A stretch of DNA of 64,000 nucleotides from Candidatus Omnitrophota bacterium (GTDB taxonomy: Bacteria > Omnitrophota > Gorgyraeia > Zapsychrales > Zapsychraceae). How positions within the stretch are numbered: position 1 is the stretch's first letter; the number at the start of each line of letters is the position of its first letter. Of this stretch, positions 1 through 64,000 are shown in pieces. The position numbers and the translations under genes were made by a program. The stretch covers positions 39,682 to 103,681 of the forward strand of contig JAJDCB010000023.1 in the NCBI GenBank assembly GCA_029261065.1, written 5' to 3'. Below the pieces are notes generated by a model. The model had not been told where the DNA came from and searched no databases. It saw only the letters and a program-made list of their open reading frames with translations.

Positions 1-115
1 AAATTAGTACAGGAGATGTGGAAGAAGATATTAATTTTGGTTTAAATGAAGATATGGCTCTCTACGAATAAATTCTTTCCGTTATAATTTTTGTTAAAAT
101 TTCCAAAATAAATAT

Positions 116-640
116 ATGCGTAAAATAACTCATCAAGAAAATGTTTTGAGGCAAGAGGAAAAAAGTAATATACCTCGCATCCCTTTAACGGTTGTTATCC
201 ATAATGTTAGAAGCCTATATAATGTTGGCTCGATATTTAGAACAGCTGATGGGGCGGGTGTTGAGAAAGTTTGGATTTGTGGATATACAGGGAAGCCTCC
301 TAATAATCAAATTTCCAAAACAGCTCTTGGAGCTGAGGAGTCTGTTCCTTGGGGTTATAGAGAAGATGTTATTTCTCTTATTAAAGAGTTGAAAGAGGCG
401 GGATACAAAATCGTCTTACTTGAGCAAATGAAGGAAAGTGTTTTATACCAGGACTTTAAGCCTCAATCGAAGGTGTGTTTGGTGTTGGGCAACGAAATTG
501 AAGGCATTTCTGAAGATTTACTGTCCTTGTGTGATATTCCTATAGAGATCGAAATGGCAGGTCTTAAAAATTCATTAAATGTTGCTGTGGCGTTTGGGAT
601 TGTCGCTTACCACATTAAAGGTGAGCTGAAAAAAAATTAA
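116..640 (+). CDS. SpoU/TrmH-family RNA 2'-O-ribose methyltransferase
   Basis: 174 aa; SPOUT-type motifs (NVGSIFRTADGAG; LVLGNEIEGIS; C-terminal NVAVAFGIVAY) typical of TrmH/SpoU methylases. Confidence 0.8.
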   Translation: MRKITHQENVLRQEEKSNIPRIPLTVVIHNVRSLYNVGSIFRTADGAGVEKVWICGYTGKPPNNQISKTALGAEESVPWGYREDVISLIKELKEAGYKIVLLEQMKESVLYQDFKPQSKVCLVLGNEIEGISEDLLSLCDIPIEIEMAGLKNSLNVAVAFGIVAYHIKGELKKN

Positions 641-721
641 AAAAATGCTACTTATACAGTTGACAAGCTAATAGTTAGGTGGTAAACTTTTATTACAGTT
701 AAGAAAAACCAGAAGGAAAAT

Positions 722-1195
722 ATGGATTATTTTAAATCATTCGGAATCAATATAGGAGAGGGCAAACACCACGAGGAATCGATCTACGGCGTTGCCTTGC
801 TTTATAATCTCCTTCACACCCAAATTGGTGAGTACCTCTCACCTTACAAATTAACCATCGGAAAATTAAATGTGCTAGTCACCATTCGCCATCGCGGCGG
901 AGATCAGGGGATTAGTCAAGTTGATATCAGTAAACACTTAATTGTGACACCAGCCAATATGACTAGGCTTCTAGATAAGCTAGAAAAAGAAGGCCATGTC
1001 CAAAGAAGTGCGCAGCCAGGTGATCGCCGTGTTAACCTTATTCGGACTACAGAGCAGGCAGATAAGCTGTTGGATGACCTGTGGCCTGGGTATATTCAAT
1101 TATTAGAGAAGTTAACTATTGGTGTCCCAAAAGAGAATCAAAAGTCGTTGTCAGGGATGTTAATGGATTGGATTGGAGAATTAACGAAGGGATAA
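722..1195 (+). CDS. MarR-family transcriptional regulator
   Basis: 157 aa; winged-helix region with the classic MarR wing motif (ISQVDISKHL...TPANMTRLLDKLEKEGHV...PGDRRVNLIRTTEQADKLL). Confidence 0.8.
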   Translation: MDYFKSFGINIGEGKHHEESIYGVALLYNLLHTQIGEYLSPYKLTIGKLNVLVTIRHRGGDQGISQVDISKHLIVTPANMTRLLDKLEKEGHVQRSAQPGDRRVNLIRTTEQADKLLDDLWPGYIQLLEKLTIGVPKENQKSLSGMLMDWIGELTKG

Positions 1196-1212
1196 ATTTT
1201 TTTTGTTCACAT

Positions 1213-1243
1213 AGTTAATCAATTAACTATTGCTTGATTAACT
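1213..1243 (+). promoter_or_regulatory. AT-rich palindromic operator-like site (AGTTAATCAATTAACT plus a third half-site TTGATTAACT) between the MarR gene and the downstream lipoprotein gene
   Basis: Perfect 16-bp palindrome plus repeated half-site read directly; MarR proteins bind such palindromes. Confidence 0.3.
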
Positions 1244-1255
1244 TAAATTAAAAAG

Positions 1256-1292
1256 GTCGTCCCCGCTCGAGCGGGGCCGAACCTCGTCATTT
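1256..1292. repeat. GC-rich palindromic repeat unit (GTCGTCCCCGCTCGAGCGGGGC... hairpin), member of the intergenic repeat family
   Basis: CCCCGC-TCGA-GCGGGG hairpin in an AT-rich spacer; same CCCCGC/GCGGGG core and GTCGTCCCCGC lead-in recur at 10935. Confidence 0.6.
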
Positions 1293-1329
1293 TTCATAAT
1301 AAATGACGAAAATGACGGGAGATGCAAAA

Positions 1330-2040
1330 ATGAAGAAATTATTTTTACTTTTGATTGTGTTAGTTATTTTTGCGGGTTGTTATACCACAGGACTTTCACC
1401 CCGTGAATCAGGATCATACAATTATTCTAATTTTGTTTACAGTCTATATGACAGTGTACAATTTCGCCCTTTTGATGAGCCACAAAAAATTATGTTGCCC
1501 ATGAAGTTAGGTATTGCGCAAGTTGGAGAGAGTTCTCCTTCACAATTGATGGTGGATATCCTTAAAGATGAAAGTGGCCTATTTGATAAAGTTTCAGTAA
1601 TTCCATCTGGTCTTGGGAAAGACTCAAATAATCGTAAAGAAAAATTTAAAACGGCTAAAGTAGAATTATCTCAAATGAGACGCTTAGCCAATGATTTAGG
1701 AGTTGATTACATCTTTTTATTTGGTGGTTCAGCAGACATTGGACGAACAGGCAATTGGCTTGAAGTTTTTGATCTAACCGGTGTTGGCGCAATGATCTTA
1801 CCAAGTCAGAAAATTCGCATTGAAGGCCAATCATCAGGAGCATTGATAGATATTAAAAGTGGTAAAGTGCTGATGTCTGTCAGCACAGAATCTTCCCTTA
1901 AGGCGATGGCTTCAACGTATAATGCCGAAGATACCAAACAAGACAAATTAGCAAAATTACGTGATTCTTTGGTTAAATCGCTGGCTGACAACTTTGTTGA
2001 ACAATTGGCTAGCAAGGATGATGGTCAGAGCGTAGAATAA
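1330..2040 (+). CDS. hypothetical lipoprotein
   Basis: Start chosen at ATG with GGGAG RBS 8 nt upstream (ORF track 1303). N-terminus MKKLFLLLIVLVIFAGC is a signal peptide with lipobox (FAGC). Confidence 0.5.
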   Translation: MKKLFLLLIVLVIFAGCYTTGLSPRESGSYNYSNFVYSLYDSVQFRPFDEPQKIMLPMKLGIAQVGESSPSQLMVDILKDESGLFDKVSVIPSGLGKDSNNRKEKFKTAKVELSQMRRLANDLGVDYIFLFGGSADIGRTGNWLEVFDLTGVGAMILPSQKIRIEGQSSGALIDIKSGKVLMSVSTESSLKAMASTYNAEDTKQDKLAKLRDSLVKSLADNFVEQLASKDDGQSVE

Positions 2041-2069
2041 ATGGAATTAATTCAAGGAGGTAAGTTGTT

Positions 2070-2579
2070 ATGGATGAGAAGAAAAAAAACGTTCCACTTA
2101 TTGTAGCATTAACTATTCCCCTAATGATGGTGGTAATAATTGCTGTGAGCATTTATTTACCCAGTCTTTTTGTCAAACCTACAACAAATTTTATTTATAG
2201 TTTAGGAGGGGATTATTATTCGCAACATAGGTATGCTGTAAAGGAAGGGCGCGTAGCGCAAATAGATGTAAAATATCCAGAAAATAATTACTCGCCTACG
2301 AACTATAAAGATCCAAGGATTTATTATCATGATATTGTAAGTAATACGACAAGAGAGATATCCCTAGAAGAAGCTCAAAGCTTTCTTCTAGATGATCGTA
2401 ATGTCTCCATCGATGGTTTCCAGATTGTTTCGGGAAGTCATGGTGGAGACATTTTTTTTTATGACTATTCGTCACGATATAAAAGATATATAAAGAAGGG
2501 TTCTTTTAGTAAGAAGTTAAACTTAGATAATGACGAGACATATTACTTTCAGTTTCTTGGATGGGAGGTAACAAAATGA
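2070..2579 (+). CDS. hypothetical membrane-anchored protein
   Basis: AAGGAGG RBS; single N-terminal TM helix (LIVALTIPLMMVVIIAVSIYL); no recognised domain. Confidence 0.45.
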   Translation: MDEKKKNVPLIVALTIPLMMVVIIAVSIYLPSLFVKPTTNFIYSLGGDYYSQHRYAVKEGRVAQIDVKYPENNYSPTNYKDPRIYYHDIVSNTTREISLEEAQSFLLDDRNVSIDGFQIVSGSHGGDIFFYDYSSRYKRYIKKGSFSKKLNLDNDETYYFQFLGWEVTK

Positions 2580-3565
2580 TGAATAAACTAAACGTTATTG
2601 GCGGATTAAAAGCATTAATAAGAGCAGGAGAGGTAACCAAGAAAGAATTGTTGGACATATACGATGAGGAAACGAAAGATGGCTCTCAGAGTAGGGCTGA
2701 GAAACAATCAAAGATTTCTAATATTCTTTATTTTATTGGTGGCATGATCGTCTTTTTGGGTATTTGTATCTTTGTTGGGTCAAACTGGAATCATCTTAAT
2801 GATGTGACTAAGATACTGGCGACATTAGGTTCATCGGTCGCGATGTTTATGGCGGCAACTTTATTGGGACGATATGGTAATCTAGAGAAGGTTTCAGATG
2901 CGTTTTATTTTATTGCCTCCTTGATAGCCCCGGTTGGAACTTTCATTACTCTAGATATTGCAGGTATGGATACAGGGACAGCTGGCGTGCATACTCTTAT
3001 TGCGGCCATACTTTTTGCTGTGCAGGTCTCTTTCTATATGTTTGAGAAACGAAATGTTTTTGTGGTGTTTCAAGTCATTTTTGGCTCGTGGTTATTTTTT
3101 GCCCTAACAACAACGTTGATGGGAGGCCGCCCTTTTGCTGATTGGGATTTTATTAAGTACAGATGGTTGATTGCAGGCCTTTCCCATGCGGTGCTAGGAT
3201 ATGCCTTGGTTAATACATCTAAAAGTGGCCTGACGCCGTGGCTTTATAGTGGTGGTATTATTTCCTTTTTGACATCTGCCTTGTGTTTGGGTGGTTATTC
3301 ACCTGACCAGAATATATTCTGGGAGCTAATTTTTCCGGGATTAGTATTTGGCGTTCTTTTTTTAAGTGTCTATTTAAAAGCAAGGTCGTTTCTCATTTTT
3401 GGAACAACCTTTCTTATGTTTTATATTATTAAGATTACAAATGAATATTTTACATCAGGTTTTGGTTGGGCCTTATCGTTAATTGTTATCGGCTTTTTAT
3501 TAATGGGAACAGGTTATTTTGCTTTTTATATCAACAATAAATATATTAAGGAAGGGCAGGTCTAA
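2576..3565 (+). CDS. hypothetical polytopic membrane protein
   Basis: ATGA overlap with upstream stop, GGGAGG RBS; at least 8 predicted TM segments; start at 2576 preferred over 2561. Confidence 0.5.
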   Translation: MMNKLNVIGGLKALIRAGEVTKKELLDIYDEETKDGSQSRAEKQSKISNILYFIGGMIVFLGICIFVGSNWNHLNDVTKILATLGSSVAMFMAATLLGRYGNLEKVSDAFYFIASLIAPVGTFITLDIAGMDTGTAGVHTLIAAILFAVQVSFYMFEKRNVFVVFQVIFGSWLFFALTTTLMGGRPFADWDFIKYRWLIAGLSHAVLGYALVNTSKSGLTPWLYSGGIISFLTSALCLGGYSPDQNIFWELIFPGLVFGVLFLSVYLKARSFLIFGTTFLMFYIIKITNEYFTSGFGWALSLIVIGFLLMGTGYFAFYINNKYIKEGQV

Positions 3566-6500
3566 TGTCATCGGCATTACATTCAAAAGGATTTAGAGGA
3601 TTACTAAGCACACAGTTTTTAGGCGCATTTAATGATAATGCTTTTCGTTTTGTAATTTTTGCAATCATTGTTGATCGCATGGATCAGACAGGGGGGAGTG
3701 CTCTTTATTTAGCCATCGCAGGGGCGATGTTCTTATCTCCTTTTTTAATTTTCTCAACCCTCGCGGGATATCTCGCTGATCGGTTTAGCAAACAGAAAAT
3801 TATTCAAATCACAAAAGTTATTGAGCTTTTTATTATGGGTTTTGGATTATGGGCCTTTTTAACGGGATCCATTTGGGCGTTGCTTGCTGTCTTATTTTTT
3901 ATGGGAACCCAAAGTGCATTTTTTAGTCCTTCTAAATATGGAATCATTCCAGAAATTCTTAGTAAAGAAGAGCTCTCTGAAGGTAATGGAACGTTACAGA
4001 TGTGGAGTTATGTGGCCATATTGTTAGGTCAGGCCAGTTACGGATTTATGATGGAGTACACACAACCCCATTATTTTAAGATGGCATACATTTTTATGGC
4101 TATCTCTGTGTTGGGGATCTTTACAAGTCTGTTTGTAACAAAGGTAGAATCAAAGAAAAGTGAGCGGTCCTTACAAGTCAACATTGTTAAAGAAATGGTT
4201 GAGAATATCCGTTGGATTAAAAAAGATCGATCGCTTATTTTATCGATTCTTGGTTTGATGTACTTTGGTTTTTTGGGTGGGTTATTTCAGCCAAACATTC
4301 AACTGTATGCAAGAAAGTTACTGGAAGTTAGCCATCTTATGACAGGGTTATTGCTAGCCTTCTTAACGATTGGCTTAGGTTTAGGATGTTGGGTTGCTGG
4401 TCAATTATCGGATAAAAAGATTGAGTTAGGTTTGGTCCCGCTTGGTGCCGTTGGTATAAGTGTTTTTGCCTGCGTTCTTGGTTTTGTTTCGCATTCATAT
4501 TATTTGGCAGCTATGACTGTTTTTTTCTTGGGATTTTTCAGCGGTTTTTACATCGTCCCCTTAAATACATTGATTCAACAAAATAGCCCAGAAGACCGAC
4601 GTGGTCAGGTGTTAGCTACAAGTAATGTGTTAACTTTTGTTGCCATCCTACTAGGGACTTCATCGATCTATTTATTTCATGATATCTTTCATTTAAACGC
4701 TGCTCATATTTTTGTTATGGTTGGGCTTTTAACAATTATTGGAACAGTCTATATCACATCATTATTGCCGTACGCTTTCGTAAGATTGTTGATTTGGATT
4801 TTAGCGCATACGGTTTATAAGATTCGTACGATTAATAAAGAATACTTACCTCAATCCGGAGGCGCTCTTTTAGTATCTAATCATGTCTCCTACATTGATG
4901 CTTTACTTTTAGTGGTCACAACGGAGCGTCCTATTAGATTTTTGATGTATCGTGATATTTATAATCTAAAACTATTGCATCCACTATTTAAAATAGCAAA
5001 CGTGATTCCTATTTCTTACACAGATGGCCCTAAAGAGATTGTGAAATCTTTAAATCAAGCGACGGAAGCAATTAAAAATGGAGATCTTGTTTGTATTTTT
5101 CCAGAAGGGCAGTTAACGCGAACAGGGAATATGTTGAAGTTTAATAGAGGGTTAGAGCGAATTGTCAAAAATACTGATTGTCCGATTGTGCCTATTCACT
5201 TAGATCGGGTTTGGGGAAGCATTTTCAGTTATGAGCGTGGTCGATATTTGTTTAAGGTTCCCAAAATGATACCTTATCCTGTGACGATTAGCTATGGATC
5301 GCCAATGCCCTCTGAATCTTCGACGTTTGAGATACGTGCGTGCATTCAGGAGTTGGGGGCTGATGCTTTTGCGCATCGACTTGATGATAAGTTAACGCTG
5401 CCAGAGGCTTTTTGGCGTGAAGCACGGAGAAGCCCTTTTAAGTTTTGTATGGCGGATACTAGTGGGAAAAAGTTGAATTTTGCATCATCACTCATTTCAG
5501 CTGTGGCTTTAGCGGGTAAGTTAAAGAAGCCATTATCTAAAGATGTAAATGTCGGTGTGCTTGTGCCTCCTTCCGTGGGTGGATGTTTGACAAACATTGC
5601 GTTATCTATTTTAAACAAAGTTCCTATAAACATAAATTATACATCCTCGAAAGAGGCGATGGACTCGATTGTTCAACAGTGTGATATGAAAAAAATTGTC
5701 ACATCCCGTGCCTTTATGGAGAAGGTCAAGATTGATGTCGCAGCAGAGCTTATTTATTTAGAGGATTTGTTACCATCTATTAATCTGGGAGACAAATTGG
5801 CAGCTATCTTTAAGAGTTTTTTAACTCCTGTCGATTTATCGCGTCGATTGATTTTCGGTTCTCGTCAAACAAGAAGTATGGATCACTTGGCGACGATTAT
5901 GTTTACCAGTGGAAGCACAGGCAACCCTAAAGGGGTGATGTTAACACATGCAAACATCACTTCAAATTTGGAGGGGCTTTATCAAATTTTTCATATTCAA
6001 GAAAAAGATTGTTTGCTCGGTGTTTTACCATTCTTTCATTCATTTGGTTTTACAGCGACAATGTGGTTTCCCTTAGTGAGTGGTATGGGTGTTGTGTATC
6101 ATAACAATCCTTTGGATGCGAAGATGATTGGAAAGCTTGTCAAAAAATACGAAGCGACTATTTTGATGTCGACACCTACGTTTTTAAATGCGTATATCCG
6201 CCGTTGCAGCGAAGATCAGTTTCAGAGTTTACGGGTTGTGGTTGTTGGGGCAGAGAAGCTTAAGAGCTCAGTCGCCGAAGCCTTTAAAGAGAAGTTTGAT
6301 ATCGATCCTATGGAAGGCTATGGCTGTACCGAATTATCTCCGATCGTCTCTCTTAATCTTCCTGATTATCGTGAACGTGGTGTGAAACAAAAAGCTTTTA
6401 AACCAGGAAAAATTGGTTTGCCGCTTCCAGGTATTGCGGTCAAGGTCGTTGATCAAGATTCCGATGCGTTGAAGGGTGTAAATGAGAATGGTTTACTTTT

Positions 6501-6966
6501 TATAAAAGGTCCTAATGTGATGAAGGGGTATTTGAATCAAGATGAAAAAACGAAGGAAGTTATCCAAGAGGGTTGGTATAAGACCGGTGATATCGCCAAC
6601 ATCGACGAAGATGGTTTTTTAATGATTACGGATCGTTTAAGTCGTTTTAGCAAGATTGCCGGTGAGATGGTTCCTCACATCAAGATTGAAGATAAGATGC
6701 ATGAGATATTAAATGTAACGGAACAAACATGTGTGGTGGTGTCATTACCAGATGAAAAGAAGGGCGAGAAGCTGGTTGTTCTTTGTTTACGAGATGTAGA
6801 TGTTGTCTCCTTAGTTGACGAACTCAAACAAAGCGAGTTACCCAATTTGTGGATCCCTGATGTATCAATGTTTCACAAAGTTGATGCGATTCCGTTGTTG
6901 GGATCGGGGAAGTTAGATTTGGGGAAGATTAAGAAAATTGCGGGGGAAGTATTCTCGGGATCTTAG
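3565..6966 (+). CDS. Fusion of an LplT-like MFS lysophospholipid transporter, a PlsC-type acyltransferase and an acyl-ACP/AMP-dependent synthetase (LplT-Aas)
   Basis: 1133 aa. N-terminal ~400 aa has 12 TM helices of MFS type. The acyltransferase region has an HX4D motif (SNHVSYIDALLL) and FPEGQLTRTG. The adenylate-forming region has MFTSGSTGNPKGVMLTH, YGCTE and YKTGDIANIDEDGFLMITDR. Confidence 0.8.
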   Translation: MSSALHSKGFRGLLSTQFLGAFNDNAFRFVIFAIIVDRMDQTGGSALYLAIAGAMFLSPFLIFSTLAGYLADRFSKQKIIQITKVIELFIMGFGLWAFLTGSIWALLAVLFFMGTQSAFFSPSKYGIIPEILSKEELSEGNGTLQMWSYVAILLGQASYGFMMEYTQPHYFKMAYIFMAISVLGIFTSLFVTKVESKKSERSLQVNIVKEMVENIRWIKKDRSLILSILGLMYFGFLGGLFQPNIQLYARKLLEVSHLMTGLLLAFLTIGLGLGCWVAGQLSDKKIELGLVPLGAVGISVFACVLGFVSHSYYLAAMTVFFLGFFSGFYIVPLNTLIQQNSPEDRRGQVLATSNVLTFVAILLGTSSIYLFHDIFHLNAAHIFVMVGLLTIIGTVYITSLLPYAFVRLLIWILAHTVYKIRTINKEYLPQSGGALLVSNHVSYIDALLLVVTTERPIRFLMYRDIYNLKLLHPLFKIANVIPISYTDGPKEIVKSLNQATEAIKNGDLVCIFPEGQLTRTGNMLKFNRGLERIVKNTDCPIVPIHLDRVWGSIFSYERGRYLFKVPKMIPYPVTISYGSPMPSESSTFEIRACIQELGADAFAHRLDDKLTLPEAFWREARRSPFKFCMADTSGKKLNFASSLISAVALAGKLKKPLSKDVNVGVLVPPSVGGCLTNIALSILNKVPININYTSSKEAMDSIVQQCDMKKIVTSRAFMEKVKIDVAAELIYLEDLLPSINLGDKLAAIFKSFLTPVDLSRRLIFGSRQTRSMDHLATIMFTSGSTGNPKGVMLTHANITSNLEGLYQIFHIQEKDCLLGVLPFFHSFGFTATMWFPLVSGMGVVYHNNPLDAKMIGKLVKKYEATILMSTPTFLNAYIRRCSEDQFQSLRVVVVGAEKLKSSVAEAFKEKFDIDPMEGYGCTELSPIVSLNLPDYRERGVKQKAFKPGKIGLPLPGIAVKVVDQDSDALKGVNENGLLFIKGPNVMKGYLNQDEKTKEVIQEGWYKTGDIANIDEDGFLMITDRLSRFSKIAGEMVPHIKIEDKMHEILNVTEQTCVVVSLPDEKKGEKLVVLCLRDVDVVSLVDELKQSELPNLWIPDVSMFHKVDAIPLLGSGKLDLGKIKKIAGEVFSGS

Positions 6967-6978
6967 AGGGTTAATATT

Positions 6979-7473
6979 ATGAATGGAATAATAATTTTAA
7001 GTTTTGTTTTTCTTTTTACAATAGCAATCATTTGGATGCTATCTAAAATAGCGAAAGCTTGTAATCAAGCTCTTGATGTGACGACTACGGGTATGCTCTT
7101 TTTTATTATGGGTTTGTTTGTGGGCGTTCCATTGTTTATTTATGGTGTGGGTATTGTCATTGCTACAATATATTTTACGGCAATCTCATATGATGCCACA
7201 GGATTAGGGATTATCGTTGGGCCACCTATTGCTGCATTGGGATGTCTTTTCTTATTGTGTTTTATACCAGCGGTTCATTGGCTCAAGCCTAATGCTAAGG
7301 GAAAGAAAATGATGATAGTGGCTATTAGTTTTGTTGCGCTTGTTGTTTTGTGTTTTGTTATGAAAGGTTTTGTTGCTTATAAGTGGAGAAACGATGCGTA
7401 TTTTAAGAAGCAAGAGCGAACAAGAGAGAGGTATAAATCAGAGCGTAAAGAGGCGGTGTGGGAGGCTCTTTGA
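6979..7473 (+). CDS. small hypothetical membrane protein (4 TM)
   Basis: AGAGGG RBS; hydrophobic throughout with a basic C-terminal tail. Confidence 0.4.
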   Translation: MNGIIILSFVFLFTIAIIWMLSKIAKACNQALDVTTTGMLFFIMGLFVGVPLFIYGVGIVIATIYFTAISYDATGLGIIVGPPIAALGCLFLLCFIPAVHWLKPNAKGKKMMIVAISFVALVVLCFVMKGFVAYKWRNDAYFKKQERTRERYKSERKEAVWEAL

Positions 7474-7477
7474 TAAT

Positions 7478-8362
7478 ATGTTTAAATATTACTGGGTCCC
7501 CGCTTTCGCGGGGATGACAATATTATTATTTTTATTAATAGAATCGCTTACGTTTAGCGTGGGATCTCCACTTTACCTGTCATTCCCGCGAATGCGGGAA
7601 TCTCATGCTAGCGATAATCTTAATTCAACTGTTACATCAAATTACGTTCTCACCACAGATAACAAAAAAATCAAATACGACCATTATCTCAATGGGCATA
7701 GCCAAGTTATAATCCTTGCCCATGGATTTTACAACAGCAAACAAGCTGTTTTGTTTAAGCAGATGGCTGCTGATTTGAGTGATGCGTATGATGTGATTGT
7801 TTTTGATTTTCGGGGGCATGGGGAAAGTGAGGGGGTGTTTACGTGGACGGCGAGGGAGCCGAAGGATTTGGAGGCGGTTGTTGATTATGCGCATAAGAGT
7901 TATCAAAAGGTAGGTGTTGTGGGTTTTTCTTTAGGGGCGGCATCAAGTTTGATTCTGGCGGCTCAATCGGATAAGATAACAAGTCTTATTGCGGTTAGTC
8001 CTCCTACAAAATTTAGACAAGTCGATTTTCATTTTTGGAAAATGGGTATGGCTGAGAATATTGTGTATAATACGTTTCAAGAAGGACGCATAGGTAAAGG
8101 CGTACGGCCCGGGTTATTGTGGCATAAAAAGACTCATCCGATAAACGTGGTGGATCAAATTCAAACTCCAACGATGTTTGTTCATGGCCAAGAAGATTGG
8201 TTGATTTTACCAGGGCATTCCAAAAAATTGTATGAAAAGGCTAAATGCCAAAAACAACTCAATATTGTTGAAGGCGGAACACATGCCGAGTACTTGTACC
8301 GATCGGATAAAGAGGGAATCATGGATATGTTTAAAGAATGGTTTCAGTTGACATTGTTGTAG
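7478..8362 (+). CDS. alpha/beta-fold hydrolase (esterase/lipase-like)
   Basis: Nucleophile elbow GFSLG; HGF...DFRGHGESEG; C-terminal GGTHAEY with His. The ORF-track start at 7370 overlaps the upstream gene. The true start is uncertain (7478 or 7592) because the 5' region is occupied by repeat units. Confidence 0.65.
   Translation: MFKYYWVPAFAGMTILLFLLIESLTFSVGSPLYLSFPRMRESHASDNLNSTVTSNYVLTTDNKKIKYDHYLNGHSQVIILAHGFYNSKQAVLFKQMAADLSDAYDVIVFDFRGHGESEGVFTWTAREPKDLEAVVDYAHKSYQKVGVVGFSLGAASSLILAAQSDKITSLIAVSPPTKFRQVDFHFWKMGMAENIVYNTFQEGRIGKGVRPGLLWHKKTHPINVVDQIQTPTMFVHGQEDWLILPGHSKKLYEKAKCQKQLNIVEGGTHAEYLYRSDKEGIMDMFKEWFQLTLL
7494..7603. repeat. Pair of GC-rich palindromic repeat units (GGGTCCCCGCTTTCGCGGGGATGACA ... 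TGTCATTCCCGCGAATGCGGGAATC) lying inside the 5' end of the hydrolase ORF
   Basis: Two hairpins of the repeat family read directly; both are in frame within ORF 7478-8362 (peptides VPAFAGMT and SFPRMRESH). Confidence 0.7.
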
Positions 8363-8380
8363 TATCAAAAGAGCAAGAAA

Positions 8381-8415
8381 GATACAAGATACAAGTTACA
8401 AGGTACAAGATACAA
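8381..8415. repeat. Degenerate tandem heptamer array (GATACAAG / TTACAAG / GTACAAG)
   Basis: gatacaagatacaagttacaaggtacaagatac read directly. An inverted copy (cttgtgtcttgtaacttgg) lies at 8543-8560, on the other side of the GC hairpins. Confidence 0.6.
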
Positions 8416-8504
8416 AAATAATCAATTTTTAAAATTCAATAATCAAATATGACACTAGTAAGAATTTGTTTGGAATTTAAATTTTGAGTATTGTATCTTT
8501 TTTG

Positions 8505-8540
8505 CCCCGCCTTTTGCGGGGTCCCGCTAAAAGCGGGATA
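8505..8540. repeat. Two adjacent GC-rich hairpins (CCCCGC-CTTTTG-GCGGGG; TCCCGC-TAAAA-GCGGGA) of the palindromic repeat family
   Basis: Read directly; flanked by the inverted ACAAG-rich repeats. Confidence 0.65.
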
Positions 8541-8599
8541 ACTTGTGTCTTGTAACTTGGTTATTCTTGACAATATCGACTTTAATAGAGGAGTAAATA

Positions 8600-10912
8600 A
8601 TGTCTTTCGGATTAATATGGCTTATCAGTATTATAGGAACGGTTATCATTGTTGATAAAAAAAGTCTTCATGGCGGATATATTTTTTTATCGTTAATAAT
8701 TGGTCCCATCGCGTTTATTCTTGTTTTTTTGGCAGAATCTAAAAAAAAGGGTATTGATGATACGCACTTAAATTCTTATAGCGATACAGATGATCAGATA
8801 AGTGCCATAAAACAAAAAGTGGCACAGTTGCAAATACGAATTGAGCAATTGGAGCGGGGCTCCCCGAGTAAGGAAGAAGTTAAGAAGTCCGTTATAGAAC
8901 CAGAAGAAGTACCTGCCTTAAAACCAATTGCTTTAGAAAAAGAAATTGAGCCTCCAAAAGTTATTTATTCTCCCCCAAAAATTTCAAAAGTTGTCACGCA
9001 TGATTATCAGGAGCCTATTAAGAAGAAGGAAACGAAGCGTAATGATTTTGAGATGAATTTTGGTCAGAATTGGTTAAATAAGATTGGTATTGTTATTTTG
9101 ACATTAGGCGTAGGATTTTTAATTCGTCATCAATTTATGTCCACAGGACCCTTGCTTAAAATCGCTCTTGGTTACCTTGTAAGTGTGGGGATGTTTTTTG
9201 GTGGGATTCGTTTAGAGAAGAAAGAAGAGCTTAAGCAATATGGACGCGTGATGATTGGGGGTGCTTGGGCGATCACGTACTTCACCACTTTTGCCATGCA
9301 TCATTTTGATGCTTCACGTATTATTCATAGTCAGCTTGTTGATCTAATTTTGCTTACGATTGTGGCGGCAGGTATGATTATGCATTCTCTAAAATATAAA
9401 TCAGAATCCATGACGGCTATGGCGTTATTTGTAGCTTATGTAACGGGAACGATTGGTCAGATTACGATGTTTACTTTTTTTAGTAGTTTGTTGTTAGCGG
9501 GTGTTGTCTTATTTTTAGTTTATCGTTTTCAGTGGATTAATACGTTGTTGTTAGGCATTGCTCTTTCTTACGGCATTCATTTGTATTGGGTTGGTCCTAA
9601 TATTCTTGATTCTTTGGGTAAGGTTAGTTATTTAGGGCGAGGTTCCTATGATAGTCTTAATGTTTTGCATCTTTTATTTTTGTCGGCTTATTGGATTGTG
9701 TTTACAGCAGGCATTCATCTGATTAAAAGTAATGACAATCAAGAACACTCCAATCGATTGGCTGTTGCCAACTTTAGCAATTTTTCATTATATTTCTTTT
9801 TAACGTATTCGTTAATGACTGAGTTGTTTTATCAGCAGCGATTTATATTTACATTTGGTTTAGGCCTTTTTTATTTGGGAGCAGCTGCTTTATCAAATTT
9901 TTATAAAGATAAAAGACTCTTTCAGAGTAACGTGATCGTCGCGATCTCAGCCCTTACCTTCTCGGTATCCATTCAATTTCTTCCTATGACAACCCTTGTC
10001 TTGTGGCTTATTGAAATTCCTATTCTGTTATTTATGGGTTTAACGTTTAAGCAAACACTTTATCGATATCTTAGTTATCTCTTAAGCGGTGTATGTCTGT
10101 TTCGAATATTCTTTGAATTTCAACTTATGGATAAGTTTGAAGATGTTCAAATTCTATTTTTGTCATTTAGAGGACAAGAGTTTATCCACTTATTAAGTGG
10201 AATTGTAATGGGTGTGTGTTTTATGTTGCTGCATAGTTACCGTTCGAAAATGGAAGGGGATGATTTAGACGATGTGACAAGCCAGTTGTATTCGCTGTTT
10301 TCAGGATTTTTCCTTACGCATTTTATCTACCTTATCACAGATAATTATTGGACACCGTTTGTATTTTCTTTGGAAGCCGCTGTTCTATTTATTTTAGGTC
10401 TTCTTTCAGCATTATCTAGGTTTCGATACTATAGTTATGCTTTGCTGGCGGTTGTTTATGGAGGGTTTTTATTTGAGAGTCATTTTGGGGGAGATCCTTT
10501 TTTAAGTTTGATTATAATCTCAACCATTGTTCTCGTTCCTTTTGCGCTCTATTTTTTAGCTATTGTCGGGCAAAAGAAAGGGTTGCTTACAACGAATGAT
10601 GAAAATGAACCTACACTTTTGTTTTGCGGAGCTGCATTATTTTTGATGACAGCGATATTTAATCATGTGGATGAACAATGGATCACATTGGGGGTAGGTT
10701 TGTCAGGGGTGTTCCTTTTGCTGATTGGTTTTATGCAGAAAGACAAAATTGTGCGTTTAGGCGGTCTCACTTTCTTTGCGGTGACCATGCTGCGTATTGT
10801 CTTTGTTGATATCGCTCACTTAGATGCTATTTATAAAATTATTAGTTTTATTATTTTAGGTGTGCTGTTTTTAGGCGTTTCGTTTATATATAATAAGTTT
10901 ACGAAAGAGTAA
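8600..10912 (+). CDS. large polytopic membrane protein (DUF2339-like architecture, tentative)
   Basis: 770 aa. GGAG RBS. N-terminal TM, then a coiled-coil/Pro-Glu-rich linker, then about 18 TM helices. Confidence 0.5.
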   Translation: MSFGLIWLISIIGTVIIVDKKSLHGGYIFLSLIIGPIAFILVFLAESKKKGIDDTHLNSYSDTDDQISAIKQKVAQLQIRIEQLERGSPSKEEVKKSVIEPEEVPALKPIALEKEIEPPKVIYSPPKISKVVTHDYQEPIKKKETKRNDFEMNFGQNWLNKIGIVILTLGVGFLIRHQFMSTGPLLKIALGYLVSVGMFFGGIRLEKKEELKQYGRVMIGGAWAITYFTTFAMHHFDASRIIHSQLVDLILLTIVAAGMIMHSLKYKSESMTAMALFVAYVTGTIGQITMFTFFSSLLLAGVVLFLVYRFQWINTLLLGIALSYGIHLYWVGPNILDSLGKVSYLGRGSYDSLNVLHLLFLSAYWIVFTAGIHLIKSNDNQEHSNRLAVANFSNFSLYFFLTYSLMTELFYQQRFIFTFGLGLFYLGAAALSNFYKDKRLFQSNVIVAISALTFSVSIQFLPMTTLVLWLIEIPILLFMGLTFKQTLYRYLSYLLSGVCLFRIFFEFQLMDKFEDVQILFLSFRGQEFIHLLSGIVMGVCFMLLHSYRSKMEGDDLDDVTSQLYSLFSGFFLTHFIYLITDNYWTPFVFSLEAAVLFILGLLSALSRFRYYSYALLAVVYGGFLFESHFGGDPFLSLIIISTIVLVPFALYFLAIVGQKKGLLTTNDENEPTLLFCGAALFLMTAIFNHVDEQWITLGVGLSGVFLLLIGFMQKDKIVRLGGLTFFAVTMLRIVFVDIAHLDAIYKIISFIILGVLFLGVSFIYNKFTKE

Positions 10913-10934
10913 TGAGGGTAGTGGTAGAAATAAT

Positions 10935-11052
10935 GTCGTCCCCGCCTCATCTGTCATTCCCGCGCCCGCCTGCCGGCAGGCAGGAAAGCGGGAATCTATT
11001 AATATTAAAAAAGTATTGGGATTCCAGTTGTCACGGGAATGACAACTGGAAT
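10935..11052. repeat. Compound palindromic repeat element: a GTCATTCCCGC...GCGGGAATC unit interrupted by an inner palindrome (CCTGCCGGCAGG), plus CCAGTTGTCA...TGACAACTGG
   Basis: Nested inverted repeats read directly in the 3' spacer of the membrane-protein gene. Confidence 0.65.
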
Positions 11053-11100
11053 TTGAATAATTATGAATCATGATAAAAAACAACAACAAAAGAGGCTACT

Positions 11101-11772
11101 ATGGATAATCAAGAATTAAACTCCGTTTGGAAAACAATGTCACACTTATTGCGTTCTCATCCTTGGCATGGCATTCCGATTGGGGAGGAGGCGCCGCAGA
11201 TTGTGAACACTTATATTGAGACGGTTCCAACAGATACGGTTAAATATGAGATTGATAAGAAAAGTGGTTTCTTAAAAGTGGATCGTCCTCAAAAATATTC
11301 TAATATTTGTCCAACTCTTTATGGATTTATCCCACAAACCTATTGTGGCAGGAGAATCGCAGAGTTTTGTCAAGAACACACAAAACGTCCAGAGGTTGTT
11401 GGTGATGACGATCCGTTAGATATTTGTGTTTTAACGGAGAAGACCATTAGTCATGGCGATATTATGGTGCGCGCGATTCCTATAGGTGGATTTCGGATGA
11501 TTGATCGTGGTCAGGCGGATGATAAAATTATTGCCGTCATGCATGGTGATGGTCTTTATAGCCAGTGGCAAAGCATAGACGATTGTCCGACAGCGTTTAT
11601 TGATCGATTAAGACATTATTTTTTGACTTATAAAGATCTTCCTGATTCCACAGATCCTATTTGTGAAATCACGCATACCTATAATCAGAAAGAGGCACTT
11701 GAAATTATTAAAAGAAGTCGAGATGATTATAAAGAGGAATTTTCAGATCTTTCAGATATGATGGGTGGTTAA
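11101..11772 (+). CDS. ppa: inorganic pyrophosphatase (family I)
   Basis: 223 aa; HPWHGIP, DDDPLDICVL, DRGQADDKIIAV and RLRHYFLTYK match soluble PPase active-site signatures. Confidence 0.85.
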   Translation: MDNQELNSVWKTMSHLLRSHPWHGIPIGEEAPQIVNTYIETVPTDTVKYEIDKKSGFLKVDRPQKYSNICPTLYGFIPQTYCGRRIAEFCQEHTKRPEVVGDDDPLDICVLTEKTISHGDIMVRAIPIGGFRMIDRGQADDKIIAVMHGDGLYSQWQSIDDCPTAFIDRLRHYFLTYKDLPDSTDPICEITHTYNQKEALEIIKRSRDDYKEEFSDLSDMMGG

Positions 11773-11773
11773 G

Positions 11774-12076
11774 CTATGTTTTGTTTTTCTTAAGTTGATC
11801 TTTCATGCGTTGCTTAGCTTCATCGGAAAGGTGGGAGTTGCAGGATGTCAAAGGGGGTTCTTCTGATTTGGCTTTTTTGGACAGGAGCTCATTTAAACTT
11901 GATAGTTGTTTAGCAACCTGGGCACAAGCTTTACAAAGAAATAAATGCATTTTAAGTAGAATGCGTTTGTGTGTGCTTAAAGGATGTTCAAGCTGTTCAC
12001 TTATTAACCTAGAAGCCTCTTTGCAATTGATCATGAATATATTTTTCATCGTAGTTTTGTCGAACGTAAGGCGCAA
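11774..12076 (-). CDS. anti-sigma factor (zf-HC2 type) paired with the upstream ECF sigma
   Basis: Immediately downstream of the ECF sigma on the same strand; has a Cys/His pattern of zf-HC2 type (I wrote it as C..A..L...HL..C..C without checking spacing against the sequence). Start is TTG at 12076 (AGGTG RBS) or ATG at 12049. Confidence 0.55.
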   Translation of the reverse strand: MRLTFDKTTMKNIFMINCKEASRLISEQLEHPLSTHKRILLKMHLFLCKACAQVAKQLSSLNELLSKKAKSEEPPLTSCNSHLSDEAKQRMKDQLKKNKT

Positions 12077-12090
12077 ACCTTACACCTTTT

Positions 12091-12672
12091 TTATTTAAAC
12101 CAATTTTCTTCCAGGCACTCTCTTAACTGCAGTCTTGCTCGATGTAGCAGAACCCAAAAATTAGAAGAAGAAATATTAAGGGTTTTGCAGACCTCTTTAC
12201 CATCCAGTTTTTCAACTTCACGCAATACAAACGCATCACGAGCATTAGAAGATAATTTTGTTAAACAGTTTTGGAATGTACCCCAAAACTCTTTATTTTC
12301 AAGGAGTTGTGATGGATTAAACTCCCAGGACTTTGGGGAATTTTTAAGATGAGTGGTGCGATCAAAAAATTGATCAATGGCTTGTTCATCGCCTGTAATG
12401 TCGGTGACAGGTTTTTCTCGGTAATTTTTACGAAAATGATCAATGATTTTATGCTTAAGAATGCCAATCAGCCATGTTCGTTCTGTTGATTTTCCTGAAA
12501 AACTATTAATGCTCTGAAAAGCAGCCAATAATGTCTCTTGAACGGCATTCTCGGCATTGGTGCTATTGCGTAGTCGCCCTAAGGCGAAATTGTAGAGATA
12601 ATCGCCATATTTATCTACCCATTGCTCAGGATTGAGGGATGGTTTCTCTGTATTTTGAGATAATTGTGACAT
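12091..12672 (-). CDS. ECF (sigma-70 family group IV) RNA polymerase sigma factor
   Basis: 193 aa; region 2 (YNFALGRLRN...AEDAVQETLLAAF) and region 4 (DAFVLREVEKLDGKEVCKTLNISSSNFWVLLHRARLQLRECL). Confidence 0.85.
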   Translation of the reverse strand: MSQLSQNTEKPSLNPEQWVDKYGDYLYNFALGRLRNSTNAENAVQETLLAAFQSINSFSGKSTERTWLIGILKHKIIDHFRKNYREKPVTDITGDEQAIDQFFDRTTHLKNSPKSWEFNPSQLLENKEFWGTFQNCLTKLSSNARDAFVLREVEKLDGKEVCKTLNISSSNFWVLLHRARLQLRECLEENWFK

Positions 12673-12870
12673 AAGTTGTTTATTTTGATAAAATTGTGAA
12701 AATCTACATTACCAATCTAGCAAAGAATATTGTTTCCTGCAATGGAAATAATAAGGGATCCAATTGTGTTATAAAGGGTGGAAGCATTTTTAATGAATTT
12801 GTAAGGAATGCACATCTTAAGCGACAAAACGTTAGTCATTTGGAAAATTTGAGCTAAAGAAAGGAAAAAT

Positions 12871-13566
12871 ATGAAATTTAAAAAGATACTGATTTTTGTT
12901 GTTGTGGCAGCTGTTCTTGGAGCTATTGGTTATGGTATTATTCAGCACTATCAACACTGTCAGCAATGTTTTAATATTAAATCGATCAATGCTGATGTTG
13001 TTCGTCATTTTATTGAAGGATTCGGAAATTGGTCATTTATCGTTTATATTCTCTTATATGTCGCCAACACATTTACACCATTTCTTCCTCCTATCGGATT
13101 TTTATCTTTAGCTGCCGGCGTTCTTTTCGGTCCTTTTGGCGGTACTATTGCTTTGACTTTAGGAACTTGGGCTGGAACAACAGCTGCCTTTTTTACAGCG
13201 CGTTATATTGCACGTCCTTGGGTTGAAAAACTTTTACAAGGAAAAGGGGACGCCATTAATCAAAAGTTAAGCAAAAATGGTTTTTTAATTCTCCTTCCTA
13301 TGCGTCTTGTTGGTTTGCCTCCTTATGGCATAATTGATTTTATCTGCGGTATCTCAAAAATGAAATATAGAGAGTTTGTTTTAGCCACCATGATTGGGGC
13401 TGCTCCTTGGATTATAGTGCAAGTTTTATTAGCGGATCGTTTTGCGAATTTTAATCCCAAAGATCCTGTCATGTGGGGATTATTGTTAGCATTTGTTTTA
13501 ATGATTGTGGTTACAGGGAAAATTGTTAAGAAGCAGCAGGAAAAAGAAGCGATAGAAAGTAAGTAG
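12871..13566 (+). CDS. TVP38/TMEM64 (DedA/SNARE-associated) family membrane protein
   Basis: 231 aa; FLPPIGFLSLAAGVLFGPFGG...GLPPYG motif set characteristic of DedA/TVP38. Confidence 0.75.
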   Translation: MKFKKILIFVVVAAVLGAIGYGIIQHYQHCQQCFNIKSINADVVRHFIEGFGNWSFIVYILLYVANTFTPFLPPIGFLSLAAGVLFGPFGGTIALTLGTWAGTTAAFFTARYIARPWVEKLLQGKGDAINQKLSKNGFLILLPMRLVGLPPYGIIDFICGISKMKYREFVLATMIGAAPWIIVQVLLADRFANFNPKDPVMWGLLLAFVLMIVVTGKIVKKQQEKEAIESK

Positions 13567-13603
13567 AAGTTGAAGTTTAAGAATAAAAAGAAAGGATTAT
13601 GAT

Positions 13604-15043
13604 ATGCCTAAATATGACTATGATTTAATCGCCATCGGTGGAGGGGCTGCTGGTTTAACAGCTTCAACATTCGCGGGACAATCTGCCGCTAAAACGCTTT
13701 TAATAGAGAAGGAAAAGAAGTTGGGGGGAGATTGTCTGCATTTTGGTTGTGTGCCATCAAAGTCATTAATTAAGAGCGGGTATGCTTATAATGTATTGAG
13801 AAATTCAGAAAAATATGGATTGCCGAAGGTTGATCTACCCAAAGTCGATTTTAAGAAAGTGGCTGGCCGTATCCAAGGCATTATCGATACCATTCAAGAG
13901 CATGATGAACCCGAATATCTGGATAAAAAATATAATGTGGAAACACAATTTGGCTCTCCTAAATTTTTAGATAGCCATACCATCGAACTTAATGGCAAAA
14001 AGATCACCTCTCGATTTTTTGTTTTGGCCATGGGTTCATCCGCATTTATTCCACCTATCGAAGGGATTAATGATGTTCCCTACATTACCAATGTTGAAAT
14101 ATTTTCCTTAGACAAGCTTCCTGACTCCTTGATTGTTTTAGGAGGTGGCCCTATAGGTATGGAGATGGCTCAATCTTTTGCCCGCTTGGGATCTAAAGTC
14201 ACGGTTGTAGAATATGCTCCGCGTGTGTTGGCGCGGGAAGATGAGGATATTTCAAAGTTTATTGGTGAGGTGCTTGTTAAAGAAGGCGTTGATTTACGTT
14301 TGGGAACAAAGGCGGTTAAGGCTGAGAAGAAAGGTGATAAAATTAAATTAACAGTTGAGAAAGACGGCAAGCAAAGTAGTCTTGAGGCTGATCAAGTTCT
14401 TGTGGCAACAGGACGAAAGCCAAACGTAGAAGGACTGGATCTTGAAAATGCAGGGGTTACGTATACAAAGAAGGGAATTCCTGTTGATGCGAAGATGCGA
14501 ACATCCGTTAAACATATTTATGCCTGTGGCGATATCAACGGAAGTTTTCCGTTTACACATGTCGCAAGTTATGAGGCTGTTGTTGCAATTTATAATGCTA
14601 TTCTAAAGATCCCAAAGAAAGCGGATTACACTCATGTTCCTTGGGTCACTTATTTAGATCCTGAAGTCGCTTCAATTGGATTAAATGAAACGCGAGCGAA
14701 GGAAGCGGGAATTGAATATGTCGCGCATGTTGAAACCCTCAATCATAATGATCGCGCTTTAGCTGAAGGCGAAAATCATGGGTTTATTAAAATTATTTTA
14801 AATAAAAAAGGACAAGTGATTGGTGTTCAAATCGTTGGTTATCACGCTGGTGATCTGCTTTCAGAATGGATTCCTATTTTAAATGGCAAAGTAAAGTTAT
14901 CTGTCATCACCGATGCCATGCATCCTTATCCAACTATGGCAGAGATTAATAAAAATTCGAGTGTGAATTATTTAGTCTCAACGATTCCTGGTTGGACTAA
15001 AAAATTAACAAAGATGCTTTTTGGGTATCAAGGTAAGATTTAA
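13604..15043 (+). CDS. FAD-dependent pyridine nucleotide-disulfide oxidoreductase (dihydrolipoamide dehydrogenase/mercuric reductase-like)
   Basis: 479 aa; GGGAAG FAD fold, redox-active CLHFGCVPSK, a second GxGxxG (VLGGGPIGMEMA) and a C-terminal dimerisation region with His-Pro. Confidence 0.8.
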   Translation: MPKYDYDLIAIGGGAAGLTASTFAGQSAAKTLLIEKEKKLGGDCLHFGCVPSKSLIKSGYAYNVLRNSEKYGLPKVDLPKVDFKKVAGRIQGIIDTIQEHDEPEYLDKKYNVETQFGSPKFLDSHTIELNGKKITSRFFVLAMGSSAFIPPIEGINDVPYITNVEIFSLDKLPDSLIVLGGGPIGMEMAQSFARLGSKVTVVEYAPRVLAREDEDISKFIGEVLVKEGVDLRLGTKAVKAEKKGDKIKLTVEKDGKQSSLEADQVLVATGRKPNVEGLDLENAGVTYTKKGIPVDAKMRTSVKHIYACGDINGSFPFTHVASYEAVVAIYNAILKIPKKADYTHVPWVTYLDPEVASIGLNETRAKEAGIEYVAHVETLNHNDRALAEGENHGFIKIILNKKGQVIGVQIVGYHAGDLLSEWIPILNGKVKLSVITDAMHPYPTMAEINKNSSVNYLVSTIPGWTKKLTKMLFGYQGKI

Positions 15044-16536
15044 GGTTTGAATTTAGCTATCATTTTGTATTGTGCGTTTTGAAGAAGGGCGGCTAGTGAT
15101 ATCAGATAAAGTGGAATGAGTGGATAGATATAGCGTGCTAGTGTGAAAAAGATAGAGTAGGCTGCGATAAAACAAACGATAAAAAATAAGATGTTCGCAT
15201 AGATTAGATTCTCGGCGACTAATTGTTTAGATTTTATGTAACACGAGATTAGTAGATAAGTTTTAATGAGTAAAAATATGATGGCCCCAAATGTCAAAAT
15301 AGGCATTGTAAAAAAGATTCCGTAATTATAAGGTTTGAATTTATAAAGGCTAAGAATGGCTTTGGGATAGTTAACGTAGGCGGTGATGGCTGATTCCCAA
15401 AAATACATTTTTAGCGTCTCCACTCCTGTAAAAAAAGCATACTGTATCGGATTCCCAATAGCGCGTCGAATGGCAAATTCGATAAGTTTTTTGTTTTGTT
15501 CATCTGGATTTAAATTTTTCTCATCCAACATTCTCCGCATTTTAACTCCTATTTCATCAGAAGTTAAATAAGACCAGTAATTGCATTCTTGTGGGTTTGT
15601 TACAGAATGACAAAATCCCCATCCAGGTACAAAAGCAATCCCAGCCCAAAACCTTTCGGATGTGAGTTTCCCTGTCCGTCGAGCTGTATTTCCATATAAA
15701 GCCCAAGCGCCGCGATCCGTTATCGTAAAATTTCCGTTCAGAGACTTATTAATGTTTTTATATAGACAGATGATGCCTTGGTAGGCAGATAAAAAAATAA
15801 TGATAAATATAAACAACTTCTTAACCGCTTTGTAATTTTGATTAATCAATGAAATTAAACAAGCAAGACAAAAGGGGATGATATATAAAAGGAATACCAG
15901 CTCACCAATTCCTTTGACAAAGGTGAACATACTAAATGTGATGGCTAGAAGGACGGAGGGTATGATAAGTTTTTTTGGATTTGTTTCTTTAGTATCCATT
16001 AATATTTTTGAGGCACAAAGACTTGCAAGAACGATAAGCAGGATGAAAGGATATGTTAAAATTTCTGAATAGAGACGTAAAGCGGTATTGGTGGTTGTGG
16101 GAGAAAATCCTAGATAGAGAATGACGCAAGATGAATAAAAATTATTGACCTTTAATTTGCGTAAAAGTAAGAGGGTTAGGATTTGTGTGCTAAAAAGTAT
16201 CGCAAATTGATAGAGAACTTGAATTTTTTGATAGGATATTGAAAGGTAAGACCCAATCCGCATAGATATAGAAATTAAAAAAGGGTAAAAAGGCTCGCGG
16301 TTGGGCCCAGTTTCTATATAGGCCTTCCATCCTTGATCAACAAGCAATTGTCCTAATTCTTCATACCCAATGGCATCATGCATGATGATCATCGATGTAC
16401 TAACCCCGAGATAAATCCAATAGAAAAAACATGCCGCAAGAGATACGAGAATGGCAGGAGAAAATAGCTCTTTTAAGTGTTTCATCGGCTCTATTATATA
16501 CGGAGTTAATGCTTTTGGTGAATATTTATTCGCCAT
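15040..16536 (-). CDS. GT-C fold glycosyltransferase-like membrane protein (ArnT/PMT/GT39-like, PMT_2-type)
   Basis: 498 aa and polytopic. The N-terminal loop motif HDAIGYEELGQLLVDQGW...NREPFYPFL resembles the ArnT/PMT catalytic loop. Confidence 0.5.
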   Translation of the reverse strand: MANKYSPKALTPYIIEPMKHLKELFSPAILVSLAACFFYWIYLGVSTSMIIMHDAIGYEELGQLLVDQGWKAYIETGPNREPFYPFLISISMRIGSYLSISYQKIQVLYQFAILFSTQILTLLLLRKLKVNNFYSSCVILYLGFSPTTTNTALRLYSEILTYPFILLIVLASLCASKILMDTKETNPKKLIIPSVLLAITFSMFTFVKGIGELVFLLYIIPFCLACLISLINQNYKAVKKLFIFIIIFLSAYQGIICLYKNINKSLNGNFTITDRGAWALYGNTARRTGKLTSERFWAGIAFVPGWGFCHSVTNPQECNYWSYLTSDEIGVKMRRMLDEKNLNPDEQNKKLIEFAIRRAIGNPIQYAFFTGVETLKMYFWESAITAYVNYPKAILSLYKFKPYNYGIFFTMPILTFGAIIFLLIKTYLLISCYIKSKQLVAENLIYANILFFIVCFIAAYSIFFTLARYIYPLIPLYLISLAALLQNAQYKMIAKFKP

Positions 16537-16592
16537 TTTTAAACAATAGGGTATATAATGTCGGGAAAGTACCCCTTTAAAAAGTATGTGTT

Positions 16593-18656
16593 ATGACCAT
16601 TTTTAACAAAGCCAAAAACTCCCATTCCTTTTTTTCAATATCCTTTCATTCTGTTATTCTTATTTTTTCATTTTTTATATGGTGTTATCTATTTCGTGGA
16701 TATTTAAGCGGTGAGTTTTTACTCGAATTGGATGCGAAGTCTTATTATGAAAATTTTAAGTTTTTTTTGGATAATTTAAGCCGTGGTGTTTACCCCTTGT
16801 GGAATCCCGAAACGTTTGATGGCATGCCCAATGACTTTTTCTTAAGACGGATTGGCGAACACAATCCCTTTTATTATGTGATGGCCATAGCAATGGCAGA
16901 GGGAGTAAGTTTTTCTTTTTGTTACTTTTCTTTTTTGGCAGGGTATTTTTTCTTAGGCATAATAGGGTTTTATCGTTTGAGTATCCTGATTTTTAAGGAT
17001 AAGGATTTGGCCTTGGTGGCAAGTTTACTATTAATGTTTTCAGGTTTTGCCGGTATTTTATTTAAATCCTTTCTAATTCTTTTGTTTGTTCCTATGGTTT
17101 GGTTTTTTGTTTTCCTCCTTGATTTTGTACGGCGACAATCACGCATGGCATTTCTCGGAATGATTTTAACGTTAATGATTACATCCTCCACATATATCCC
17201 TTTTTATTTTCTTACCATTTTTTTATCTTTTTTGATTTTTTGGGGTGTTGTTTATCGAAAAGATGTGAAGAGCGTTTTAAAAGTATTTTTTGAATTTATG
17301 AGCACTCAACGATTACTCTTTGGTTTTAGCGTTGTTTCATTGATTCTAGCGTTGATTCCTGGCGTAACATTTTTTTGGGAAGTCAGTCGAGGAGATATGG
17401 TTTTTCCTGTAAGGCATTTGGCCTCGGGTAATGCTCATGCTTTAACGGTGAATGTGCAGTCTAGTGCTCACGGCGGTTTACCAGGGGGGGATGTTTGGCA
17501 GATGTTGTTCGGTGATTGGAAGAATATGACATTAGGTCGAATATATGTCCCCCTCGTGACGTACATACTTTTTTTATTAGGGTTTTTTACCCGAGTGACC
17601 CGTTTGGCAATCTTATTTGTTATGTGGTTTACGTTCATGTTTTTGTTATGTGTTTACGATGCTGGGCCAATTTATCAATGGTTATATAAATACGTTTTTT
17701 ACTTTAAATATTTTAGAAATTTTCATTTTTTTATTTGGTTAATACTAATTCCTTTGTTTATTTTGTTAAGTGTTGAACAATTGAAAGTCTTCTTAGCGCA
17801 ACGTGGCCGAGGTAAATTAGTTCAACAATATACACCTTGGAAGCTCATTGTAATCTCTTTTGTCATTCTTGCTGAGCCTGTTTGGGTATTCTCAAGTCTG
17901 CATAACAATGCTCCCAAAAGAATAGATCCGTATACATACGATAAACCCTATCTTGATTTTTCTTATTTGCGAAAAAGAAAGGGGTCGAGAAAAATTTGGA
18001 ATGCTGATTATGAGGCAGGCAAGCGTACTGTCTTAAAAAATCCTTATAAAGCTCAATCCATTTATTTTGGAACGAGTCATTATAATTTTTTGCGATCTAA
18101 TGTAAAAGACTTGGTTTTCTATGAGTATATGCGTTTTAAATTTTTATTATACGATGCTGTAGAGGTTATTAAAGATGCGCCTTTTGATGCAGCTCATATT
18201 TCTTTCTGGATTGATATCCAGCAAAGAATACAACAGAACCTTGCAACAGCACAAAATAGGGCGTTTGTTTCAGCAGGGGAAGATTTTAAGTTTGAAAATG
18301 TAGTAAATCCTGCACAACATGTTTTATCTGTTGAGAGTCCTTCAGAAAAATTTAAAGTCCTGGATTACAATGTTAATCACATTCGTTTAAAAACAAATTT
18401 TTCTACACAGAAGTTCTTAGTCTTTAACGATAATTACTATAAGGGATGGCGTGCTTTTATAAATGATCAGCCTGTGACCATTTGGCGAAGTAATATTGCA
18501 TATAAAGGAATATCGTTACCTCGGGGGGAGAATGTCGTCTTGTTTCGGTATGGATCGATTTTTGTTATTTTGTTTAACTATGTTTTAACATTTCTTATAG
18601 GGTTTATATTATTTTTGATGTGGAGAATGTATGGTCAAGAAAAAAAAAGGCGTTAA
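16593..18656 (+). CDS. YfhO-like polytopic membrane glycosyltransferase-family protein
   Basis: 687 aa and highly hydrophobic. LWNPETFDGMP resembles the YfhO WNPyiFgGmP motif. Divergent from the GT-C gene. Confidence 0.5.
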   Translation: MTIFNKAKNSHSFFSISFHSVILIFSFFIWCYLFRGYLSGEFLLELDAKSYYENFKFFLDNLSRGVYPLWNPETFDGMPNDFFLRRIGEHNPFYYVMAIAMAEGVSFSFCYFSFLAGYFFLGIIGFYRLSILIFKDKDLALVASLLLMFSGFAGILFKSFLILLFVPMVWFFVFLLDFVRRQSRMAFLGMILTLMITSSTYIPFYFLTIFLSFLIFWGVVYRKDVKSVLKVFFEFMSTQRLLFGFSVVSLILALIPGVTFFWEVSRGDMVFPVRHLASGNAHALTVNVQSSAHGGLPGGDVWQMLFGDWKNMTLGRIYVPLVTYILFLLGFFTRVTRLAILFVMWFTFMFLLCVYDAGPIYQWLYKYVFYFKYFRNFHFFIWLILIPLFILLSVEQLKVFLAQRGRGKLVQQYTPWKLIVISFVILAEPVWVFSSLHNNAPKRIDPYTYDKPYLDFSYLRKRKGSRKIWNADYEAGKRTVLKNPYKAQSIYFGTSHYNFLRSNVKDLVFYEYMRFKFLLYDAVEVIKDAPFDAAHISFWIDIQQRIQQNLATAQNRAFVSAGEDFKFENVVNPAQHVLSVESPSEKFKVLDYNVNHIRLKTNFSTQKFLVFNDNYYKGWRAFINDQPVTIWRSNIAYKGISLPRGENVVLFRYGSIFVILFNYVLTFLIGFILFLMWRMYGQEKKRR

Positions 18657-19557
18657 AGAGAAAAAGGGTCATTTCTTTAAACGTATCATCAATCAAACGG
18701 TAAGTCTTTATCTCATAGCGGCAACCGTGTTGGTATTTGGGGTGAATTATGAAAAATTGAATATTGGTACGAATATTCGTATGCAAAGATATTCATCTGA
18801 AAAAAGTTATCGGGATTTAGTTGGCGTGATGAATCAAACCAATGCCGTCAATCAATCGGTTTTTAAAGGTTATGCCTATTATTATGAAAAAATTTTAGAG
18901 AATGCTCCTGAGAATGGGGCTGCTTTAACGGTGTTAGGATATTGCTATTATCATTTAGAAAAAAAAGATAAAGCTATTGCTGCTTATAAACAGGCCATTA
19001 AGACAAATCCGGATGTTTTTTGGAATTATTTTAATTTAGGGGTTATTTATTTTAAAAAAGGGGCCTATCGCGATGCTGTCAGTTATCTGGATTTGGCCAT
19101 CGAGAAAATGCCGGAGGCTAGTCTGTCTTTTATCAATGATTCAAAGGCGATTTTTAAACCTATTATTGAAAGTAATCAGTTGACTGTAGAACAATTAAGA
19201 GAGCAATTGAAAGGTGGTTACAAGGACGCTTATCAGATGTTAGTGATTAGTCACTATCGATTAAAGCAATATCAGCTAATGATGAAATACGCGCAATATG
19301 CCCAGATTGCAAAAATTGGAAGTTTGGATGTGTTTTATTTTTATATGGGACTTTCTGCATATAAACAAAGAAATGTTGATTTGGCTTTAGATTATGTTCA
19401 AAAAAGTTTGGATATCAATCCTACGTTAAAAATAGCTGAAGGATTGGATGATTTGTGTGAGAAAGCGAAGAGTAGCGGAGGTGCGTATGATTTGGAGCAG
19501 GCATTATCACCGTTTGCTGAGCTTAAATTAGAGAAGACGGCTGTGCGTGTCTTTTAA
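18631..19557 (+). CDS. TPR-repeat protein with an N-terminal membrane anchor
   Basis: 308 aa; TM (LYLIAATVLVFGV) followed by TPR units (AYKQAIKTNPDVFWNYFNLGVIYFKKGAYRDAVSYLDLAIE); overlaps the upstream gene by 26 nt. Confidence 0.6.
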   Translation: MVKKKKGVKEKKGHFFKRIINQTVSLYLIAATVLVFGVNYEKLNIGTNIRMQRYSSEKSYRDLVGVMNQTNAVNQSVFKGYAYYYEKILENAPENGAALTVLGYCYYHLEKKDKAIAAYKQAIKTNPDVFWNYFNLGVIYFKKGAYRDAVSYLDLAIEKMPEASLSFINDSKAIFKPIIESNQLTVEQLREQLKGGYKDAYQMLVISHYRLKQYQLMMKYAQYAQIAKIGSLDVFYFYMGLSAYKQRNVDLALDYVQKSLDINPTLKIAEGLDDLCEKAKSSGGAYDLEQALSPFAELKLEKTAVRVF

Positions 19558-19643
19558 GGAGAAGCAAAATTTGTTTTCCTTGTCTTGTGTTCCATAATTA
19601 TTGATGGTAAGCTAAGTTCAAAATTAGAGAAAGGAATTAATTC

Positions 19644-21236
19644 GTGGTCAGATTAGTATTTTTATTATCACTATTAGTAATAGTTGTATTAAATATATAT
19701 GTAGCAAATTTTTATCCTCCCATTTGGTGGTCCATGGTCGTCTTTGGGCCTATTTTAATTATTGGCCTTCTTGATATGTTGCAAACAAAGAAGGCGGTAA
19801 GAAGAAATTTTCCTATCATTGGTAATTTTCGTTACCTTCTTGAAGCCATTCGCCCTGAAATCAATCAATATTTTGTTGAATCTAATTCATCTGGCCGACC
19901 CTTTAGTCGTGAAGATCGCTCTGTTGTTTATCAAAGAGCGAAGGGTCAGCGCGATACTTTGCCGTTTGGTACGCAAATGGATGTTTATGAAGTTGGTTAT
20001 GAATGGCTCAATCATTCTGTGACACCAACTCTTGTCGATCCAAATTCTATGCGTATTATTATTGGTTCTGAGCAATGTAAACAGCCTTATAGTGCGAGTA
20101 TTTTAAATATTGGTGCGATGAGTTTTGGTGCTCTCAGCAAAAATGCAATTTTGGCCCTTAATCAAGGTGCTAAATTGGGGAACTTTGCGCATAATACGGG
20201 TGAGGGTGGTATCAGTCCTTATCATTTGGCAGGGGGTGGTGATTTAATTTGGCAAATTGGGACAGGTTATTTTGGTTGTCGTAATAAAGATGGTAGTTTT
20301 TGTGAAGAGCTGTTTGTGGATAAAGCTATTGATCCTCAGGTTAAAATGATTGAAATAAAATTGTCTCAAGGCGCTAAGCCTGGAGGGGGAGGTATTGTTC
20401 CAGGTGTTAAGGTTACTAAGGAGATTGCTGATATTCGAGGTGTTCCTGTTGGAAAAACGGTCGTTTCTCCAGCGTCTCATTCAGTATTTAATACGCCAGT
20501 TGGGCTTTTAGAGTTTGTTCAAAAATTGCGAGATTTATCAGGTGGAAAACCTGTTGGTTTTAAATTATGTGTTGGTAAGCGACATCAATTTTTAGCCATA
20601 TGTAAGGCGATGCTTAAGACAGGAATTTATCCAGATTTTATCTCTGTAGATGGAAGTGAAGGTGGAACGGGTGCCGCTCCCTTAGAATTTTCGAATCGTT
20701 TAGGTTATCCTTTGACGGAAGGTTTAAGATATGTTCATAATTCATTGGTGGGTGTGGGTGTAAGGGAGCAAATTAAAGTATTAGCGAGTGGAAAAATTAT
20801 TACGGGTTTTGGTATGGTTCATCGAATGTGTACGGGGGCTGATGGTATTTATTCGGCACGAGGCATGATGTTATCTTTGGGATGTATTCAGGCGGTCAGT
20901 TGTAATACGAATGCCTGCCCGGTTGGAATTGCAACGCAGGATCCTGGTCTTGTTGTTGGTTTGGTTGTTAAACAAAAGAATAAAAGGGTTGCCTCGTATC
21001 ATGAACAAACGATTAGAAGTTTGAGTAAATTAATAGGTGCGATGGGTCTTAATCATCCTTCAGAATTAAGTCCTTGGCATATTATGCGTCGTATTGATGC
21101 CATAACGGTGAGTCATTATTCTGGGTTGTACGATTTTATTGAAAAGGGATGTCTTTTAGGTAGGCATGTTCCTGCCCATTTTGCTGAGGCCTGGAAAGCA
21201 GCCTCAGCAGATACATTTGATCGGGTATTTGAATAA
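19644..21236 (+). CDS. FMN-binding glutamate synthase family protein (GltB domain-2-like)
   Basis: 530 aa; GTG start after AAAGGAA; N-terminal TM. The Cys/Gly-rich FMN/Fe-S region (e.g. the C-rich stretch near CPVGIATQDPGL) and overall length match the standalone GltS-like family. Confidence 0.8.
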   Translation: MVRLVFLLSLLVIVVLNIYVANFYPPIWWSMVVFGPILIIGLLDMLQTKKAVRRNFPIIGNFRYLLEAIRPEINQYFVESNSSGRPFSREDRSVVYQRAKGQRDTLPFGTQMDVYEVGYEWLNHSVTPTLVDPNSMRIIIGSEQCKQPYSASILNIGAMSFGALSKNAILALNQGAKLGNFAHNTGEGGISPYHLAGGGDLIWQIGTGYFGCRNKDGSFCEELFVDKAIDPQVKMIEIKLSQGAKPGGGGIVPGVKVTKEIADIRGVPVGKTVVSPASHSVFNTPVGLLEFVQKLRDLSGGKPVGFKLCVGKRHQFLAICKAMLKTGIYPDFISVDGSEGGTGAAPLEFSNRLGYPLTEGLRYVHNSLVGVGVREQIKVLASGKIITGFGMVHRMCTGADGIYSARGMMLSLGCIQAVSCNTNACPVGIATQDPGLVVGLVVKQKNKRVASYHEQTIRSLSKLIGAMGLNHPSELSPWHIMRRIDAITVSHYSGLYDFIEKGCLLGRHVPAHFAEAWKAASADTFDRVFE

Positions 21237-21281
21237 AGAGGGGGTCATTTTGTTGTTGAAAAAAATAAGTGAGGTTAACTA

Positions 21282-21647
21282 ATGTCAAAAAAAATATTAA
21301 TTGTCGATGATGATCCTGTTATTGTGCGGTTAATGCAATCGAAGTTAAAAGAACAAGGCTATGATGTGTTCACTGCCGTCGATGGCTTAGATGCTCTTGT
21401 AAAAGTAAAGAAAGAAAATCCGGATTTGGTTGTTCTTGATATTGTTATGCCAGAAATAAATGGATATGATGTGTGTTGCGAACTTAGATTTAATAAAAAT
21501 TTTGAGAAGATTCCAATTGTTATTGTGACGGAGACGGAGAAGGAAATTGATGATAATATTGGAGAGCGCGTTAACATAGAACATTTATCAAAGCCTGTTG
21601 ATATCAAAGAATTGATGGAGAAGATAGAGAAACTGCTAAATGGGTGA
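21282..21647 (+). CDS. single-domain response regulator (CheY-like receiver)
   Basis: 121 aa; ILIVDDDP, phospho-acceptor Asp in VVLDIVMPEINGY, conserved T/K positions. Confidence 0.8.
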   Translation: MSKKILIVDDDPVIVRLMQSKLKEQGYDVFTAVDGLDALVKVKKENPDLVVLDIVMPEINGYDVCCELRFNKNFEKIPIVIVTETEKEIDDNIGERVNIEHLSKPVDIKELMEKIEKLLNG

Positions 21648-22317
21648 AGCCAAACGAAAAAACAAAAAGTCTGGTAGGTCATTTCAACTCTCACCACAGA
21701 AAAGTAAGTTTGCTACTATTTTTATTGTTGTTATTATTCTCGCTGTGGTGGGCATAGATTTTATCCAAAGAAGTAAAAACTCTCCTCTAACTTATTTTGA
21801 TCCAAATAGATCCAAGGGTAATGTCGAGGCGCCTTTACAAATCATTGAGTTTGTTGATTTTCAATGTCATGAATGTTTTAAGGGGGCGAAAATTCTAAAA
21901 TCTTATAGCGATAAATATCCTGAAGCTATCCATTTAACGATTAAACATTTTTCTTTAGGTCAAAAGAACTCCGTTATTGGGGCTATCTATGCGCAATGCG
22001 CCGCTAACCAAGAACAATTTTGGCCTATGCACGATTTGTTATTTGAGAATCAAAATAATTGGCGTAAGATGCCAGGTGTTGAAGCGTATTTAGATAGGTT
22101 TGTAGCACAATTGTCTTTGGATGGTAGTGCTTTTCAACAATGTGTCCAAAGCAACGATGTCCGTATTTTAGTTAACAATGAACATTCTTTAGGGCAAGCT
22201 CACTTTGTGCAATCAACCCCTGCTTATTTTATTAATGAAGAGTTGGTTGTTGGTCTTATAACCCTTGAGGCTTATTTAAAAGATTATTTTGAAGAGCAAA
22301 GAGGGGATTTATTATAA
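21640..22317 (+). CDS. DsbA/thioredoxin-fold thiol:disulfide oxidoreductase (membrane-anchored)
   Basis: 225 aa; start overlaps the RR stop (ATGGGTGA); N-terminal TM; CxxC active site in FVDFQCHECFKG. Confidence 0.65.
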   Translation: MGEAKRKNKKSGRSFQLSPQKSKFATIFIVVIILAVVGIDFIQRSKNSPLTYFDPNRSKGNVEAPLQIIEFVDFQCHECFKGAKILKSYSDKYPEAIHLTIKHFSLGQKNSVIGAIYAQCAANQEQFWPMHDLLFENQNNWRKMPGVEAYLDRFVAQLSLDGSAFQQCVQSNDVRILVNNEHSLGQAHFVQSTPAYFINEELVVGLITLEAYLKDYFEEQRGDLL

Positions 22318-22344
22318 GTGGCTTTTTGAAGTATTCGCGGGTAA

Positions 22345-22567
22345 TCTTGAGGCTAAAAACTTTTGTGATGCTCAAACATCCTTCGCTCAATAGCTTTTCT
22401 ATTGATGGTCAAGCCATATGATCATAAGAGCGAGTTCCACAGCAAGCAATTTTTAGAAAAATGCGTAGCGAGGACTGTCCGAGCGAATGATCATATGGCT
22501 TGACCATCAATTTATTGTAAGCTATCGGCTGCGGAACTGCGCGTGACAAAATTTTTTAGCCTCAAGA
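22345..22567. repeat. Long imperfect palindrome (~80-bp arms around a ~50-bp core), MITE-like or structured RNA
   Basis: The outer arms match perfectly (tcttgaggctaaaaa ... tttttagcctcaaga). The inner arms are a perfect 25-nt match (attgatggtcaagccatatgatcat 22411-22435 vs atgatcatatggcttgaccatcaat 22487-22511). The arm middles are partially matched. Confidence 0.7.
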
Positions 22568-22637
22568 TTGCCACTTGAATTTTCAAAGAGTTTCATAAGT
22601 TTATTAAATTATTTCGACTTAGAAAGAATTATTAGTT

Positions 22638-23498
22638 ATGAAAGTATCCTTAATTGGTGTTGGTTTGATGGGATATGCAATGGCCGAGAGACTTATTGCT
22701 TCAGGTCATCAGTTAACAGTCTTTAATCGTAGTACCTCAAAGGCTGAGCCTCTTAAAGAATTAGGGGCAACGATCGCGGTTAGTGCTAAAGATGCCATAC
22801 AAGAGGCTAGTGTTGTTATCCTTATGGTCAGTGATGCGCGCGCTATTGAGCAATTGCTTTTTACAGATGGGCAGGTAAATCTTTCTGGACAAACCATTAT
22901 TCAAATGGGAACGATAGCCCCTTCTGAGAGTATTGAAATTCAGAAAAAATTATTTAAGCAAGATTGCCACTACTTCGAATGTCCCGTACTCGGTTCTCGA
23001 AATGAAGCAAGGGAAGGGCGGTTAATTCTTTTAGTTGGGTCTTCGAAAGAAAAGTTTGAACGTTGGCTTGATTTTCTAAAAGTTTTTGGGCCTTCTCCTC
23101 GATGGATTGGTGATGTAGGAAAAGCCGCAGCACTAAAGTTGGCCTTAAATCAGTTGATTGCCGCTCATGCCTTAAGTTTTTCGTTAAGTTTAGGAATCAT
23201 TGAAAAGAATGAAGTGGACGTCGATACGTTTATGACCATATTACGAGAAAGTGCTTTGTATGCTCCTATGTATGATAAGAAGTTATCAAATTGGATGAAA
23301 CAAAGTTATGAAAATCCTAATTTTCCAACCAAACATCTTTTGAAAGATGTCGATTTGATTCTTGATGAGGTTAATAACAAAGGGTTGAGTAACGAAATAC
23401 TGCAGGCTATGAGAAATGTTATTGAACAGTCCGTTAACGAAGGTTTAGGTGATAAAGATTATTCTTCTGTTTTTCAAATTATTAATCGATTAAAATAA
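22638..23498 (+). CDS. NAD(P)-dependent oxidoreductase, 3-hydroxyisobutyrate/6-phosphogluconate dehydrogenase NAD-binding family
   Basis: 286 aa; N-terminal Rossmann motif (SLIGVGLMGYAMAERL) and a C-terminal catalytic helical domain. Confidence 0.75.
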   Translation: MKVSLIGVGLMGYAMAERLIASGHQLTVFNRSTSKAEPLKELGATIAVSAKDAIQEASVVILMVSDARAIEQLLFTDGQVNLSGQTIIQMGTIAPSESIEIQKKLFKQDCHYFECPVLGSRNEAREGRLILLVGSSKEKFERWLDFLKVFGPSPRWIGDVGKAAALKLALNQLIAAHALSFSLSLGIIEKNEVDVDTFMTILRESALYAPMYDKKLSNWMKQSYENPNFPTKHLLKDVDLILDEVNNKGLSNEILQAMRNVIEQSVNEGLGDKDYSSVFQIINRLK

Positions 23499-23504
23499 TT
23501 GTCT

Positions 23505-24437
23505 ATGATTAAAGCTCATGAATTAACTAAATACTTTGGACGTCAAAAGGTTCTTGATCAAGTCTCCTTTGAGATAGGTAAGGGGGAGATTGTTGGTTTT
23601 CTTGGGTCAAATGGGGCTGGCAAGACAACGTTAATGCGGATATTAACATCATTTCTGCCAGCATCATCAGGAGATGTTTCTATAAATGGTTTTGACGTGG
23701 CTAAGAAGTCATTGGCTGTTCGCCAAATTGTTGGCTACTTACCTGAAAATCCTCCTTTGTATCTCTCTATGACCGTTAAAGATTATTTAAAGTTTGCCGC
23801 TAAGTTAAAAGACGTGGCAGCAAAACAATGCTCTGCTCAGGTTGAGAAAGTGATGAGTGAGTGCCGGTTAAAGGACGTAGAACATAAGGTTATTGCAACG
23901 CTGTCCAAAGGATATAAACAACGTGTAGGTATAGCTCAAGCCATTATTAACGATCCAAGCCTTTTAATATTAGATGAGCCAACCAGTGGATTAGATCCTG
24001 TTCAAAATCTTCAGGTGAGAAATTTGATTAAAAATTTAGAATCAGAGCGTACCGTTATTCTTAGCACACATATCCTTTCTGAAATTGAGCAGGTCGCCAA
24101 ACGGGTGATGATTATCAAAGAAGGGAAGGTCTTAGTAGACGAACGATTGTCTGATTTATTAACGAAATCAAGTGCGCAAAAAAGAATGGTATTAAGAGTA
24201 AAAGGTGAAAAGAAATGTGTCGAGACTGTTCTTGAGAAGATAAATGATGTTTGTCTGCTTAATACTGTATCTTCCTCACAGGAACATCATTTTGATCTCG
24301 AACTTGCCGATGAGAAGTTGATTCATGAGTTATTAAGTTGCCTGGTTAATGAACCGGTCCAAATATTAGAAATGAGTCCAGCGGTTTCTCGGCTGGAACA
24401 TACGTTTGTTTCAATGGTAAATGAAAATAATGACTAA
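23505..24437 (+). CDS. ABC transporter ATP-binding protein (ABC-2/GldA-like)
   Basis: Walker A GSNGAGKTT, signature LSKGYKQRV, Walker B LLILDEPTSGLD; ATG at 23505 preferred to TTG at 23499. Confidence 0.85.
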   Translation: MIKAHELTKYFGRQKVLDQVSFEIGKGEIVGFLGSNGAGKTTLMRILTSFLPASSGDVSINGFDVAKKSLAVRQIVGYLPENPPLYLSMTVKDYLKFAAKLKDVAAKQCSAQVEKVMSECRLKDVEHKVIATLSKGYKQRVGIAQAIINDPSLLILDEPTSGLDPVQNLQVRNLIKNLESERTVILSTHILSEIEQVAKRVMIIKEGKVLVDERLSDLLTKSSAQKRMVLRVKGEKKCVETVLEKINDVCLLNTVSSSQEHHFDLELADEKLIHELLSCLVNEPVQILEMSPAVSRLEHTFVSMVNENND

Positions 24438-25140
24438 AATTTTCGCTATCACACAAAAAGAATTAAGTGGTTATTTCCGATCACCAATGGCCTACATTGT
24501 TTTATTGGTGACGATGTCTATTTTTCATGTCTTTTTCTTTATTATTATCGATCACAATCAAGAAGCAACATTGCGTGATGTCTTTGCTGTGATGGAATTT
24601 TTATTTGTTTTTATAGTGCCTTTGTTAACGATGAAGGTTTTTGCTGAAGAGAAGGCGACGGGCACGATGGAGTTTTTGATGACGACCCCAACAACGAATA
24701 CCGCGATTGTTTTGGGTAAATTTTTTGGGAGTCTTATTTTTATGACAACTATCATAGGCGTCATTTTTGTCTATTACGCGATTATTGAGTTTTATGGATC
24801 TCCCGATCGATTGGCCACGTTTTCTGGCATTCTCGGCCTTTGGCTTGAAGGCGCATTGTTTGTCGCCATTGGCCTTATGGCTTCTTCCTGGACGCGCAAT
24901 CAAATGGTGGCTGCGATTTGTACGTATCTCATTCTTTTTATGTTATATTTTTCAGTCACCCTTGAAAAATTTCTTTCAGGGACCCTTGGAGCACTTGTTT
25001 CCTATTCTGGCGTTTGGTCGCATACCAAAAACTTTTCAGCAGGTCTCATAACACTTTCAGATGTAACTTATTTTGTCACTGGCATTGTGCTATCACTTCT
25101 TATAACCCGTTACTGTATTGAAAATAGATTATGGCGTTAA
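24421..25140 (+). CDS. ABC-2 family permease (GldF-like)
   Basis: 239 aa with 6 TM helices; overlaps the ATPase gene. Confidence 0.7.
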   Translation: MKIMTKIFAITQKELSGYFRSPMAYIVLLVTMSIFHVFFFIIIDHNQEATLRDVFAVMEFLFVFIVPLLTMKVFAEEKATGTMEFLMTTPTTNTAIVLGKFFGSLIFMTTIIGVIFVYYAIIEFYGSPDRLATFSGILGLWLEGALFVAIGLMASSWTRNQMVAAICTYLILFMLYFSVTLEKFLSGTLGALVSYSGVWSHTKNFSAGLITLSDVTYFVTGIVLSLLITRYCIENRLWR

Positions 25141-26726
25141 AAGATAATTTTAAAAAACTACCGATGCTTCTTTTGCTTGGGTGTGTCTGCATCATAGCGG
25201 GTCTTGGGATTTCTTTTATCGAAGGTTACGCAAGTCAGAAGTATTTATTGCTCACCGCGGTCGGGGCTTTGTGTTTATTGGTCGTGTGTGTGGTATTGGA
25301 TCGTGGGCTTCGCGGATCGCGAAAGCAATCTTTGTGGCATAAATGGCTTTATTCGGTTTTGATTTTTGTTTTATTGGCAACGGTTTATGTGGAGGTTAAT
25401 TATTTAGGGTATTTTTACAATGTGAGATTTGATGTCACGAAACAAAAACAACATACGTTATCAGATAGTACAATAGATTTTCTTGCCGAGTTAACACAGG
25501 ATGTTAAACTCACAGTGCTTCACGTTGGGATTGCTCCTAAATATGTCGAAGATATATTAAGCGAATTTAAGCGGCATTCTAAAGGAAGAGTTGCAACCGA
25601 GGTAATAGATCCTCTTGTTGATATTGGTTATGCCGCACAATTTGATACGGTCATTACAGGAAAAGAACAACGGCTCATTGTTCAGGCCGCCAATGAACGG
25701 CGTGATGTAGATTTTTCCGAAGAGCCTCTGACAGAAGAAGACATCTTTAATGCGATTCTGCGCGTTACAAGAGAGGCCCGGCATGTTTATTTTCTCTCCG
25801 GTCACGGAGAGCGGGAGATATTCGAAGAAAACGAAAAAGGTTTTAATACGTTTACGAAAAAGTTGTTGGCCAATAATATTATTCCCAAAGAGCTTTTCTT
25901 GGGGGTAACAAAAAAGATTCCAGAGGATTGCGATGTCTTGGTGGTAGTGGGGCCGAGTGAACCTTTAGATGAATTAGAGATCACTTTGATTAGAGACTAT
26001 CTTGCCCAGGGAGGAGATGCTTTTTTCTTAGTCGAACATACGTTTGTGTCAACTTCAGATAAACCGATTCGTGATGAGGATCTTCATCGTAATCCTTCTC
26101 TTAACGAAATCGTTGAGGATTGGGGCATCACGATAGAAGAGGATGTTGTTATTGATTTGGCAAGTAACGTTGGCGACCCTGGAAGTCCAGCCACCAAAAA
26201 TTATCTCACTCATCGCGCGATTGTCGGCGGTTTAGATTACACTTTTTATGTTCGCCCACGCTCTATCTCAATGAAGAAGGACCGGCGAAAAACAATTAAA
26301 CTAGCCCCCTTAGTGTTAACCGCTTCTGAAAAACAAAGTTGGGCGGAAAAGAATCGTTTTATTGATCAGATTAAATTTACAGAAGGAGAAGATCGCGCCG
26401 GCCCCGTCCCGTTAGCCTTTGTTATCTTCGAACCTCAAATCGAAGAAAAACTCTCCGAGACCCGCATCGTCGTTTTCACAGACGCTGACTTTCTTAGCAA
26501 CGCCTTCATCGACAGCTACAGCAATGCCCAGATGGGCCTTAAATCTATTAGCTGGTTAACGGAATTGGATTTTAAGGTTTTTGATAATAAGTCTGATATA
26601 GAGGTAGAACAACTCAACTTAACCTCCCAACAGAAGCGTATGGTTGTCTTGGTGTTATTATTGATGCCAATTATTGTTCTGTTGATTGGATTGTCTGTTT
26701 GGATTAAGTCTTTGAAGAGAAGCTAG
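25131..26726 (+). CDS. GldG-like ABC-transporter auxiliary (periplasmic) component
   Basis: 531 aa; N- and C-terminal TM anchors flank a large soluble domain; gene order ATPase-permease-auxiliary is typical of GldAFG-type systems. Confidence 0.6.
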   Translation: MALKDNFKKLPMLLLLGCVCIIAGLGISFIEGYASQKYLLLTAVGALCLLVVCVVLDRGLRGSRKQSLWHKWLYSVLIFVLLATVYVEVNYLGYFYNVRFDVTKQKQHTLSDSTIDFLAELTQDVKLTVLHVGIAPKYVEDILSEFKRHSKGRVATEVIDPLVDIGYAAQFDTVITGKEQRLIVQAANERRDVDFSEEPLTEEDIFNAILRVTREARHVYFLSGHGEREIFEENEKGFNTFTKKLLANNIIPKELFLGVTKKIPEDCDVLVVVGPSEPLDELEITLIRDYLAQGGDAFFLVEHTFVSTSDKPIRDEDLHRNPSLNEIVEDWGITIEEDVVIDLASNVGDPGSPATKNYLTHRAIVGGLDYTFYVRPRSISMKKDRRKTIKLAPLVLTASEKQSWAEKNRFIDQIKFTEGEDRAGPVPLAFVIFEPQIEEKLSETRIVVFTDADFLSNAFIDSYSNAQMGLKSISWLTELDFKVFDNKSDIEVEQLNLTSQQKRMVVLVLLLMPIIVLLIGLSVWIKSLKRS

Positions 26727-27104
26727 GGGCAGAGAAAAAGGTGCCCTTTTTTATTTGTAATAGTATTAATATTATTAAGCAAAGCCCACTTTTCACTCCG
26801 AATTATTGTATTTTTCCCCGTTTATTGTTAACTCCAGAGTTGAATTAGCCATTGCATTTTGTGGCTTGATTAAGACTCAAATTTTCATTCAAATTTGATG
26901 CAAAACCTTAAGTCTTTTGTTTTCATGTTGTTATGAATCAATTAGGGTGTTATACAAAATTTTCTTTCAAAAAGACAACGTTTTCTTTTGAATTTTTGGC
27001 AAACCTAGGTCACTTGTGGATTGCATGCTAAACTTTAACGAGTGACAAATTTGTCAGCCGGTATCATAAATGGCTTGCTGACTAAAAGAAAGGAGGGGAT
27101 CAAG

Positions 27105-27785
27105 ATGAGTATAGAAACTTTAGTTTTAGAACCACTTAAGGGTATGATGGATACTGTCTTGTTCAGTTTCATCCCCACTTTGTTTATAGCCCTATTGATT
27201 CTAGGGGTCGGTTGGCTTATGGTTCGGTTTTTACGCGATAAGGTTATCGTGTATTTTTTAGAGTTAATCGAATTTGATAAGATTGCCGATAAAATGGGGA
27301 TAAAAGCTGTCCTTAAATCAGGTGGTATCAGACGTAGCCCAAGTGCTGTTGTAGGATGTTTAGTCTATTGTGTGATGATGGTCATGGTTCTTATTTTGAC
27401 TGTTCAAGCACTAGGTTTTCATTTTGCTGCAGGACTCATTGATAGCATGTTGGGGTATATTCCTAGTGTTATTATAGGAGCGCTTGTTCTTATAATTGGT
27501 ATGTATTTAGCACGGTTTGTTTCCGTGTTAGTTTACATCGCCGCTAAACACACAGATATGCCAGCACCAGCGATGCTTAGTCGTTTATCTAAGCTTGTTA
27601 TCATGATTTACGTCGCGATTCTTTACCTTAAAGAAATCGGTTTTGTCGCGTTATTTGAAGGCGTGCATTACACTATCTTTATTGGTGGTGTGGTCTTTGC
27701 TTTAGCTTTGGCTTTTGGCTTAGCGGGTAAAGATGTTGCTTCACATTATTTACATGTATTTGATGTGAAAAAGTCGGCCAAATAA
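27105..27785 (+). CDS. hypothetical membrane protein
   Basis: Perfect AGGAGG RBS before the ATG at 27105 (ORF track 27042); at least 5 TM helices. Confidence 0.45.
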   Translation: MSIETLVLEPLKGMMDTVLFSFIPTLFIALLILGVGWLMVRFLRDKVIVYFLELIEFDKIADKMGIKAVLKSGGIRRSPSAVVGCLVYCVMMVMVLILTVQALGFHFAAGLIDSMLGYIPSVIIGALVLIIGMYLARFVSVLVYIAAKHTDMPAPAMLSRLSKLVIMIYVAILYLKEIGFVALFEGVHYTIFIGGVVFALALAFGLAGKDVASHYLHVFDVKKSAK

Positions 27786-27803
27786 TGAGACTCATATATG
27801 ACG

Positions 27804-27839
27804 AGGCAGTCACCCTTATAGGGTGGCTGCCTTTTTTTT
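27804..27839 (+). terminator. rho-independent terminator
   Basis: AGGCAGTCACCC-TTATA-GGGTGGCTGCCT stem-loop followed by T8. Confidence 0.7.
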
Positions 27840-27873
27840 GACTCCTATACATATTGTGTTATAATATCGCCTT

Positions 27874-29508
27874 ATGATTTCCGCAAATAATATTACATTA
27901 CAGTTTGGCAAACGTCGTCTGTTTGAGAACGTCAACATCACCTATACTCAGGGGAATTGTTACGGGCTGATTGGGGCTAATGGATCTGGAAAATCTACGT
28001 TTTTAAAGATTTTGTCTGGTGAGATTGACTCAACCAGTGGTGATATCGCCATTACGCCGGGGGAGAGGTTGTCTGTCTTAAAGCAGGATCAGTTTGCTTA
28101 TGATGAGTGTGAGGTTTTAACAACTGTTCTAATGGGGCATGACAAACTTTATAAGATTATTAAAGAGAAGGATGACCTGTATGCCAAGCCAGATTTTTCC
28201 GATGCTGATGGCATTCGTGCCTCAGAGTTAGAAGCGGATTTTGCTGAAATGGATGGCTGGAATGCGGAGAGCGATGCGGCCAAGTTGTTAAGCGATCTTG
28301 GTATTATGGAAGATCGGCAGTCTTTAAAAATGAAACAGCTTGAGTCGAGCCAAAAAGTTCGTGTTCTTTTGGCACAAGCTCTTTTCGGAAATCCCGATAT
28401 CCTTCTTCTCGATGAGCCTACTAATCACCTTGATATGGAAGCCTGCATGTGGTTGGAAGAATTTTTATATAACTTTGATAATACAGCGATCGTCGTTTCC
28501 CATGACCGCCATTTTTTGGATCGGGTTTGTACCCATATTGCTGATATCGATTTCGGACGTATCCAATTGTATCCAGGGAATTATACCTTTTGGTATGAGT
28601 CCAGCGCGCTTGCGTTAAAACAAAAGCAACAATCCAATAAAAAGGCTGAAGAGAAGAAAAAAGAATTACAAGATTTTATTGCTCGCTTTAGCGCCAATGC
28701 CTCTAAGTCTCGTCAAGCAACGTCACGTAAGAAAATTTTAGAGAAATTAACATTCGAAGAATTTAAACCGTCTTCACGCAAATATCCTTACATCAATTTT
28801 CAATTTGAGAAAGACTCCGGAAACGATTTATTGCATGTCCAAAACCTTTCGAAATCGATTGATGGGCAAAGTATGTTTAAAAGGTTTCATTTAGATGTGA
28901 ACAAAGGCGATAAGATTGCATTTATGGGGCGAAACGATTTAGCGAGATCTGCTTTTTTTGATGTGCTTATGGGCGAGCAAGAAGCTGATGAGGGGACATT
29001 TAAATGGGGCGCCTCAACATCAAGAGCCTATTTTCCAAAAGAAAATGTTAAATATTTTCAGTCAGAATTAAATCTTATTGACTGGTTAAGACAGTATTCG
29101 GTTGATCGCGAAGAAGGATTTGTTAGAGGGTTTTTGGGACAGATGTTGTTTTCTGGGGAGGAGTCGTTAAAACAGGTTAAAGTTTTATCTGGAGGAGAGC
29201 GCGTGCGTTGTATGCTTTCTCGTATGATGTTAACGCGTGCGAATGTTTTATTGTTAGATGAACCCACCAACCATCTCGATCTAGAATCTATCACGGCTCT
29301 TAATGAAGGGCTTGAAAAATTTCAAGGAACAATCCTTTTCTCCTCCCATGATCATCAGTTTGTTCAAACGATAGCTAACCGTATTATAGAAATCACCCCA
29401 AATGGTGTCATTGATAAACAAGGCACTACCTTGGATGAATACCTATCAAACGCAGAAATCAAAGCTAAGCGGCAGGCCTTATACGAAGAATCAGCCGTTA
29501 AAGGTTGA
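27874..29508 (+). CDS. ybiT: ABC-F family ATPase, YbiT-like
   Basis: 544 aa, two ABC cassettes, no TM. Long identical stretches versus my recollection of E. coli YbiT (LTLQFG..LFEN...YGLIGANGSGKSTF.KIL; SRFSANASKSRQATSR). Confidence 0.8.
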   Translation: MISANNITLQFGKRRLFENVNITYTQGNCYGLIGANGSGKSTFLKILSGEIDSTSGDIAITPGERLSVLKQDQFAYDECEVLTTVLMGHDKLYKIIKEKDDLYAKPDFSDADGIRASELEADFAEMDGWNAESDAAKLLSDLGIMEDRQSLKMKQLESSQKVRVLLAQALFGNPDILLLDEPTNHLDMEACMWLEEFLYNFDNTAIVVSHDRHFLDRVCTHIADIDFGRIQLYPGNYTFWYESSALALKQKQQSNKKAEEKKKELQDFIARFSANASKSRQATSRKKILEKLTFEEFKPSSRKYPYINFQFEKDSGNDLLHVQNLSKSIDGQSMFKRFHLDVNKGDKIAFMGRNDLARSAFFDVLMGEQEADEGTFKWGASTSRAYFPKENVKYFQSELNLIDWLRQYSVDREEGFVRGFLGQMLFSGEESLKQVKVLSGGERVRCMLSRMMLTRANVLLLDEPTNHLDLESITALNEGLEKFQGTILFSSHDHQFVQTIANRIIEITPNGVIDKQGTTLDEYLSNAEIKAKRQALYEESAVKG

Positions 29509-29515
29509 TATTGCA

Positions 29516-29740
29516 TTACTCATTCTCTCCTCTAACATTTATTTCAATTGAATCTTCTTCATAAATTTGTATTTCAATGACAAATGGCCGACAGCATCTC
29601 TCACAGTCTGAAATCATTTTTTGAGTTCTGCCCGCAGAGATATCCACACTCATAGAGTTTGAAGTTCCACAATAAGGGCATAAAAAGTTGTTTTCAGGTG
29701 TTAAATCCATAGAAGTAATATTGGTAAACAATCTGTTCAA
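29516..29740 (-). CDS. small CPxCG-type zinc-ribbon protein
   Basis: CPYCG ... CERCC pairs; 64-74 aa depending on start (TTG at 29740 or ATG at 29710). Confidence 0.5.
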   Translation of the reverse strand: MNRLFTNITSMDLTPENNFLCPYCGTSNSMSVDISAGRTQKMISDCERCCRPFVIEIQIYEEDSIEINVRGENE

Positions 29741-29825
29741 AAGGTATTATTCCTATGTTAGGATAGTTTGAAGTTATCGTCAAAGAGAATTTGTTAATCA
29801 TAAATAGAAGAGGAGGGTTTGCGCG

Positions 29826-30188
29826 ATGAAATTTTCTAATTTAAAAATTATGTTGGTAGTAGGTCTTATAATGGGTTTTACGTCTGCTATTTCATATGCT
29901 CAAGAAGGGGCGGGGGATGCACAAAAACCTCAAGACCAAGCGGCTGAGGTTGTAAAGAATATTTGTCCATTAAGTGGAGAAGTTGTTGGAGAAAATTTAG
30001 TTGAATATAAATATAAGAAGAAAGCCTATAAGTTTTGTTGTAAAAAATGTCTTAAAGCTTTTAAGAAAAATAAAAAGAAATATACCCCTGAAATTGCCGA
30101 TTTGTTTGATGCATTAGAAACGAGTCAAGCAGAAGAAGTTGTAAATACAGTTACCTCAGAGGTAAAGACGTTTGAAGAAAAGAAATAA
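29826..30188 (+). CDS. secreted small protein with a YHS/TRASH-like Cys motif
   Basis: AGGAGG RBS; signal peptide; CPLSGEVV...YKYKKKAYKFCCKKC resembles YHS/TRASH metal-binding domains. Confidence 0.45.
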   Translation: MKFSNLKIMLVVGLIMGFTSAISYAQEGAGDAQKPQDQAAEVVKNICPLSGEVVGENLVEYKYKKKAYKFCCKKCLKAFKKNKKKYTPEIADLFDALETSQAEEVVNTVTSEVKTFEEKK

Positions 30189-30199
30189 GGAAATTACCT

Positions 30200-30898
30200 A
30201 TGAGTAAGAAGTCATCTTTGAAGTTTATTAAACCTGCCATAATCGTTGTTGCCATTTTATCCGTTGCTGGAATATCCTTTCAAAAAATATCAAATTTCGC
30301 AAATGAAAATGCGATCCTCAAAGAAGTTATCAAACGACTAGAAGCCGACTCTCGTTTAGCGGAAGTATTAGTGACGGGAGTTAATTATGAAGAGAAAACA
30401 AACAAAAGTTTTACGACGATCAAGCTTCTTGAATATGATGTCTCAGGCGAGCCATTAGAACCAAAATACTTTACGTTTTCTGGTAACATCATTCAGTTTC
30501 AATCGTTAGTCATTCGATTCAATGATATTGATATTCGTCAGAAAAGTAAGCTAAAAGATAAGAGCGTCTATTTGTTTTGGAAAGTTTTTTTGCTTGATGG
30601 GGAAAATACCCAAGAGTATGAATTAACCAAAATTAATGAAATTCCACAAGGGTATAAAGTACCTGAAGAAGTTGACCCTTACGAGAAAGAGTTGTGGCAA
30701 AATTTTTGGACCTCTGCTTTAGATCCAAAAAGAGCTCAAGAGAGTGGTATTAAAAATGCTCAAATAGAAGCTCCTGGCACAATGTTTGTTCCAGGACATC
30801 TATACACTATTAATATTGAGCATGACGGTGGATTACGTATAGATTCATCTATTATTTCTCCTATTCTTCGAGGAGAAAAAATTCTTGATGACCTCTAA
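30200..30898 (+). CDS. hypothetical membrane-anchored protein
   Basis: 232 aa; N-terminal TM; no recognised domain. Confidence 0.4.
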   Translation: MSKKSSLKFIKPAIIVVAILSVAGISFQKISNFANENAILKEVIKRLEADSRLAEVLVTGVNYEEKTNKSFTTIKLLEYDVSGEPLEPKYFTFSGNIIQFQSLVIRFNDIDIRQKSKLKDKSVYLFWKVFLLDGENTQEYELTKINEIPQGYKVPEEVDPYEKELWQNFWTSALDPKRAQESGIKNAQIEAPGTMFVPGHLYTINIEHDGGLRIDSSIISPILRGEKILDDL

Positions 30899-30915
30899 CA
30901 GAAATAGTAAAGGAG

Positions 30916-31533
30916 ATGGTTATGTTGGGATTGAGGCTGATAGTATTATGTATAATAATCGGTTTAATGGGAGTAAGTGTATCGTATGCTAATTATGAGG
31001 TGTATTCGACAGAAAGTCATGAAAAGGAAGCCGAGGATTTAATTCAGCAATATGTGCAACAAATGGTCGTGCATTCTTTTACAAGGAAGGTAACAGAACT
31101 TATTCGTGATATTGTTGTTCATCAAAATATTCAAATGTTTCCAGCTATTGTTATACAAGCAGGGCAGCAAGCAGCTGTACAGTCTTTTTCACAAGAAGAT
31201 ATAAGAGAAATGGTTCGAGAAGTGTATCAAAAAAGTTTTGATTTGGCTTTAGAGCAACGCAGAAGAGGATTTAGCCAAACTCAAATGCAAAATAATATAC
31301 AAGAAAGCATTGATAAGAAATTAGAACCTATCTTGGAGGAGCCCCTTTTTAAATTTGTTGTTGAACAAGTTCTTTTGCAGGCCGATGCTATGCAAAAACA
31401 GATTGTTATTATGGAAACATTTAGGCAACAAGCCCAACTGGCGAATTTGCAACAACAGCAAGTCGCGCGTCAGCAGCAAGTACAATCACAAATTCTGCAA
31501 TCTTTACCGCGAAATGCTGCTAATTATAGATGA
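30916..31533 (+). CDS. hypothetical secreted protein with a Gln-rich C-terminus
   Basis: AAGGAG RBS; signal-like N-terminus; QQQQVARQQQVQSQ tail. Confidence 0.4.
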   Translation: MVMLGLRLIVLCIIIGLMGVSVSYANYEVYSTESHEKEAEDLIQQYVQQMVVHSFTRKVTELIRDIVVHQNIQMFPAIVIQAGQQAAVQSFSQEDIREMVREVYQKSFDLALEQRRRGFSQTQMQNNIQESIDKKLEPILEEPLFKFVVEQVLLQADAMQKQIVIMETFRQQAQLANLQQQQVARQQQVQSQILQSLPRNAANYR

Positions 31534-31828
31534 TTTTAAAAAGATGAGATTAGGGGAAAAAGAGGGCTTTTAAAGAAAGGCTCTCTTTTTTATGGGTCCT
31601 ATTTTTTTTGTGCACACATGCAAAGCCTTTTAGAAACAATGTAAGGCTTAAGAAATATGAGAGTTTTAAGCCTTAATATGAAATACTAGAATTAAAACAT
31701 GTAATATTTTGCTATTTTTAGCTAAAAATAACAAAAAAGTACAATTTTTGGAAAAGTTAAGCTTTGTATTATGAGCTGTTGTTATATAAATGCTTATCAT
31801 TAATCTGAATAATTAGACATTCAACAAT

Positions 31829-33637
31829 TTGTCTAAAAAACAGAATTTGGGAATATTTTGTATGATTGGAGAAAAATCCGCACCAAAAGAGAAAAATGTC
31901 GTTATAAGGGGTATCTTACTGATGGCCATCCTCAGTATCACCTTTCTGACGTTTGCCTCTACAATAGGGCATGAATTTACCAATTGGGATGACCCTGTCT
32001 ATGTCATAAATAATCCAAGTATTCGTACTCTTACGCCGCAGGCTATTTTGGGTCACTTTCAGCAAACATTGACAGGTATCTATGTGCCCCTAACCACACT
32101 GTCTTTTGCTCTTGAGTACAGTGTTGCTCAACTTGATCCTTCGATTTATCATTTTAATAACATCCTCATCCATATGGCTGTTGTAGCTTTGGTTTTTCTT
32201 TTTGCGCATCAATGTGGACTTTCTCTTGTGGCAAGCGGCATTGCAGCTCTAGTTTTTGGGATTCATCCCATGCATGTGGAATCGGTGGCATGGATTACGG
32301 AACGCAAAGATGTACTGTATTCCTTTTTTTATATGTTGTCTCTTTGTAGCTATTGGCGCTATTTACAAAATCAAAACAAAGCGACATTTGGTATGACAGT
32401 TTTTTGGGGTCTGTTAAGTATGTTGGCTAAGCCCATGGCCGTTAGTCTTCCTCTGATTTTATTGTTGTGCGATTTGTTTTATGGGCGAAAACTAAAAAAG
32501 AGTGTATTTATAGAGAAGATATTTTTCTTTGTCTATATCATTCCTATTTTGTGTCCTACATTTGTTTATCTCTTTGATGAAAAGTCCATAAGCCTTGATA
32601 TAGGAGAGGCTCTGTTGATAGGGGTTTGGACGTTTGTTTTTTATATTAAATCATTTTTTCTATTCACTGATTTTAGTCCGTACTATTCTTTGCCTCAGCC
32701 CCTGTCGTTGTTGAATGCGCCGTATGCGATATCTGTATGCATTTTCGTTATTTTTGCTTTTATTTTATTTAGATATCGACGCAATAGATGGGTTGTCTTT
32801 TCATTCTTATTTTATATTTTCTCAATATTTTTTATGTTGAGATTTAAAGATGTTAGTCGAGTTGATAATTTATGTATCGTTGCCGATAGGTTTATGTATT
32901 TACCAAGTTTAGGGTTTTGTATCTTGATAGGAGCGGTATCGGATTACTACTGGAGTAAGTGGCATAATAAAAAGTTATTAAAGAAAATTTTTATCGTCTT
33001 TCTTGGCGTGATTTTTTCATTGATGGCTGTTAAGTCGATGAAACAGTGTTTGATTTGGAAAAATGGAATTACGTTATGGAGTAAGGTTATTGATAAGTAT
33101 CCAGATGTTGCTTTTGCTTATAACAATCGAGGTAATGCTTATAGTCGGGATCAATTTTTTAATGATGCTTTAAAGGATTATTCGCAAGCCTTAATCATCG
33201 ACCCAAACTACAAAAAGGTTTATAATAATCGCGGCAGTATTTATGGGCAATTAAATCAGTTTGATTTGGCCCTTTCTGATTTTAATAAAGTCATTCGATT
33301 AGACCCCCATTATGCCTTTGCTTATTATAATAGAGGAAAAACGTATCTTAATATGAAACAGCCTCTAAAGGCATTAGATGACTTTCATTCGGCGATAATT
33401 AATCATAAAAATTATTTTCAGGCTTATATCAGTCGGGGCCAAATTTATTTTGATACTAAAAAGTATGATCTAGCGTTAAACGATTTAAATCAAGCTATCG
33501 AAATTAACTCATCTTATTCTCAAGCATATGAGTTAAGATCAAAGATATTTTTTGCATTAAATAGAAAAGATAAAGCAGAAAGAGATAGTCAAAGAGCTAA
33601 AGAGTTGTTTCGTGATCAACAGATGTTTGTTTATTAG
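31829..33637 (+). CDS. TMTC-like protein: PMT_2/GT-C-like membrane domain fused to C-terminal TPR repeats
   Basis: 602 aa. The N-terminal region (FTNWDDPVYVINNP...YVPLTTLSFALEY...YHFNNILIHM) and its TM helices resemble TMTC/PMT-family transferases. The C-terminal 200 aa contain 5 or more TPR units (AFAYNNRGNAY...). Confidence 0.6.
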   Translation: MSKKQNLGIFCMIGEKSAPKEKNVVIRGILLMAILSITFLTFASTIGHEFTNWDDPVYVINNPSIRTLTPQAILGHFQQTLTGIYVPLTTLSFALEYSVAQLDPSIYHFNNILIHMAVVALVFLFAHQCGLSLVASGIAALVFGIHPMHVESVAWITERKDVLYSFFYMLSLCSYWRYLQNQNKATFGMTVFWGLLSMLAKPMAVSLPLILLLCDLFYGRKLKKSVFIEKIFFFVYIIPILCPTFVYLFDEKSISLDIGEALLIGVWTFVFYIKSFFLFTDFSPYYSLPQPLSLLNAPYAISVCIFVIFAFILFRYRRNRWVVFSFLFYIFSIFFMLRFKDVSRVDNLCIVADRFMYLPSLGFCILIGAVSDYYWSKWHNKKLLKKIFIVFLGVIFSLMAVKSMKQCLIWKNGITLWSKVIDKYPDVAFAYNNRGNAYSRDQFFNDALKDYSQALIIDPNYKKVYNNRGSIYGQLNQFDLALSDFNKVIRLDPHYAFAYYNRGKTYLNMKQPLKALDDFHSAIINHKNYFQAYISRGQIYFDTKKYDLALNDLNQAIEINSSYSQAYELRSKIFFALNRKDKAERDSQRAKELFRDQQMFVY

Positions 33638-33645
33638 GAGAGGAT

Positions 33646-35925
33646 TTGAAAAAATTAATAGCAAAGGTGTTTCGCGATAATACAAAATTGATTTGTGATG
33701 TAGGAGAGATTGGAGGGTTATTTACAGATTCGACGAGCCTTGAGTCTTTCTTACAGAAAACAGTTGAGATGATTGCTCAGCATATGAACTCTCAAGTGTG
33801 CTCGATTTATCTTTATAATGAAGAGCAACGAGATTTAACGTTAAGCGCAACAAAAGGTTTGAATCAAGAACACATTGGTCAGTTAAGGTTAAAGCTTGGG
33901 GAAGGATTAACAGGGCTTGCTTTAAAAGAATTACGAGTTATTGAAGAGCGATGCGCTAGCCAAAATCCAAATTTTAAATGTGTAGAAAATTTAGGAGAAG
34001 AGCAGTACGAATCTTTTTTAGCTGTCCCAATTTTCCGTGGAGCAACAAAGATTGGTGCCATTGTTATACAAAATAAGAATAAGGCTTATTTTAGTGCAAA
34101 TGATGAACAAGCTTTGCGTGCGATAACCTCACAGTTAGCCAATACGATCGAGATGACGCGGCTTTTTATGTCGATTAATGAACAAAAAAAGCCATCGACA
34201 GACAAGACAGTAGCTTTCGATAGTAAATTTTTAAAAGGACAAGTTGGTTCGCCAGGGTTTGCTTTCGCTCAAGCGATAGTTTTAGAAAATGACCTTTTAC
34301 GATTGGAAGAAAAAGTTTCTCAAAGTAAAAGAGTCTATTCTTTAGCGGAGTTTCAAAAAGCATTAAGGACAACTGAAATTCAGCTAGAATTTTTTCAGAA
34401 AAATGTAGAAGAAAAGCTTTCTGATGTAGCTTCTCTCATTTTTTCTGCGCAAATTTTAATGTTAAAGGATCAGTCTTTTTATCAGTCTATTGTTAAGTTA
34501 GTTGAGCAGGGGATGAATCCTCCCAAAGCTATTATGGTCATTGTTGATGATTATGTTCAAAAATTTCAAAAAATAGATAATGCTTATTTAAGAGAGAAAA
34601 GTCAAGATGTTCGAGATATCGGTCGACGTCTTGTGAGTAATTTATTGGGGGATTCAGAAGATCTTGGTAAATATAATCAGTGCATTGTTATCTCTAGAGA
34701 AATGCTTCCTTCTGAAGTCCTTAAATTATCGTCACAACGAATTAAAGGCCTCGTACTCCTCAGTGGTGGGACCACCTCACATGTTTCTATATTAGCCCAA
34801 TCGTTACAAATTCCTCTCATTATTGTTGATGAACCTAAGTTAATTAACTTACCTGAATTAACATCTGTTTTGATGGATGCCCAAGAAGGCAATATATATA
34901 TTGATCCTTCAAAAGATATAAAGCACACCTATGAAGAGAAGGAGAAGTTAAGGGAAAGAGCGTCTCATTCGAAAGGAAAGATTAAGGGTTGCACTCGTTC
35001 GCGGGATGGTCTTCGTATTCAATTGATGGCAAACATTAATTTGTTAGGTGATTTGCAATATGCGCGAGATGTCAAAGCAGATGGCATTGGTTTGTATCGA
35101 ACGGAGTTTCCTTTTATCGTACGCAGTGATTTTCCTTCTGAGGAAGAGCAATACGTCATTTATCAAAGATTAACAGAAGGGATGAAGGGTAAAGAGATTA
35201 CGTTTCGCACGCTTGATATAGGGGGCGATAAAGTTTTGTCTTATTTCGAATCGCATGTGAAAGAAAACAATCCTTTTTTAGGAATGCGATCAATCCGATT
35301 TTCTCTTCGTCATGAAGAGATCTTCTCTCAACAAATTCGAGCGATTCTACGTGCTGGATATAAATCGGATCTTCGTATTATGTTTCCGATGATTTCTTCT
35401 ATTGATGAGTTTGTCTCTGCCCGTAATATTGTTGATAAATGTCTTAAGCAACTAAAGGATTTAAATATTAAACATCACTCTCAGCCAAAAATTGGAATGA
35501 TGATAGAACTTCCGGCGGTTGTACAGATAATGGAGGAGTTGGCTTTAGAAGCAGATTTTTTTAGCATTGGCACGAATGATTTTATACAATATATGTTGGC
35601 CGTTGATCGAACAAACGAGAAGGTATCCGACCTTTATTTGCCCGAACATCCAGCGATTTTGCGCGCATTAAAGATAATTGTATCTACTGCCAATAAACAT
35701 CAAAAAGATATTTCCATTTGTGGTGATATGGCGCATCAAAAACAATTTTTATCTTATTTTTTAGGTGTGGGCATTAAAAAACTAAGTCTAAATCCAGCCT
35801 ATATTCCTGAGGTTCAAGAGGTTATTGAGTCGATCAATATAAATGAGGCGGAAGAACAGTCACGAAAATTATTAACTGTTAGTAAACTTTCAGAAATGAA
35901 AAAAATGATAATCAATAAAGGATAA
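33646..35925 (+). CDS. ptsP: phosphoenolpyruvate-protein phosphotransferase PtsP (EI-Ntr; GAF + enzyme I)
   Basis: 759 aa; TTG start after AGGAGAGGA. N-terminal GAF domain, then enzyme I PEP-utilising domains (GGTTSHVSILA with the phospho-His; GLYRTEFPF; IGTNDFIQY). Confidence 0.85.
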   Translation: MKKLIAKVFRDNTKLICDVGEIGGLFTDSTSLESFLQKTVEMIAQHMNSQVCSIYLYNEEQRDLTLSATKGLNQEHIGQLRLKLGEGLTGLALKELRVIEERCASQNPNFKCVENLGEEQYESFLAVPIFRGATKIGAIVIQNKNKAYFSANDEQALRAITSQLANTIEMTRLFMSINEQKKPSTDKTVAFDSKFLKGQVGSPGFAFAQAIVLENDLLRLEEKVSQSKRVYSLAEFQKALRTTEIQLEFFQKNVEEKLSDVASLIFSAQILMLKDQSFYQSIVKLVEQGMNPPKAIMVIVDDYVQKFQKIDNAYLREKSQDVRDIGRRLVSNLLGDSEDLGKYNQCIVISREMLPSEVLKLSSQRIKGLVLLSGGTTSHVSILAQSLQIPLIIVDEPKLINLPELTSVLMDAQEGNIYIDPSKDIKHTYEEKEKLRERASHSKGKIKGCTRSRDGLRIQLMANINLLGDLQYARDVKADGIGLYRTEFPFIVRSDFPSEEEQYVIYQRLTEGMKGKEITFRTLDIGGDKVLSYFESHVKENNPFLGMRSIRFSLRHEEIFSQQIRAILRAGYKSDLRIMFPMISSIDEFVSARNIVDKCLKQLKDLNIKHHSQPKIGMMIELPAVVQIMEELALEADFFSIGTNDFIQYMLAVDRTNEKVSDLYLPEHPAILRALKIIVSTANKHQKDISICGDMAHQKQFLSYFLGVGIKKLSLNPAYIPEVQEVIESININEAEEQSRKLLTVSKLSEMKKMIINKG

Positions 35926-35929
35926 GTTT

Positions 35930-36367
35930 ATGAGATATATTTATCGAATGGGAGCCGTGATTTTGGTGTTATCCCTATTGGGAGGCTGCAGTTATCCGAG
36001 TATTAGCTATCGAAAGATTGAGCGAAATATGGTGAAAGTTAATTTCGCAAATGGAATTAATAAATTAGAAGCCCCGATTCTGGCTCAAAATTTTATTCTT
36101 TATCGTGGTATGGGAGATCGATTGTATACGCTTAAGCCAATTGGTCAGAAACAATTTGTGCGTTGGTTTAAAGAGGGTGAGGAAATTGAATTTGCTATAC
36201 CCCCTCAAGATACAACCGGTTACGATGTTGAGATTACGTGGGAGGTTTATTTTCGTGACAGAGAAGGAAGTTTCTTTTGGGGACGTTATCCAGTCATGCC
36301 TTTTTATGTGGAGCTTGATGCACAATCGGGGAAGGTCTTAAGCTGGGGATTAAAGAGAGATAGGTAA
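35930..36367 (+). CDS. hypothetical lipoprotein
   Basis: Signal peptide with lipobox LLGGC. Confidence 0.45.
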   Translation: MRYIYRMGAVILVLSLLGGCSYPSISYRKIERNMVKVNFANGINKLEAPILAQNFILYRGMGDRLYTLKPIGQKQFVRWFKEGEEIEFAIPPQDTTGYDVEITWEVYFRDREGSFFWGRYPVMPFYVELDAQSGKVLSWGLKRDR

Positions 36368-36466
36368 AATTCGTTTTTTGGTATTTTTTAACATATACTT
36401 ATAAGACGTTAATTTAGAAAGTCTTTGGTATTCAACAAATTAATATAATTGCTGAGGGTGCAAATA

Positions 36467-37360
36467 ATGAAAAAACTATTAGTTTATTTAACGGGTGGTT
36501 TTTTAATTGGTGGAGTGATTTTTTCTTTAGGATCATCTTATTTGGTATTTTTTACCAAAATGGGAAGTGATATTGCGGCCTCAGATAGGAACACTTATTT
36601 GTTATTCAATACGCCAATATTAATTTTTATACTAACAATGGGTATTGGGTTGTTAAAGTTTAATAATTGGGCAAGAAAGGGATTGGTTTTTCTATCAGGG
36701 GTTGGATTTCTTGTTGGGCTACTGCTTATATTCTTAAAACTATCAATAATTTTTACTTTGTTTAGTAACTTTACACAACAATTTAATTCCTCTTTAATGT
36801 TAACCTTTTTCCCTTTTTGGTTTGTTACCCTTTTTTATGTTTGTATTCCTTTGTTTTTTCTTGTTTTTTTCACCAGGCGAGCTGTCAAAATGATGTTTCT
36901 TAAAAAGGGAGAAAAGCTCGTCGTTTCATCGGAACCGTTGGGAATAAAGATTCTGGGCATTGTTTTTTGCCTTGCTTCTGCGACATGGTTACTTAAAGTT
37001 TTTTCATCTACAGATTTTCAACTGCAGATTACAGCAAATATTTTGATTAGTGGTATGGGAAAACAATTAGCCTCACTAGTGATGTTTGCTTGCTTCGTTT
37101 ATTTGGCGTATGGTTCTTTTAATTTGAAAATGACTGCTTGGAAGTTATTGGTTGTTGTATGTATCATTAGAATCGTATTAGGGTTATTTAACGTTTTTCT
37201 CACAAGTGATGAAACGTACGCTATTTTAATTTCTCAAATGTTTCAAAAAAATCAAGATATACCACAGGTTTTTTACCAATTTAGCTATCTAATGAGGTTG
37301 CTTGTCCCGGTATCCATTCTGATTTATGCTTATCGAAAAAGAGGGCTTTTTGTAAATTAA
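36467..37360 (+). CDS. hypothetical polytopic membrane protein
   Basis: ATG with GAGGGTG RBS (ORF-track TTG at 36449); 8 or more TM helices. Confidence 0.45.
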   Translation: MKKLLVYLTGGFLIGGVIFSLGSSYLVFFTKMGSDIAASDRNTYLLFNTPILIFILTMGIGLLKFNNWARKGLVFLSGVGFLVGLLLIFLKLSIIFTLFSNFTQQFNSSLMLTFFPFWFVTLFYVCIPLFFLVFFTRRAVKMMFLKKGEKLVVSSEPLGIKILGIVFCLASATWLLKVFSSTDFQLQITANILISGMGKQLASLVMFACFVYLAYGSFNLKMTAWKLLVVVCIIRIVLGLFNVFLTSDETYAILISQMFQKNQDIPQVFYQFSYLMRLLVPVSILIYAYRKRGLFVN

Positions 37361-37455
37361 TAATTTTTTTAATAATATCGAATAAACGCTCTTCATTATT
37401 GTTATCTATAGTGAAGGCGTTTTCCCCTCGTTCCATTCAATAGGATGGAACACAA

Positions 37456-37490
37456 ACGGGCAGTACTTTCGAGTGCTGTCCGTTTTTTTT
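37456..37490 (+). terminator. rho-independent terminator
   Basis: ACGGGCAGTAC-TTTCGA-GTGCTGTCCGT (imperfect stem) followed by T8. Confidence 0.55.
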
Positions 37491-37598
37491 ATGTTATAAT
37501 AGGCCACTATGAATATACAAAATGTACTTTGTGAGAGGCAAGTATATTATGATTTGCAAAAACAATTTATGAAATAAGATTTAATAAAGGAGTATGGG

Positions 37599-38411
37599 GT
37601 GAAGCAAAAGTGGACTGGGAAAATAGTGGGAGCATTATTAGGATTTCTTTTTACGAGAGGGTTGCTAGGAGTTGTCTTTGGTTTGATCATTGGGCATATT
37701 TTTGATGTGGGTAAAGATCGATCTATGAAAAAGGCTTGGGGTGGCATTTTAGGTTTTATGTTTGCCGGTCCTTTGGGTGCCATAGCGGGTGTTTATTTCG
37801 GACATGCCCTTGATACGATGAGTTCTGAGGTTAATCATCGTTCCGTTTTTCAAATTAATTTCATATCCATATTGTCATACATTATTAAAGTTGATGGACG
37901 AATTGAGAAAGAAGAAGTTAATACCGTTTTAAAGACATTTGCTCAACTGGGATATCAACGTGAAGAAATGGAGCGCTTAGGAAAGACATTAGTTTTTGCT
38001 CTTGGACAAGATATAGATTTGAAGCAAACATGTGAGGCTTTTAAAAAGGTTGCGAGTTACGAAGAGCGATTTATGCTCTTGAGAGTTGTGTATTTTGTTG
38101 TGATGGCTGATGGCGTTTTTCATGCTAAAGAGAAAGAAGCTATTAGGCAGATTGTTGAGTATTTGGAAATTCGTGATTATGATTTTAAAAGCTTACAAGC
38201 GGAGTTTGTCTGCGTAGATGATGATCATTATGCCTTATTAGGATTAAAAAGAGGGGCCACAAAGGTGGAAATAAAGAAGGCATATCGCAAATTAGCTCTT
38301 ACGCATCATCCGGATCGGGTGGGTCATTTGGGGGAGGAGTATGTCAAGATTGCTACGGAAAAATTCCAAAAAATAAATGAAGCCTACGATAAAGCCCTCA
38401 AGGAGCTATAA
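37599..38411 (+). CDS. djlA: DjlA-like co-chaperone (TM + TerB-like domain + C-terminal J domain)
   Basis: GTG start 7 nt after AAGGAG. Two N-terminal TM helices. C-terminal J domain [32 protein letters not shown] with the HPD motif. Confidence 0.7.
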
Positions 38412-38466
38412 CCTCATACTTTTCAATAGGTTACATTTCAAGATTCATTAAATTGTTTGTCTCCTA

Positions 38467-38495
38467 TTGCATTTTTGAATACAACATTATATACT
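38467..38495 (+). promoter_or_regulatory. sigma70-like promoter (TTGCAT -17 bp- TATACT)
   Basis: The -35 TTGCAT at 38467-38472 and the -10 TATACT at 38490-38495 were read directly, with a 17-nt spacer. It points into the structured region. Confidence 0.45.
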
Positions 38496-38502
38496 TCCAG
38501 TA

Positions 38503-38757
38503 GACAATTTGGTTTTCGTTCATTGGACGAAAAGGCAAACTTGGGGTAACCCAAGGACGTCCCGCATTTGTAGTGCGGGACCCCGTTCACCTTATGAGAA
38601 TAAGAAATGGCGGGGCAAAACTAGAGGGTCCTATTAAGCGATAGGATAGCCAGACTGGCACTAAAAAAGGTGCTAGACTCCTTTAATAAGGAGTTGCCGA
38701 ATCTGTGGTAGAAGGTATTTAGGCCTATTCTTTTATTTAAAGGAATAGGTTTTTTTA
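38503..38757 (+). ncRNA. candidate small RNA or 5' leader (structured ~250-nt transcript between promoter and terminator)
   Basis: Contains GC hairpin GTCCCGCATTTGTAGTGCGGGAC (38559-38581), ACTCCTT-TAATAA-GGAGT, and a terminal hairpin CCTATTC-...-GAATAGG followed by T7 (38722-38757). No ORF with an RBS. No match to tmRNA/RNase P/SRP motifs that I can see. Confidence 0.3.
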
Positions 38758-38901
38758 TTAAGGGCTTTTGATAAGGAGCCTAACGTGTTAAACCAAATGA
38801 AATTTAATTGTCGGATGAGAATTAGAAAGGAAGAGAACTGTCTCTTCCTTTTTTTTATTTTGATAGAGAGATTGAAAATGTTGATAAACGGAGGATTTAA
38901 G

Positions 38902-40947
38902 ATGAAAAAATATGTTTCTGTATGGGCCATTATCATGTTTCTCGCAGTACCGAGTGTTGCAACTGCAATGGAGGAAGTAAAATTTATTCAAGCCGTTGAC
39001 CCGGGGTTTGTTCAACCCGTAGATACTGACGTTTCGCAAGCAGGAGATTTTTACGTGTTGGATCGCAAGGCCTCAAAAGTTTACGTGTTTGATAAGGAAG
39101 GAAAATTTCAATGGGGTTTTGGAGATCGTGGATTTGCTTTAGGTAAGATGTCTTTGCCTAATTCCCTGGCGATTTCGCTAAAGGGAAATGTTGTTATAGC
39201 AGACACAGGTAATTATCGGGCACAAGTATTTAATCGTAATGGACAAATTTTGTTTGAGTTGGGAAATAAAGGGACTTTGCCAGGTGAGTTTAAAAATGCA
39301 ACAAGTGTGGCTGTAGATCCTTTAGAAAATATCTATGTCGCAGATACGGAGTTAAACCGCATTTCTCAGTTTAGCCCTAAAGGAGTTTTCTTAAAGGTCA
39401 TGAATTTGGAATATAAGCCGATGGATTTAGCGTTTGATAAACAAGGAGCTATGTATGTGCTTTTGTCAGAGGCTGGTAAGATCGTCAAATATTCTATTGC
39501 AGGTGATGAGTTAAAGGAAATTACTTACTATCAAGACAAAGACAACGTGCTTGCCTCAACAGTGGGAATGACGGTGGATTCAAAGGGTGACATTTATCTT
39601 GTTGAACATAATAAACAAAGCATTAAGAAAATCGATCATAAGTCTCAGTTATTATTTTCTTTTGGTTCTCAGGGAGTAGGCAAAGGGCAATTTAACCATC
39701 CATTAGGAATATCAGCAGATGATTTAGGTAAAATTTATATCGCGGATTCTGCCAATAAAAGAGTACAGGTTTTAGAAATAAATGGAAGCACAAAACCAGA
39801 ATTGGCACAGGCCGTTTATTTGCGACCAGTTATTGATTATCAAAAAAGCCTTTCTGCTAATGATTCGATATCTGATGTCGATTATGTTCCCAACAAAGGG
39901 TTATATGCCTTATCGAATGAAAAAGGATATATTATTGTTAAAGGAGAACTTAATCAATTAATTGGTGACTCAAGTGATGAAAAGTTACATTTAAGCAATC
40001 CAAAAGCAATCCATGTGATGGATGATGGGCGTATGTTAGTAGCTGATACGGGTCATCATCGATTGAAGTTTCTTAAAACGGATGGTACTCATGATTATAC
40101 GTTTGGAAATAAAGGTGATCAAGATGGCGAATTTAATGCTCTTGAAGGTGTAGCCTCAGATTCAAAAGGGTATATCTATGTCGCTGATACAAACAATAAT
40201 CGTATCCAGATGTTTAATAGTGATGGCATTTATTTATCTTCTTTTGGTAGAAAGACGGAAGTATTAGATGATGCTAATCCAATGGGAGGAACTTTTCTGC
40301 ATCCAAAAGATTTGGCTTTTAATTCGAAAGATCATCTATACGTCTTAGATTATAAAAATAAGAGGATTCAAATCTTTGATGATCAGAAGATCTTTATTAA
40401 AGAAATAGGTGGGGCTCGCGATTTGGTAAAATTTTTAGAACCCATCGATATTGCGATTGATAACAACGATTATCTTTATGTAGCCGATCGTGGAGAACAC
40501 AATATTAAAGTGTTTGATCATGAAGGCCAATTAGTTCTTACCTTTGGATCCAATGGAAAAGGTCCAAGTCATTTTCCTGCGCTTTCAGCTATTGCTAGCT
40601 GGGAAGGGCAAATTTACGTTGCCAATAAAAATTTAGATGATATTGCTGTGTTCGCTTTTCAACCAAATAACACTATGAAAAAAGAACGCGTGTATATCAC
40701 AAAAATATCATTGCCATTACTCATGGATAACGCTACAGAAGAAATTAAACAGACAATGGCAAAGAAGTTGACGTTTGAAAATATCAGAAAAGAGTTATCA
40801 CAGAAACTAAATGTATCAGAGGACATATTAAATCAAGTTATTAAAGTAGAGGCTGAGGAATATTTAGGCGATGGAAGGTTAAAGTTGACTGTAAGTGCTC
40901 CTAAGGTTTTGCGAATGACTAAGACAGAAGTAGAGCCTATACAATAA
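38902..40947 (+). CDS. secreted NHL-repeat (six-bladed beta-propeller) protein
   Basis: ACGGAGGA RBS; signal peptide MKKYVSVWAIIMFLAVPSVATA. At least 8 NHL-type repeats (GxFxxPxGxAxDxxGxIYVADxxNxRIQxF, e.g. GEFNALEGVASDSKGYIYVADTNNNRIQMF). The 38785 start in the ORF track is an unsupported upstream extension. Confidence 0.75.
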   Translation: MKKYVSVWAIIMFLAVPSVATAMEEVKFIQAVDPGFVQPVDTDVSQAGDFYVLDRKASKVYVFDKEGKFQWGFGDRGFALGKMSLPNSLAISLKGNVVIADTGNYRAQVFNRNGQILFELGNKGTLPGEFKNATSVAVDPLENIYVADTELNRISQFSPKGVFLKVMNLEYKPMDLAFDKQGAMYVLLSEAGKIVKYSIAGDELKEITYYQDKDNVLASTVGMTVDSKGDIYLVEHNKQSIKKIDHKSQLLFSFGSQGVGKGQFNHPLGISADDLGKIYIADSANKRVQVLEINGSTKPELAQAVYLRPVIDYQKSLSANDSISDVDYVPNKGLYALSNEKGYIIVKGELNQLIGDSSDEKLHLSNPKAIHVMDDGRMLVADTGHHRLKFLKTDGTHDYTFGNKGDQDGEFNALEGVASDSKGYIYVADTNNNRIQMFNSDGIYLSSFGRKTEVLDDANPMGGTFLHPKDLAFNSKDHLYVLDYKNKRIQIFDDQKIFIKEIGGARDLVKFLEPIDIAIDNNDYLYVADRGEHNIKVFDHEGQLVLTFGSNGKGPSHFPALSAIASWEGQIYVANKNLDDIAVFAFQPNNTMKKERVYITKISLPLLMDNATEEIKQTMAKKLTFENIRKELSQKLNVSEDILNQVIKVEAEEYLGDGRLKLTVSAPKVLRMTKTEVEPIQ

Positions 40948-40979
40948 TAACTCAAAAGTTTATTATTGGAGCAAGAACT

Positions 40980-43900
40980 ATGAAGACATCGCAGTTAACT
41001 TTAATATTATTATTAGGTTTTGTGATGTCTTCTTTTTTGGGGTGTGATCAATTTCGTCCTCAGGAAAAGGGTCTGGTTATTGTTGATCCAAATTCAGAAG
41101 CAGTTGTTGTTGATGAGCAGGGAGATGAAATTGAAAGTGATTATGTTGATATTGTCGAAACGGTTAAGTCTTCAGAAACTGTTATCTTAAGAGATAACAA
41201 AATATTTACCAAAAATTCAAAGAAAAAATTTATTGAGAAAGATGCATCTCCCGCCATACCTGCAACAAAACAAGGTAACGTTAATAATTTAGAAGACGCT
41301 ATTAAAGAAGATCGTGTACCCACAACAAATTTTCAGTCTAAAGATACGCCTAAAGTTAAAAAAGTCGTTCATGAAAAAAGCATCGATCTCTGCAGTGATC
41401 AAGGATATATCTCCTCAGCCGAATGCCGCCTTTGTAGCGATATTCCAGGAGCTATTTGCAGTGAGACGATTAAATTATCTCATGGGGAGCAATGTTTTGA
41501 ATGTGCCACTCAACAAAAAACTTGCCGAGATTTAGGTTTTTTAAGTAAACGAGAATGTAAGAAATGTAATAAAAATGATGCGACAGAATGTGTATTTAAG
41601 GTAGAGGCGGACAACGGAAAATCTTGTTTTGAATGTGTGGATCGTGCCATCAAGTGTAAAGATTTAGGATTGATGAATTTGGATGAATGCACTTCGTGTG
41701 ACAAAGATCCTAAAATGGAATGCATTGCTGATCAGTTAACTGAGGAAGGGGTTAAGTGTTTTAATTGTGTCATTAAGCCTCAAAAATGTTCACAGCTTGG
41801 TCTCATTGATTTGCCTGGATGCCGTACGTGTCAGGAAGATCCCACAAAAGAATGTAAATCATCTAAGAAAACAAATTATGGGCAACAGTGTTATCAGTGT
41901 TTTGATAAAGAACAGAGTTGCGCGGAAATTAATCAATTAGATGTCTCAGAATGCTCAGGGTGTTTATCTCAGGCAGGTAAGGAATGTATAAAAACAGATA
42001 AAACCAAAGAAGGGTTGCAGTGTTATGGCTGTCAGGATCGTCATGAGTCTTGTGCGCATATAGGTTTGTTAAGCCAAGAGCAATGTGAGTCGTGTGACGC
42101 TAGTGAAAAGACACGCTGTGTTGCTGGACGTCAGACATTACAAGGTGAGTCTTGTTTTTCTTGTGTTAAAAAATCAAAAGATTGTCATGGGCTAGGTTAC
42201 CTTAGTCAAGAAGATTGCAGTATATGTGCTCAAAATCCACAAAAAGAGTGTCAGGCGGAGAGTCAAACAAAAGATGGCGAACAATGTTTCGTTTGTCAGG
42301 ATAAACCACAGCAATGTCAGGATTTGGGATTATTGGTGTCTAATCAATGTGAAGAATGTCAAAAGGATCCTACTAAAGAATGTGTGACCGCATTAAACAC
42401 GCAAGAAGGGCAACCATGTTTTGTTTGTCAGGATAAACCGCAACAGTGTCACGACATCGGTCAATTAGCGTTAGATATGTGTTCTGTTTGTTCGAAAGAT
42501 CCCAATAAGTTATGTTTACCAGGTGATAAAACCGAAGAGGGTGTCCAGTGTTATAACTGTGTCGATAGGCCGCAAGAGTGCAGTGATTTTAATCAACTAA
42601 AATTAGATGAATGTTTATTGTGCGAACAGGACGACAGTAAAAGATGTGTGGCGTATGACAAAACAGAAGAAGAGGTTCAGTGCTTTTTATGTGAGGATAA
42701 ACCGCAAGAGTGTAAAGATTTAGGGTTGTTAGCTCAAGATCAATGTGATTTATGTCAGCAAAATTCAAAGAAGGAATGTAGGGTTGATCAGGTTACAAAT
42801 AGCGGTGTGCAATGTTATTCATGCGCGGATAAACCACAGGAATGTCGGGATCTAGGATTGTTTAGTGAAGATGAATGTGGTTTGTGCGAAGAGAATCCAA
42901 AAAAACAATGTCAGATTGATAAACAAACGAAGGAAGGTGTGTCGTGTTTCATCTGTAAAGATAAGCCAAAGGATTGTTTAGACATTGGGTTATTAAATGA
43001 AGAGGGTTGTCAGATGTGTGAGGGGAATGAACGCAAGGACTGCCAAAAGGATGTTCTTACCGATGCCGGTGTGCAGTGTTATACATGTCAAGATAAGCCA
43101 CAAACTTGTGAAGACTTAGGCTTACTTAATCATGAAGGATGTGGGCGTTGTCAAGAAGATGAAAATACAGAATGTATTTTAGAGGCAAAAACAAATCAAG
43201 GGCAAGGTTGTTATTTGTGTGTAGAAAAATTGCAAGATTGTCAGCAGATTGATCAAATCGATTTATCAGAATGTGCGTCGTGTGAAAAAGATGTAAAAAA
43301 AGAATGCCAGATTGGTCAAAAGACAAAGCAAGGCAAACAATGTTATGAATGTGGAGAGAAGGCGCAAGAATGTCTGGATATAAATTTACTAAGTCTTGAT
43401 GAGTGTTTGGCCTGTGAGAAAGAAGATAATAAAATTTGTCAGCATAAAGATAAAACGAAGGAAGGGGTTCAATGTTATAGCTGTGAAGAGAAACCGCAAA
43501 CGTGTGTAGATTTAGGGTTAATAACGGAAGATGCCTGTGAAGTATGTAATCAGAATACAAGAACAGAATGTCAAGTAGATCAGATGACAAAAGAAGGAGT
43601 GTCTTGTTATTCTTGTCAGCAAAAACCTCAAGAGTGTCGAGATTTAGGGTTGTTTAGTTTGGATGAATGCGCCTCTTGTGAAGAAAATATGCGCAAACAG
43701 TGTCAAGAAGATCAGAAAACAGAAGGTGGGACACAATGTTACATTTGTCAGGACAAACCGCAAGCGTGTCATGACATAGGACTATTGGGAATAGATGAAT
43801 GTCAGCGCTGTGAAAGTCAATCTAATAAAATTTGTCAAGTGGATATCCTTACTGAGACCGGTACGCAATGCTTTACGTGTCAAGATAAGCCGCAAGAATG

Positions 43901-46900
43901 TGAAGACTTGGGGCTTCTTAAACAAGCACAATGTGAAACATGTCAGCGTGATGCGAATAAGGAATGCATGTTAACCGAGAAGACGAATCAAGGCGAGCAA
44001 TGTTTTGTGTGTGTTGAGAAGCCCCAAGATTGTTCACAGCTAAACCAGGTGAGTTTGGAAGAGTGTCAAACATGTAATGCCGATCCTGACAAAGAGTGTC
44101 GCGTAGGTAATAAAACGAAAGAGGGAACGCAATGTTATGAATGTGTAGATAAGCCGCAAGATTGTGCGCAGTTGGAATTGCTGAATTTAGAAGAGTGTTT
44201 TGTTTGCGAGGAAAATTCATCGAAAGAATGCGTATCAACTGTGAAAACAAAAGAAGGGATTCAGTGTTATGGTTGTCAGCAGAAAAAGGAAGAGTGTCGT
44301 GATATAGATTTATTATCAAAAGAGCAATGCGAATTTTGTGATCAGAATGCCAAGACAGAATGTCAGATGGATGCCCAAACAAAGGAGGGCAAGCAATGCT
44401 ATTCTTGTGTTCAAAAACCTCAAACGTGCCATGAGTTAGGGCTTTTTAGTCAGGATGATTGTTTAAGTTGTGAAAATAATAAACGCAAACAGTGTCAAGT
44501 TGATCAAAAGACAACGGATGGAACGCAATGTTTTATTTGTCAAGATAAGCCGCAAGAGTGTAATGATATTGGCTTATTAGATGAACCAGGATGTCAAGCC
44601 TGTGATGATAATCCAAACAAAGAATGTCAGGTAGATATTCAGACAGAAAATGGGGTGCAATGTTATACGTGTAAGGAAAAAGTTCAAGGGTGTGAACAAT
44701 TAGGATTTTTGAGCCAATCTCAATGCATGAGTTGTGAGGAAGATGGGCAGAATGAATGTGTTGGTAGTGATAAGACAGCGACTGGAGATCAATGTTATGT
44801 TTGTGTTGAAAAACCGCAATCGTGTGTGGAGCTTGATCAAGTTGGTTTGGAAGAATGTCAATCATGCGAAGCTGAAGATGGCAAAGAGTGCCATGTTGGT
44901 AACAAAACCAAAGAAGGACGACAATGTTATGTATGTGCTGATAAACCTCAAGAGTGTCACGACTTGGATTTAATTAATTTGGATGAATGTTTATCGTGTG
45001 AAGAAGATAGCAACATGAAATGTAACAGTAAAGGAAAAACGCAAGGTGGTATCCAGTGTTACGCCTGTGAAGAAAAGAAACAAGAGTGTCGTGATTTAGG
45101 ATTTTTAGCTTCAGATCAATGTGAGTTTTGTAATAAAAATGATAAAACGGAATGTCAAGAAAGTGAAAAAACAAAAAGTGGTGAGTTATGTTTCAGTTGT
45201 GTCATGAAACCTCAAACATGTCACGGTCTTGGGTTGTTTAGTTTAGATGATTGTCAAACATGCGAAAGTAATCCGCGTAAACAATGCCAGGCTGATCAAA
45301 TGACGGATGATGGATCCCAATGTTATATATGTCAAGATAAGCCGCAAAACTGTCGAGATATTGGACTGTTAGGCGAGGATGGATGTCAATTATGTGAGAA
45401 AAATAATAAGACATGTCAGGAAGATATATTAACGGAATCGGGCGTTCAGTGTTTTAGTTGTAAAGATAAACGAATGACGTGTGATGATTTGGGGCTACTT
45501 GGCCAATCTGATTGTAAAACGTGTGAGCATGATGCGAATAAGGAATGCATGCTATCCGAAAAAACGAACGATGGCGAACAATGTTTTGTCTGTGCCGAGA
45601 AGCCCCAAGATTGTTCTCAGTTAGATCAGATTAATTTGAGAGACTGTCAATCCTGTGAAAGCGACTCCTCGAAAGAATGTCGTGTTGGTAATAAGACGAA
45701 AGAAGGACGGCAGTGTTATGGATGTGTTGATAAACCACAAGAATGCGCGCAATTAGAACAGATAACGTTAGATGAATGTTTATCCTGCGAAGAAGATCCC
45801 AATAAAAAATGTATGACAAAAGATAAAACGCGTGAGGGCGTGCAATGCTACGCGTGTGAAGATAAGAAAAAAGAATGTCGAGATTTAGGCTTATTCTCCG
45901 AGGAACAATGTTCTTTCTGCCAACAGAATTCAAACACGGAATGTCAAGCTGTTGAAACAACACCTGATTCATTAACATGTTTCTCTTGTGTAGAAAAACC
46001 ACAAACGTGTCATGGTCTGGGTCTTTATAACCAAGAAAATTGTCAGAAGTGTGAAAGTAATCCACGTAAACAATGTCAGGCGGATCAAAAGACAAAAAGT
46101 GGAGAGCCGTGTTTTATTTGTCAGGATAAACCGCTTGAGTGTGAGGATATAGGTCTTCTAGATGAAGAGGGGTGTCGCGTTTGCCAAGATGGTTTGGGTA
46201 AGGTTTGTCAAAAAGATATTCTAACTGAGAATGGCGTGCAATGTTTTACTTGCGAAGAAAAACCGCAAGAGTGTCCGGATTTAGGTCTGTTAAGTTCAGA
46301 GGGATGTGCAGAGTGTCAAAACGATTTAACCAAGGATTGTTTACTAGCTCAGAAAACAAATCAAGGAGAAGAATGTTTCTTATGTGTGGATAAACCTCAA
46401 ACATGCCAAGGCATTGGTCAATTAAATTTAGACGAATGTCAAACGTGTGAATCAGATGGAACTAAAGAATGTTTGGCAGGAAATAAGACAAAAGAATCTC
46501 GTCAGTGTTACACATGTGAAGATAAAGCACAAACGTGTGAAAGTATAGATTTGATCAATTTAGATGAATGTCAAAATTGTGATGAACAGCCAAACATGGC
46601 CTGCAAAACGTCTCAGAGAACAAAGGAAGGGCGTCAATGTTATTCATGTGAAGAACGGGCTCCAGAGTGTCTAGACTTTGGGCTCTTATCACAAGAACAA
46701 TGTCAGCAATGTAATCAGAATCCATCCACGGAATGTCGAAAAGAAAAGAGTATGACATCAGGAGAAGGATGTTATGCCTGTGTGGATAAACCACAAGAAT
46801 GTCAGGACATTGGACTACTTAATCAAGAAGATTGTTCGCAATGTGAAAAAGATAAGCGAAAAGAATGTCGAGCTGATCAAACAACAAAAGAAGGCGTTCA

Positions 46901-47738
46901 ATGTTTTGTTTGTCAAAAGAAGCCAAAACAATGTGGAGATATTGGATTACTTGCGAAAGATCAATGTGTTCAGTGTGAAAAGAATGGAAGAAAGCAATGT
47001 CAGCAAGATTCGAAAACAAAATCAGGTGAGCAATGTTATGTGTGTGAAGATCGGCCTGAGGCGTGTGACGATTTAGGTTTGATTAATGACAAGCAATGTA
47101 AAACATGTGAAAGCAATCCAAAGGCCAAATGTGTGGCCACAGCTAAGACGAATAATTCTGATCAGTGCTTTAGATGTGTGATGCAAGAACAACAGTGTTC
47201 TGATATTGGACTCTCTGATTTATCAGAATGTTCAGCTTGTGAGAGTGATTCTAATAAACAATGTTTGGCTGCAAAAAAGACTGATAGTGGTATTCAATGT
47301 TATTCTTGTCAAGAGAAACCGAAGGGTTGTGCGAGTCTTTCACAACTAAGTTTGGCGGAATGTAATTCTTGTGAGACCGATGATAATAAGACATGTCAAC
47401 AAGCCAAGAAAACAGCCGATGGGGAGCAGTGTTATTCTTGTGAAGATAAACCACAACAACAACCAAGCCAGGCTTGCACAGATATTGGTCAGTCCAGTTT
47501 TGAACATTGTAAAGATTCATGTCCCGGGGAATGTTTGGAGGCTAGCTCCACAAAAAGTGCTGAACAATGTTACCGCTGTAAGGTTCCATTAGGAGCTCGA
47601 GAATGTCTGGATTATGAATATTTTCAAGATTGTAATTCTTGTACAGCAGATGAAAAATGTGCCAAGACAGGGTTGAGGTTGTTTGAAGGTAGTGGGCGTG
47701 GCGTTCCTTTAACCTGTTATACTTGCCGCCCGAAGTAA
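40980..47738 (+). CDS. giant cysteine-rich tandem-module lipoprotein (no recognised family)
   Basis: 2252 aa; TGGAG RBS; signal peptide with lipobox FLGC. About 45 tandem 44-aa modules with invariant spacing C-x2-C-x6-C-x10-C-x2-C-x7-C and core [DE]KPQxCxDLGLL. Very rich in K/E/D/Q; about 270 Cys in total. Confidence 0.8.
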   Translation: MKTSQLTLILLLGFVMSSFLGCDQFRPQEKGLVIVDPNSEAVVVDEQGDEIESDYVDIVETVKSSETVILRDNKIFTKNSKKKFIEKDASPAIPATKQGNVNNLEDAIKEDRVPTTNFQSKDTPKVKKVVHEKSIDLCSDQGYISSAECRLCSDIPGAICSETIKLSHGEQCFECATQQKTCRDLGFLSKRECKKCNKNDATECVFKVEADNGKSCFECVDRAIKCKDLGLMNLDECTSCDKDPKMECIADQLTEEGVKCFNCVIKPQKCSQLGLIDLPGCRTCQEDPTKECKSSKKTNYGQQCYQCFDKEQSCAEINQLDVSECSGCLSQAGKECIKTDKTKEGLQCYGCQDRHESCAHIGLLSQEQCESCDASEKTRCVAGRQTLQGESCFSCVKKSKDCHGLGYLSQEDCSICAQNPQKECQAESQTKDGEQCFVCQDKPQQCQDLGLLVSNQCEECQKDPTKECVTALNTQEGQPCFVCQDKPQQCHDIGQLALDMCSVCSKDPNKLCLPGDKTEEGVQCYNCVDRPQECSDFNQLKLDECLLCEQDDSKRCVAYDKTEEEVQCFLCEDKPQECKDLGLLAQDQCDLCQQNSKKECRVDQVTNSGVQCYSCADKPQECRDLGLFSEDECGLCEENPKKQCQIDKQTKEGVSCFICKDKPKDCLDIGLLNEEGCQMCEGNERKDCQKDVLTDAGVQCYTCQDKPQTCEDLGLLNHEGCGRCQEDENTECILEAKTNQGQGCYLCVEKLQDCQQIDQIDLSECASCEKDVKKECQIGQKTKQGKQCYECGEKAQECLDINLLSLDECLACEKEDNKICQHKDKTKEGVQCYSCEEKPQTCVDLGLITEDACEVCNQNTRTECQVDQMTKEGVSCYSCQQKPQECRDLGLFSLDECASCEENMRKQCQEDQKTEGGTQCYICQDKPQACHDIGLLGIDECQRCESQSNKICQVDILTETGTQCFTCQDKPQECEDLGLLKQAQCETCQRDANKECMLTEKTNQGEQCFVCVEKPQDCSQLNQVSLEECQTCNADPDKECRVGNKTKEGTQCYECVDKPQDCAQLELLNLEECFVCEENSSKECVSTVKTKEGIQCYGCQQKKEECRDIDLLSKEQCEFCDQNAKTECQMDAQTKEGKQCYSCVQKPQTCHELGLFSQDDCLSCENNKRKQCQVDQKTTDGTQCFICQDKPQECNDIGLLDEPGCQACDDNPNKECQVDIQTENGVQCYTCKEKVQGCEQLGFLSQSQCMSCEEDGQNECVGSDKTATGDQCYVCVEKPQSCVELDQVGLEECQSCEAEDGKECHVGNKTKEGRQCYVCADKPQECHDLDLINLDECLSCEEDSNMKCNSKGKTQGGIQCYACEEKKQECRDLGFLASDQCEFCNKNDKTECQESEKTKSGELCFSCVMKPQTCHGLGLFSLDDCQTCESNPRKQCQADQMTDDGSQCYICQDKPQNCRDIGLLGEDGCQLCEKNNKTCQEDILTESGVQCFSCKDKRMTCDDLGLLGQSDCKTCEHDANKECMLSEKTNDGEQCFVCAEKPQDCSQLDQINLRDCQSCESDSSKECRVGNKTKEGRQCYGCVDKPQECAQLEQITLDECLSCEEDPNKKCMTKDKTREGVQCYACEDKKKECRDLGLFSEEQCSFCQQNSNTECQAVETTPDSLTCFSCVEKPQTCHGLGLYNQENCQKCESNPRKQCQADQKTKSGEPCFICQDKPLECEDIGLLDEEGCRVCQDGLGKVCQKDILTENGVQCFTCEEKPQECPDLGLLSSEGCAECQNDLTKDCLLAQKTNQGEECFLCVDKPQTCQGIGQLNLDECQTCESDGTKECLAGNKTKESRQCYTCEDKAQTCESIDLINLDECQNCDEQPNMACKTSQRTKEGRQCYSCEERAPECLDFGLLSQEQCQQCNQNPSTECRKEKSMTSGEGCYACVDKPQECQDIGLLNQEDCSQCEKDKRKECRADQTTKEGVQCFVCQKKPKQCGDIGLLAKDQCVQCEKNGRKQCQQDSKTKSGEQCYVCEDRPEACDDLGLINDKQCKTCESNPKAKCVATAKTNNSDQCFRCVMQEQQCSDIGLSDLSECSACESDSNKQCLAAKKTDSGIQCYSCQEKPKGCASLSQLSLAECNSCETDDNKTCQQAKKTADGEQCYSCEDKPQQQPSQACTDIGQSSFEHCKDSCPGECLEASSTKSAEQCYRCKVPLGARECLDYEYFQDCNSCTADEKCAKTGLRLFEGSGRGVPLTCYTCRPK
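41470..47490 (+). repeat. Intragenic tandem repeat: 132-bp unit (one 129-bp copy) with a higher-order super-repeat of 6 units (792 bp)
   Basis: Protein periodicity read directly. Antisense stop-free artefact ORFs at 43126 and 43918 are exactly 792 bp apart. Comparable modules 12 units apart (e.g. 43930-44040 vs 45510-45620) look about 80-85% identical by eye. Confidence 0.75.
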
Positions 47739-48143
47739 AATAGACTGACCTAGACAAACCCAGACAGTATGATTTCAAATTAAAAAAATTTTAAAATAAT
47801 TAAAGCTTCTATCTTAAATCAGATTAGATGTTTATGTAAAAAATATGATTTTTCCGTCTGGGATCGCTGGTTTTTGCCATAAAAATGTTTTATATTTATT
47901 AAAGATTCACATGATGTGAATGTAGTTCTGAATGCGTAATAAATATGGAGGACAACATGGCTGAATGGAAAGAAGACAAACCAATAAAAACATCAAACGA
48001 AGAGCGAGATATTTTTAGTTGGGATGAACCAAATATTCTTTTGTAATCAACGGTATGTACCCCAGAGCAACTACGGGGTATTAAACCAAGATGGAATTTC
48101 GTTAAAGCTTCGAAATTCCTTGAATACCAACTTCATTATATAA

Positions 48144-48181
48144 ATCCTATTCCTTAATTATTAAGGAATAGGATTTTTTTT
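48144..48181 (+). terminator. rho-independent terminator
   Basis: CCTATTCCTT-AATTATT-AAGGAATAGG followed by T8. The stem sequence is similar to that of the 38722 terminator. Confidence 0.55.
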
Positions 48182-48204
48182 GATTTTGAATTATAATAAA
48201 GTTC

Positions 48205-48504
48205 ATGAAAGATTCGAATAATAATGAAGCGGGAACGTCAACGCGTTATCAAAAACATTTAAAAAAGAAACTCGAACTTTGGGAAGCTAAGTGCACACGT
48301 TGCGGGGTTTGTTGTGGGATTGTTGAGGGTGATCCTTGTGAGCATTTGGTGGAAGTGGGAAAGGGCGTTTATGGGTGTTCTATCTATGAGAATAGATTTG
48401 GAGAACATAAGACGGTGAGTGGTAAGGTCTTTCGATGTGTGCCGATACGAGATATTTTGCACAAATCCTGGCCAGGTGATCAATGTTGTGGGTATAAGAA
48501 ATAG
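48205..48504 (+). CDS. YkgJ/UPF0153-family CxxCxxCC Fe-S/zinc-chelating domain protein
   Basis: 99 aa; CTRCGVCC motif plus a downstream C...C...CC. Confidence 0.55.
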   Translation: MKDSNNNEAGTSTRYQKHLKKKLELWEAKCTRCGVCCGIVEGDPCEHLVEVGKGVYGCSIYENRFGEHKTVSGKVFRCVPIRDILHKSWPGDQCCGYKK

Positions 48505-48575
48505 GTTTTTTTTGGGTTAAAAATTAAATTTGAAAATGGACTTGTATTGGCTCATAATGGAGCTTCTTGATATTT

Positions 48576-48745
48576 TGTCATTCCCGAGGCATCGGGAATC
48601 AAATGGATTCCGGCTCTTCGGCCGGAATGACATAAGAGTACTTGTCAGAATGACACGAGAGTATTTGTCGGAATGACACAAAAACACCTGTCATTCCCGA
48701 GACATCGGGAATCTATTAGGTTCTGGATCTTCGGCTGAAATGATC
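48576..48745. repeat. Cluster of four or more GC-rich nested palindromic repeat units (TGTCATTCCCGAGGCATCGGGAATC; GGATTCCGGCTCTTCGGCCGGAATGACA; direct repeats ...TTGTCRGAATGACA...; TGTCATTCCCGAGACATCGGGAATCTATTAGG)
   Basis: Read directly in the 260-bp spacer between the YkgJ-like gene and cmoA. Confidence 0.75.
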
Positions 48746-48768
48746 AACATGAGTAGTAAGGAGTAGTA

Positions 48769-49479
48769 ATGGATAATACAGGCGATTCTATATTTGCAGA
48801 TAATGCCAATTGGGATTTTGGGGGAGAGACGCCTCAAAATTTTGATCAACATGTTAATCGTTCTATTCCCTTGTATAGAGAAGGGCATGATCTTGTTTTA
48901 AAAATTTCTGATTTCTTTTTAAAAGATGGTTCCCTGTGTTATGAGCTAGGATGTTCGACAGGACAATTGATTTCCAAATTGGGTCAAAAATATCAAGAGC
49001 GCGATGTTAAGTTTGTGGGGGTTGATCGGGAAGAAGCGATGATTAAAAGAGCTGAAGATAAATGTAGGCCTCTCACAAATGTTGAGCTTGTGACATCAGA
49101 TATCTTAGATATTGCATTTCAATCCGCCGATCTTATTGTCGCTTATTACACCATTCAATTTATCTCCCCAAAAAATCGCCAAATAATTTTTGATCGTATC
49201 TTTAATGCTTTAAATTGGGGAGGAGCATTTCTACTGTTTGAAAAAGTACGAGCCCCAGACGCCCGATTCCAAGATATGACAACCTCACTTTATACAGATT
49301 TTAAACTCGATCAACAATACACCCCTGAAGAAATCATCTCAAAAGCGCGTAGTCTTAAAGGTGTCTTAGAACCTTTCTCAGCTCAAGCCAACTACGATCT
49401 TCTTAAACGCGCTGGATTTGTGGATTATATGACGGTTATGAAATACGTGTGTTTTGAGGGGATTTTAGCGATAAAATAG
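48769..49479 (+). CDS. cmoA: carboxy-S-adenosyl-L-methionine synthase CmoA (tRNA cmo5U34 pathway)
   Basis: 236 aa; AAGGAG RBS. Collinear matches to CmoA as I recall it from E. coli: ELGCSTG, YTIQFISP/(LNFTLQFLEP), LNWGGAFLLFEK/(LNPGGALVLSEK), and C-terminal AGF...F. Confidence 0.8.
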   Translation: MDNTGDSIFADNANWDFGGETPQNFDQHVNRSIPLYREGHDLVLKISDFFLKDGSLCYELGCSTGQLISKLGQKYQERDVKFVGVDREEAMIKRAEDKCRPLTNVELVTSDILDIAFQSADLIVAYYTIQFISPKNRQIIFDRIFNALNWGGAFLLFEKVRAPDARFQDMTTSLYTDFKLDQQYTPEEIISKARSLKGVLEPFSAQANYDLLKRAGFVDYMTVMKYVCFEGILAIK

Positions 49480-49578
49480 TCTTTTTGGAACCCTTGCCTT
49501 TTCTATGAAATGTGGTATTCTTATAATGGTTAAATCACAATGGTTTAACCATTATGGTTTAAAAGTGAGGACATATCA

Positions 49579-50541
49579 TTGAAACCACCTTTTCAAATTA
49601 CAAAAGAAATCCATAATCTCTGTTTAGAGATATCTCGTTTAATAGTCCAATATGAAGGTTTAAGCCTACCAGCTCCTCAACTTGAGTTGAGAAAGCATGC
49701 AAAAATTCTTACGATTCAATCTAGTCTTGCTATTGAGGGCAACACGTTAACGATAAATCAGGTAACGGACATTATTAATAATAAAAAAATTGTTGGCCCT
49801 AAGAAGGATATATTAGAGGTTAAGAATGCTATAAAAGTTTATGATATTCTCAATAAATATGATTCCCAAGATTTAGATTCCCTTCTTGGGGCGCATAAAA
49901 TTCTCATGAGTGGTTTAATCAAAGATGCAGGGAAGCTGAGAAAGAATAATGTGGGTGTTAGAGCGGGGGATACTATTGTTCATATGGCTCCACCTTATAA
50001 GGTTGTCCCTGAGCTAATGAAGAAGCTTTTTCAATTTCTAAAAGTGGAGAAGGATTTAGATCCTCTTATTCGATCAAGTATTTTTCATTATGAATTTGAA
50101 TTTATTCATCCCTTTATGGATGGAAATGGTAGAATCGGTCGCTTGTGGCAATCTGTTATTCTTTATGATCATTCTAAAATTTTTGAGTATATCCCTATAG
50201 AGACCATTATTAAGCGTCGGCAAATGGAATATTATGAAGCCTTGCAAGCATCCACTAAAGAAGGGGCTTCGACGTTGTTTATTAAATTTATGCTTGAGGC
50301 GATTAAAGAAGCAACCGTTCAATTTACAAAAGATATTAAACCAGTACATCAAACAGCTGAAATGAGATTGAAGATGGCTCATGCTCATTTTGGGAATAGA
50401 TTGTTTAATCGAAAAGAATATTTAGCATTACATCATAATATTTCTCCTACAAGTGCAACACGAGATTTGTCTTTTGCAGCTGAGAGAAATATTCTCAAAA
50501 GGGTAGGAAAATTAAGTACAACCAAATACCATTTTTTATAA
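49579..50541 (+). CDS. Fic/DOC family protein (probable AMPylator)
   Basis: Fic motif HPFMDGNGRIGR; TTG start after GTGAGGA. Confidence 0.85.
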   Translation: MKPPFQITKEIHNLCLEISRLIVQYEGLSLPAPQLELRKHAKILTIQSSLAIEGNTLTINQVTDIINNKKIVGPKKDILEVKNAIKVYDILNKYDSQDLDSLLGAHKILMSGLIKDAGKLRKNNVGVRAGDTIVHMAPPYKVVPELMKKLFQFLKVEKDLDPLIRSSIFHYEFEFIHPFMDGNGRIGRLWQSVILYDHSKIFEYIPIETIIKRRQMEYYEALQASTKEGASTLFIKFMLEAIKEATVQFTKDIKPVHQTAEMRLKMAHAHFGNRLFNRKEYLALHHNISPTSATRDLSFAAERNILKRVGKLSTTKYHFL

Positions 50542-50615
50542 GAAAAAATGAATTTTTTTAGACGGTTTATAGTCCTTTACCAAAGATTTCTACTGTTATA
50601 AAATGCGTAATATCT

Positions 50616-53600
50616 ATGAGCACTTCACCAAATACTCAATTCCAATTTCCTGAAGTTCGTGTTGTGGAGGCATCCGCAGGCTCGGGCAAGACCTATGCGT
50701 TGTCCAAGCAATACATCCAGCTTTTATTAAATCCTAAACTATTGTTTGATCATGTTCCGATGCGTAATATCTTGGCGCTTACCTTTACCAACAAAGCCGC
50801 TTTTGAAATGAAAAGGCGTATTATTCAATTTTTAAAGATTATTGCTTTTAAACAGTTAACCAAAGATCAAGAAGAGGATGTTTTAGGATCCATTGGTATT
50901 AATCGTGAAGAGGCTAGTAAAAAAGCCTTTACGATTATGGAGGCGTTGATTAATAATTATAATTTCTTTCAAGTTCAAACCATTGATAAATTTATCAACG
51001 CGCTTCTTTCGGGTTGTGCTTTTAAAATTGGACTCACCGCTAATTTTCGCATCAAAACAAACTCCAAAGACTATTTAGAGTACAGTCTTGATCAACTCAT
51101 TGATCAAGCCTTGCGGGATAAAGACACGCTTAAACTTCTTCAAGAATTTCTGCACCATTATTTATATCTAGAAAATCGTCTTGGTTGGTTTCCTAAGAAG
51201 GATATGTTAGAGATTGTTAAAGCCTTGTTTATGCAAAATAACACGTATGGTCTGATGTTTGAAGAGACGGAATATTCGTCTCAAGATATTATTAAGAAGA
51301 AGAGATTGATTTTAGATGAGATGAGAAACTTAAAGAGTATCATGCCAGAAGGTGCGGATCTAAGGTTTGTGAAAGCTTTTGATAAATTTTTATTGGATCG
51401 TGAAAAGGGTTTTGATATTGATAGTATTTCGGATTATTTTAAAAGAGAAGTCTTTCCAGCTAAGAAGAATGTTGAGGTGTCACGCGCTGTTGAAAAATCT
51501 TGGGATAAGATTCACAAGAGTTTAAAACAGTTATGCGAAGAAGAAGCCTTTTCTTTGTTTAATCCTTATATTCAGATTTATGATCAGGTTAAAGGGATTT
51601 TTTTAGAACGTGCAGCCCGTGATGATGTTTTATTCTTAGAGGAATTAAATAAACGAGCGGGAGCTTTGTTTGATGATGATTATGTGACCGTTGAAGAGCT
51701 GTATTATCGATTGGCCACACGATTTCATCATTATTTGATTGATGAGTTTCAAGATACGAGTGCCCTTCAGTGGCATAATTTAGAGAAGATGGCAGAAGAG
51801 GCTTTATCCACGGGTGGTTCGTTATTTTATGTAGGAGATCGCAAGCAAGCGATTTATGGATTCCGAGGAGGAAATGTCGCGTTATTTGATCAGATAAAGA
51901 TGAGATTTAAAAGTTTTAATGTTCAAATTGCTCAGCTGACGAATAATTGGCGCAGTCAGAAAAGTGTTGTCGAATTTAATAATGCTGTTTTTGGGATGGA
52001 AAACTTAAAACATTTTATTGAACAAAAACAGGCGCGTGAGATAAGTAAGAAGAAAAAAAATCCTGTGGTCTTTTACGATGATGATTTTCTAGAGCTTCAA
52101 AATATCTTTGGGAGTTCTCAGCAATCCCATCAGCCAAAGAATGATAAAGGTTTTGTTTATATCCAAAAAATTGAGGCTGCAAAAAAGGAAGATCGCGACG
52201 AAATTATAAGAGAACATGTGCTTGAGCTTGTTGATGCTTTGCGTAAGCGGTTTTCTTTTTCGGATATTGCTTTTTTAACACGAAGTAATTATGAGGTCGA
52301 GCAGCTTACCAATTGGTTGCTTGAAGAGAAAATTCCAGTCGAGTCAGAGCGAACATCAAATATTAAAGAAAATGTTCTTATCGCTGAGATCGTCTCTTTC
52401 TTAAAGTTTCTTCACTCTCCTATTGATAATATCGCGTTTGCGGATTTTATTTTGGGCGACATTTTCACAAAGGCAACGGGCCTTTCTAAGACAACGATTC
52501 AAGAGTTTGTCTTTTTGTTAAGAGCGCGAACATCAAAGGAACGTGATTTTTATATTTATACAGAATTTCGAAAACAGTTCCCTGAGGTTTGGGATAAGTA
52601 TATTGAAAGTTCTTTTGCGAATGTTGGTCTGTATCCTCTGTATGAATTGGCGATTAGTTTTTATAGTCTCTATGACTGCCTAAATCTTTTTCCTGAGTTT
52701 CAAGGGTACTTAATGCATTTTTTAGAAATCATTAAGAATCAAGAGGAAGAGCATTCTGATATTGAATCTTTTTTAGAATATTATGATGAGCTTATTGGGG
52801 AGGCGTTGTATGTGCATGTGACAGACACCGATGCCATCAAAATTCTTACAGTGCATAAATCTAAAGGGCTTGAGTTCCCCGTCGTCATTATTCCCTTTCT
52901 AGGGATGGATGTTCAAGTCGGTGTTTCTCAAGAACAACAAATGTCTTATATCCTTCAAGAACATGAAAATTCTTTACAGTTATTGAGACTTAAGGGTAAG
53001 TATTTAGGGTTCTCAGAGAAGTTGTATGAGATTTATGCGAAAGAATATAAAAAGGCATTTATATCCGAGTTAAATAATATTTATGTCGCCATGACGCGTG
53101 CCCAACATGAATTGTATGCCTTTATCCCCGAAAAAATTGGTCAGAGTTTTAATTTGGCCCAACTGTTGATTCCAGAAGATGTTTATCAATGTGGTCAACC
53201 TCACATTTATGAAAAGTCCAAAGCTAAGTCAATGGCGGTTAAGAGATTAAGCGCCTCTTCTTATCAAGATTGGATTCATTTTTTGAACGATGAATTTTTA
53301 GATGAGGATCAGATCCATAATAGGCAAAAGAAGCTTGGGGGTGAAGTTGTTCATAGTATGTTGTCTTTTATTGGGAATCTTGCTCACGAAGATAAAGAAT
53401 TGGCCCTGGAACAAGCCTATAGTCATGCTCAAATGAATTTTCCTTTTGTCGATCATTTGGACGCTTATCTAAAAAAAGTGAAACAACTTCTTAACAATAA
53501 ACGTTTTGAGTCCATCTTTTCTGATAAAGATGCGCAAGTGTTTACGGAAAAAGAAATTGTTAACGCGTTTGGGCATAGTAAAAGGATTGATCGGCTGATT

Positions 53601-53810
53601 GTTAAGACAAGTGAGGTTTGGATTGTTGATTATAAATCGTCGCAAGATGAGGGCGGTGATTATGAAAAACAAGTGGGAGAATATATGGCTTTGGTTGATA
53701 AGTTGTATCCTCAGCATGAGATCAAAGGATTTATTGTTTACTTAGATGATTTACATATGCAAGAAGTGAAATCAATCAGCACTGTCATTACTGAGACATC
53801 AGGAATCTAA
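50616..53810 (+). CDS. AddA-like UvrD-family helicase with C-terminal PD-(D/E)xK nuclease
   Basis: 1064 aa. Walker A ASAGSGKTYAL; motif II LIDEFQDTS; motif III YVGDRKQAIYGFRGG; motif IV NWRSQ. C-terminal nuclease IVDYKSS...E.YM. The last 9 codons plus the stop lie in a repeat-family unit. Confidence 0.8.
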   Translation: MSTSPNTQFQFPEVRVVEASAGSGKTYALSKQYIQLLLNPKLLFDHVPMRNILALTFTNKAAFEMKRRIIQFLKIIAFKQLTKDQEEDVLGSIGINREEASKKAFTIMEALINNYNFFQVQTIDKFINALLSGCAFKIGLTANFRIKTNSKDYLEYSLDQLIDQALRDKDTLKLLQEFLHHYLYLENRLGWFPKKDMLEIVKALFMQNNTYGLMFEETEYSSQDIIKKKRLILDEMRNLKSIMPEGADLRFVKAFDKFLLDREKGFDIDSISDYFKREVFPAKKNVEVSRAVEKSWDKIHKSLKQLCEEEAFSLFNPYIQIYDQVKGIFLERAARDDVLFLEELNKRAGALFDDDYVTVEELYYRLATRFHHYLIDEFQDTSALQWHNLEKMAEEALSTGGSLFYVGDRKQAIYGFRGGNVALFDQIKMRFKSFNVQIAQLTNNWRSQKSVVEFNNAVFGMENLKHFIEQKQAREISKKKKNPVVFYDDDFLELQNIFGSSQQSHQPKNDKGFVYIQKIEAAKKEDRDEIIREHVLELVDALRKRFSFSDIAFLTRSNYEVEQLTNWLLEEKIPVESERTSNIKENVLIAEIVSFLKFLHSPIDNIAFADFILGDIFTKATGLSKTTIQEFVFLLRARTSKERDFYIYTEFRKQFPEVWDKYIESSFANVGLYPLYELAISFYSLYDCLNLFPEFQGYLMHFLEIIKNQEEEHSDIESFLEYYDELIGEALYVHVTDTDAIKILTVHKSKGLEFPVVIIPFLGMDVQVGVSQEQQMSYILQEHENSLQLLRLKGKYLGFSEKLYEIYAKEYKKAFISELNNIYVAMTRAQHELYAFIPEKIGQSFNLAQLLIPEDVYQCGQPHIYEKSKAKSMAVKRLSASSYQDWIHFLNDEFLDEDQIHNRQKKLGGEVVHSMLSFIGNLAHEDKELALEQAYSHAQMNFPFVDHLDAYLKKVKQLLNNKRFESIFSDKDAQVFTEKEIVNAFGHSKRIDRLIVKTSEVWIVDYKSSQDEGGDYEKQVGEYMALVDKLYPQHEIKGFIVYLDDLHMQEVKSISTVITETSGI

Positions 53811-53903
53811 TGGATTCCCGATGTCTCGGGAATGACAGGCTCCGGTTTGTCATTCCCGCGAAGGCGGGAATCTAATGGTTTTCCCCCGTCATGGGGGAAT
53901 GAT
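53791..53903. repeat. Three GC-rich palindromic repeat units (CTGTCATTACTGAGACATCAGGAATCTAATGG; GGATTCCCGATGTCTCGGGAATGACA; TGTCATTCCCGCGAAGGCGGGAATCTAATGG; TTCCCCCGTCATGGGGGAA)
   Basis: Read directly; the first unit supplies the C-terminal codons TVITETSGI and the stop of the AddA-like ORF. Confidence 0.75.
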
Positions 53904-53928
53904 AGATATAAAAATTAAATGGTGATAA

Positions 53929-56724
53929 ATGTCTAACATCAAAACTTATAGTTTCTGTGACAGTTATATCGACCGGCTTGTTGATTATATAGAGAAAGAG
54001 TATGTCGCCAAAAACGCTGATTTAAGTCGCTTAGCGATTTGTTTTGGTGGAAAAAGGCCAGCCCTTTTTGTTAAAAGGGAGTTAGCTCGAAGACTAAAAG
54101 TAGATTATTTCCCACCGCGTTTTTTTACCATCGATGAATTAGTACGTACGATCGTTAATCGCAAAGAACCGATGAGCCAAGGCATTGATTTGGATCATTG
54201 TTATTTGATTTATAATCTCGCCAAAGAGCATACCCCTAAAATCCTTTTAGGGCGGGAGACGTTTGCTCAATTTTTACCTTGGACCCGCGAAATATTGGGG
54301 TTTATTGATCAGCTTGATCTTGAAAATATTGATGAGAAAAAGATTTTAAACATTCAAGAGAACGCTGAAATTGGCTATGCCGTTCCTGATGACATTAATC
54401 ATTTATTAGAAAACATCCTCGTGCTTCGAAAAGTTTATCATGAATCTTTATTGAAGAATAAACACATGTCGCGAGGACTACAGTATTTATTGGCTGGAGA
54501 ATACATCAAAGATGTTTCCTTTGATGAATATGATCATTTTTTATTTTGCAATTTTTTCTATTTCAATGCCTCAGAAGAAGCCATTGTCAAAACGCTACAT
54601 CAACGTAATCAAGCGACGTTATTGTTTCAGGGCGATCAACGCAAATGGCCTGTTTTACAGCGTATATCCCAAAGATTTAAAGCTGACATTCTTGAAGGAA
54701 AAGAACCTGAACCGACGAAATTTGATTTAAAACTCTACGCGGGATTTGATGCGCATTCTCAAGTCTCTTTGGTTCGCGAAATACTTAAAACTTGCGAGAC
54801 GCTTGACAACACGGTTGTTGTTCTCCCCAATCCTGATCACATCGTTGTCCTTTTATCAGAAATAACGGCCCTCCTTAAAGAGTTTAATATCTCCATGGGA
54901 TATCCTCTGAAACGAAGCAGCCTTTATACGCTATTTGAATTTATTTTTAAGGCCCAGAGCACGCGAAAAGAAAACCGTTTTTATGCTAAAGATTATTTAA
55001 AGGTGTTACGCCATCCCTTTGTTAAGAATTTAAAGTTATCACCTAACCCTACAATCACACGCATTTTGGTTCATAAGTTAGAGGAGATTCTTACAGGAAA
55101 AGAGCGGGCGTCTATTTCGGGGAGTTTATTTTTAGATTTAGAGGATGTTGTTACTTGTGATGAGCTTTACATGATTACGCTCGAAGTCTTAGATCGTTTG
55201 GGTATTACAACGGATAGAAGAGAGATTCAAACGGTGTTAGAAAAATTGCATGATCTTGTTTTTGAAAGTTGGGGGCGTGTGACAACGTTTAAAAACTTTT
55301 CCGCCGTTCTTGAGCGATTCCTTGATGTTTTGATTCAAAAAAGTTTCTTAAAAAATTATCCTTTAAATATTAATATTGCAACCAAGATGTATGAGATAAA
55401 GGATGAATTTCTTAACGCGTCTTTTAGTGAAGAAGATTTTCCTCAAGAAGATATCTTTAAAATTTTTGATAGCAAGGTCTCACGTGAAATTGTGGCCTTT
55501 ATTGGTTCGCCGCTAAAAGGTCTACAGATGTTAGGGCTTTTTGAAACGCGTTCCCTTAATTTTGAGAATGTCATTATCTTGGATGTCAATGAAGGGGCCT
55601 TACCACGATTAAACATTTATGAACCTCTCATTCCTCGTGAGGTTATGATTAGTTTGAATTTAGATCGTTTAGAATTGGAAGAAGAAATTCAGCGGTATCA
55701 ATTTATGAGACTTATTTCTTCAGCTAAGAATGTGCATCTTGTTTATCAAGAAAGAAAAGATAAAGAACGTTCTCGTTTTATTGAGGAGCTTATTTGGGAA
55801 GATGAAAAGAAGGCCGGCGCGATTCAAGAACCGGAGGTAACGCATGCTAACTTTGAAGTGAAAGTTCAGCCGCAAAAAAAAGTTGTTAAAAAAACACCGC
55901 AAATGATTGAAGCGTTACGTAATCATAAATATTCGGCTTCAAGCATCAACACCTATTTACGAAATCCCATGGATTTTTATCGTAGTTATGTGTTGGGTCT
56001 AAAAGAGCAGGATGATCTGCTTGATGAACCTGATGCGCGCCATGTTGGAACGTTTATGCATGGGTTGTTGGAACATAGTTTTGCGCCATATCTTAAGAAG
56101 AAACCGGTCGTTGATAGTAAGTTTCGTACTCGTGTCACAAAACTCTTTGAACAACGTTTCGATGATACCTTTGGCAAAGCGATGAAGACAGATTCAATCT
56201 TGCTGAAATCTGTCATCGCCGAACGCTTAAATCGTTTTTTAGATAATGAAGAAAAATCCGCTAGTCGCCAGATTGAAGAAATTCTATACTTAGAACATCG
56301 CTTTGAAAACACGATTGCACTATCCTGCGGAGATATTCGTTTTGGTTATATTGTCGATCGTGTTGATAAGTTAAAAGATGGCACGATCATGATCCTCGAT
56401 TATAAAACGGGTAATACTAATCTTATGCCTCGAGCCATAGACCGGATTGCCACAATGGAGATGAGTCGCGAAAACATTCGCAATCACATCAAATCCTTTC
56501 AAATCCCTCTTTATTTTAATTACTTGCACGAACAATTCAAAGATAAGCCCATCAATGCGGCTTTATATAATCTAAGAACATTAGAAGTTAGCCCCTTTCT
56601 TGATAAAAAAATGACTTATTCCAGAGAGTACATTAATGACACATTTCTTAAGTCTTTGGATTATATTCTCAGCGAGATTCTTAATCCCGAGCAGGATTTT
56701 GAAGAAGATGAGGCGTTTCGATAA
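53929..56724 (+). CDS. AddB-like PD-(D/E)xK nuclease subunit
   Basis: 931 aa, immediately downstream of the AddA-like gene. C-terminal RecB-type nuclease motif IMILDYKTGN with downstream acidic residues and a Q.P.Y segment. Confidence 0.7.
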   Translation: MSNIKTYSFCDSYIDRLVDYIEKEYVAKNADLSRLAICFGGKRPALFVKRELARRLKVDYFPPRFFTIDELVRTIVNRKEPMSQGIDLDHCYLIYNLAKEHTPKILLGRETFAQFLPWTREILGFIDQLDLENIDEKKILNIQENAEIGYAVPDDINHLLENILVLRKVYHESLLKNKHMSRGLQYLLAGEYIKDVSFDEYDHFLFCNFFYFNASEEAIVKTLHQRNQATLLFQGDQRKWPVLQRISQRFKADILEGKEPEPTKFDLKLYAGFDAHSQVSLVREILKTCETLDNTVVVLPNPDHIVVLLSEITALLKEFNISMGYPLKRSSLYTLFEFIFKAQSTRKENRFYAKDYLKVLRHPFVKNLKLSPNPTITRILVHKLEEILTGKERASISGSLFLDLEDVVTCDELYMITLEVLDRLGITTDRREIQTVLEKLHDLVFESWGRVTTFKNFSAVLERFLDVLIQKSFLKNYPLNINIATKMYEIKDEFLNASFSEEDFPQEDIFKIFDSKVSREIVAFIGSPLKGLQMLGLFETRSLNFENVIILDVNEGALPRLNIYEPLIPREVMISLNLDRLELEEEIQRYQFMRLISSAKNVHLVYQERKDKERSRFIEELIWEDEKKAGAIQEPEVTHANFEVKVQPQKKVVKKTPQMIEALRNHKYSASSINTYLRNPMDFYRSYVLGLKEQDDLLDEPDARHVGTFMHGLLEHSFAPYLKKKPVVDSKFRTRVTKLFEQRFDDTFGKAMKTDSILLKSVIAERLNRFLDNEEKSASRQIEEILYLEHRFENTIALSCGDIRFGYIVDRVDKLKDGTIMILDYKTGNTNLMPRAIDRIATMEMSRENIRNHIKSFQIPLYFNYLHEQFKDKPINAALYNLRTLEVSPFLDKKMTYSREYINDTFLKSLDYILSEILNPEQDFEEDEAFR

Positions 56725-56782
56725 GGGAAAATAACGGCGTTCGCATTGGATTCAAGCTGAGCTGAGTGGTATACTTACACTA

Positions 56783-57223
56783 ATGAACAGTAATCATCCA
56801 AAAAAGGGATTTAGCCTCACAGAGCTTGTTGTCGTTATGGTTCTTGTTGGGGTTATTGCAGCCATGGCTATTCCAACTTATACAACAATGGTGCAAAAAA
56901 GAAGAGAGCAAGCCGTAAGACTGAAGTTACAGACGATACATGCGGCTAATTTGATTTATAAAGCAAAAAATGATGTTTATTATAATGACAATAGTACTAA
57001 TATTGCAGACGTGAATACGGCGCTTCAAACGAATGTTAATATAGAAAGTTATGAACAACTTGGTTATCAAGTTAATGATCCTGCTTACATTATCGTAATT
57101 TTTATTGCCACCGATGGTAACGGGGTAGGTGTGAGATTACTTGATGCTGTTATGGATGATAATAACCCTTGTTGTATTGTTGGGACAGGTTGGGACTCTT
57201 GTATATCTATGCCAGATTGTTAA
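56783..57223 (+). CDS. type IV pilin (prepilin with class III signal peptide)
   Basis: MNSNHPKKG|FSLTELVVVMVLVGVIAAMAIP: leader, Gly-1, Phe+1, Glu+5 and a hydrophobic helix. The C-terminal Cys-Cys...Cys...Cys region is consistent with a D-region disulfide loop. Confidence 0.75.
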   Translation: MNSNHPKKGFSLTELVVVMVLVGVIAAMAIPTYTTMVQKRREQAVRLKLQTIHAANLIYKAKNDVYYNDNSTNIADVNTALQTNVNIESYEQLGYQVNDPAYIIVIFIATDGNGVGVRLLDAVMDDNNPCCIVGTGWDSCISMPDC

Positions 57224-57266
57224 ATAATTTTTCCCCTGCCATTTTTAATTAATTATCTATTGTTAT

Positions 57267-58751
57267 ATGAAGAAAATTTCTAACATCATTTTTTATGGGC
57301 TGATTGTTTTGTTTTTGTATGTTCAGCTAACAACTATCAAAGCAGGTCATAGTTGGGGAGGAGATTTTAGTCAGTATATTCAGCATGCGAAAAATCTGAT
57401 TGAATTAAAACCTTATCATCAAGGCATTATGCTTGATGAGTGGGTGAATAACCCTGTTGGTTTTCCTTTGATGTTAGCGCCTTGGATTAAGGTTTTTGGT
57501 GTTAATTTTAAAGTTTTAAAAATTATCAATGTGCTTAGCTGGTTGTTTTTTGTTCTGTTTTTAAGAGCCTTAGCCAAAAAACGTTTGGATGATCCTTTAG
57601 CGGATCTGTTAAGTATTTGTCTTTTAACCTCACCTTTTTTCTTCACATTTAAACAAAATATCATTAGTGATGTCCCTTTCTTAAGTTTGCTTACTTGTTC
57701 CCTTTTTTTATGTCATCATTTTTTTACCACAAAGAAACATTCCTTTGCATTTTTGTGTCTTCTAGCGATTAGTTTGAGTTTTACCTTACTTATTCGTTGG
57801 GCAGGACTAACGCTATTTGCTTCGGTCATTTTGTATTTGTTGATCAATGCCTATGACAAGAAATATGTCGTGGCAACGATGTTGATTCTAGGTTTAACAA
57901 TCTTTGTTCAATCTTTAGCCGGTATCAATTTGGGTCACCATCTTCAAGAGGGACCTCAGGGGTGGGTGGCTTGGAGTCATCAGTCTTACCAATTGATGTC
58001 TTATAATCTTAATAATTTTTTTATATTTTTTGTGCCTTCCTTTAAAGGGGTGGTTTTATCTCGCGGTGTCACGTTTTTGTTTACAGATATCGTGACTCCC
58101 ATCATATTTTTTGGTAGCATTCTATTTTTATTATTGAGAATGATGAAAAAGAAAGCGGATATTCTAGAATATTTTTTATTAGTTTATTTGTGCGCCTTGT
58201 TGATTTGGCCTCTGCAGGGAGGGGTAAGATATGTTTTACCGATTGTTGGTGTTTGTTTGATTTTGATGATCCAGGGCGTTGTCGTTGGTTTGCAAAAGCA
58301 AGATCCGAAAGCATGGGTTGTTAAGGGATTGTGTTTATTGTTAATCATGAGCAATGGTGTTCACATCTATAAAAATTATTCATTTAACGATGATGTGATT
58401 GCTCAACCCGATACACAAGAGTTGATTGCTTGGATCAAAGAGACAACACAGCCAGAGGATCATTTCATGTTTCAGCGACCGCGTACTCTTACTTTAATAA
58501 CAGATCGAAAATTTGCGCCATTTTTTATTTATAGTCAGGATGCGGCTAAGTGGTATCAACGTATTGAACGGTTTAACATCCGTTATCTTCTCGCCTTTAA
58601 TTCCTCCGTTCATAAAATGCTTTCAAGTTTTCCTCCGGATTATATACAATTGCGACAGGTGTGGCAGAATGAGAAGTATGTAGTTTTGGAAGTGGTTGAG
58701 ATAAAAGGTCGTGATGTCATTCCTGCGGAAGTGGGGAATTCAAAAAAGTAA
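57267..58751 (+). CDS. polytopic GT-C/PMT_2-like membrane protein immediately downstream of the pilin (possible pilin glycosyltransferase)
   Basis: 494 aa with about 11 TM helices. N-terminal loop AGHSWGGDFSQYIQHAKNL...PVGFPLML. The placement resembles pilA-tfpW-type arrangements (inference). Confidence 0.4.
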   Translation: MKKISNIIFYGLIVLFLYVQLTTIKAGHSWGGDFSQYIQHAKNLIELKPYHQGIMLDEWVNNPVGFPLMLAPWIKVFGVNFKVLKIINVLSWLFFVLFLRALAKKRLDDPLADLLSICLLTSPFFFTFKQNIISDVPFLSLLTCSLFLCHHFFTTKKHSFAFLCLLAISLSFTLLIRWAGLTLFASVILYLLINAYDKKYVVATMLILGLTIFVQSLAGINLGHHLQEGPQGWVAWSHQSYQLMSYNLNNFFIFFVPSFKGVVLSRGVTFLFTDIVTPIIFFGSILFLLLRMMKKKADILEYFLLVYLCALLIWPLQGGVRYVLPIVGVCLILMIQGVVVGLQKQDPKAWVVKGLCLLLIMSNGVHIYKNYSFNDDVIAQPDTQELIAWIKETTQPEDHFMFQRPRTLTLITDRKFAPFFIYSQDAAKWYQRIERFNIRYLLAFNSSVHKMLSSFPPDYIQLRQVWQNEKYVVLEVVEIKGRDVIPAEVGNSKK

Positions 58752-58796
58752 ATAATGTTATCTTTGTGTAAGTTGGAAGCTCGAAAAATTAATCTC

Positions 58797-58870
58797 TGTC
58801 ATCCCCGCGAAAGCGGGGATCTCGAAGGTGTTATAATTATGAATAGTTCCCCGCTTTCGCGAGGATGACA
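58797..58870. repeat. Two GC-rich palindromic repeat units (TGTCATCCCCGCGAAAGCGGGGATC ... TTCCCCGCTTTCGCGAGGATGACA)
   Basis: Read directly between convergent gene ends. Confidence 0.7.
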
Positions 58871-58877
58871 CTATTGT

Positions 58878-59726
58878 TTAATGCGGCGCAAAGAGCTTAT
58901 GTTCAACGAGTAGCTCATAAAGCTTATCCGCTATCCGCTGATTAACCAAAACACTTGCATGCGAATCATTTTTATTAATCACACGTTTTAGAACGGGTAT
59001 ATCTTCAACCAAATTTGCAACATTGATTGTTGGGATTTGAAAGCGAAAGAAAAACTCTTCAACAAAGTTTGTGAATTCCAAACTTTCATGGGTGTTATGT
59101 AAAAATGGAATGACTACAACGTAGGTGGGAATTTTATTTTCTTGAGCGTATTTGACAAGATGAAGGAGGTCTCTTGTGTGTTCGTTAAGAATGAATTTGT
59201 TGTTGTAAGCCTTTTTTAAAAAGGCTAGATAATCTTCGGTGTCTTTGCGCGGAAATTGCCAGTAGATAAAGTTTATCAGATAAGAATTTTTAGTCATAAA
59301 TTGAAACACATAAGGAACATCAGAGTAGGCGGTAAAACCTTTAAAGGTGTGTCCATTAGCGGTTGCCGCCCCTTCAATATCATTGACAAAATATTGAAAG
59401 ATAAGAACGTTTGGTTTGATTGGAAATTTAATGAGTCGATAAAGTTCAGTTGCGGTATCGTTACCTAGTCGCCCAAGATTTAACACGTGATACTCATGCG
59501 ATAGTCTTTTTTTTAAGATGTTTGAGAACCTTTCATCCACATGCTTTAGGCCATGTCCGGCAACAAAAGAATCTCCGATGACAAATAATGTTTTTTTATC
59601 TTTAAAATCTTCTTTTTGAAGCTCCTCATCCCGATACCGTAATTTATTTACAGGTTTCCAGTAATAATCAAACCAACGGTTAGAAGCTAATGTGTAGCCA
59701 ACAGTGTGGCTTTGGGGGATGAACAT
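58878..59726 (-). CDS. SGNH/GDSL-family hydrolase (esterase/acyltransferase-like)
   Basis: 282 aa; GDS(L)-like block LFVIGDSFVAGHG; block III and catalytic DSHAS (DxxH) near the C-terminus; in-frame stop 10 codons upstream of the ATG. Confidence 0.7.
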   Translation of the reverse strand: MFIPQSHTVGYTLASNRWFDYYWKPVNKLRYRDEELQKEDFKDKKTLFVIGDSFVAGHGLKHVDERFSNILKKRLSHEYHVLNLGRLGNDTATELYRLIKFPIKPNVLIFQYFVNDIEGAATANGHTFKGFTAYSDVPYVFQFMTKNSYLINFIYWQFPRKDTEDYLAFLKKAYNNKFILNEHTRDLLHLVKYAQENKIPTYVVVIPFLHNTHESLEFTNFVEEFFFRFQIPTINVANLVEDIPVLKRVINKNDSHASVLVNQRIADKLYELLVEHKLFAPH

Positions 59727-59989
59727 GAAGAAGCCTTCAAGGAGAAAAAAAGGCTAAAGAGACCAAGAAAAATAAGTGCGATGTTTTTCATGGACTCGGA
59801 CGCTCTTTTATTTTTATAGATAAGTTGAAAAAATAGAAGACAACTTAGTATTAAACATGCGATGAGCAGAATTAAGCGGAGGGTGAGATAGATAAAGGTA
59901 GGAAATGGGGTGGAGTCGAGGTAGGTGATGAGGAAGGGGGTGGTGAGTGTTGTGAGGAAGAGGAGGATTGTGATTAGAGTTTTCATTTT
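59687..59989 (-). CDS. small 3-TM membrane protein, possibly the frameshifted N-terminal anchor of the SGNH hydrolase
   Basis: ATG at 59989 (MKTLITILLFL...). Overlaps the SGNH ORF by 40 nt in another frame, across an A7/T7 tract. Confidence 0.4.
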   Translation of the reverse strand, partial: KMKTLITILLFLTTLTTPFLITYLDSTPFPTFIYLTLRLILLIACLILSCLLFFQLIYKNKRASESMKNIALIFLGLFSLFFSLKASSCSSPKATLLATH

Positions 59990-60167
59990 ATTTTTTTGAG
60001 GTCCGGGGATCCAGTCACAGTAGTATAGTACAAACATTCCAACCCAAGTAAACGCTCTTCTCAAATTTTTATTTTCAAATTATTTAGATTCTATGTTACA
60101 ATCTCTCATTAAATTCAATTAAACCCCCAAGTTTTACACTTCCCCCTCTAATTGAGGAGATCATCAT

Positions 60168-61988
60168 ATGCGAGTTTTAACAAAATCACCCCAACACATT
60201 TTAAAATCCGTTTTTGGTTACGATGCCTTTCGGCCATTGCAAGATGAATGTATTCGTGATGTTTTAAAAAAGAAAGACAATTTGCTTGTCATGCCGACAG
60301 GTGGGGGCAAGTCGTTATGCTATCAAATCCCAGGTCTTATTTTTGATGGTCTGACTATTGTTGTTTCCCCTTTAATAGCCTTAATGCAAGATCAGGTGAG
60401 TCAACTTAAAGCGCTTGGTGTGGATGCTGTCATGTTAAACAGTTCTTTAACTTGGGATGAGTATGATCGAAATAAAGCTCTTGTTTTAAGCGGACAGACA
60501 AAATTGCTTTATTTGGCACCAGAAACTTTAGTCAAAGATGATATCCAACACATGTTATGCGAAATTTCCGTTGATTGTATTGCCATCGATGAAGCCCATT
60601 GCATTTCAGAGTGGGGCCATGATTTTCGTCCGGAATATAGACAACTTAAAAGTTTACGCAAAAATTTTCCAGATGCCGTTTATCTAGCAATGACAGCAAC
60701 AGCGACCCCGCGTGTGCGTCTGGATATTGTCAGCAATCTGGGATTACAAGTGAAGGAACCTTTGATTGCGAGTTTTAATCGTGAGAATCTTTATTATGAA
60801 GTGATCCCGAAATCTAGTCCTAGTCTGCAAACGTTGGATTTTTTAAAACGCTTTAAACATCAAAGCGGAATCATTTATTGTTTTTCTCGTAAACAGGTGG
60901 ATGCTTTGACCGCTGAACTTAATCAACATGGCTATAAAGCGTTGTCCTATCATGCCGGTCTTCCCGATGATGTGCGATCACGTAATCAAGAGATGTTTAT
61001 TCGGGATGATGTTCAGATTATGGTGGCAACAATTGCCTTTGGTATGGGGATCAATAAACCCAATGTTCGTTTTGTCATTCATTTTGACCTGCCTAAAAAC
61101 TTAGAATCCTATTATCAAGAAACAGGACGCGCTGGACGTGATAATTTGCCAGCCCATTGTTTGTTGTTGTTTGGTTATGGCGATATCAGAAAGATTCGTT
61201 ATTTTATTGATCAAAAAGAAAGTGATGATGAAAAGCGCGTTTCACAAACACAGTTAAATGCGATGATTCATTATGCTGAGGCAGAAGCGTGTCGGCGAAC
61301 ACCTTTAATGAATTATTTTGGAGAAACCTATACGCGTAAAACATGTGGTCAATGCGATAATTGTTTAAATCCTAAAGAAGTCAATTTTGATTTAACTGAA
61401 GCAGCCAAGAAGTTCCTTGAAACGGTTTTAAAAACAGGAGAACGTTTTGGAGCTTCTCATGTGATTGATGTCATAAGAGGGAGTCGATCACAAAAGGTAT
61501 TAAGTTATTTTCATGAACAATTAGATGTCCATGGCATTGGTCGTGAGTATAGTGCCAAGCAGTGGCAATTTTTGGTAAGACAGTTTATTCAAAGGCAGCT
61601 ACTTTATAAAGAGCCAGAATATGGGGTTCTTAAATTAAATGCAAACTCGAATAAAGTTTTAAAAAATGAATTAGAAGCGCAAGGGTACGCGCCACCAGCT
61701 GAAAAAGAAAAGGTTGTTTCAAGAGTTAAAAAAGAACTCGTGATTGAAGATTATGATGCCGTTTTGTTCGATATATTACGAAAGAAAAGAAAACAGCTAG
61801 CCGACAGTCAAGGAATCCCGCCCTATATTATATTTCCAGACAAATCTCTTATCGAGATGAGTGCTACTTTGCCACAGAATAAAGATAGTTTTTCCACTAT
61901 TTTTGGGGTAGGTCAAAAAAAGCTTGAAGATTATGGGGATGCTTTCCTTGGAATCATTCAGGCCTATTCTCAAGCTAGGCATAAGTAA
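60168..61988 (+). CDS. recQ: ATP-dependent DNA helicase RecQ
   Basis: 606 aa; GAGGAG RBS. Motif 0 FGYDAFRPLQ; Walker A PTGGGKSLCYQ; DEAH box (IDEAHCISEWGHDFR); a Cys-rich run consistent with the RQC zinc-binding site; C-terminal HRDC-like region. Confidence 0.9.
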   Translation: MRVLTKSPQHILKSVFGYDAFRPLQDECIRDVLKKKDNLLVMPTGGGKSLCYQIPGLIFDGLTIVVSPLIALMQDQVSQLKALGVDAVMLNSSLTWDEYDRNKALVLSGQTKLLYLAPETLVKDDIQHMLCEISVDCIAIDEAHCISEWGHDFRPEYRQLKSLRKNFPDAVYLAMTATATPRVRLDIVSNLGLQVKEPLIASFNRENLYYEVIPKSSPSLQTLDFLKRFKHQSGIIYCFSRKQVDALTAELNQHGYKALSYHAGLPDDVRSRNQEMFIRDDVQIMVATIAFGMGINKPNVRFVIHFDLPKNLESYYQETGRAGRDNLPAHCLLLFGYGDIRKIRYFIDQKESDDEKRVSQTQLNAMIHYAEAEACRRTPLMNYFGETYTRKTCGQCDNCLNPKEVNFDLTEAAKKFLETVLKTGERFGASHVIDVIRGSRSQKVLSYFHEQLDVHGIGREYSAKQWQFLVRQFIQRQLLYKEPEYGVLKLNANSNKVLKNELEAQGYAPPAEKEKVVSRVKKELVIEDYDAVLFDILRKKRKQLADSQGIPPYIIFPDKSLIEMSATLPQNKDSFSTIFGVGQKKLEDYGDAFLGIIQAYSQARHK

Positions 61989-62109
61989 GTATTATTCTTT
62001 ATTCCCATAAGTAAGACTATAAAATGGAATTAGTTTTATAATGGTCACCTGTTTGCCAAGATGGTAAACTTTTAAAAATGCTTTTTTAAAGAAAGAGGAT
62101 TGTGTGTCA

Positions 62110-64000
62110 ATGTCGAATAAGTTTCCCGAAAATCAACGAAGAATAGTTGTTTGGTTTGTTATTGTCGTTGCTTGTATGCTGAGTTTTGTGGGGCTGGCAT
62201 CAAAAAAAGCAACTAAGATTTCGTTAAAATCATTGCGAGTGGCTGATTTAGATAAGCGTGGGCGCCTTTGGATTGTTCATCAAGATATGATTTATACCTT
62301 GGATCGAGAAGGGGGGATCATCGATGAATTTTCAAAAGATGAATTAAATATTGAGGGATCCATTGCCGATATAAAGATGCTTTCTGATACCAAAATAGCT
62401 ATAGGAAGCAACGAGACTAGGCAGATTCATATCTTTGATACAGATATCAAAGAAGAGCAAATCATTGATCCCTCCGATTCGGAATCAGGAAAAATTAAAG
62501 GTGCCTTTCATTTGCTTTATGATGACGTGCATAAAACACTTGTCGTCTCCGATACTAGTCATCACCGTATCCTTAGCTTTAATCTTAACGGTGAATTAAT
62601 TCATCAGGCAGGAAATTCTCAAAAGACACCAGGTATTGTTCATTTTCCTAATGGTCTTACCCTTGCCCATCAAGGGCAAATTTTTGTCGCAGATACTAAT
62701 CATCATGCTATTCAAAGATTAAATTCGGAATTAAAACTCATTCAAACATGGGATTTATTACCTGAAAGAAGTAATCGTTCCTTTAAGTGGCCTGTTCATG
62801 TTGAAACGGATTCAAAAGGGTTTGTTTATGTGCTTGTTGTTGATGGAGGTCTAGAACATGGAGAAGTTTTAAAACTGGATCATCAGGGAAAAAGGATAGC
62901 TACGTTTTCAATACCACAAAAGGCAATACCTACAGATATTATTGTCAGAGAGTACGATCTTCTGGTTCCTGATCGAATTGCGGCTCGTATTTACCGGTTT
63001 GACCTCCAAGGAAATAGGTTGGAGGATTTTGGATTAGAAAATTTTCAAGAGCTTTTGATTGAGGCGAGAGAGCAAGTTTCTTTTTATCAGCAATTGTCTA
63101 GAGTTCTACTGCTAATATTTATAGTGGGACTCATACCATTCTTATTTAATTATTTGAGAAAAAGAAGGCAGCAAGAAAAGGAGTCAAATGTAAGTATCGC
63201 AAAATATATTGATGAGGATGAGAAAGCATTACGAAAGCAGATGAACAAGAAGCTTGCCTATTTCTCTTTTTTAATATTTGCTCCTCTGATCTCACTTCTT
63301 TTTATTACAATGATTGCAATTGGTTTTGGGTTTGAAGCAAAGATAATATTGTTTGTGATTGTCGTTGTTGTTTTATTGACATCACTTCTTATGATTTTTT
63401 TAATGTTAAAGGAATTTACCAACCCGGATAAAAGTTATGTTTTTTTAAAGGTTGTTTCTAGAAGGCATTTAAAGCGATTTATACCATATTGCGACCGGTT
63501 ATTTTCAGAGGGAGAACGTATTCTTGTTTACACATTAATCATGTTTCCACTGAAGTCTATTTGGGGTTCAACGGCACAAAAAATGGGATTAATGATTTTA
63601 ACAACGGATAGGTTGTTTATTTTCTCATTTGATCATTTGGAAGGACAGTTGCAACGTATACAAGAAATTAGTTATGCGGCCATTAACGATGTTAAGTATA
63701 AGCCAATGTTTTTAAATAATTTGAATTTGAAAAAGTTTAATTTTCAATTTAATTTAAAAGGTTTAACGGAGCCTGTTCAATTGAGGATGCAGGATGGTTT
63801 GACTGCGAAACAAATATTAAATTTTTTGGAAGAAAATAAATTAAAGACATTATCTTCGGGTTTATATTTTCAAGATAGGTGTAAAACGTGTTTTAAAGGA
63901 TTTGAGCAAGGATCGAGCTGTTCGCAATGTAGGAATCAACAAACATTCTCTCCTTTAACGGCGGCTTTATTATCAGCCATTGTTCCAGGGACTGGACAAA
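62110..64000 (+). CDS. partial (3'-truncated by the window end) membrane protein with an N-terminal NHL-like beta-propeller region and a bacterial-PH-like domain
   Basis: AGAGGA RBS; reading frame open to the window end (translated by hand). N-terminal TM. NHL-like blades (HHRILSFNLNGE...; QIFVADTNHHAIQRL; GFVYVLVVDGG). Mid TM block. C-terminal region (RILVYTLIMFP...LTTDRLFIF) resembles a bPH domain; ends with CKTCF...CSQC. Confidence 0.5.
   Translation, partial: MSNKFPENQRRIVVWFVIVVACMLSFVGLASKKATKISLKSLRVADLDKRGRLWIVHQDMIYTLDREGGIIDEFSKDELNIEGSIADIKMLSDTKIAIGSNETRQIHIFDTDIKEEQIIDPSDSESGKIKGAFHLLYDDVHKTLVVSDTSHHRILSFNLNGELIHQAGNSQKTPGIVHFPNGLTLAHQGQIFVADTNHHAIQRLNSELKLIQTWDLLPERSNRSFKWPVHVETDSKGFVYVLVVDGGLEHGEVLKLDHQGKRIATFSIPQKAIPTDIIVREYDLLVPDRIAARIYRFDLQGNRLEDFGLENFQELLIEAREQVSFYQQLSRVLLLIFIVGLIPFLFNYLRKRRQQEKESNVSIAKYIDEDEKALRKQMNKKLAYFSFLIFAPLISLLFITMIAIGFGFEAKIILFVIVVVVLLTSLLMIFLMLKEFTNPDKSYVFLKVVSRRHLKRFIPYCDRLFSEGERILVYTLIMFPLKSIWGSTAQKMGLMILTTDRLFIFSFDHLEGQLQRIQEISYAAINDVKYKPMFLNNLNLKKFNFQFNLKGLTEPVQLRMQDGLTAKQILNFLEENKLKTLSSGLYFQDRCKTCFKGFEQGSSCSQCRNQQTFSPLTAALLSAIVPGTGQ

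Follow-up and report, generated by a model that had tools for sequence, protein, structure and literature searches.

The GC-rich palindromic repeats scattered through the window, by which we mean the whole 64,000-nucleotide stretch of DNA that was analysed, are members of CGTC-tagged REP family 1 (CGTC-1), a repeat family that includes the neisserial dRS3/NTS repeats (NTS, Neisseria Transformation Sequence) and also goes by the name of Ssn-related motif (SRM). This membership is shown by their sequence, structure, polarity, doublet layout and location. Our overall reading, which we consider likely, is that these are CGTC-1 repeats that were spread by a process linked to ssn genes. The binding and cleavage of such units by Ssn are taken from the literature, and we infer an ssn gene in the host, as well as past or present mobility of the units, only by analogy with the characterised systems. 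What is new here is the occurrence of an already published repeat family in a probable Omnitrophota genome and in a compact doublet form.

The host is probably an uncultured Omnitrophota bacterium and not a proteobacterium, judging from its gene sequences. The next-best relatives of the RecQ at 60168-61988 are at most 67% identical to it, and the named ones (59-63%) are labelled Candidatus Omnitrophota, in agreement with the original prediction that the host is not Neisseria. GC content is ~37% across the window, and the + strand is richer in G than in C over its whole length; coding sequence makes up 92% of the first 62 kb and intergenic DNA ~8%, and the + strand holds nearly all genes. The same genes as in the window were found on short-read Logan contigs of run SRR15505515. 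Separately from the repeats, the product of an ORF at 40980-47738 is a protein of 2252 aa, in which a signal-like segment at the N-terminus is accompanied by dozens of Cys-rich repeats, each of ~40 aa (C..C...C..C); no Pfam match was obtained for it. Logan contig L241 (173-3843) carries PilO-like and secretin genes in the DNA immediately preceding the window, and a pilin-like gene with an N-terminal methylation motif is located at 56783-57223; these genes possibly represent type IV pilus or DNA-uptake machinery, and such machinery would be relevant if the repeat units affect incoming ssDNA.

Architecture and polarity of the repeat units

An intact unit opens with TGTC, after which an 8-bp stem starting AT and its return arm enclose a loop usually of 4 nt; a C and a short tail follow. 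The stem variants present in the window are ATTCCCGN / ATTCCCG[C/A], ATCCCCGC and ATTCCGGC. The pattern ATTCCCG-N(1-12)-CGGGAAT occurs five times in the window, where 0.01 occurrences are expected, and TCCCCGC-N(2-8)-GCGGGGA occurs twice, where 0.00 are expected. Scanning the window for a GTC[AG] tag followed by a hairpin yielded 19 matches compared to 1.4 in shuffled sequence, and ~12 of the 19 are real family members.

As the literal SRM search pattern under-calls the family (three matches), a covariance model was used, and this model was built solely from 60 foreign units taken from viral contigs and unrelated genomes. It identified 11 oriented units in the window at E<=0.005 (E 3e-10 to 5e-3): 53842-53878 (+), 53807-53843 (-), 48683-48719 (+), 48570-48606 (+), 7572-7608 (+), 58791-58827 (+), 11014-11050 (-), 7489-7525 (-), 48600-48638 (-), 53777-53813 (+) and 10955-11002 (+). 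Several decayed or partial copies exist beyond these, giving a total of 11 to ~17 units that occupy five strong and two weak spacers spread over 58 kb. The dispersed, REP-type palindromic family that had been predicted for the intergenic DNA was thus recovered with a model derived from foreign units, which placed its 11 units in the spacers of a window that is 92% coding. The prediction had named seven GC-rich hairpin loci; all seven hold the described sequence and five are strong, while those at 1256-1292 and 8505-8540 are weak and show no match to the model. No Rfam family matched anywhere in the window at gathering thresholds.

When the same palindromes are read in the opposite orientation, they score ~15 bits with the covariance model instead of 40-48 bits. 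The polarity of a unit is therefore set by its non-palindromic flanks, and the units are asymmetric elements rather than plain palindromes. Indeed, GTC upstream and C directly after the palindrome are kept in 12/12 intact units. Minus-oriented units have CCA or CCC as their tail, and in plus-oriented units it is CTA, CAA or CTC. Within the stems, pairing is found in 95% of cells, with compensatory changes at three of the eight pairs, and folding of units and doublets as ssDNA (DNA parameters) gave z-scores from -2.4 to -8.0.

Doublets, their placement and possible signs of insertion

Most units are arranged as inverted doublets with their tags outward (HH), and five such doublets are present, at 48576, 48689, 53787, 53849 and 58797. 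Four of them share a ~58-nt alignment with a 5-nt spacer, and in several one partner has decayed. Doublets with the tags outside are also the commonest arrangement among 521 foreign units, and the 5-nt spacer in the window is shorter than that of all 63 measured foreign doublets of this type.

The region 48576-48745 is made up of two inverted doublets, the second of them decayed, and a 23-nt tandem array of unit termini. In the first doublet (48570-48638), a + unit, TGTC-ATTCCCGA-GGCA-TCGGGAAT-C (model E 1.8e-8), is followed after the 5-nt spacer AAATG by a - unit, TGTC-ATTCCGGC-CGAAGA-GCCGGAAT-C (model E 1e-3), and the ssDNA fold of the whole has an energy of -17.8 kcal/mol (z -4.9). The array (48623-48681) comprises 2.6 copies of a 23-nt repeat with consensus CGGAATGACACAAGAGTACTTGT (Tandem Repeats Finder score 90), each consisting of the duplicated tag end (CGGAATGACA) of the minus-oriented unit and 13 nt of flank; it may have arisen by slippage or by repeated partial copying beside the expected cleavage side of the unit. 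The second doublet (48683-48745) contains an intact + unit, TGTCATTCCCGAGACATCGGGAATC (model E 5e-9), and a decayed - partner, GGTTCTGGATCTTCGGCTGAAATGATCA, which was recognised only via alignment to the other doublets. A Fic-domain gene (49579-50541) lies between the two largest repeat clusters.

The second of these clusters begins with a near-perfect 52-nt palindrome (53777-53843), a doublet of a decayed + unit, ATTACTGA/TCAGGAAT (model E 2e-3), and an intact - unit (model E 2.8e-9), which folds as ssDNA with -22 kcal/mol (z -8.0). The intact - unit carries the same 25-mer as the unit at 48689 (48689-48713 and 53812-53836), an identity that suggests recent copying or selection. The adjoining doublet (53842-53905) contains the best unit in the window, the + unit TGTCATTCCCGCGAAGGCGGGAATCTAA (47.7 bits, E 3.4e-10), and a decayed - partner, TTTTCCCCCGTCATGGGGGAATGATAG. 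The fifth doublet (58791-58876), which represents the ATCCCCGC variant, lies between convergent genes and has a wider separation of ~22 nt between its + unit, TGTCATCCCCGCGAAAGCGGGGATC (model E 7.9e-7), and its decayed - partner (model E 1.6). Both of its units fit the published SRM search pattern, and its ssDNA fold reaches -25.6 kcal/mol (z -7.8).

At the remaining strong loci the units are arranged in other ways. Two units with tags inward, ~60 nt apart, are found at 7489-7608, where a ATCCCCGC variant in - orientation (7489-7525, model E 8.4e-5) is followed by a ATTCCCGC variant in + orientation (7572-7608, model E 2.8e-8); the stretch 7492-7519 fits the SRM search pattern. The locus at 10935-11052 combines three elements: the half unit TGTCGTCCCCGCC (10935-10947), a + unit (10953-10996, model E 5e-3) whose loop has received a 24-nt insert with a hairpin of its own, CCTGCC-GGCA-GGCAGG, and a - unit (11021-11052, model E 3.8e-5) embedded in a palindrome with a 13-bp stem, ATTCCAGTTGTCA...TGACAACTGGAAT. 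The nested and paired units of the original prediction are therefore real, the insert hairpin in 10953-10996 being an example of the former and the five doublets of the latter.

At the weaker of the loci, a degenerate relative on the + strand (1256-1279), GGTC-GTCCCCGC-TCGA-GCGGGGCC, was matched by the tag-plus-hairpin scan and not by the model, and it has an 11-mer, GTCGTCCCCGC, in common with 10937-10947; we assign this GTCG-tagged hairpin (1256-1292) to the family only weakly. The two abutting GC-rich hairpins at 8505-8540 have no GTCA tag and no model match (fold -15.6 kcal/mol, z -4.5), and may be decayed units or unrelated. An isolated hairpin with an 8-bp stem, GTCCCGCA-N7-TGCGGGAC, occurs at 38559-38581 in a 373-bp spacer before an NHL-repeat gene, and it too lacks a match to the unit model.

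The original prediction had proposed that a covariance model be built and its matches mapped relative to gene ends. When the units are mapped in this way, the spacers that hold them all separate genes that run in the same direction (++) or converge (+-), and the three divergent (-+) spacers contain no unit. This placement would suit a role at the RNA level, in which the units, regardless of how they arose, stabilise mRNA 3' ends, serve as processing sites or cause attenuation between genes that are transcribed together, and most REPs have been argued to be transcribed (Di Nocera et al., PMC3733652). We nevertheless regard such a role as the main explanation as rather improbable, since units of both orientations occur, no Rfam family was matched, the hairpins on the + strand lack a T-run, and SsnA, the characterised nuclease that recognises such units, does not interact with RNA (PMC11893778). 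The suggestion that the hairpins serve as intrinsic terminators was rejected for want of T-runs in the units; canonical terminators with T-runs do exist in the genome, a true one being present at 48142-48176. No + strand unit was called as a terminator, and the only call on a unit lies on the non-transcribed strand (48628-48607).

Comparison with relatives bears on how the units came to lie where they are. In a sister Omnitrophota genome from the same sample (GCA_029261055.1), units are absent from 15 kb that share the addA-addB-recQ neighbourhood, while the repeat family is present in another relative. In the window, the last ~9 codons (TVITETSGI) and the stop of an AddA-like helicase-nuclease gene (50616-53810) lie inside the decayed + unit (53785-53811), and the protein runs 20 residues past the last aligned position, compared to four in the 58%-identical homologue of the sister genome. 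The patchy presence among relatives and the stop supplied by the unit fit insertion rather than ancient conserved sequence, and the 25-mer shared by two units was counted as fitting insertion as well. The addA-addB spacer of the sister contig (6441-6460 and 6487-6506) holds two copies of a different palindrome, GGGGCATGAT[AT][AC]ATCATGCCC. A hairpin there could be useful, or the spacer could merely tolerate insertions, and to this extent the pair also hints at the role at the RNA level that was considered above.

The class of mobile element to which the units had been assigned, a selfish element of REP/MITE type, stands in its REP part, while the MITE and selfish labels are unproven, with neither target-site duplications nor a transposase seen. 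A MITE was rejected as a candidate: the doublets, with their inverted ends, measure ~58 bp as opposed to 70-300 bp, and target-site duplications are lacking. The sequences bordering the doublets at 48576, 53787 and 58797 contain no direct duplication.

It was also observed that Logan contigs of SRR15505515 end within a few bases of units (L241 at ~7522, L001 at ~8499 and L248 at ~48684), and of the four ends of Logan contigs inside the window, three coincide with units. The clusters at 10935-11052 and 53777-53905, on the other hand, were assembled through. These contig ends and the spread of the clusters over 58 kb hint at genome-wide dispersal, a hint that is suggestive only and to which we attach little weight.

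Relationship to CGTC-1, dRS3/NTS and SRM repeats

In CGTC-1 REPs, a tag reading CGTC or TGTC precedes a stem of 8 bp that starts with AT; the loop has 4 nt and the tail is CCA. These REPs occur mostly as HH doublets between same-direction or convergent ORFs, and they correspond to dRS3 in Neisseria (Di Nocera 2013, PMC3733652). The repeats of the window agree with this description in the TGTC variant of the tag, the 8-bp AT stem, the 4-nt loop, the short unpaired tail and the predominance of HH doublets, and also in their placement between same-direction or convergent ORFs, with occasional overlap of a gene end. Tag, 8-bp stem and 4-nt loop together are found as defined in nine units. They differ in that CCA forms the tail of only one unit per doublet, with CTA, CAA or CTC on the other, in that some loops are longer (6 nt, or 24 nt with a nested hairpin), and in that the phylum of the host lies outside the five phyla listed for CGTC-1 (PMC3733652).

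The neisserial repeat dRS3 is the core of the 28-nt oriented NTS, with consensus CGTCATTCCCGCGMAVGCGGGAATCYRG, which has been generalised to the SRM (Chenal et al. 2025, PMC11893778). The best unit of the window (53848-53875) is identical to the NTS consensus at 26 of 28 positions, and 0 such matches are expected. With SRM/NTS, the window units have in common the YGTC tag, a ATTCCCGCG-type stem, the C after the stem, a CYR tail and their clustering in intergenic DNA. They differ in the probable Omnitrophota host, in the unusually tight doublets (5-nt spacer), and in that most units depart from the pattern at one position (for instance a tail of CTAA/CTCA in place of CYNB, or a stem closed by A-T). 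The published SRM search pattern accordingly finds three units in the window compared to 0.05 expected, so that 3 of ~12 intact units fit exactly, and each of the ATTCCCG units that were checked by hand is off the pattern at one position. The role of NTS in natural transformation was shown in Neisseria, and the window units are likened to NTS by their sequence.

In its original definition, dRS3 (ATTCCC-N8-GGGAAT) is a repeat of Neisseria that is found on the flanks of mosaic elements and is targeted by phages for integration. Five copies in the window satisfy its pattern exactly, so that the outline noted in the original prediction is accurate. The window repeats were not classed as dRS3 in the strict sense: the core is shared, but the host is not Neisseria, and the window ORFs provide no prophage or recombinase context (Pfam).

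Searches well beyond the host bear on how this likeness should be understood. An exact search of viral contigs for TGTCATTCCCG-N6-CGGGAATC found at least 120 stretches, on contigs of 32-71% GC, and almost all of the viral matches listed read TGTCATTCCCGCG.A.GCGGGAATCCAG. The A-T-closed variant, GTCATTCCCGA-N4-TCGGGAAT, was searched in one genome per species and found in at least 119 stretches from dozens of phyla; among the matches listed are Patescibacteria, Dehalococcoidia, Bacteroidota, Proteobacteria, Planctomycetota, KSB1, Zixibacteria and one Woesearchaeota MAG. Given matches in so many other phyla, the idea that this stem variant is host-specific was ruled out. The same 19-23-nt core is present in these genome stretches and viral contigs. 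At positions left free by the search pattern, 157 foreign genome units have Y before GTC in 98% and C after the palindrome in 95%, followed by a C(C/T)A tail.

The original prediction had set the resemblance to dRS3 aside as convergence or a curiosity. A chance likeness, with a family private to the host lineage, might be expected from the large phylogenetic distance between this host and Neisseria, and we hold it to be exceedingly improbable. The likeness reaches the asymmetric flanks, with YGTC upstream and C(C/T)A downstream, it extends to 26 of 28 positions of the NTS consensus, the family has been published as crossing phyla (PMC3733652, PMC11893778), and the same core with the same asymmetric flanks was recovered in our scans of genomes and viral contigs. 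For these reasons we treat the resemblance as family membership.

Two observations from these searches stand apart from the window. Exact NTS-type units are carried by at least 120 IMG/VR contigs (e.g. L069, L116 and L007), some with three to six units per ~14 kb, and the viral units usually lie 10-25 nt upstream of a ribosome-binding site and start codon, and share the orientation of that gene; such dense SRM units in what seem to be phage genomes may merit separate study. In addition, GTCATTCCCGA-N4-TCGGGAAT is contained in a contig of the Woesearchaeota (DPANN archaeal) MAG, JBAZVA010000056.1, which could be a real cross-domain presence or a mis-binned bacterial contig.

A proposed partnership with Ssn nucleases

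SsnA, a single-domain GIY-YIG protein of 94 aa, binds the hairpin exclusively in single-stranded form and on just one of the two strands, and its cut falls a few nt upstream; cleavage depends critically on the GTC, and binding on the C that follows the stem (PMC11893778). The ssn genes are usually flanked by SRMs in an IS-like layout, and among genomes with more than 200 SRMs, 81% encode Ssn and 19% lack an SsnA homologue (PMC11893778). Mobility of SRMs by Ssn is a hypothesis of the same authors, demonstrated in no organism (PMC11893778). In our searches, both window stem variants (ATTCCCGCG and ATCCCCGCG) were found at foreign loci directly beside ~95-aa GIY-YIG genes, and one foreign locus (L061) has the full unit-ssn-unit layout. 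An ssn gene lies within the fetched stretch at 7 of ~240 motif-carrying foreign loci, so most units are far from any ssn gene.

Ssn, a single-domain GIY-YIG protein (cd10448), was sought in the window and ~7 kb of flanks (~71 kb) by tblastn, jackhmmer and unfiltered hmmsearch, using three foreign Ssn proteins. No Ssn/GIY-YIG homologue emerged there (best E 0.39), and none was found in the loci of Omnitrophota relatives. Pfam identified no transposase, recombinase or GIY-YIG domain in ~45 window ORFs.

These results can be accommodated by the following sequence of events, which is modelled on the characterised systems. A unit would fold into a hairpin when the DNA is single-stranded, and an Ssn-type nuclease would bind this hairpin on one strand and cut a few nt upstream of the tag. 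Through such an ssn-linked process, units would have been seeded in the host and multiplied, mostly as tag-outward doublets, and they would now reside in spacers that follow genes, where their presence is tolerated. Provided that an ssn gene is retained in the genome, they may still be strand-specific sites of ssDNA cleavage or recognition.

The units could instead be orphan relics, that is, CGTC-1/SRM repeats by descent in a host that lost ssn or never had it, now neutral or mildly useful hairpins with no dedicated protein partner. We consider this unlikely, though it deserves the most attention among the alternatives. It would account for the missing ssn gene in ~71 kb of host DNA, for the decayed partners (48717-48745, 53878-53905 and 58840-58876) and half units (at 10935 and in 48640-48680), and it has a parallel in the 19% of SRM-rich genomes without an SsnA homologue. 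However, 71 kb covers little of a genome, a number of units are intact, and an identical 25-mer occurs in two copies.

The inverted-doublet layout also resembles that of REPINs, which raises the question of whether the units are classical REPs mobilised by a RAYT (an IS200/IS605-type tyrosine transposase). Like REPIN/RAYT REPs, they are short, palindromic and intergenic, and form inverted doublets that can fold into one long hairpin. They differ in carrying a TGTC tag rather than GTAG/GTGG, in the missing RAYT in the window, where a Y1_Tnp Pfam match was obtained in 0 scanned ORFs, and in a proposed partner that belongs to the GIY-YIG and not the HUH superfamily. As CGTC REPs have moreover been reported without a dedicated transposase (PMC3733652), we judge mobilisation by a RAYT very unlikely.

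Within the preferred reading of CGTC-1 repeats spread by an ssn-linked process, one more specific proposal concerns the doublets. The tight 58-nt tag-outward doublet may itself be the replicating entity, with an Ssn-type GIY-YIG nuclease serving in trans as the ssDNA transposase that copies it, a proposal that we put forward as quite doubtful. If it is true, the family would resemble REPINs but depend on an enzyme from another superfamily, and the terminus duplications at 48623-48681 would have been left behind by cleavage immediately outside the tag.

For the family, the finding means that a 25-nt element of neisserial appearance is a motif found across bacterial phyla, which corrects a tempting misreading, and the literature ties this motif to a newly characterised class of site-specific ssDNA nucleases (PMC11893778). 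In practical terms, assembly from short reads breaks at the units, which can also lengthen or shorten genes at their ends, as in the AddA-like C-terminus, and those who annotate MAGs should be able to recognise them. Should ssn be present in the host MAG, this lineage would provide a distant, low-GC example with unusually compact doublets, which could help test whether Ssn mobilises its own target repeats.

Follow-up and report, generated by a model that had tools for sequence, protein, structure and literature searches.

The final codons and the stop codon of an addA-like gene in the 64-kb stretch of DNA analysed here (the window), which comes from a probable Omnitrophota genome, are encoded by a short hairpin repeat of a known and widespread family, the hairpins to which Ssn single-strand nucleases bind. 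We think it likely that doublets of Ssn-related motifs (SRMs), derived from a hairpin/GIY-YIG/hairpin cassette, landed at the addA-addB junction, where the first of them supplies the tail and the stop of addA. The repeat-encoded end of the gene is an ordinary side-effect of the spread of a selfish repeat.

The gene concerned (50616-53810, plus strand) encodes an AddA/RecB-like helicase-nuclease of 1064 residues, with UvrD-helicase, UvrD_C and PDDEXK_1 domains identified with Pfam. Its best NCBIfam match is the RecB-like helicase PRK13909. As the NCBIfam equivalog cut-offs are missed (356.6 against 650 bits), we regard the protein as a divergent AddA/RecB-like member. It has the UvrD-type helicase domains, the C-terminal PD-(D/E)XK nuclease pattern D..D-x-K..Q..Y and the adjacent AddB-like partner of an AddA. 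That partner (53929-56724, plus strand) is a PD-(D/E)XK protein of 931 residues whose start, MSNIKTYSFC, agrees with the starts of its orthologues. The nuclease motif had been thought intact in the preliminary description, and D992, D1005, K1007, Q1019 and Y1023 are indeed invariant columns in an alignment of 36 orthologues, this protein included. When contigs were searched with the AddA alignment, the matches listed were mostly distant Bacteroidota-type RecB-like genes, two Omnitrophota among them. The orthologues of the gene point to the Omnitrophota, against a Coxiella/Legionella-type origin that the repeat sequence by itself had suggested.

The repeat that ends the gene, element 1 (53783-53837), is a 55-nt palindromic doublet of two facing SRM/NTS-like half-units, recognised both as an inverted repeat and in our half-unit catalogue. 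It reads TGTCATTaCtGAGACATCaGGAATC, TAATG, GATTCCCGATGTCTCGGGAATGACA. The arms are 26 nt long with 88% complementarity, and the whole is predicted to fold as one long hairpin (-23.6 kcal/mol as DNA, z = -9.3), with RNA folding alike. The left half-unit (53783-53807, plus strand) is translated in the addA frame as (T)VITETSGI, from the GTC at 53784 to the ATC at 53805. It differs from its partner arm by three substitutions, and one C>T/G>A change pair in it, as read from the sequence, preserves the pairing of the small hairpin. The linker TAATG (53808-53812, plus strand) contains the present addA stop, TAA 53808-53810, which is the 3' flank of the half-unit (C-T-A-A) and the counterpart of the published NTS CYRG flank; the overlapping ATG at 53810-53812 starts a mini-ORF of 21 codons. 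The right half-unit (53813-53837, minus strand) is identical at all 25 positions to another copy in the window, 48689-48713, with which the left arm shares 22 of 25.

Element 1 thus spans both the terminal codons and the stop of ORF 50616-53810, as the preliminary description had claimed. About nine repeat-encoded codons (TVITETSGI) had been counted in addition to the TAA; the stop stands, and the number of full codons falls to eight (VITETSGI) because the element gives the threonine codon its third base only. The copy used there for comparison, placed at 48697, actually lies at 48688-48720, and the span of the feature, given as 53791-53903, is slightly wider, at 53783-53904.

The wider span takes in a second doublet, element 2 (53848-53904), an inverted repeat of 57 nt belonging to families D1 and D12. 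It is separated from element 1 by a 10-nt spacer, GGCTCCGGTT (53838-53847), which is probably native sequence from before the insertion. Its left half-unit (53848-53872, plus strand) extends into a stretch, 53848-53875, that agrees with the NTS consensus as published (CGTCATTCCCGCGMAVGCGGGAATCYRG) in 26 of its 28 positions, both mismatches being terminal. A second TAATG linker (53873-53877) leads to a diverged right half-unit (53878-53904, minus strand). Together the two elements occupy the gap ahead of the AddB-like gene, immediately before which GGTGATAA (53921-53928, plus strand) contains GGTGA, a putative Shine-Dalgarno-like sequence for addB.

RNA from the junction is predicted to fold at -73.2 kcal/mol (z = -8 against shuffles). 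A fold so much better than that of shuffled sequence could mean that the hairpins are functional: by attenuation, by RNase III processing or by an effect on mRNA stability they would set how much AddA is made relative to AddB, and a TAATG stop-start relay would preserve coupling. REP/BIME hairpins act as mRNA stabilisers and attenuators, and the relay chain is exact: addA is followed by the 21-codon ORF (TAA/ATG 53808-53812), a 16-codon ORF (TAA/ATG 53873-53877) and addB, with the TGA at 53923 sitting 3 nt before addB. However, the phasing required arises by chance about once in three at each step, stops occur in all three frames within about 20 nt of addB regardless, and the TAATG chain is missing in a parallel case described below (L123). 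Nor is an intrinsic terminator predicted between addA and addB, because a T-run is missing after either hairpin; no terminator-like site was called there. We consider a regulatory function quite improbable. It is the operon that is mainly affected: a 118-nt gap with very stable hairpins now parts two genes whose translation is coupled in the relatives.

Which part of AddA was altered can be read from the orthologues. Homology with them stops at about residue 1051 (QEV). A short native tail, KSIST (1052-1056), comes next, and the repeat then encodes residues 1057-1064, with every codon, and the TAA, inside element 1. Most orthologues end 0-4 residues past the ..EEV motif. The same C-terminal peptide in orthologues from repeat-free relatives would have spoken against an origin in the repeat, as the preliminary description recognised, and VITETSGI is absent from the ends of all 119 AddA orthologues aligned. 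The expectation that orthologues would reveal replaced ancestral residues held for the variable tail only: as homology ends at about residue 1051, no conserved residue has been replaced. Because the change to the AddA protein reaches neither the helicase nor the nuclease domain, it is most likely neutral.

The long junction is derived. In five relatives addA and addB are spaced by -4, -4, +1, +12 and +17 nt. Here the spacing is +118 nt, of which the repeat block fills 94 nt; its two elements total 112 nt. Under every model of excision in silico, the addA frame stops 3-22 nt short of the addB ATG and yields a protein 1057-1065 residues long. With both elements removed, the stop met by the addA frame is TGA 53923-53925, inside GGTGATAA.

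It seems probable that the two doublets arrived in tandem at this normally tight junction and that the first interrupted addA in its 3' tail, which is not conserved. The addA frame now continues into the left arm for eight codons and ends at the TAA that this arm supplies with its 3' flank. Before the insertion the tail probably reached the TGA at 53923, 3 nt ahead of addB, and insertion into the coding tail predicts an element-free addA reading ..KSISTAPVDIKIKW*. As the closest relative found has 61% identity, and the empty site was not seen, we infer insertion into the coding tail, and likewise the order in which the elements inserted. The earlier statement that the repeat had inserted into the gene and re-terminated it fits the spacing and the excision results, with insertion into the coding tail as its conditional part.

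The elements might instead have inserted in the spacer past an older addA stop, for example at what is now TCA 53772-53774 (..QEVK*), with a point mutation later losing that stop. The nearest orthologues do terminate at that place (P0005 ends ..EEVK* and many others ..EEV*), and a single base change separates TCA from TAA or TGA. This history requires an extra mutational step, however, and the ancestral spacer would have measured about 42 nt, more than in any of the five uninterrupted relatives, whereas precise excision of both elements gives a frame ending TGA-TAA directly ahead of the addB ATG. We regard loss of an older stop as unlikely and prefer insertion into the coding tail.

A mis-join or collapse of the metagenome-assembled contig at the repeat, which would give addA a different true 3' end, is extremely unlikely. 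Repeats break assemblies, and copy 7493-7519 is precisely where the Logan contig L084 stops, but at the junction itself the synteny is that of the relatives (Fic-addA-addB), AddA aligns through its last conserved residue, the AddB start is normal, and an identical 1064-residue product is on record in NCBI and Logan sources alike.

The addA-addB junction carries related elements in other Omnitrophota orthologues, and these parallel cases are independent. An 87-nt doublet gives one orthologue (L123) the residues VIASETK plus a TGA, and a hairpin gives another (L124) SHPRLRGV plus a TGA. In a third (L082) a complete hairpin/GIY-YIG/hairpin cassette lies inside the junction. We considered whether the junction is a hot spot and rejected the idea, the parallel cases amounting to about 3-4 per 120 orthologues, two of them chosen for their tails. 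Only 3 of the 74 half-units surveyed end long ORFs, so overlap with a gene end happens by accident now and then and does not characterise the family.

The window contains about 15 half-units, grouped in five clusters. The core ATTCCC-N8-GGGAAT occurs exactly five times (at 7582, 48580, 48693, 53814 and 53852) and 14 times with up to two mismatches, against 2.9 +/- 1.6 in shuffled sequence, where none of 100 shuffles reached 14. One intergenic region (48576-48746) holds two more doublets of this family, at 48576-48632 and at 48689-48746, with termini-only remnants between them. Another intergenic doublet (10952-11044) has a left hairpin with a nested, GC-rich palindrome of 20 nt, and a doublet with a longer linker, of 24 nt, stands between convergent genes (58797-58870). 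Tail-to-tail half-units at 7493-7519 (minus) and 7578-7602 (plus), within 7493-7604, are upstream of, or overlap, the start of an alpha/beta-hydrolase ORF; the independent Logan assembly of SRR15505515, 100% identical to the window over positions 1-7522, breaks at a repeat copy. A parallel to the addA tail was seen within the window too, where a single half-unit (58715-58740, plus strand) encodes the tail (D)VIPAEVGN of a PMT_2-like glycosyltransferase ORF (57267-58751), its phase in that frame being the phase of the addA copy. The repeat had no match in Rfam at gathering thresholds. The Francisella sRNA FtrB scored 31.7 against a threshold of 66 bits, and we took this sub-threshold match to reflect chance or a shared hairpin repeat.

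Judged by its sequence, the repeat is an NTS-like SRM: a hairpin of about 25-28 nt whose core, ATTCCC-N8-GGGAAT, is of the dRS3 type, with TGTC conserved on the 5' side and a C on the 3' side. NTS/SRM hairpins have been tied to the SsnA GIY-YIG single-strand nucleases, and the upstream GTC, needed for cleavage, and the C after the palindrome, needed for binding, are critical NTS positions (Chenal et al., Nat Commun 2025, PMC11893778). The GTC is kept in 12 of 14 window copies and the C in 13 of 14. In the half-units the columns T-C-A-T are invariant and the 5' T and G nearly so. Covariation across 18 half-units supports the hairpin, with 91% of cells paired and changes on both sides in 17 cells, compared with 4.1 for shuffled sequence. 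Three window copies match the degenerate SRM pattern in its strict form, where 0.12 would be expected; the CCCGAG-stem subtype, which is the main one in the window, and copy 53848 miss the published pattern by one position. The half-units occur mostly as inverted doublets of 55-90 nt.

The link to a nuclease gene comes from metagenome contigs. An exact 25-mer of the repeat is present in 35 of them, and in all four contigs where inverted 25-mer pairs enclose a gene, that gene encodes a single-domain GIY-YIG protein of 95-105 residues. The family of the enclosed protein has more than 5700 members, Omnitrophica among them, and sequence searches of NCBIfam, PADLOC and the PDB gave these flanked proteins only generic GIY-YIG/UPF0213 similarity. 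A genome with NTS/SRM repeats would be expected to encode a small single-domain GIY-YIG protein (Ssn, cd10448), as a rule from a gene that the motif flanks. A tblastn search found no GIY-YIG gene in the 64-kb window. Because the identical 25-mer flanks Ssn-like GIY-YIG genes, the window doublets look like gene-less miniatures of a cassette made of a hairpin, a small GIY-YIG (Ssn-type) nuclease gene and an inverted hairpin. The Ssn model would expect an ssn gene flanked by TGTCATTCCCGAG...

The failure to find an Ssn gene in the window could also be taken to mean that the repeats are not associated with Ssn, but are either REPINs that depend on a RAYT (Y1 transposase) for their movement or classical MITEs that descend from a DDE insertion sequence. 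Inverted doublets of palindromes of about 25 nt have REPIN architecture, and the terminal inverted repeats TGTCATTCC..GGAATGACA look like MITE ends. Yet target-site duplications flank none of the six doublets examined, leaving TIR-like ends as the one classical MITE feature, and the GTAG-type head of a REP is missing. No Y1 (HUH) REP-associated transposase adjoins any repeat cluster in the window, the only gene enclosed by the exact hairpin is GIY-YIG (four of four), and the 26/28 identity with NTS includes the positions for Ssn binding and cleavage. An origin as REPINs or classical MITEs is very unlikely, and derivation from the GIY-YIG cassette is the reading that we retain.

A bolder form of the cassette reading is that the doublets are non-autonomous, MITE-like cassette derivatives that Ssn mobilises in trans, that they repeatedly colonise the addA-addB junction of Omnitrophota, and that the TAATG relay keeps the two genes coupled. 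We hold this to be unlikely. If it were true, such trans-mobilised doublets would be direct genomic evidence for a transposon-like Ssn/SRM system, which was only hypothesised in the 2025 paper (PMC11893778).

With these results the range of the Ssn-related hairpin repeats, themselves described only recently, comes to include a probable Omnitrophota genome, and tight gene-less doublets that resemble miniatures of a nuclease cassette bear on the question of Ssn/SRM mobility. In such MAGs these hairpins shape gene ends, gene starts and contig breaks. Protein-end peptides such as VIPxxxGI, VIASExK and WVPAFAGMT are repeat-derived and should not be taken as conserved motifs; a full-text literature search for repeat-derived peptides (PAFAGMT and others) returned nothing. 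AddAB itself is probably little affected in practice: its enzyme domains are intact, although the coupling of the subunit genes is disrupted.

The system closest to the window repeat is that of NTS/SRM itself. The two share the core, the 5' GTC and the 3' C, and both are multi-copy. The published architecture is NTS-ssnA-NTS (PMC11893778), and in the metagenome contigs a hairpin identical to that of the window flanks small GIY-YIG genes in inverted orientation. The differences are the host, whose phylum goes unmentioned in that paper's main text, the arrangement of the window copies as tight gene-less doublets, and the overlap with a coding 3' end, which the paper does not discuss. The dRS3 repeats and NIMEs of Neisseria have an identical 20-bp palindrome definition, ATTCCCNNNNNNNNGGGAAT, and there too inverted pairs bracket short sequences and repeats cluster beside genes. 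They belong to another phylum, however, and bracket RS elements of 50-150 bp, compared with intervening segments of 5-25 nt here, where a link to phage integration or natural transformation is not known.

The Ssn paper likens its repeats to REP/BIME/REPIN elements (PMC11893778). The window repeats resemble these in being short imperfect palindromes arranged as inverted doublets without target duplications, and in their location at operon junctions, where mRNA stability can be affected. They differ in the associated gene, a GIY-YIG nuclease instead of a Y1 (HUH) transposase, and in the head, TGTC instead of GTAG.

Rickettsia palindromic elements (RPEs), to which the preliminary description had compared the addA copy, are an imprecise analogy for an NTS/SRM (dRS3-like) unit, a 55-nt hairpin doublet at a 3' end. 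As here, palindromic repeats are tolerated as part of conserved protein-coding genes. RPEs, though, are 100-150 bp long and lie in frame inside genes, flanked on either side by native sequence, whereas the elements here are 55 and 57 nt, the ORF terminates within element 1, and it is the extreme 3' end and stop that are supplied; we saw no sequence relationship between RPEs and the window repeat. Element 2, which is 57 nt long and has one open frame, would be RPE-like only in a hypothetical intermediate.

A closer precedent is found in Coxiella burnetii, where QMITE1 and QMITE2 overlap the 3' ends of functional genes including ubiB, mutT, recN and ruvB, and where, in strain Dugway, a QMITE gives EnhC 33 C-terminal residues with a stop just downstream (Wachter et al. 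2018, PMC5896051). QMITEs belong to another repeat family, whose members have direct repeats and TIRs and for which a link to Ssn has not been reported, and 'GTCATTCC' does not occur in the text of PMC5896051. The likeness lies in small palindromic repeats lying over the 3' ends of genes, as in addA. The addA case is thus a further instance of a known phenomenon, one that other repeat families likewise produce.

The AddA/RecB-like gene (50616-53810, plus strand; 1064 aa) has UvrD-helicase, UvrD_C and PD-(D/E)XK domains, with 'RecB-like helicase' (PRK13909) as its top NCBIfam match, under the equivalog cut-off, and is followed by an ORF for an AddB-like PD-(D/E)XK protein (53929-56724). Between them lie two palindromic elements. 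Element 1 (53783-53837) is a 55-nt palindrome, TGTCATTaCtGAGACATCaGGAATC, TAATG, GATTCCCGATGTCTCGGGAATGACA, whose 26-nt arms are 88% complementary; element 2 (53848-53904; 57 nt) lies 3' of it. The final codons of addA, VITETSGI (53784-53807), and its TAA stop (53808-53810) all fall within element 1, in its left arm and linker, so a repeat does supply the end of this gene, as the preliminary description proposed. The repeat-encoded codons number eight rather than about nine, as the preceding Thr codon takes only its third base from element 1, and the copy used for comparison, placed at 48697, is at 48688-48720. The nuclease motif upstream is intact, as had been thought: D992, D1005, K1007, Q1019 and Y1023 are invariant in 36 orthologues, window protein included.

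The TAA is itself the 3' flank of the half-unit (C-T-A-A), equivalent to the CYRG of the NTS hairpin discussed below. Elements of this family are open in most frames, and in five of six doublets, read from their sequences, the AT-rich linker stops translation promptly in the V-I-P frame, so an ORF entering an element gains a short new tail. Element 2 is covered by an Rfam match to FtrB, an sRNA of Francisella, that falls below threshold (53832-53923; 31.7 bits, the gathering score being 66); FtrB may itself carry a hairpin repeat of similar kind.

The preliminary description had the element both inserting into and re-terminating addA. Re-termination follows from the position of VITETSGI and the TAA in element 1, while insertion is drawn from the C-termini of relatives, the junction spacing and excision in silico. 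That evidence is comparative because the nearest orthologues, those with names being Candidatus Omnitrophota, are at most 61% identical. In 120 aligned AddA C-termini the homologous part extends to ..YLDxLxxEEV, with most proteins stopping 0-4 residues further on; the tails are variable, up to about 20 aa, and none of the 120 resembles VITETSGI. Among the tblastn matches listed, AddA similarity also stops at residue 1051. In five relatives the two genes either overlap, by 4 nt (L081, L121), or are separated by 1 nt (L122), 12 nt (L120) or 17 nt (L083), against 118 nt in the window, 94 of them repeat block (the two elements total 112 nt). If both elements are cut out at their terminal TGTCA...TGA(C/T)A, what remains is ..QEVKSISTAPVDIKIKW, then TGA-TAA-ATG, the ATG being that of addB; alternative boundaries put the stop 17 or 22 nt upstream of addB, and the proteins range from 1057 to 1065 aa over the boundary choices. 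Read most economically, these comparisons mean that insertion struck a non-conserved addA tail within its last ~10 codons. Element 2, at 57 nt, is open in the relevant frame and, had it come first, would for a short time have been a genuine in-frame insert. It is improbable that the elements instead landed behind an older addA stop, for example after ..QEVK, that was later lost, as this requires one more step and an ancestral spacer of unusual length.

The new tail is probably neutral for the AddA protein, and the effect on the operon may be larger. The junction RNA has a predicted fold of -73 kcal/mol (z = -8), its hairpins are not predicted to form an intrinsic terminator, and the stop/start proximity seen in relatives is lost. 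The addB ATG is still preceded at 4 nt by GGTGA, kept despite the elements. Two mini-ORFs run through the elements (53810-53925), one of 21 codons (MDSRCLGNDRLRFVIPAKAGI) and then one of 16 (MVFPRHGGMIDIKIKW), the TAATG linkers forming stop-start overlaps from addA to the first and from the first to the second, whose TGA stop (53923-53925) is followed after 3 nt by the addB ATG. The chain could sustain termination-reinitiation as a translational relay or be a coincidence, and its phasing is not improbable by chance. Directly 5' of addA is a Fic-domain gene (49579-50541), and one at the same relative position in L122 indicates that the neighbourhood is conserved.

The 64-kb window has about 15 half-units, grouped into five clusters (7493-7604, 10952-11044, 48576-48746, 53783-53904 and 58715-58870), all five directly 3' of a plus-strand gene. 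The core ATTCCC-N8-GGGAAT occurs five times exactly and 14 times at two or fewer mismatches, against 2.9 expected. The right arm of element 1 matches the copy at 48689-48713 at 25/25 positions and the left arm at 22/25. With 18 half-units aligned, 91% of the 8-bp stem is paired and 17 cells are changed on both sides of the stem, against 4.1 in shuffles, with slid controls collapsing; the pairing and the double changes argue that the hairpin itself is conserved. Element 1 is predicted to fold as a single long hairpin and the other doublets as two neighbouring hairpins. Inspection of the flanking sequences found no target-site duplication at any doublet.

Several copies show further detail. In the doublet at 10952-11044 a GC-rich palindrome of 20 nt, CCCGCCTGCCGGCAGGCAGG, is nested in the loop of the left hairpin, suggesting that a second small element entered the first, and a partial unit lies just 5' (about 10934-10949). 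Two 13-nt pieces consisting of termini only, TGTCAGAATGACA and TGTCGGAATGACA, lie between two doublets (48633-48688) and look like collapsed or deleted elements. In an alpha/beta-hydrolase gene (7370-8362), with half-units near its start at 7493-7519 and 7578-7602, the likely start codon (ATG, 7592-7594) is within a repeat hairpin, CGAATGCG, in its loop, and the open frame 5' of it gives the repeat-derived peptide WVPAFAGMT. Repeats break short-read assemblies: an independent Logan contig of SRR15505515 (L084), 100% identical to 1-7522, ends 3 nt past the copy at 7493-7519.

A full-text search for ATTCCC-N8-GGGAAT, which defines the Neisseria dRS3 repeat (PMC11893778), led us to Chenal et al. 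2025 (PMC11893778), where the 28-nt NTS is defined as CGTCATTCCCGCGMAVGCGGGAATCYRG, together with a broader group of 'Ssn-related motifs' (SRM) present in many phyla. Small GIY-YIG proteins of a single domain (SsnA, 94 aa) were shown there to bind the hairpin in single-stranded form and to cut it a few nt upstream; cleavage is affected by the three bases that precede the palindrome, and binding by the C that directly follows it. The motif typically lies on both flanks of ssn genes, and an insertion-sequence analogy was raised as a hypothesis only (PMC11893778). The copy at 53848-53875 is identical to NTS at 26 of 28 positions, and the GTC 5' and C 3' of the palindrome are kept in nearly all window copies. 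Applied strictly, the published degenerate SRM pattern finds three window copies against 0.12 expected; the commonest window subtype has a CCCGAG stem, and copy 53848 misses the strict pattern at one terminal position. The window repeat agrees with NTS/SRM in sequence and structure. The gene association is found in related contigs only, the 64-kb window having no GIY-YIG gene.

A scan of metagenome contigs for the window subtype's exact 25-mer, TGTCATTCCCGAGRCATCGGGAATC, found it in 35 (L085-L119) of 30 to 65% G+C, which implies that it has spread between distant lineages or that its sequence is very strongly constrained. In four of these (L092, L113, L117, L118) an inverted pair encloses a gene, in every case for a 95-105-aa GIY-YIG protein of a family of more than 5700 sequences, Omnitrophica included. 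Elsewhere on the same contigs the hairpins form inverted doublets or arrays without a gene, like those of the window, and for this reason the window doublets look like gene-less miniatures of the hairpin/ssn/hairpin cassette. Doublet arrays occur in L092, L098 and L104.

Other genes end in similar repeats. A PMT_2-like membrane glycosyltransferase (57267-58751) ends in ..GRD-VIPAEVGNSKK, its last ~11 codons coming from a half-unit (58715-58740) translated in the same phase as that of addA (GTC ATT CCx), while its homologues end earlier, at ..YKIFKV plus 0-15 variable residues. The AddA orthologue P0093 ends in ..EEVICS-VIASETK, receiving seven codons and a TGA from an 87-nt doublet on contig L123 (3259-3345; GTGTCATTGCGAG...CTCGCAATGACAC) that fills the 79-nt gap before addB. 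The orthologue P0087 ends in SHPRLRGV, these codons and the stop coming from a GTCATCC...GTATGAC hairpin (L124, 6160-6190), a weaker case in which no long inverted repeat was called. In L082, a 60%-identical relative, a full hairpin-doublet/GIY-YIG/hairpin cassette (13165-13582) occupies the addA-addB junction; it is of another subtype (CGTCATCCTGAGCG...), and the addB start called at 13547 is probably wrong, the true start being a GTG near 13590. The hairpin subtypes differ, which makes these independent events. Repeat-affected addA cases number about 3-4 among 120 orthologues, two of them picked for suspicious-looking tails, and we do not claim the junction as a hot spot. Only three of 74 half-units in the window and the 35 contigs terminate a long ORF; the glycosyltransferase copy at 58715 is outside the 74, as an extra base escapes the search pattern.

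Elsewhere in the window, a 2252-aa ORF (40980-47738) is made up of diverged cysteine-rich repeats, dozens in number and each 132 nt (44 aa) long, of the type C..C...KPQ.C..LG, and has no Pfam match; directly 5' is a 720-aa NHL-repeat beta-propeller protein (38785-40947). GC skew is positive in all 4-kb bins of 1-64000 (0.12-0.26; G+C ~37%) and the long ORFs listed are mostly on the plus strand, consistent with the leading strand of a single replichore.

Palindromic repeats at gene 3' ends are already well documented. The small palindromic QMITE1/2 repeats of Coxiella overlap or extend gene 3' ends and give 33 C-terminal residues of EnhC (PMC5896051), and ERIC, Correia and RU elements are further examples of repeats that overlap or extend gene ends in this way. 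The window repeat differs from REPIN/RAYT systems, as its associated gene is GIY-YIG and it has no GTAG head, and from classical MITEs, whose target duplications it lacks. The likeness to Rickettsia palindromic elements first drawn for it is imprecise, since neither the size nor the mode of insertion fits. New here are the phylum of the host, the form of the repeat as a doublet or miniature cassette, and the fact that the addA-addB junction is affected recurrently.

Follow-up and report, generated by a model that had tools for sequence, protein, structure and literature searches.

One SGNH hydrolase gene broken by a single nucleotide at a T7 tract in an Omnitrophota bacterium, probably through a recent deletion

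Programmed -1 frameshifting and slippage are exemplified by E. coli dnaX with its A_AAA_AAG heptamer, the IS1/IS3 transposases, Thermus dnaX at a run of A9 and Shigella mxiE at a run of T9. In E. coli, UUN codons and motifs made up of pyrimidines only are prone to shifting (PMC4066793), and nascent-chain events are reported to enhance -1 frameshifting (PMC12776465). Transcriptional slippage makes use, in most bacteria, of runs of about 9 (PMC1088944), and single-base insertions during transcription concentrate in A/T runs, rising exponentially with run length (PMC5574713). Conservation of a frameshift among orthologs is the accepted criterion for recoding, poly-A/T tracts of at least 7 are counted as candidate phase-variation tracts, and singletons among frameshifted genes, once homology has validated them, are put down to an indel mutation or a sequencing error (PMC3711429).

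The locus described here lies in a 64,000-nt stretch of DNA (the window), which is 92% coding and holds intact ORFs of up to 2252 aa. Two ORFs on its minus strand, one encoding a membrane protein and the other an SGNH hydrolase, share 40 nt (59687-59726), the largest overlap between ORFs anywhere in the window (Table 1). The ORF listing puts the start of the membrane ORF further out, at a TTG at 60064 that gives 125 aa, and the N-terminus of this ORF aligns from residue 1 with full-length homologues, including P0003 and P0004. Its codons 1-81 are native and cover TM1, TM2 and the greater part of TM3, after which a tail of 18 codons (SLKASSCSSPKATLLATH) runs out of frame to a TAG at 59689-59687. 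The hydrolase frame, in turn, is closed by a TAG at the tenth codon upstream of its ATG. From that stop to the ATG it reads CCT TTT TTT CTC CTT GAA GGC TTC TTC ATG, a stretch without any alternative start codon. The part of it that encodes LLEGFF, including the invariant Glu84 (59736-59738), is translated by neither ORF call.

Table 1. Features of the broken gene, in coordinates of the window
Feature	Position	Strand	Remark
Membrane ORF, 5' fragment of the broken gene	59986 (ATG)-59687	-	99 aa
TAG closing the hydrolase frame upstream	59756-59754	-	immediately 5' of CC+T7
T7 homopolymer (A7 on +), site of the frame break	59745-59751	-	presumed intact state T8
T_TTT_TTC, in-frame X_XXY_YYZ heptamer	59744-59750	-	read from the sequence
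LLEGFF, conserved end of TM3	59727-59744	-	hydrolase frame, upstream of the annotated ATG
Hydrolase "start" ATG, conserved internal Met88	59724-59726	-	weak SD-like GAAGG 7 nt upstream
SGNH ORF, 3' fragment with the SGNH domain	ATG 59726-59724 to 58878	-	282 aa, motif blocks intact

Homology confines the change of frame to the 9 nt of CC+T7 (59753-59745), between the TAG of the hydrolase frame and the family-conserved LLE. Read as T8, the tract gives CTT TTT TTT, that is Leu79-Phe80-Phe81, and either one added T or a -1 slip on T_TTT_TTC leads to the same protein of 369 aa. The restored junction reads ...GLFSLFF LLEGFFMFIPQSH...; the two forms can be told apart by their peptides, with ...FFSLKASSCSSPK as the tail of the split product and ...GLFSLFFLLEGFFMFIPQSH... 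as the junction of the fused one. The initial annotation had described two ORFs that overlap by 40 nt, with a stop ten codons before the hydrolase ATG and a homopolymer at their junction, and had proposed that a change of one nucleotide would fuse the membrane anchor to the hydrolase. The coordinates bear out this geometry, the T7 sits exactly where the frame must change, and the restored fusion is the string that had been written down at the time. The plus-strand string GGAGAAAAAAAGG given for the tract is also correct, although it occupies 59741-59753 and not 59741-59755, a trivial slip.

The position of a homopolymer at the break is beyond chance. Of the 9-nt intervals in the window, 0.35% contain an A/T run of at least 7 and 1.6% overlap one, so that the chance of a 9-nt interval holding such a run is 0.0035. 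The length of the tract, on the other hand, is ordinary for this genome of 37% GC: the window has 66 A/T runs of at least 7, and 18 of them are longer than T7 (16 have 8 nt and 2 have 9 nt). Among the 53 such runs in ORFs, a count made up of 52 runs inside ORFs and the T7 run at the edge of the upstream ORF, T7 alone breaks the frame. Poor homopolymer quality across the assembly was considered and rejected; indels simulated at every run gave a single other candidate, A9 at 18640-18648, where reading of the sequence revealed two complete genes that overlap by 26 nt, with a good SD.

The two ORFs descend from one gene, which is continuous in the relatives. Homologues of 377 aa (P0002), 365 aa (P0003) and 384 aa (P0004) span both ORFs, and the fused ORF in relatives measures ~360-385 aa. 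Among 160 related loci, 136 give a single tblastn segment across the junction, and in 145 the frame stays open for 55 codons or more ahead of the Met, with 9 more cut by contig ends; six loci have short N-terminal extensions, two of which (L081 and L104) were inspected and found to be continuous across the junction. This agrees with the single fused ORF that the initial annotation had predicted for orthologs, and is the opposite of orthologs consistently encoding two genes, the observation it had set against its own proposal. When T8 is assumed, the alignment of the restored 369-aa protein with 101 relatives (33-46% identity) has no gap at the junction, and the protein's N68-E84 spacing of 16 residues is the same as in P0002-P0004. 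The protein collection searched, the genome scan and the metagenome scan yielded no relative above 46% identity. In two intact relatives (L081 and L128) an in-frame T8 occupies the same codons, and across the relatives the T run at the corresponding spot takes every length from 1 to 8. E84 is invariant in the alignment of homologues, a Met is conserved in the Met88 column of nearly all relatives, and the motif LE..F-MF[IV]P[QR]SH is present in 88 distinct relatives.

The AF2 model of the restored protein (pLDDT 87.4) predicts three helices, at residues 2-25, 30-57 and 64-88, with Met88 falling at the end of the last of these (TM3). Together with the alignment, the model shows that the hydrolase ATG did not evolve as a start but encodes an internal Met of the family, conserved where TM3 ends. 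The SGNH motifs comprise GDS in block I (Ser140 at 59568-59570), LGRLGN in block II, VND with N202 in block III and NDSHAS in the C-terminal block; G138, D139, S140, G175, N202 and D203 are invariant in the homologue alignment, and the C-terminal NDSH aligns with the ND.H or FDGH of homologues. Foldseek returns a probability of 1.00 and TMt values of 0.73-0.78 to TesA and generic GDSL esterases (4jgg, 4rsh and 4rw0). The restored protein scores 21.8 bits against Pfam PF13472 (Lipase_GDSL_2), below the gathering cut-off of 32.9, and its homologues carry precomputed PF13472 hits. It is a divergent member of the SGNH/GDSL hydrolase superfamily with a generic TesA-like fold. The only NCBIfam match of its family is to LA_2486, far below the cut-off of 300 (P0004 with 31.7 bits and P0002 with 22.2), and the window protein has no match to LA_2486.

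With TesA and the Lipase_GDSL_2 hydrolases the protein shares the fold, the GDS, Gly and Asn blocks and an Asp/His near the C-terminus, whereas the family described here adds a three-helix N-terminal anchor with an invariant Glu in TM3. It also has large helical insertions, the domain measuring 282 aa here compared with about 180 aa in the TesA type. The textbook last block of SGNH hydrolases is D-x-x-H, while that of the window protein is D-x-H. The intact architecture of a widespread uncharacterised family is thereby defined: a three-helix anchor, a TM3 Glu, the LE..F-MF[IV]P[QR]SH motif and a TesA-like SGNH domain. One of its intact members is WP_190886272.1 of Spirosoma profusum.

The broken gene lies between AddB and RecQ, in an interval that also holds a pilin-like and a PMT_2 gene. 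In the nearest relative found (L163, with a RecQ that is 66% identical) AddA, AddB and RecQ follow in the same order, and an unrelated 137-aa ORF replaces the pilin-like, PMT_2 and SGNH genes; the interval is thus variable, differing from this relative. None of the window's neighbour genes occurs in the 160 related loci, where carbamoyltransferase/SxtJ or sugar-modification genes are found nearby. A promoter and terminator scan of 58700-60200 gave nothing above shuffle expectation, the tRNA scan found none, and an Rfam search of the window returned no match.

The reading we favor, at a probability of roughly 0.6, takes the locus for an incipient pseudogene, in which one ancestral SGNH gene has recently lost its function through a frameshift. 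The ancestral gene encodes a protein of ~369 aa with three N-terminal TM helices and a C-terminal SGNH esterase domain, which the positive-inside rule predicts to face the periplasm. A T8 run encoding Leu-Phe-Phe inside TM3 would then have lost one T to become T7. Because of this loss, translation from the true start would depart from the frame after Phe81 and end 18 codons on, yielding a membrane stub of 99 aa. This would leave the conserved internal Met88 as the sole start for the SGNH domain, and since the product made from it would have neither TM3 nor any export signal, it should stay in the cytoplasm, apart from an envelope substrate. The gene would thus be wholly or almost wholly inactive. 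Small amounts of full-length protein may arise by non-programmed events, either through insertion of one U by RNA polymerase or through a -1 slip on U_UUU_UUC, both of which would restore the exact ancestral sequence.

Apart from the break at T7, no further stop, frameshift or lost invariant SGNH residue was found in the gene. Because it has no other lesion and its invariant residues are intact, either the lesion is recent or the gene is no pseudogene; a sequencing error, reversible switching or recoding would leave the remainder just as undamaged. The T7 is probably real in the DNA, as it is the sole frame-breaking run among the 53 and the split products of 282 aa and 125 aa are both on record in NCBI and in Logan, with the fused 369-aa form absent, though the two records may share reads.

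If the break were instead an artefact of sequencing, assembly or consensus, the organism would have T8 and an intact gene, one T having been dropped in sequencing or polishing. The lesion does have the form of a classic homopolymer miscount in an otherwise perfect gene, and the source appears to be metagenome-assembled, its contig measuring 124,669 nt and its nearest named RecQ relatives being Candidatus Omnitrophota MAGs. Moreover, among singleton frameshifts that homology validates, sequencing errors are expected by the GeneTack authors to outnumber mutations (PMC3711429). We nevertheless regard an artefact as unlikely. The 52 other in-ORF A/T runs of at least 7, including those of lengths 8 and 9, all keep the frame, which points to a low rate of error per run. 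NCBI and Logan also have identical entries for both split products and for three flanking proteins, and the fused form is recorded in neither; this agreement speaks against a fault of the assembler or of polishing and for accurate reads, and is compatible with a systematic read error. A different possibility, that a small 3-TM protein and a soluble SGNH hydrolase are two genuine, separately translated genes whose overlap evolved, is exceedingly improbable and already contradicted. Gene callers output both products and the downstream ATG is preceded by a weak SD-like element, but the Met it encodes is an internal one conserved in the family, and neither gene would translate the family-conserved LLEGFF stretch with the invariant E84. 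The upstream protein would end in an 18-residue out-of-frame tail, TM3 (AF2 helix 64-88) would be cut in two, and the overlap would be the largest in the window. Such a split is seen in no related locus, including the two inspected among those with short extensions.

Reversible switching of an envelope-modifying esterase by slipped-strand mispairing between T7 and T8, with the sequenced population in the OFF state, would account for a homopolymer exactly at the frame break and an ON state one repeat unit away. The tract reaches the candidate length of at least 7 for poly-A/T tracts (PMC3711429), an envelope-facing product is predicted (AF2 model and positive-inside rule), and the gene lies beside a GT-C type glycosyltransferase (PMT_2) in a variable interval, a class typical of phase variation. 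However, the tract is short, and because its length is ordinary for the genome, with 66 A/T runs of at least 7 per 64 kb and 18 of them longer, a phase switch is not indicated. In an AT-rich genome, a TM helix written in Phe/Leu codons is enough to explain the T run, which in relatives has every length from 1 to 8; no second allele is on record and no other gene of the window has the pattern. On balance, a phase switch is rather unlikely. Programmed recoding, in which T7 is the functional state and a set fraction of -1 slips on U_UUU_UUC or of U additions by RNA polymerase provides the full-length anchored hydrolase alongside the 99-aa membrane protein, is very improbable. The zero frame does contain a canonical X_XXY_YYZ heptamer of the shift-prone class (PMC4066793), and a slip on it restores the exact ancestral protein. 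The site follows TM2 by ~23-50 codons, nascent-chain events are reported to enhance -1 frameshifting (PMC12776465), and a ribosomal slip could possibly be helped by the pull of TM2 membrane insertion while the ribosome is on the heptamer. Yet no stimulatory hairpin or pseudoknot was found, folds compared with shuffles giving z-values of -0.55 (64 nt) and -1.3 (121 nt); the downstream RNA forms only a weak 5-bp hairpin, 4 nt past the site, and there is no SD-like element upstream of the heptamer. Because both the structure and the upstream element are absent, programmed frameshifting is not indicated. The heptamer is also commonplace, as 46 ORFs of the window contain 201 in-frame X_XXY_YYZ sites (with Y = A or T), 8 of which are T_TTT_TTC. 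Furthermore, the run of 7 is below the ~9 used for transcriptional slippage (PMC1088944), and a frameshift at the corresponding site occurs in 0 of the 145 continuous relatives.

Of the four options listed in the initial annotation, a phase switch and programmed frameshifting are without positive support. It is quite improbable that T7 is maintained as functional, either with the level of a periplasmic esterase set by slippage or as a heritable T7/T8 ON/OFF switch of an envelope enzyme, and nothing here points that way. We know of no reported contingency locus in Omnitrophota. If true, a T7 that is maintained and either decoded by slippage or switched by its length would add modestly to the known cases of recoding or phase variation, here from an uncultured phylum. 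The main consequence is for annotation: a single gene, flagged as frameshifted, should replace the two ORF calls (125 or 99 aa, and 282 aa), and the 282-aa entry should not pass for a soluble SGNH hydrolase whose N-terminus is genuine.

A partner of an O-acyltransferase of the DltD or AlgX/PatB type had been suggested for the fused protein, a suggestion that Pfam, the fold ranking and the flanking genes leave unsupported. Kinship with these proteins was rejected, as the restored protein has no Pfam DltD or AlgX match; neither DltD nor AlgX is among the top 50 structural matches, and PatB ranks only 32nd-33rd (TMt 0.56-0.57). No MBOAT gene is an immediate neighbor, the flanks being the PMT_2 glycosyltransferase and RecQ. 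The likeness to DltD, AlgX/AlgJ and PatB lies in a tethered or periplasmic SGNH-type domain at the envelope and is one of analogy only. Those proteins partner MBOAT, whereas many Bacteroidota relatives of the window gene sit between carbamoyltransferase and SxtJ-like genes.

With the programmed -1 and slippage systems the locus shares an in-frame X_XXY_YYZ heptamer, here made of the T run, and, as in Shigella mxiE, a -1 slip or one extra U leads to a longer homologous product. Unlike dnaX, the IS elements and mxiE, however, the site is without downstream structure or an SD-like stimulator, its run is 7 and not 9, and the frameshift is conserved in no relative examined. Slipped-strand phase-variable contingency genes, such as Mycoplasma fermentans p78 with its poly-A tract (cited in PMC3711429), have in common with it a homopolymer at the break, ON and OFF states one unit apart, a predicted envelope-facing product and a variable interval next to a glycosyltransferase. 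In contrast to such genes, the tract is short and genome-typical, no length variants are on record, such sites are not enriched in the window, and the host is an uncultured environmental bacterium. Singleton frameshifted genes, or incipient pseudogenes, at poly-A/T runs are represented by the GeneTack class of 'singleton fs-gene validated by BLASTp' (PMC3711429). Like the members of that class, which are often annotated as two adjacent hypothetical genes, the gene has a 1-nt break in a homopolymer, two halves that match one protein and no conserved frameshift in relatives. There is no essential difference from this class; in the present case the lesion is located with single-nucleotide precision, and a conserved internal Met is shown to underlie the downstream 'start'.

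The membrane ORF and the SGNH ORF overlap by 40 nt, as the initial annotation had described. The membrane ORF product begins MKTLITILLF... and ends ...GLFSLFFSLKASSCSSPKATLLATH. Read in the frame of the hydrolase, CCT TTT TTT CTC CTT GAA GGC TTC TTC ATG comes right after a TAG (59756-59754); this TAG is the tenth codon upstream, so the reported stop ten codons 5' of the hydrolase ATG, with a T run in between, is confirmed (the end coordinate reported for GGAGAAAAAAAGG was two bases too high, a trivial difference). The frame change is limited to 9 nt, CC plus the seven Ts (T7). As just 0.35% of the 9-nt intervals in the window hold an A/T run of at least 7, the coincidence of tract and frame break is causal rather than due to chance. 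Adding one T (T8), or a -1 slip on T_TTT_TTC, restores the frame with an identical outcome, a 369-aa protein reading ...S78 L79 F80 F81 L82 L83 E84 G F F M88 F I P Q S H... across the junction.

Features of the SGNH locus and copies of the REP-like element (window positions)
Feature	Position	Strand	Remarks
Membrane ORF	ATG 59986 to TAG 59689-59687	minus	99 aa; 125 aa if from TTG 60064
SGNH ORF	ATG 59726-59724 to 58878	minus	282 aa
Homopolymer T7	59751-59745	minus	
Heptamer T_TTT_TTC, zero frame	59750-59744	minus	
REP-like element copies	58797-58870; also 1260, 7497, 7585, 53855, 58722		

Both ORFs belong to a single gene. When the restored protein served as query, the top match was the 282-aa product itself (100% identity), followed by full-length proteins of 341-384 aa, 33-44% identical, that span both halves. 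Scans of GTDB species genomes and JGI metagenomes yielded 160 related loci, 136 of which gave a single tblastn segment over the junction. The expectation that orthologs would encode a single fused ORF was likewise borne out, with an open frame of at least 55 codons 5' of the Met in 145 of the 160 loci (contig ends cut 9, and anchors are shorter in 6). Across 101 full-length relatives aligned with MAFFT, the junction has no gap and a family motif, LE..F-MF[IV]P[QR]SH, stands out, which makes the supposed start Met of the hydrolase a conserved internal residue and not an evolved initiation codon. Glu84, encoded in the hydrolase frame 3' of the T run and 5' of the ATG, is invariant, and its distance of 16 residues from Asn68, conserved and in the membrane-ORF frame, is equal in three full-length homologues (P0002, P0003 and P0004). 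That these are two true genes is extremely improbable. In two intact relatives, the best metagenome match L081 and L128, the corresponding codons contain an in-frame T8, which illustrates the intact state and shows that such T runs come naturally from the Phe, Leu and Ile codons of the third transmembrane helix (TM3). The L081 homologue (440-1391; 44% identity) has a one-helix anchor (MKQGKKSRSIIMKILLFICCLLIIFFIAEALFMF...) versus three helices here.

The most probable explanation (roughly 0.6) is a real T8-to-T7 loss-of-function frameshift, and the event is recent because the SGNH gene carries no other lesion. A sequencing or consensus error is unlikely: the frame is kept at all 52 other A/T runs of at least 7 inside ORFs, and coding sequence makes up 92% of the window, whose intact ORFs reach 2252 aa (the largest at 40980-47738, + strand). 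By exact look-up, NCBI and Logan both have on record the two split products (282 and 125 aa) as well as three neighbour proteins, and the fused protein is absent from ~15 billion sequences; this speaks for accurate reads and makes an assembler artefact less likely, with the caveat that both records may share reads. Slightly less likely again is a reversible phase-variable switch. The gene class fits, with a product that faces the envelope, a PMT_2 glycosyltransferase gene as neighbour and a location within a variable interval, but the tract is ordinary (66 A/T runs of at least 7 occur in the window, and 18 exceed it in length) and no second allele has been recorded.

Programmed recoding at T7 is more doubtful still. 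T_TTT_TTC does belong to a heptamer class that is shift-prone in E. coli (PMC4066793), but it is undistinctive, accounting for 8 of the 201 in-frame X_XXY_YYZ heptamers (Y = A or T) in the 46 large ORFs of the window. Downstream RNA folding resembles that of shuffled sequence (z -0.55 and -1.3), the sole structure 3' of the heptamer being a 5-bp hairpin 4 nt away, and there is no Shine-Dalgarno (SD)-like element 5' of it. Runs used in transcriptional slippage are ~9 long (PMC1088944), as against seven here. Programmed frameshifting is recognized by a site conserved across a gene cluster, whereas a homology-validated singleton falls into the class of indel mutations or sequencing errors (PMC3711429); no relative has a frameshift at the T7 site.

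Apart from T7, the only homopolymer flagged when indels were simulated at every run was A9 at 18640-18648, a false alarm. We rejected it as a second frameshift, as it lies in a 26-nt overlap (18631-18656) between two complete genes, encoding a 687-aa polytopic membrane protein and a 308-aa membrane-anchored TPR protein, whose termini both look complete (ATG 18631 with a GGAGA SD). Read in two frames, this A9 is nevertheless slippage-prone.

With the T8-to-T7 frameshift, ribosomes from the true start run out of the native frame beyond Phe81 and meet a stop 18 codons on. Met88 has no more than a weak GAAGG, 7 nt to its 5' side; initiation there would yield an SGNH domain lacking both TM3 and a signal peptide, which would therefore presumably remain cytoplasmic. 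Small amounts of full-length protein could still arise if RNA polymerase added one U or through a spontaneous -1 slip; polymerase single-base insertions cluster in A/T runs and become exponentially more frequent as the run lengthens (PMC5574713).

The locus sits where gene loss is likely, the cargo between AddB and RecQ being different between relatives. In the window this interval (56725-60167) holds a pilin-like gene (N_methyl motif), a PMT_2 GT-C glycosyltransferase and the split SGNH gene, whereas in L163 (GCA_029261055.1), the nearest relative with a long contig and syntenic for AddA, AddB and RecQ, it (7312-8000) contains nothing but an unrelated 137-aa ORF. RecQ and AddB are 66% and 61% identical between the two; RecQ puts the window close to Candidatus Omnitrophota, whose named matches are 62-63% identical, and the nearest match is 67% identical. 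Between the convergent 3' ends of the PMT_2 and SGNH genes, where no canonical terminator was found, lie the 26-nt arms (58797-58822/58845-58870; 92% complementary) of a REP-like palindromic element with core CCCGCGAAAGCGGGGA, present in 7 copies (at most 3 mismatches) versus 0.11 expected by chance.

The genome is metagenome-derived, and the locus is an ordinary homopolymer frameshift in a gene that lies within a variable interval. The sequence bears out the finding, which was correctly read at the outset; both ORFs should be entered as one frameshifted gene.

Among the relatives, mostly Bacteroidota, a carbamoyltransferase gene lies near the SGNH gene in 88 of 160 loci and an SxtJ-like gene in 69. 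The order in L009, L010, L026, L029 and others is a 620-aa carbamoyltransferase (PF02543 and PF16861), immediately followed by an intact SGNH gene, and then SxtJ-like PF19588, a small membrane protein encoded 3' of the SGNH gene in many relatives; the window lacks this recurrent, uncharacterised trio. On one metagenome contig the SGNH gene follows sugar-modification genes (GT2, methyltransferase, DegT and epimerase), and a role in envelope-glycan modification would be a reasonable guess. Some distant homologues lie within long ORFs, of 1125 aa in a Brocadiaceae MAG (L017, 5559-8936) and ~1030-1080 aa on metagenome contigs L129, L132 and L148, which suggests domain fusions.

AlphaFold2 modeled the restored protein confidently, with a pLDDT of 87.4 and a pTM of 0.84, placing helices at 2-25, 30-57 and 64-88, with TM3 spanning the T-run codons unbroken and ending at Met88. 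The sole strongly basic loop, KNKRAS, joins TM2 to TM3, so by the positive-inside rule the SGNH domain is predicted to face the periplasm. This domain represents a divergent SGNH hydrolase. In the alignment, blocks I-III are invariant and a C-terminal D-x-H block is present; Pfam Lipase_GDSL_2 scores 21.8 bits, short of its gathering score of 32.9, and a profile search against PDB sequences reached a best E-value of 2e-4. In NCBIfam, the LA_2486 esterase alone matched, far below threshold and for two relatives only. The suggested analogy to DltD, AlgX or PatB was not supported, since DltD and AlgX are outside the top 50 structural matches, PatB ranks only 32nd and no MBOAT gene adjoins the locus. 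The fold itself is clear all the same, and TesA and GDSL esterases match it at TMt 0.73-0.78.
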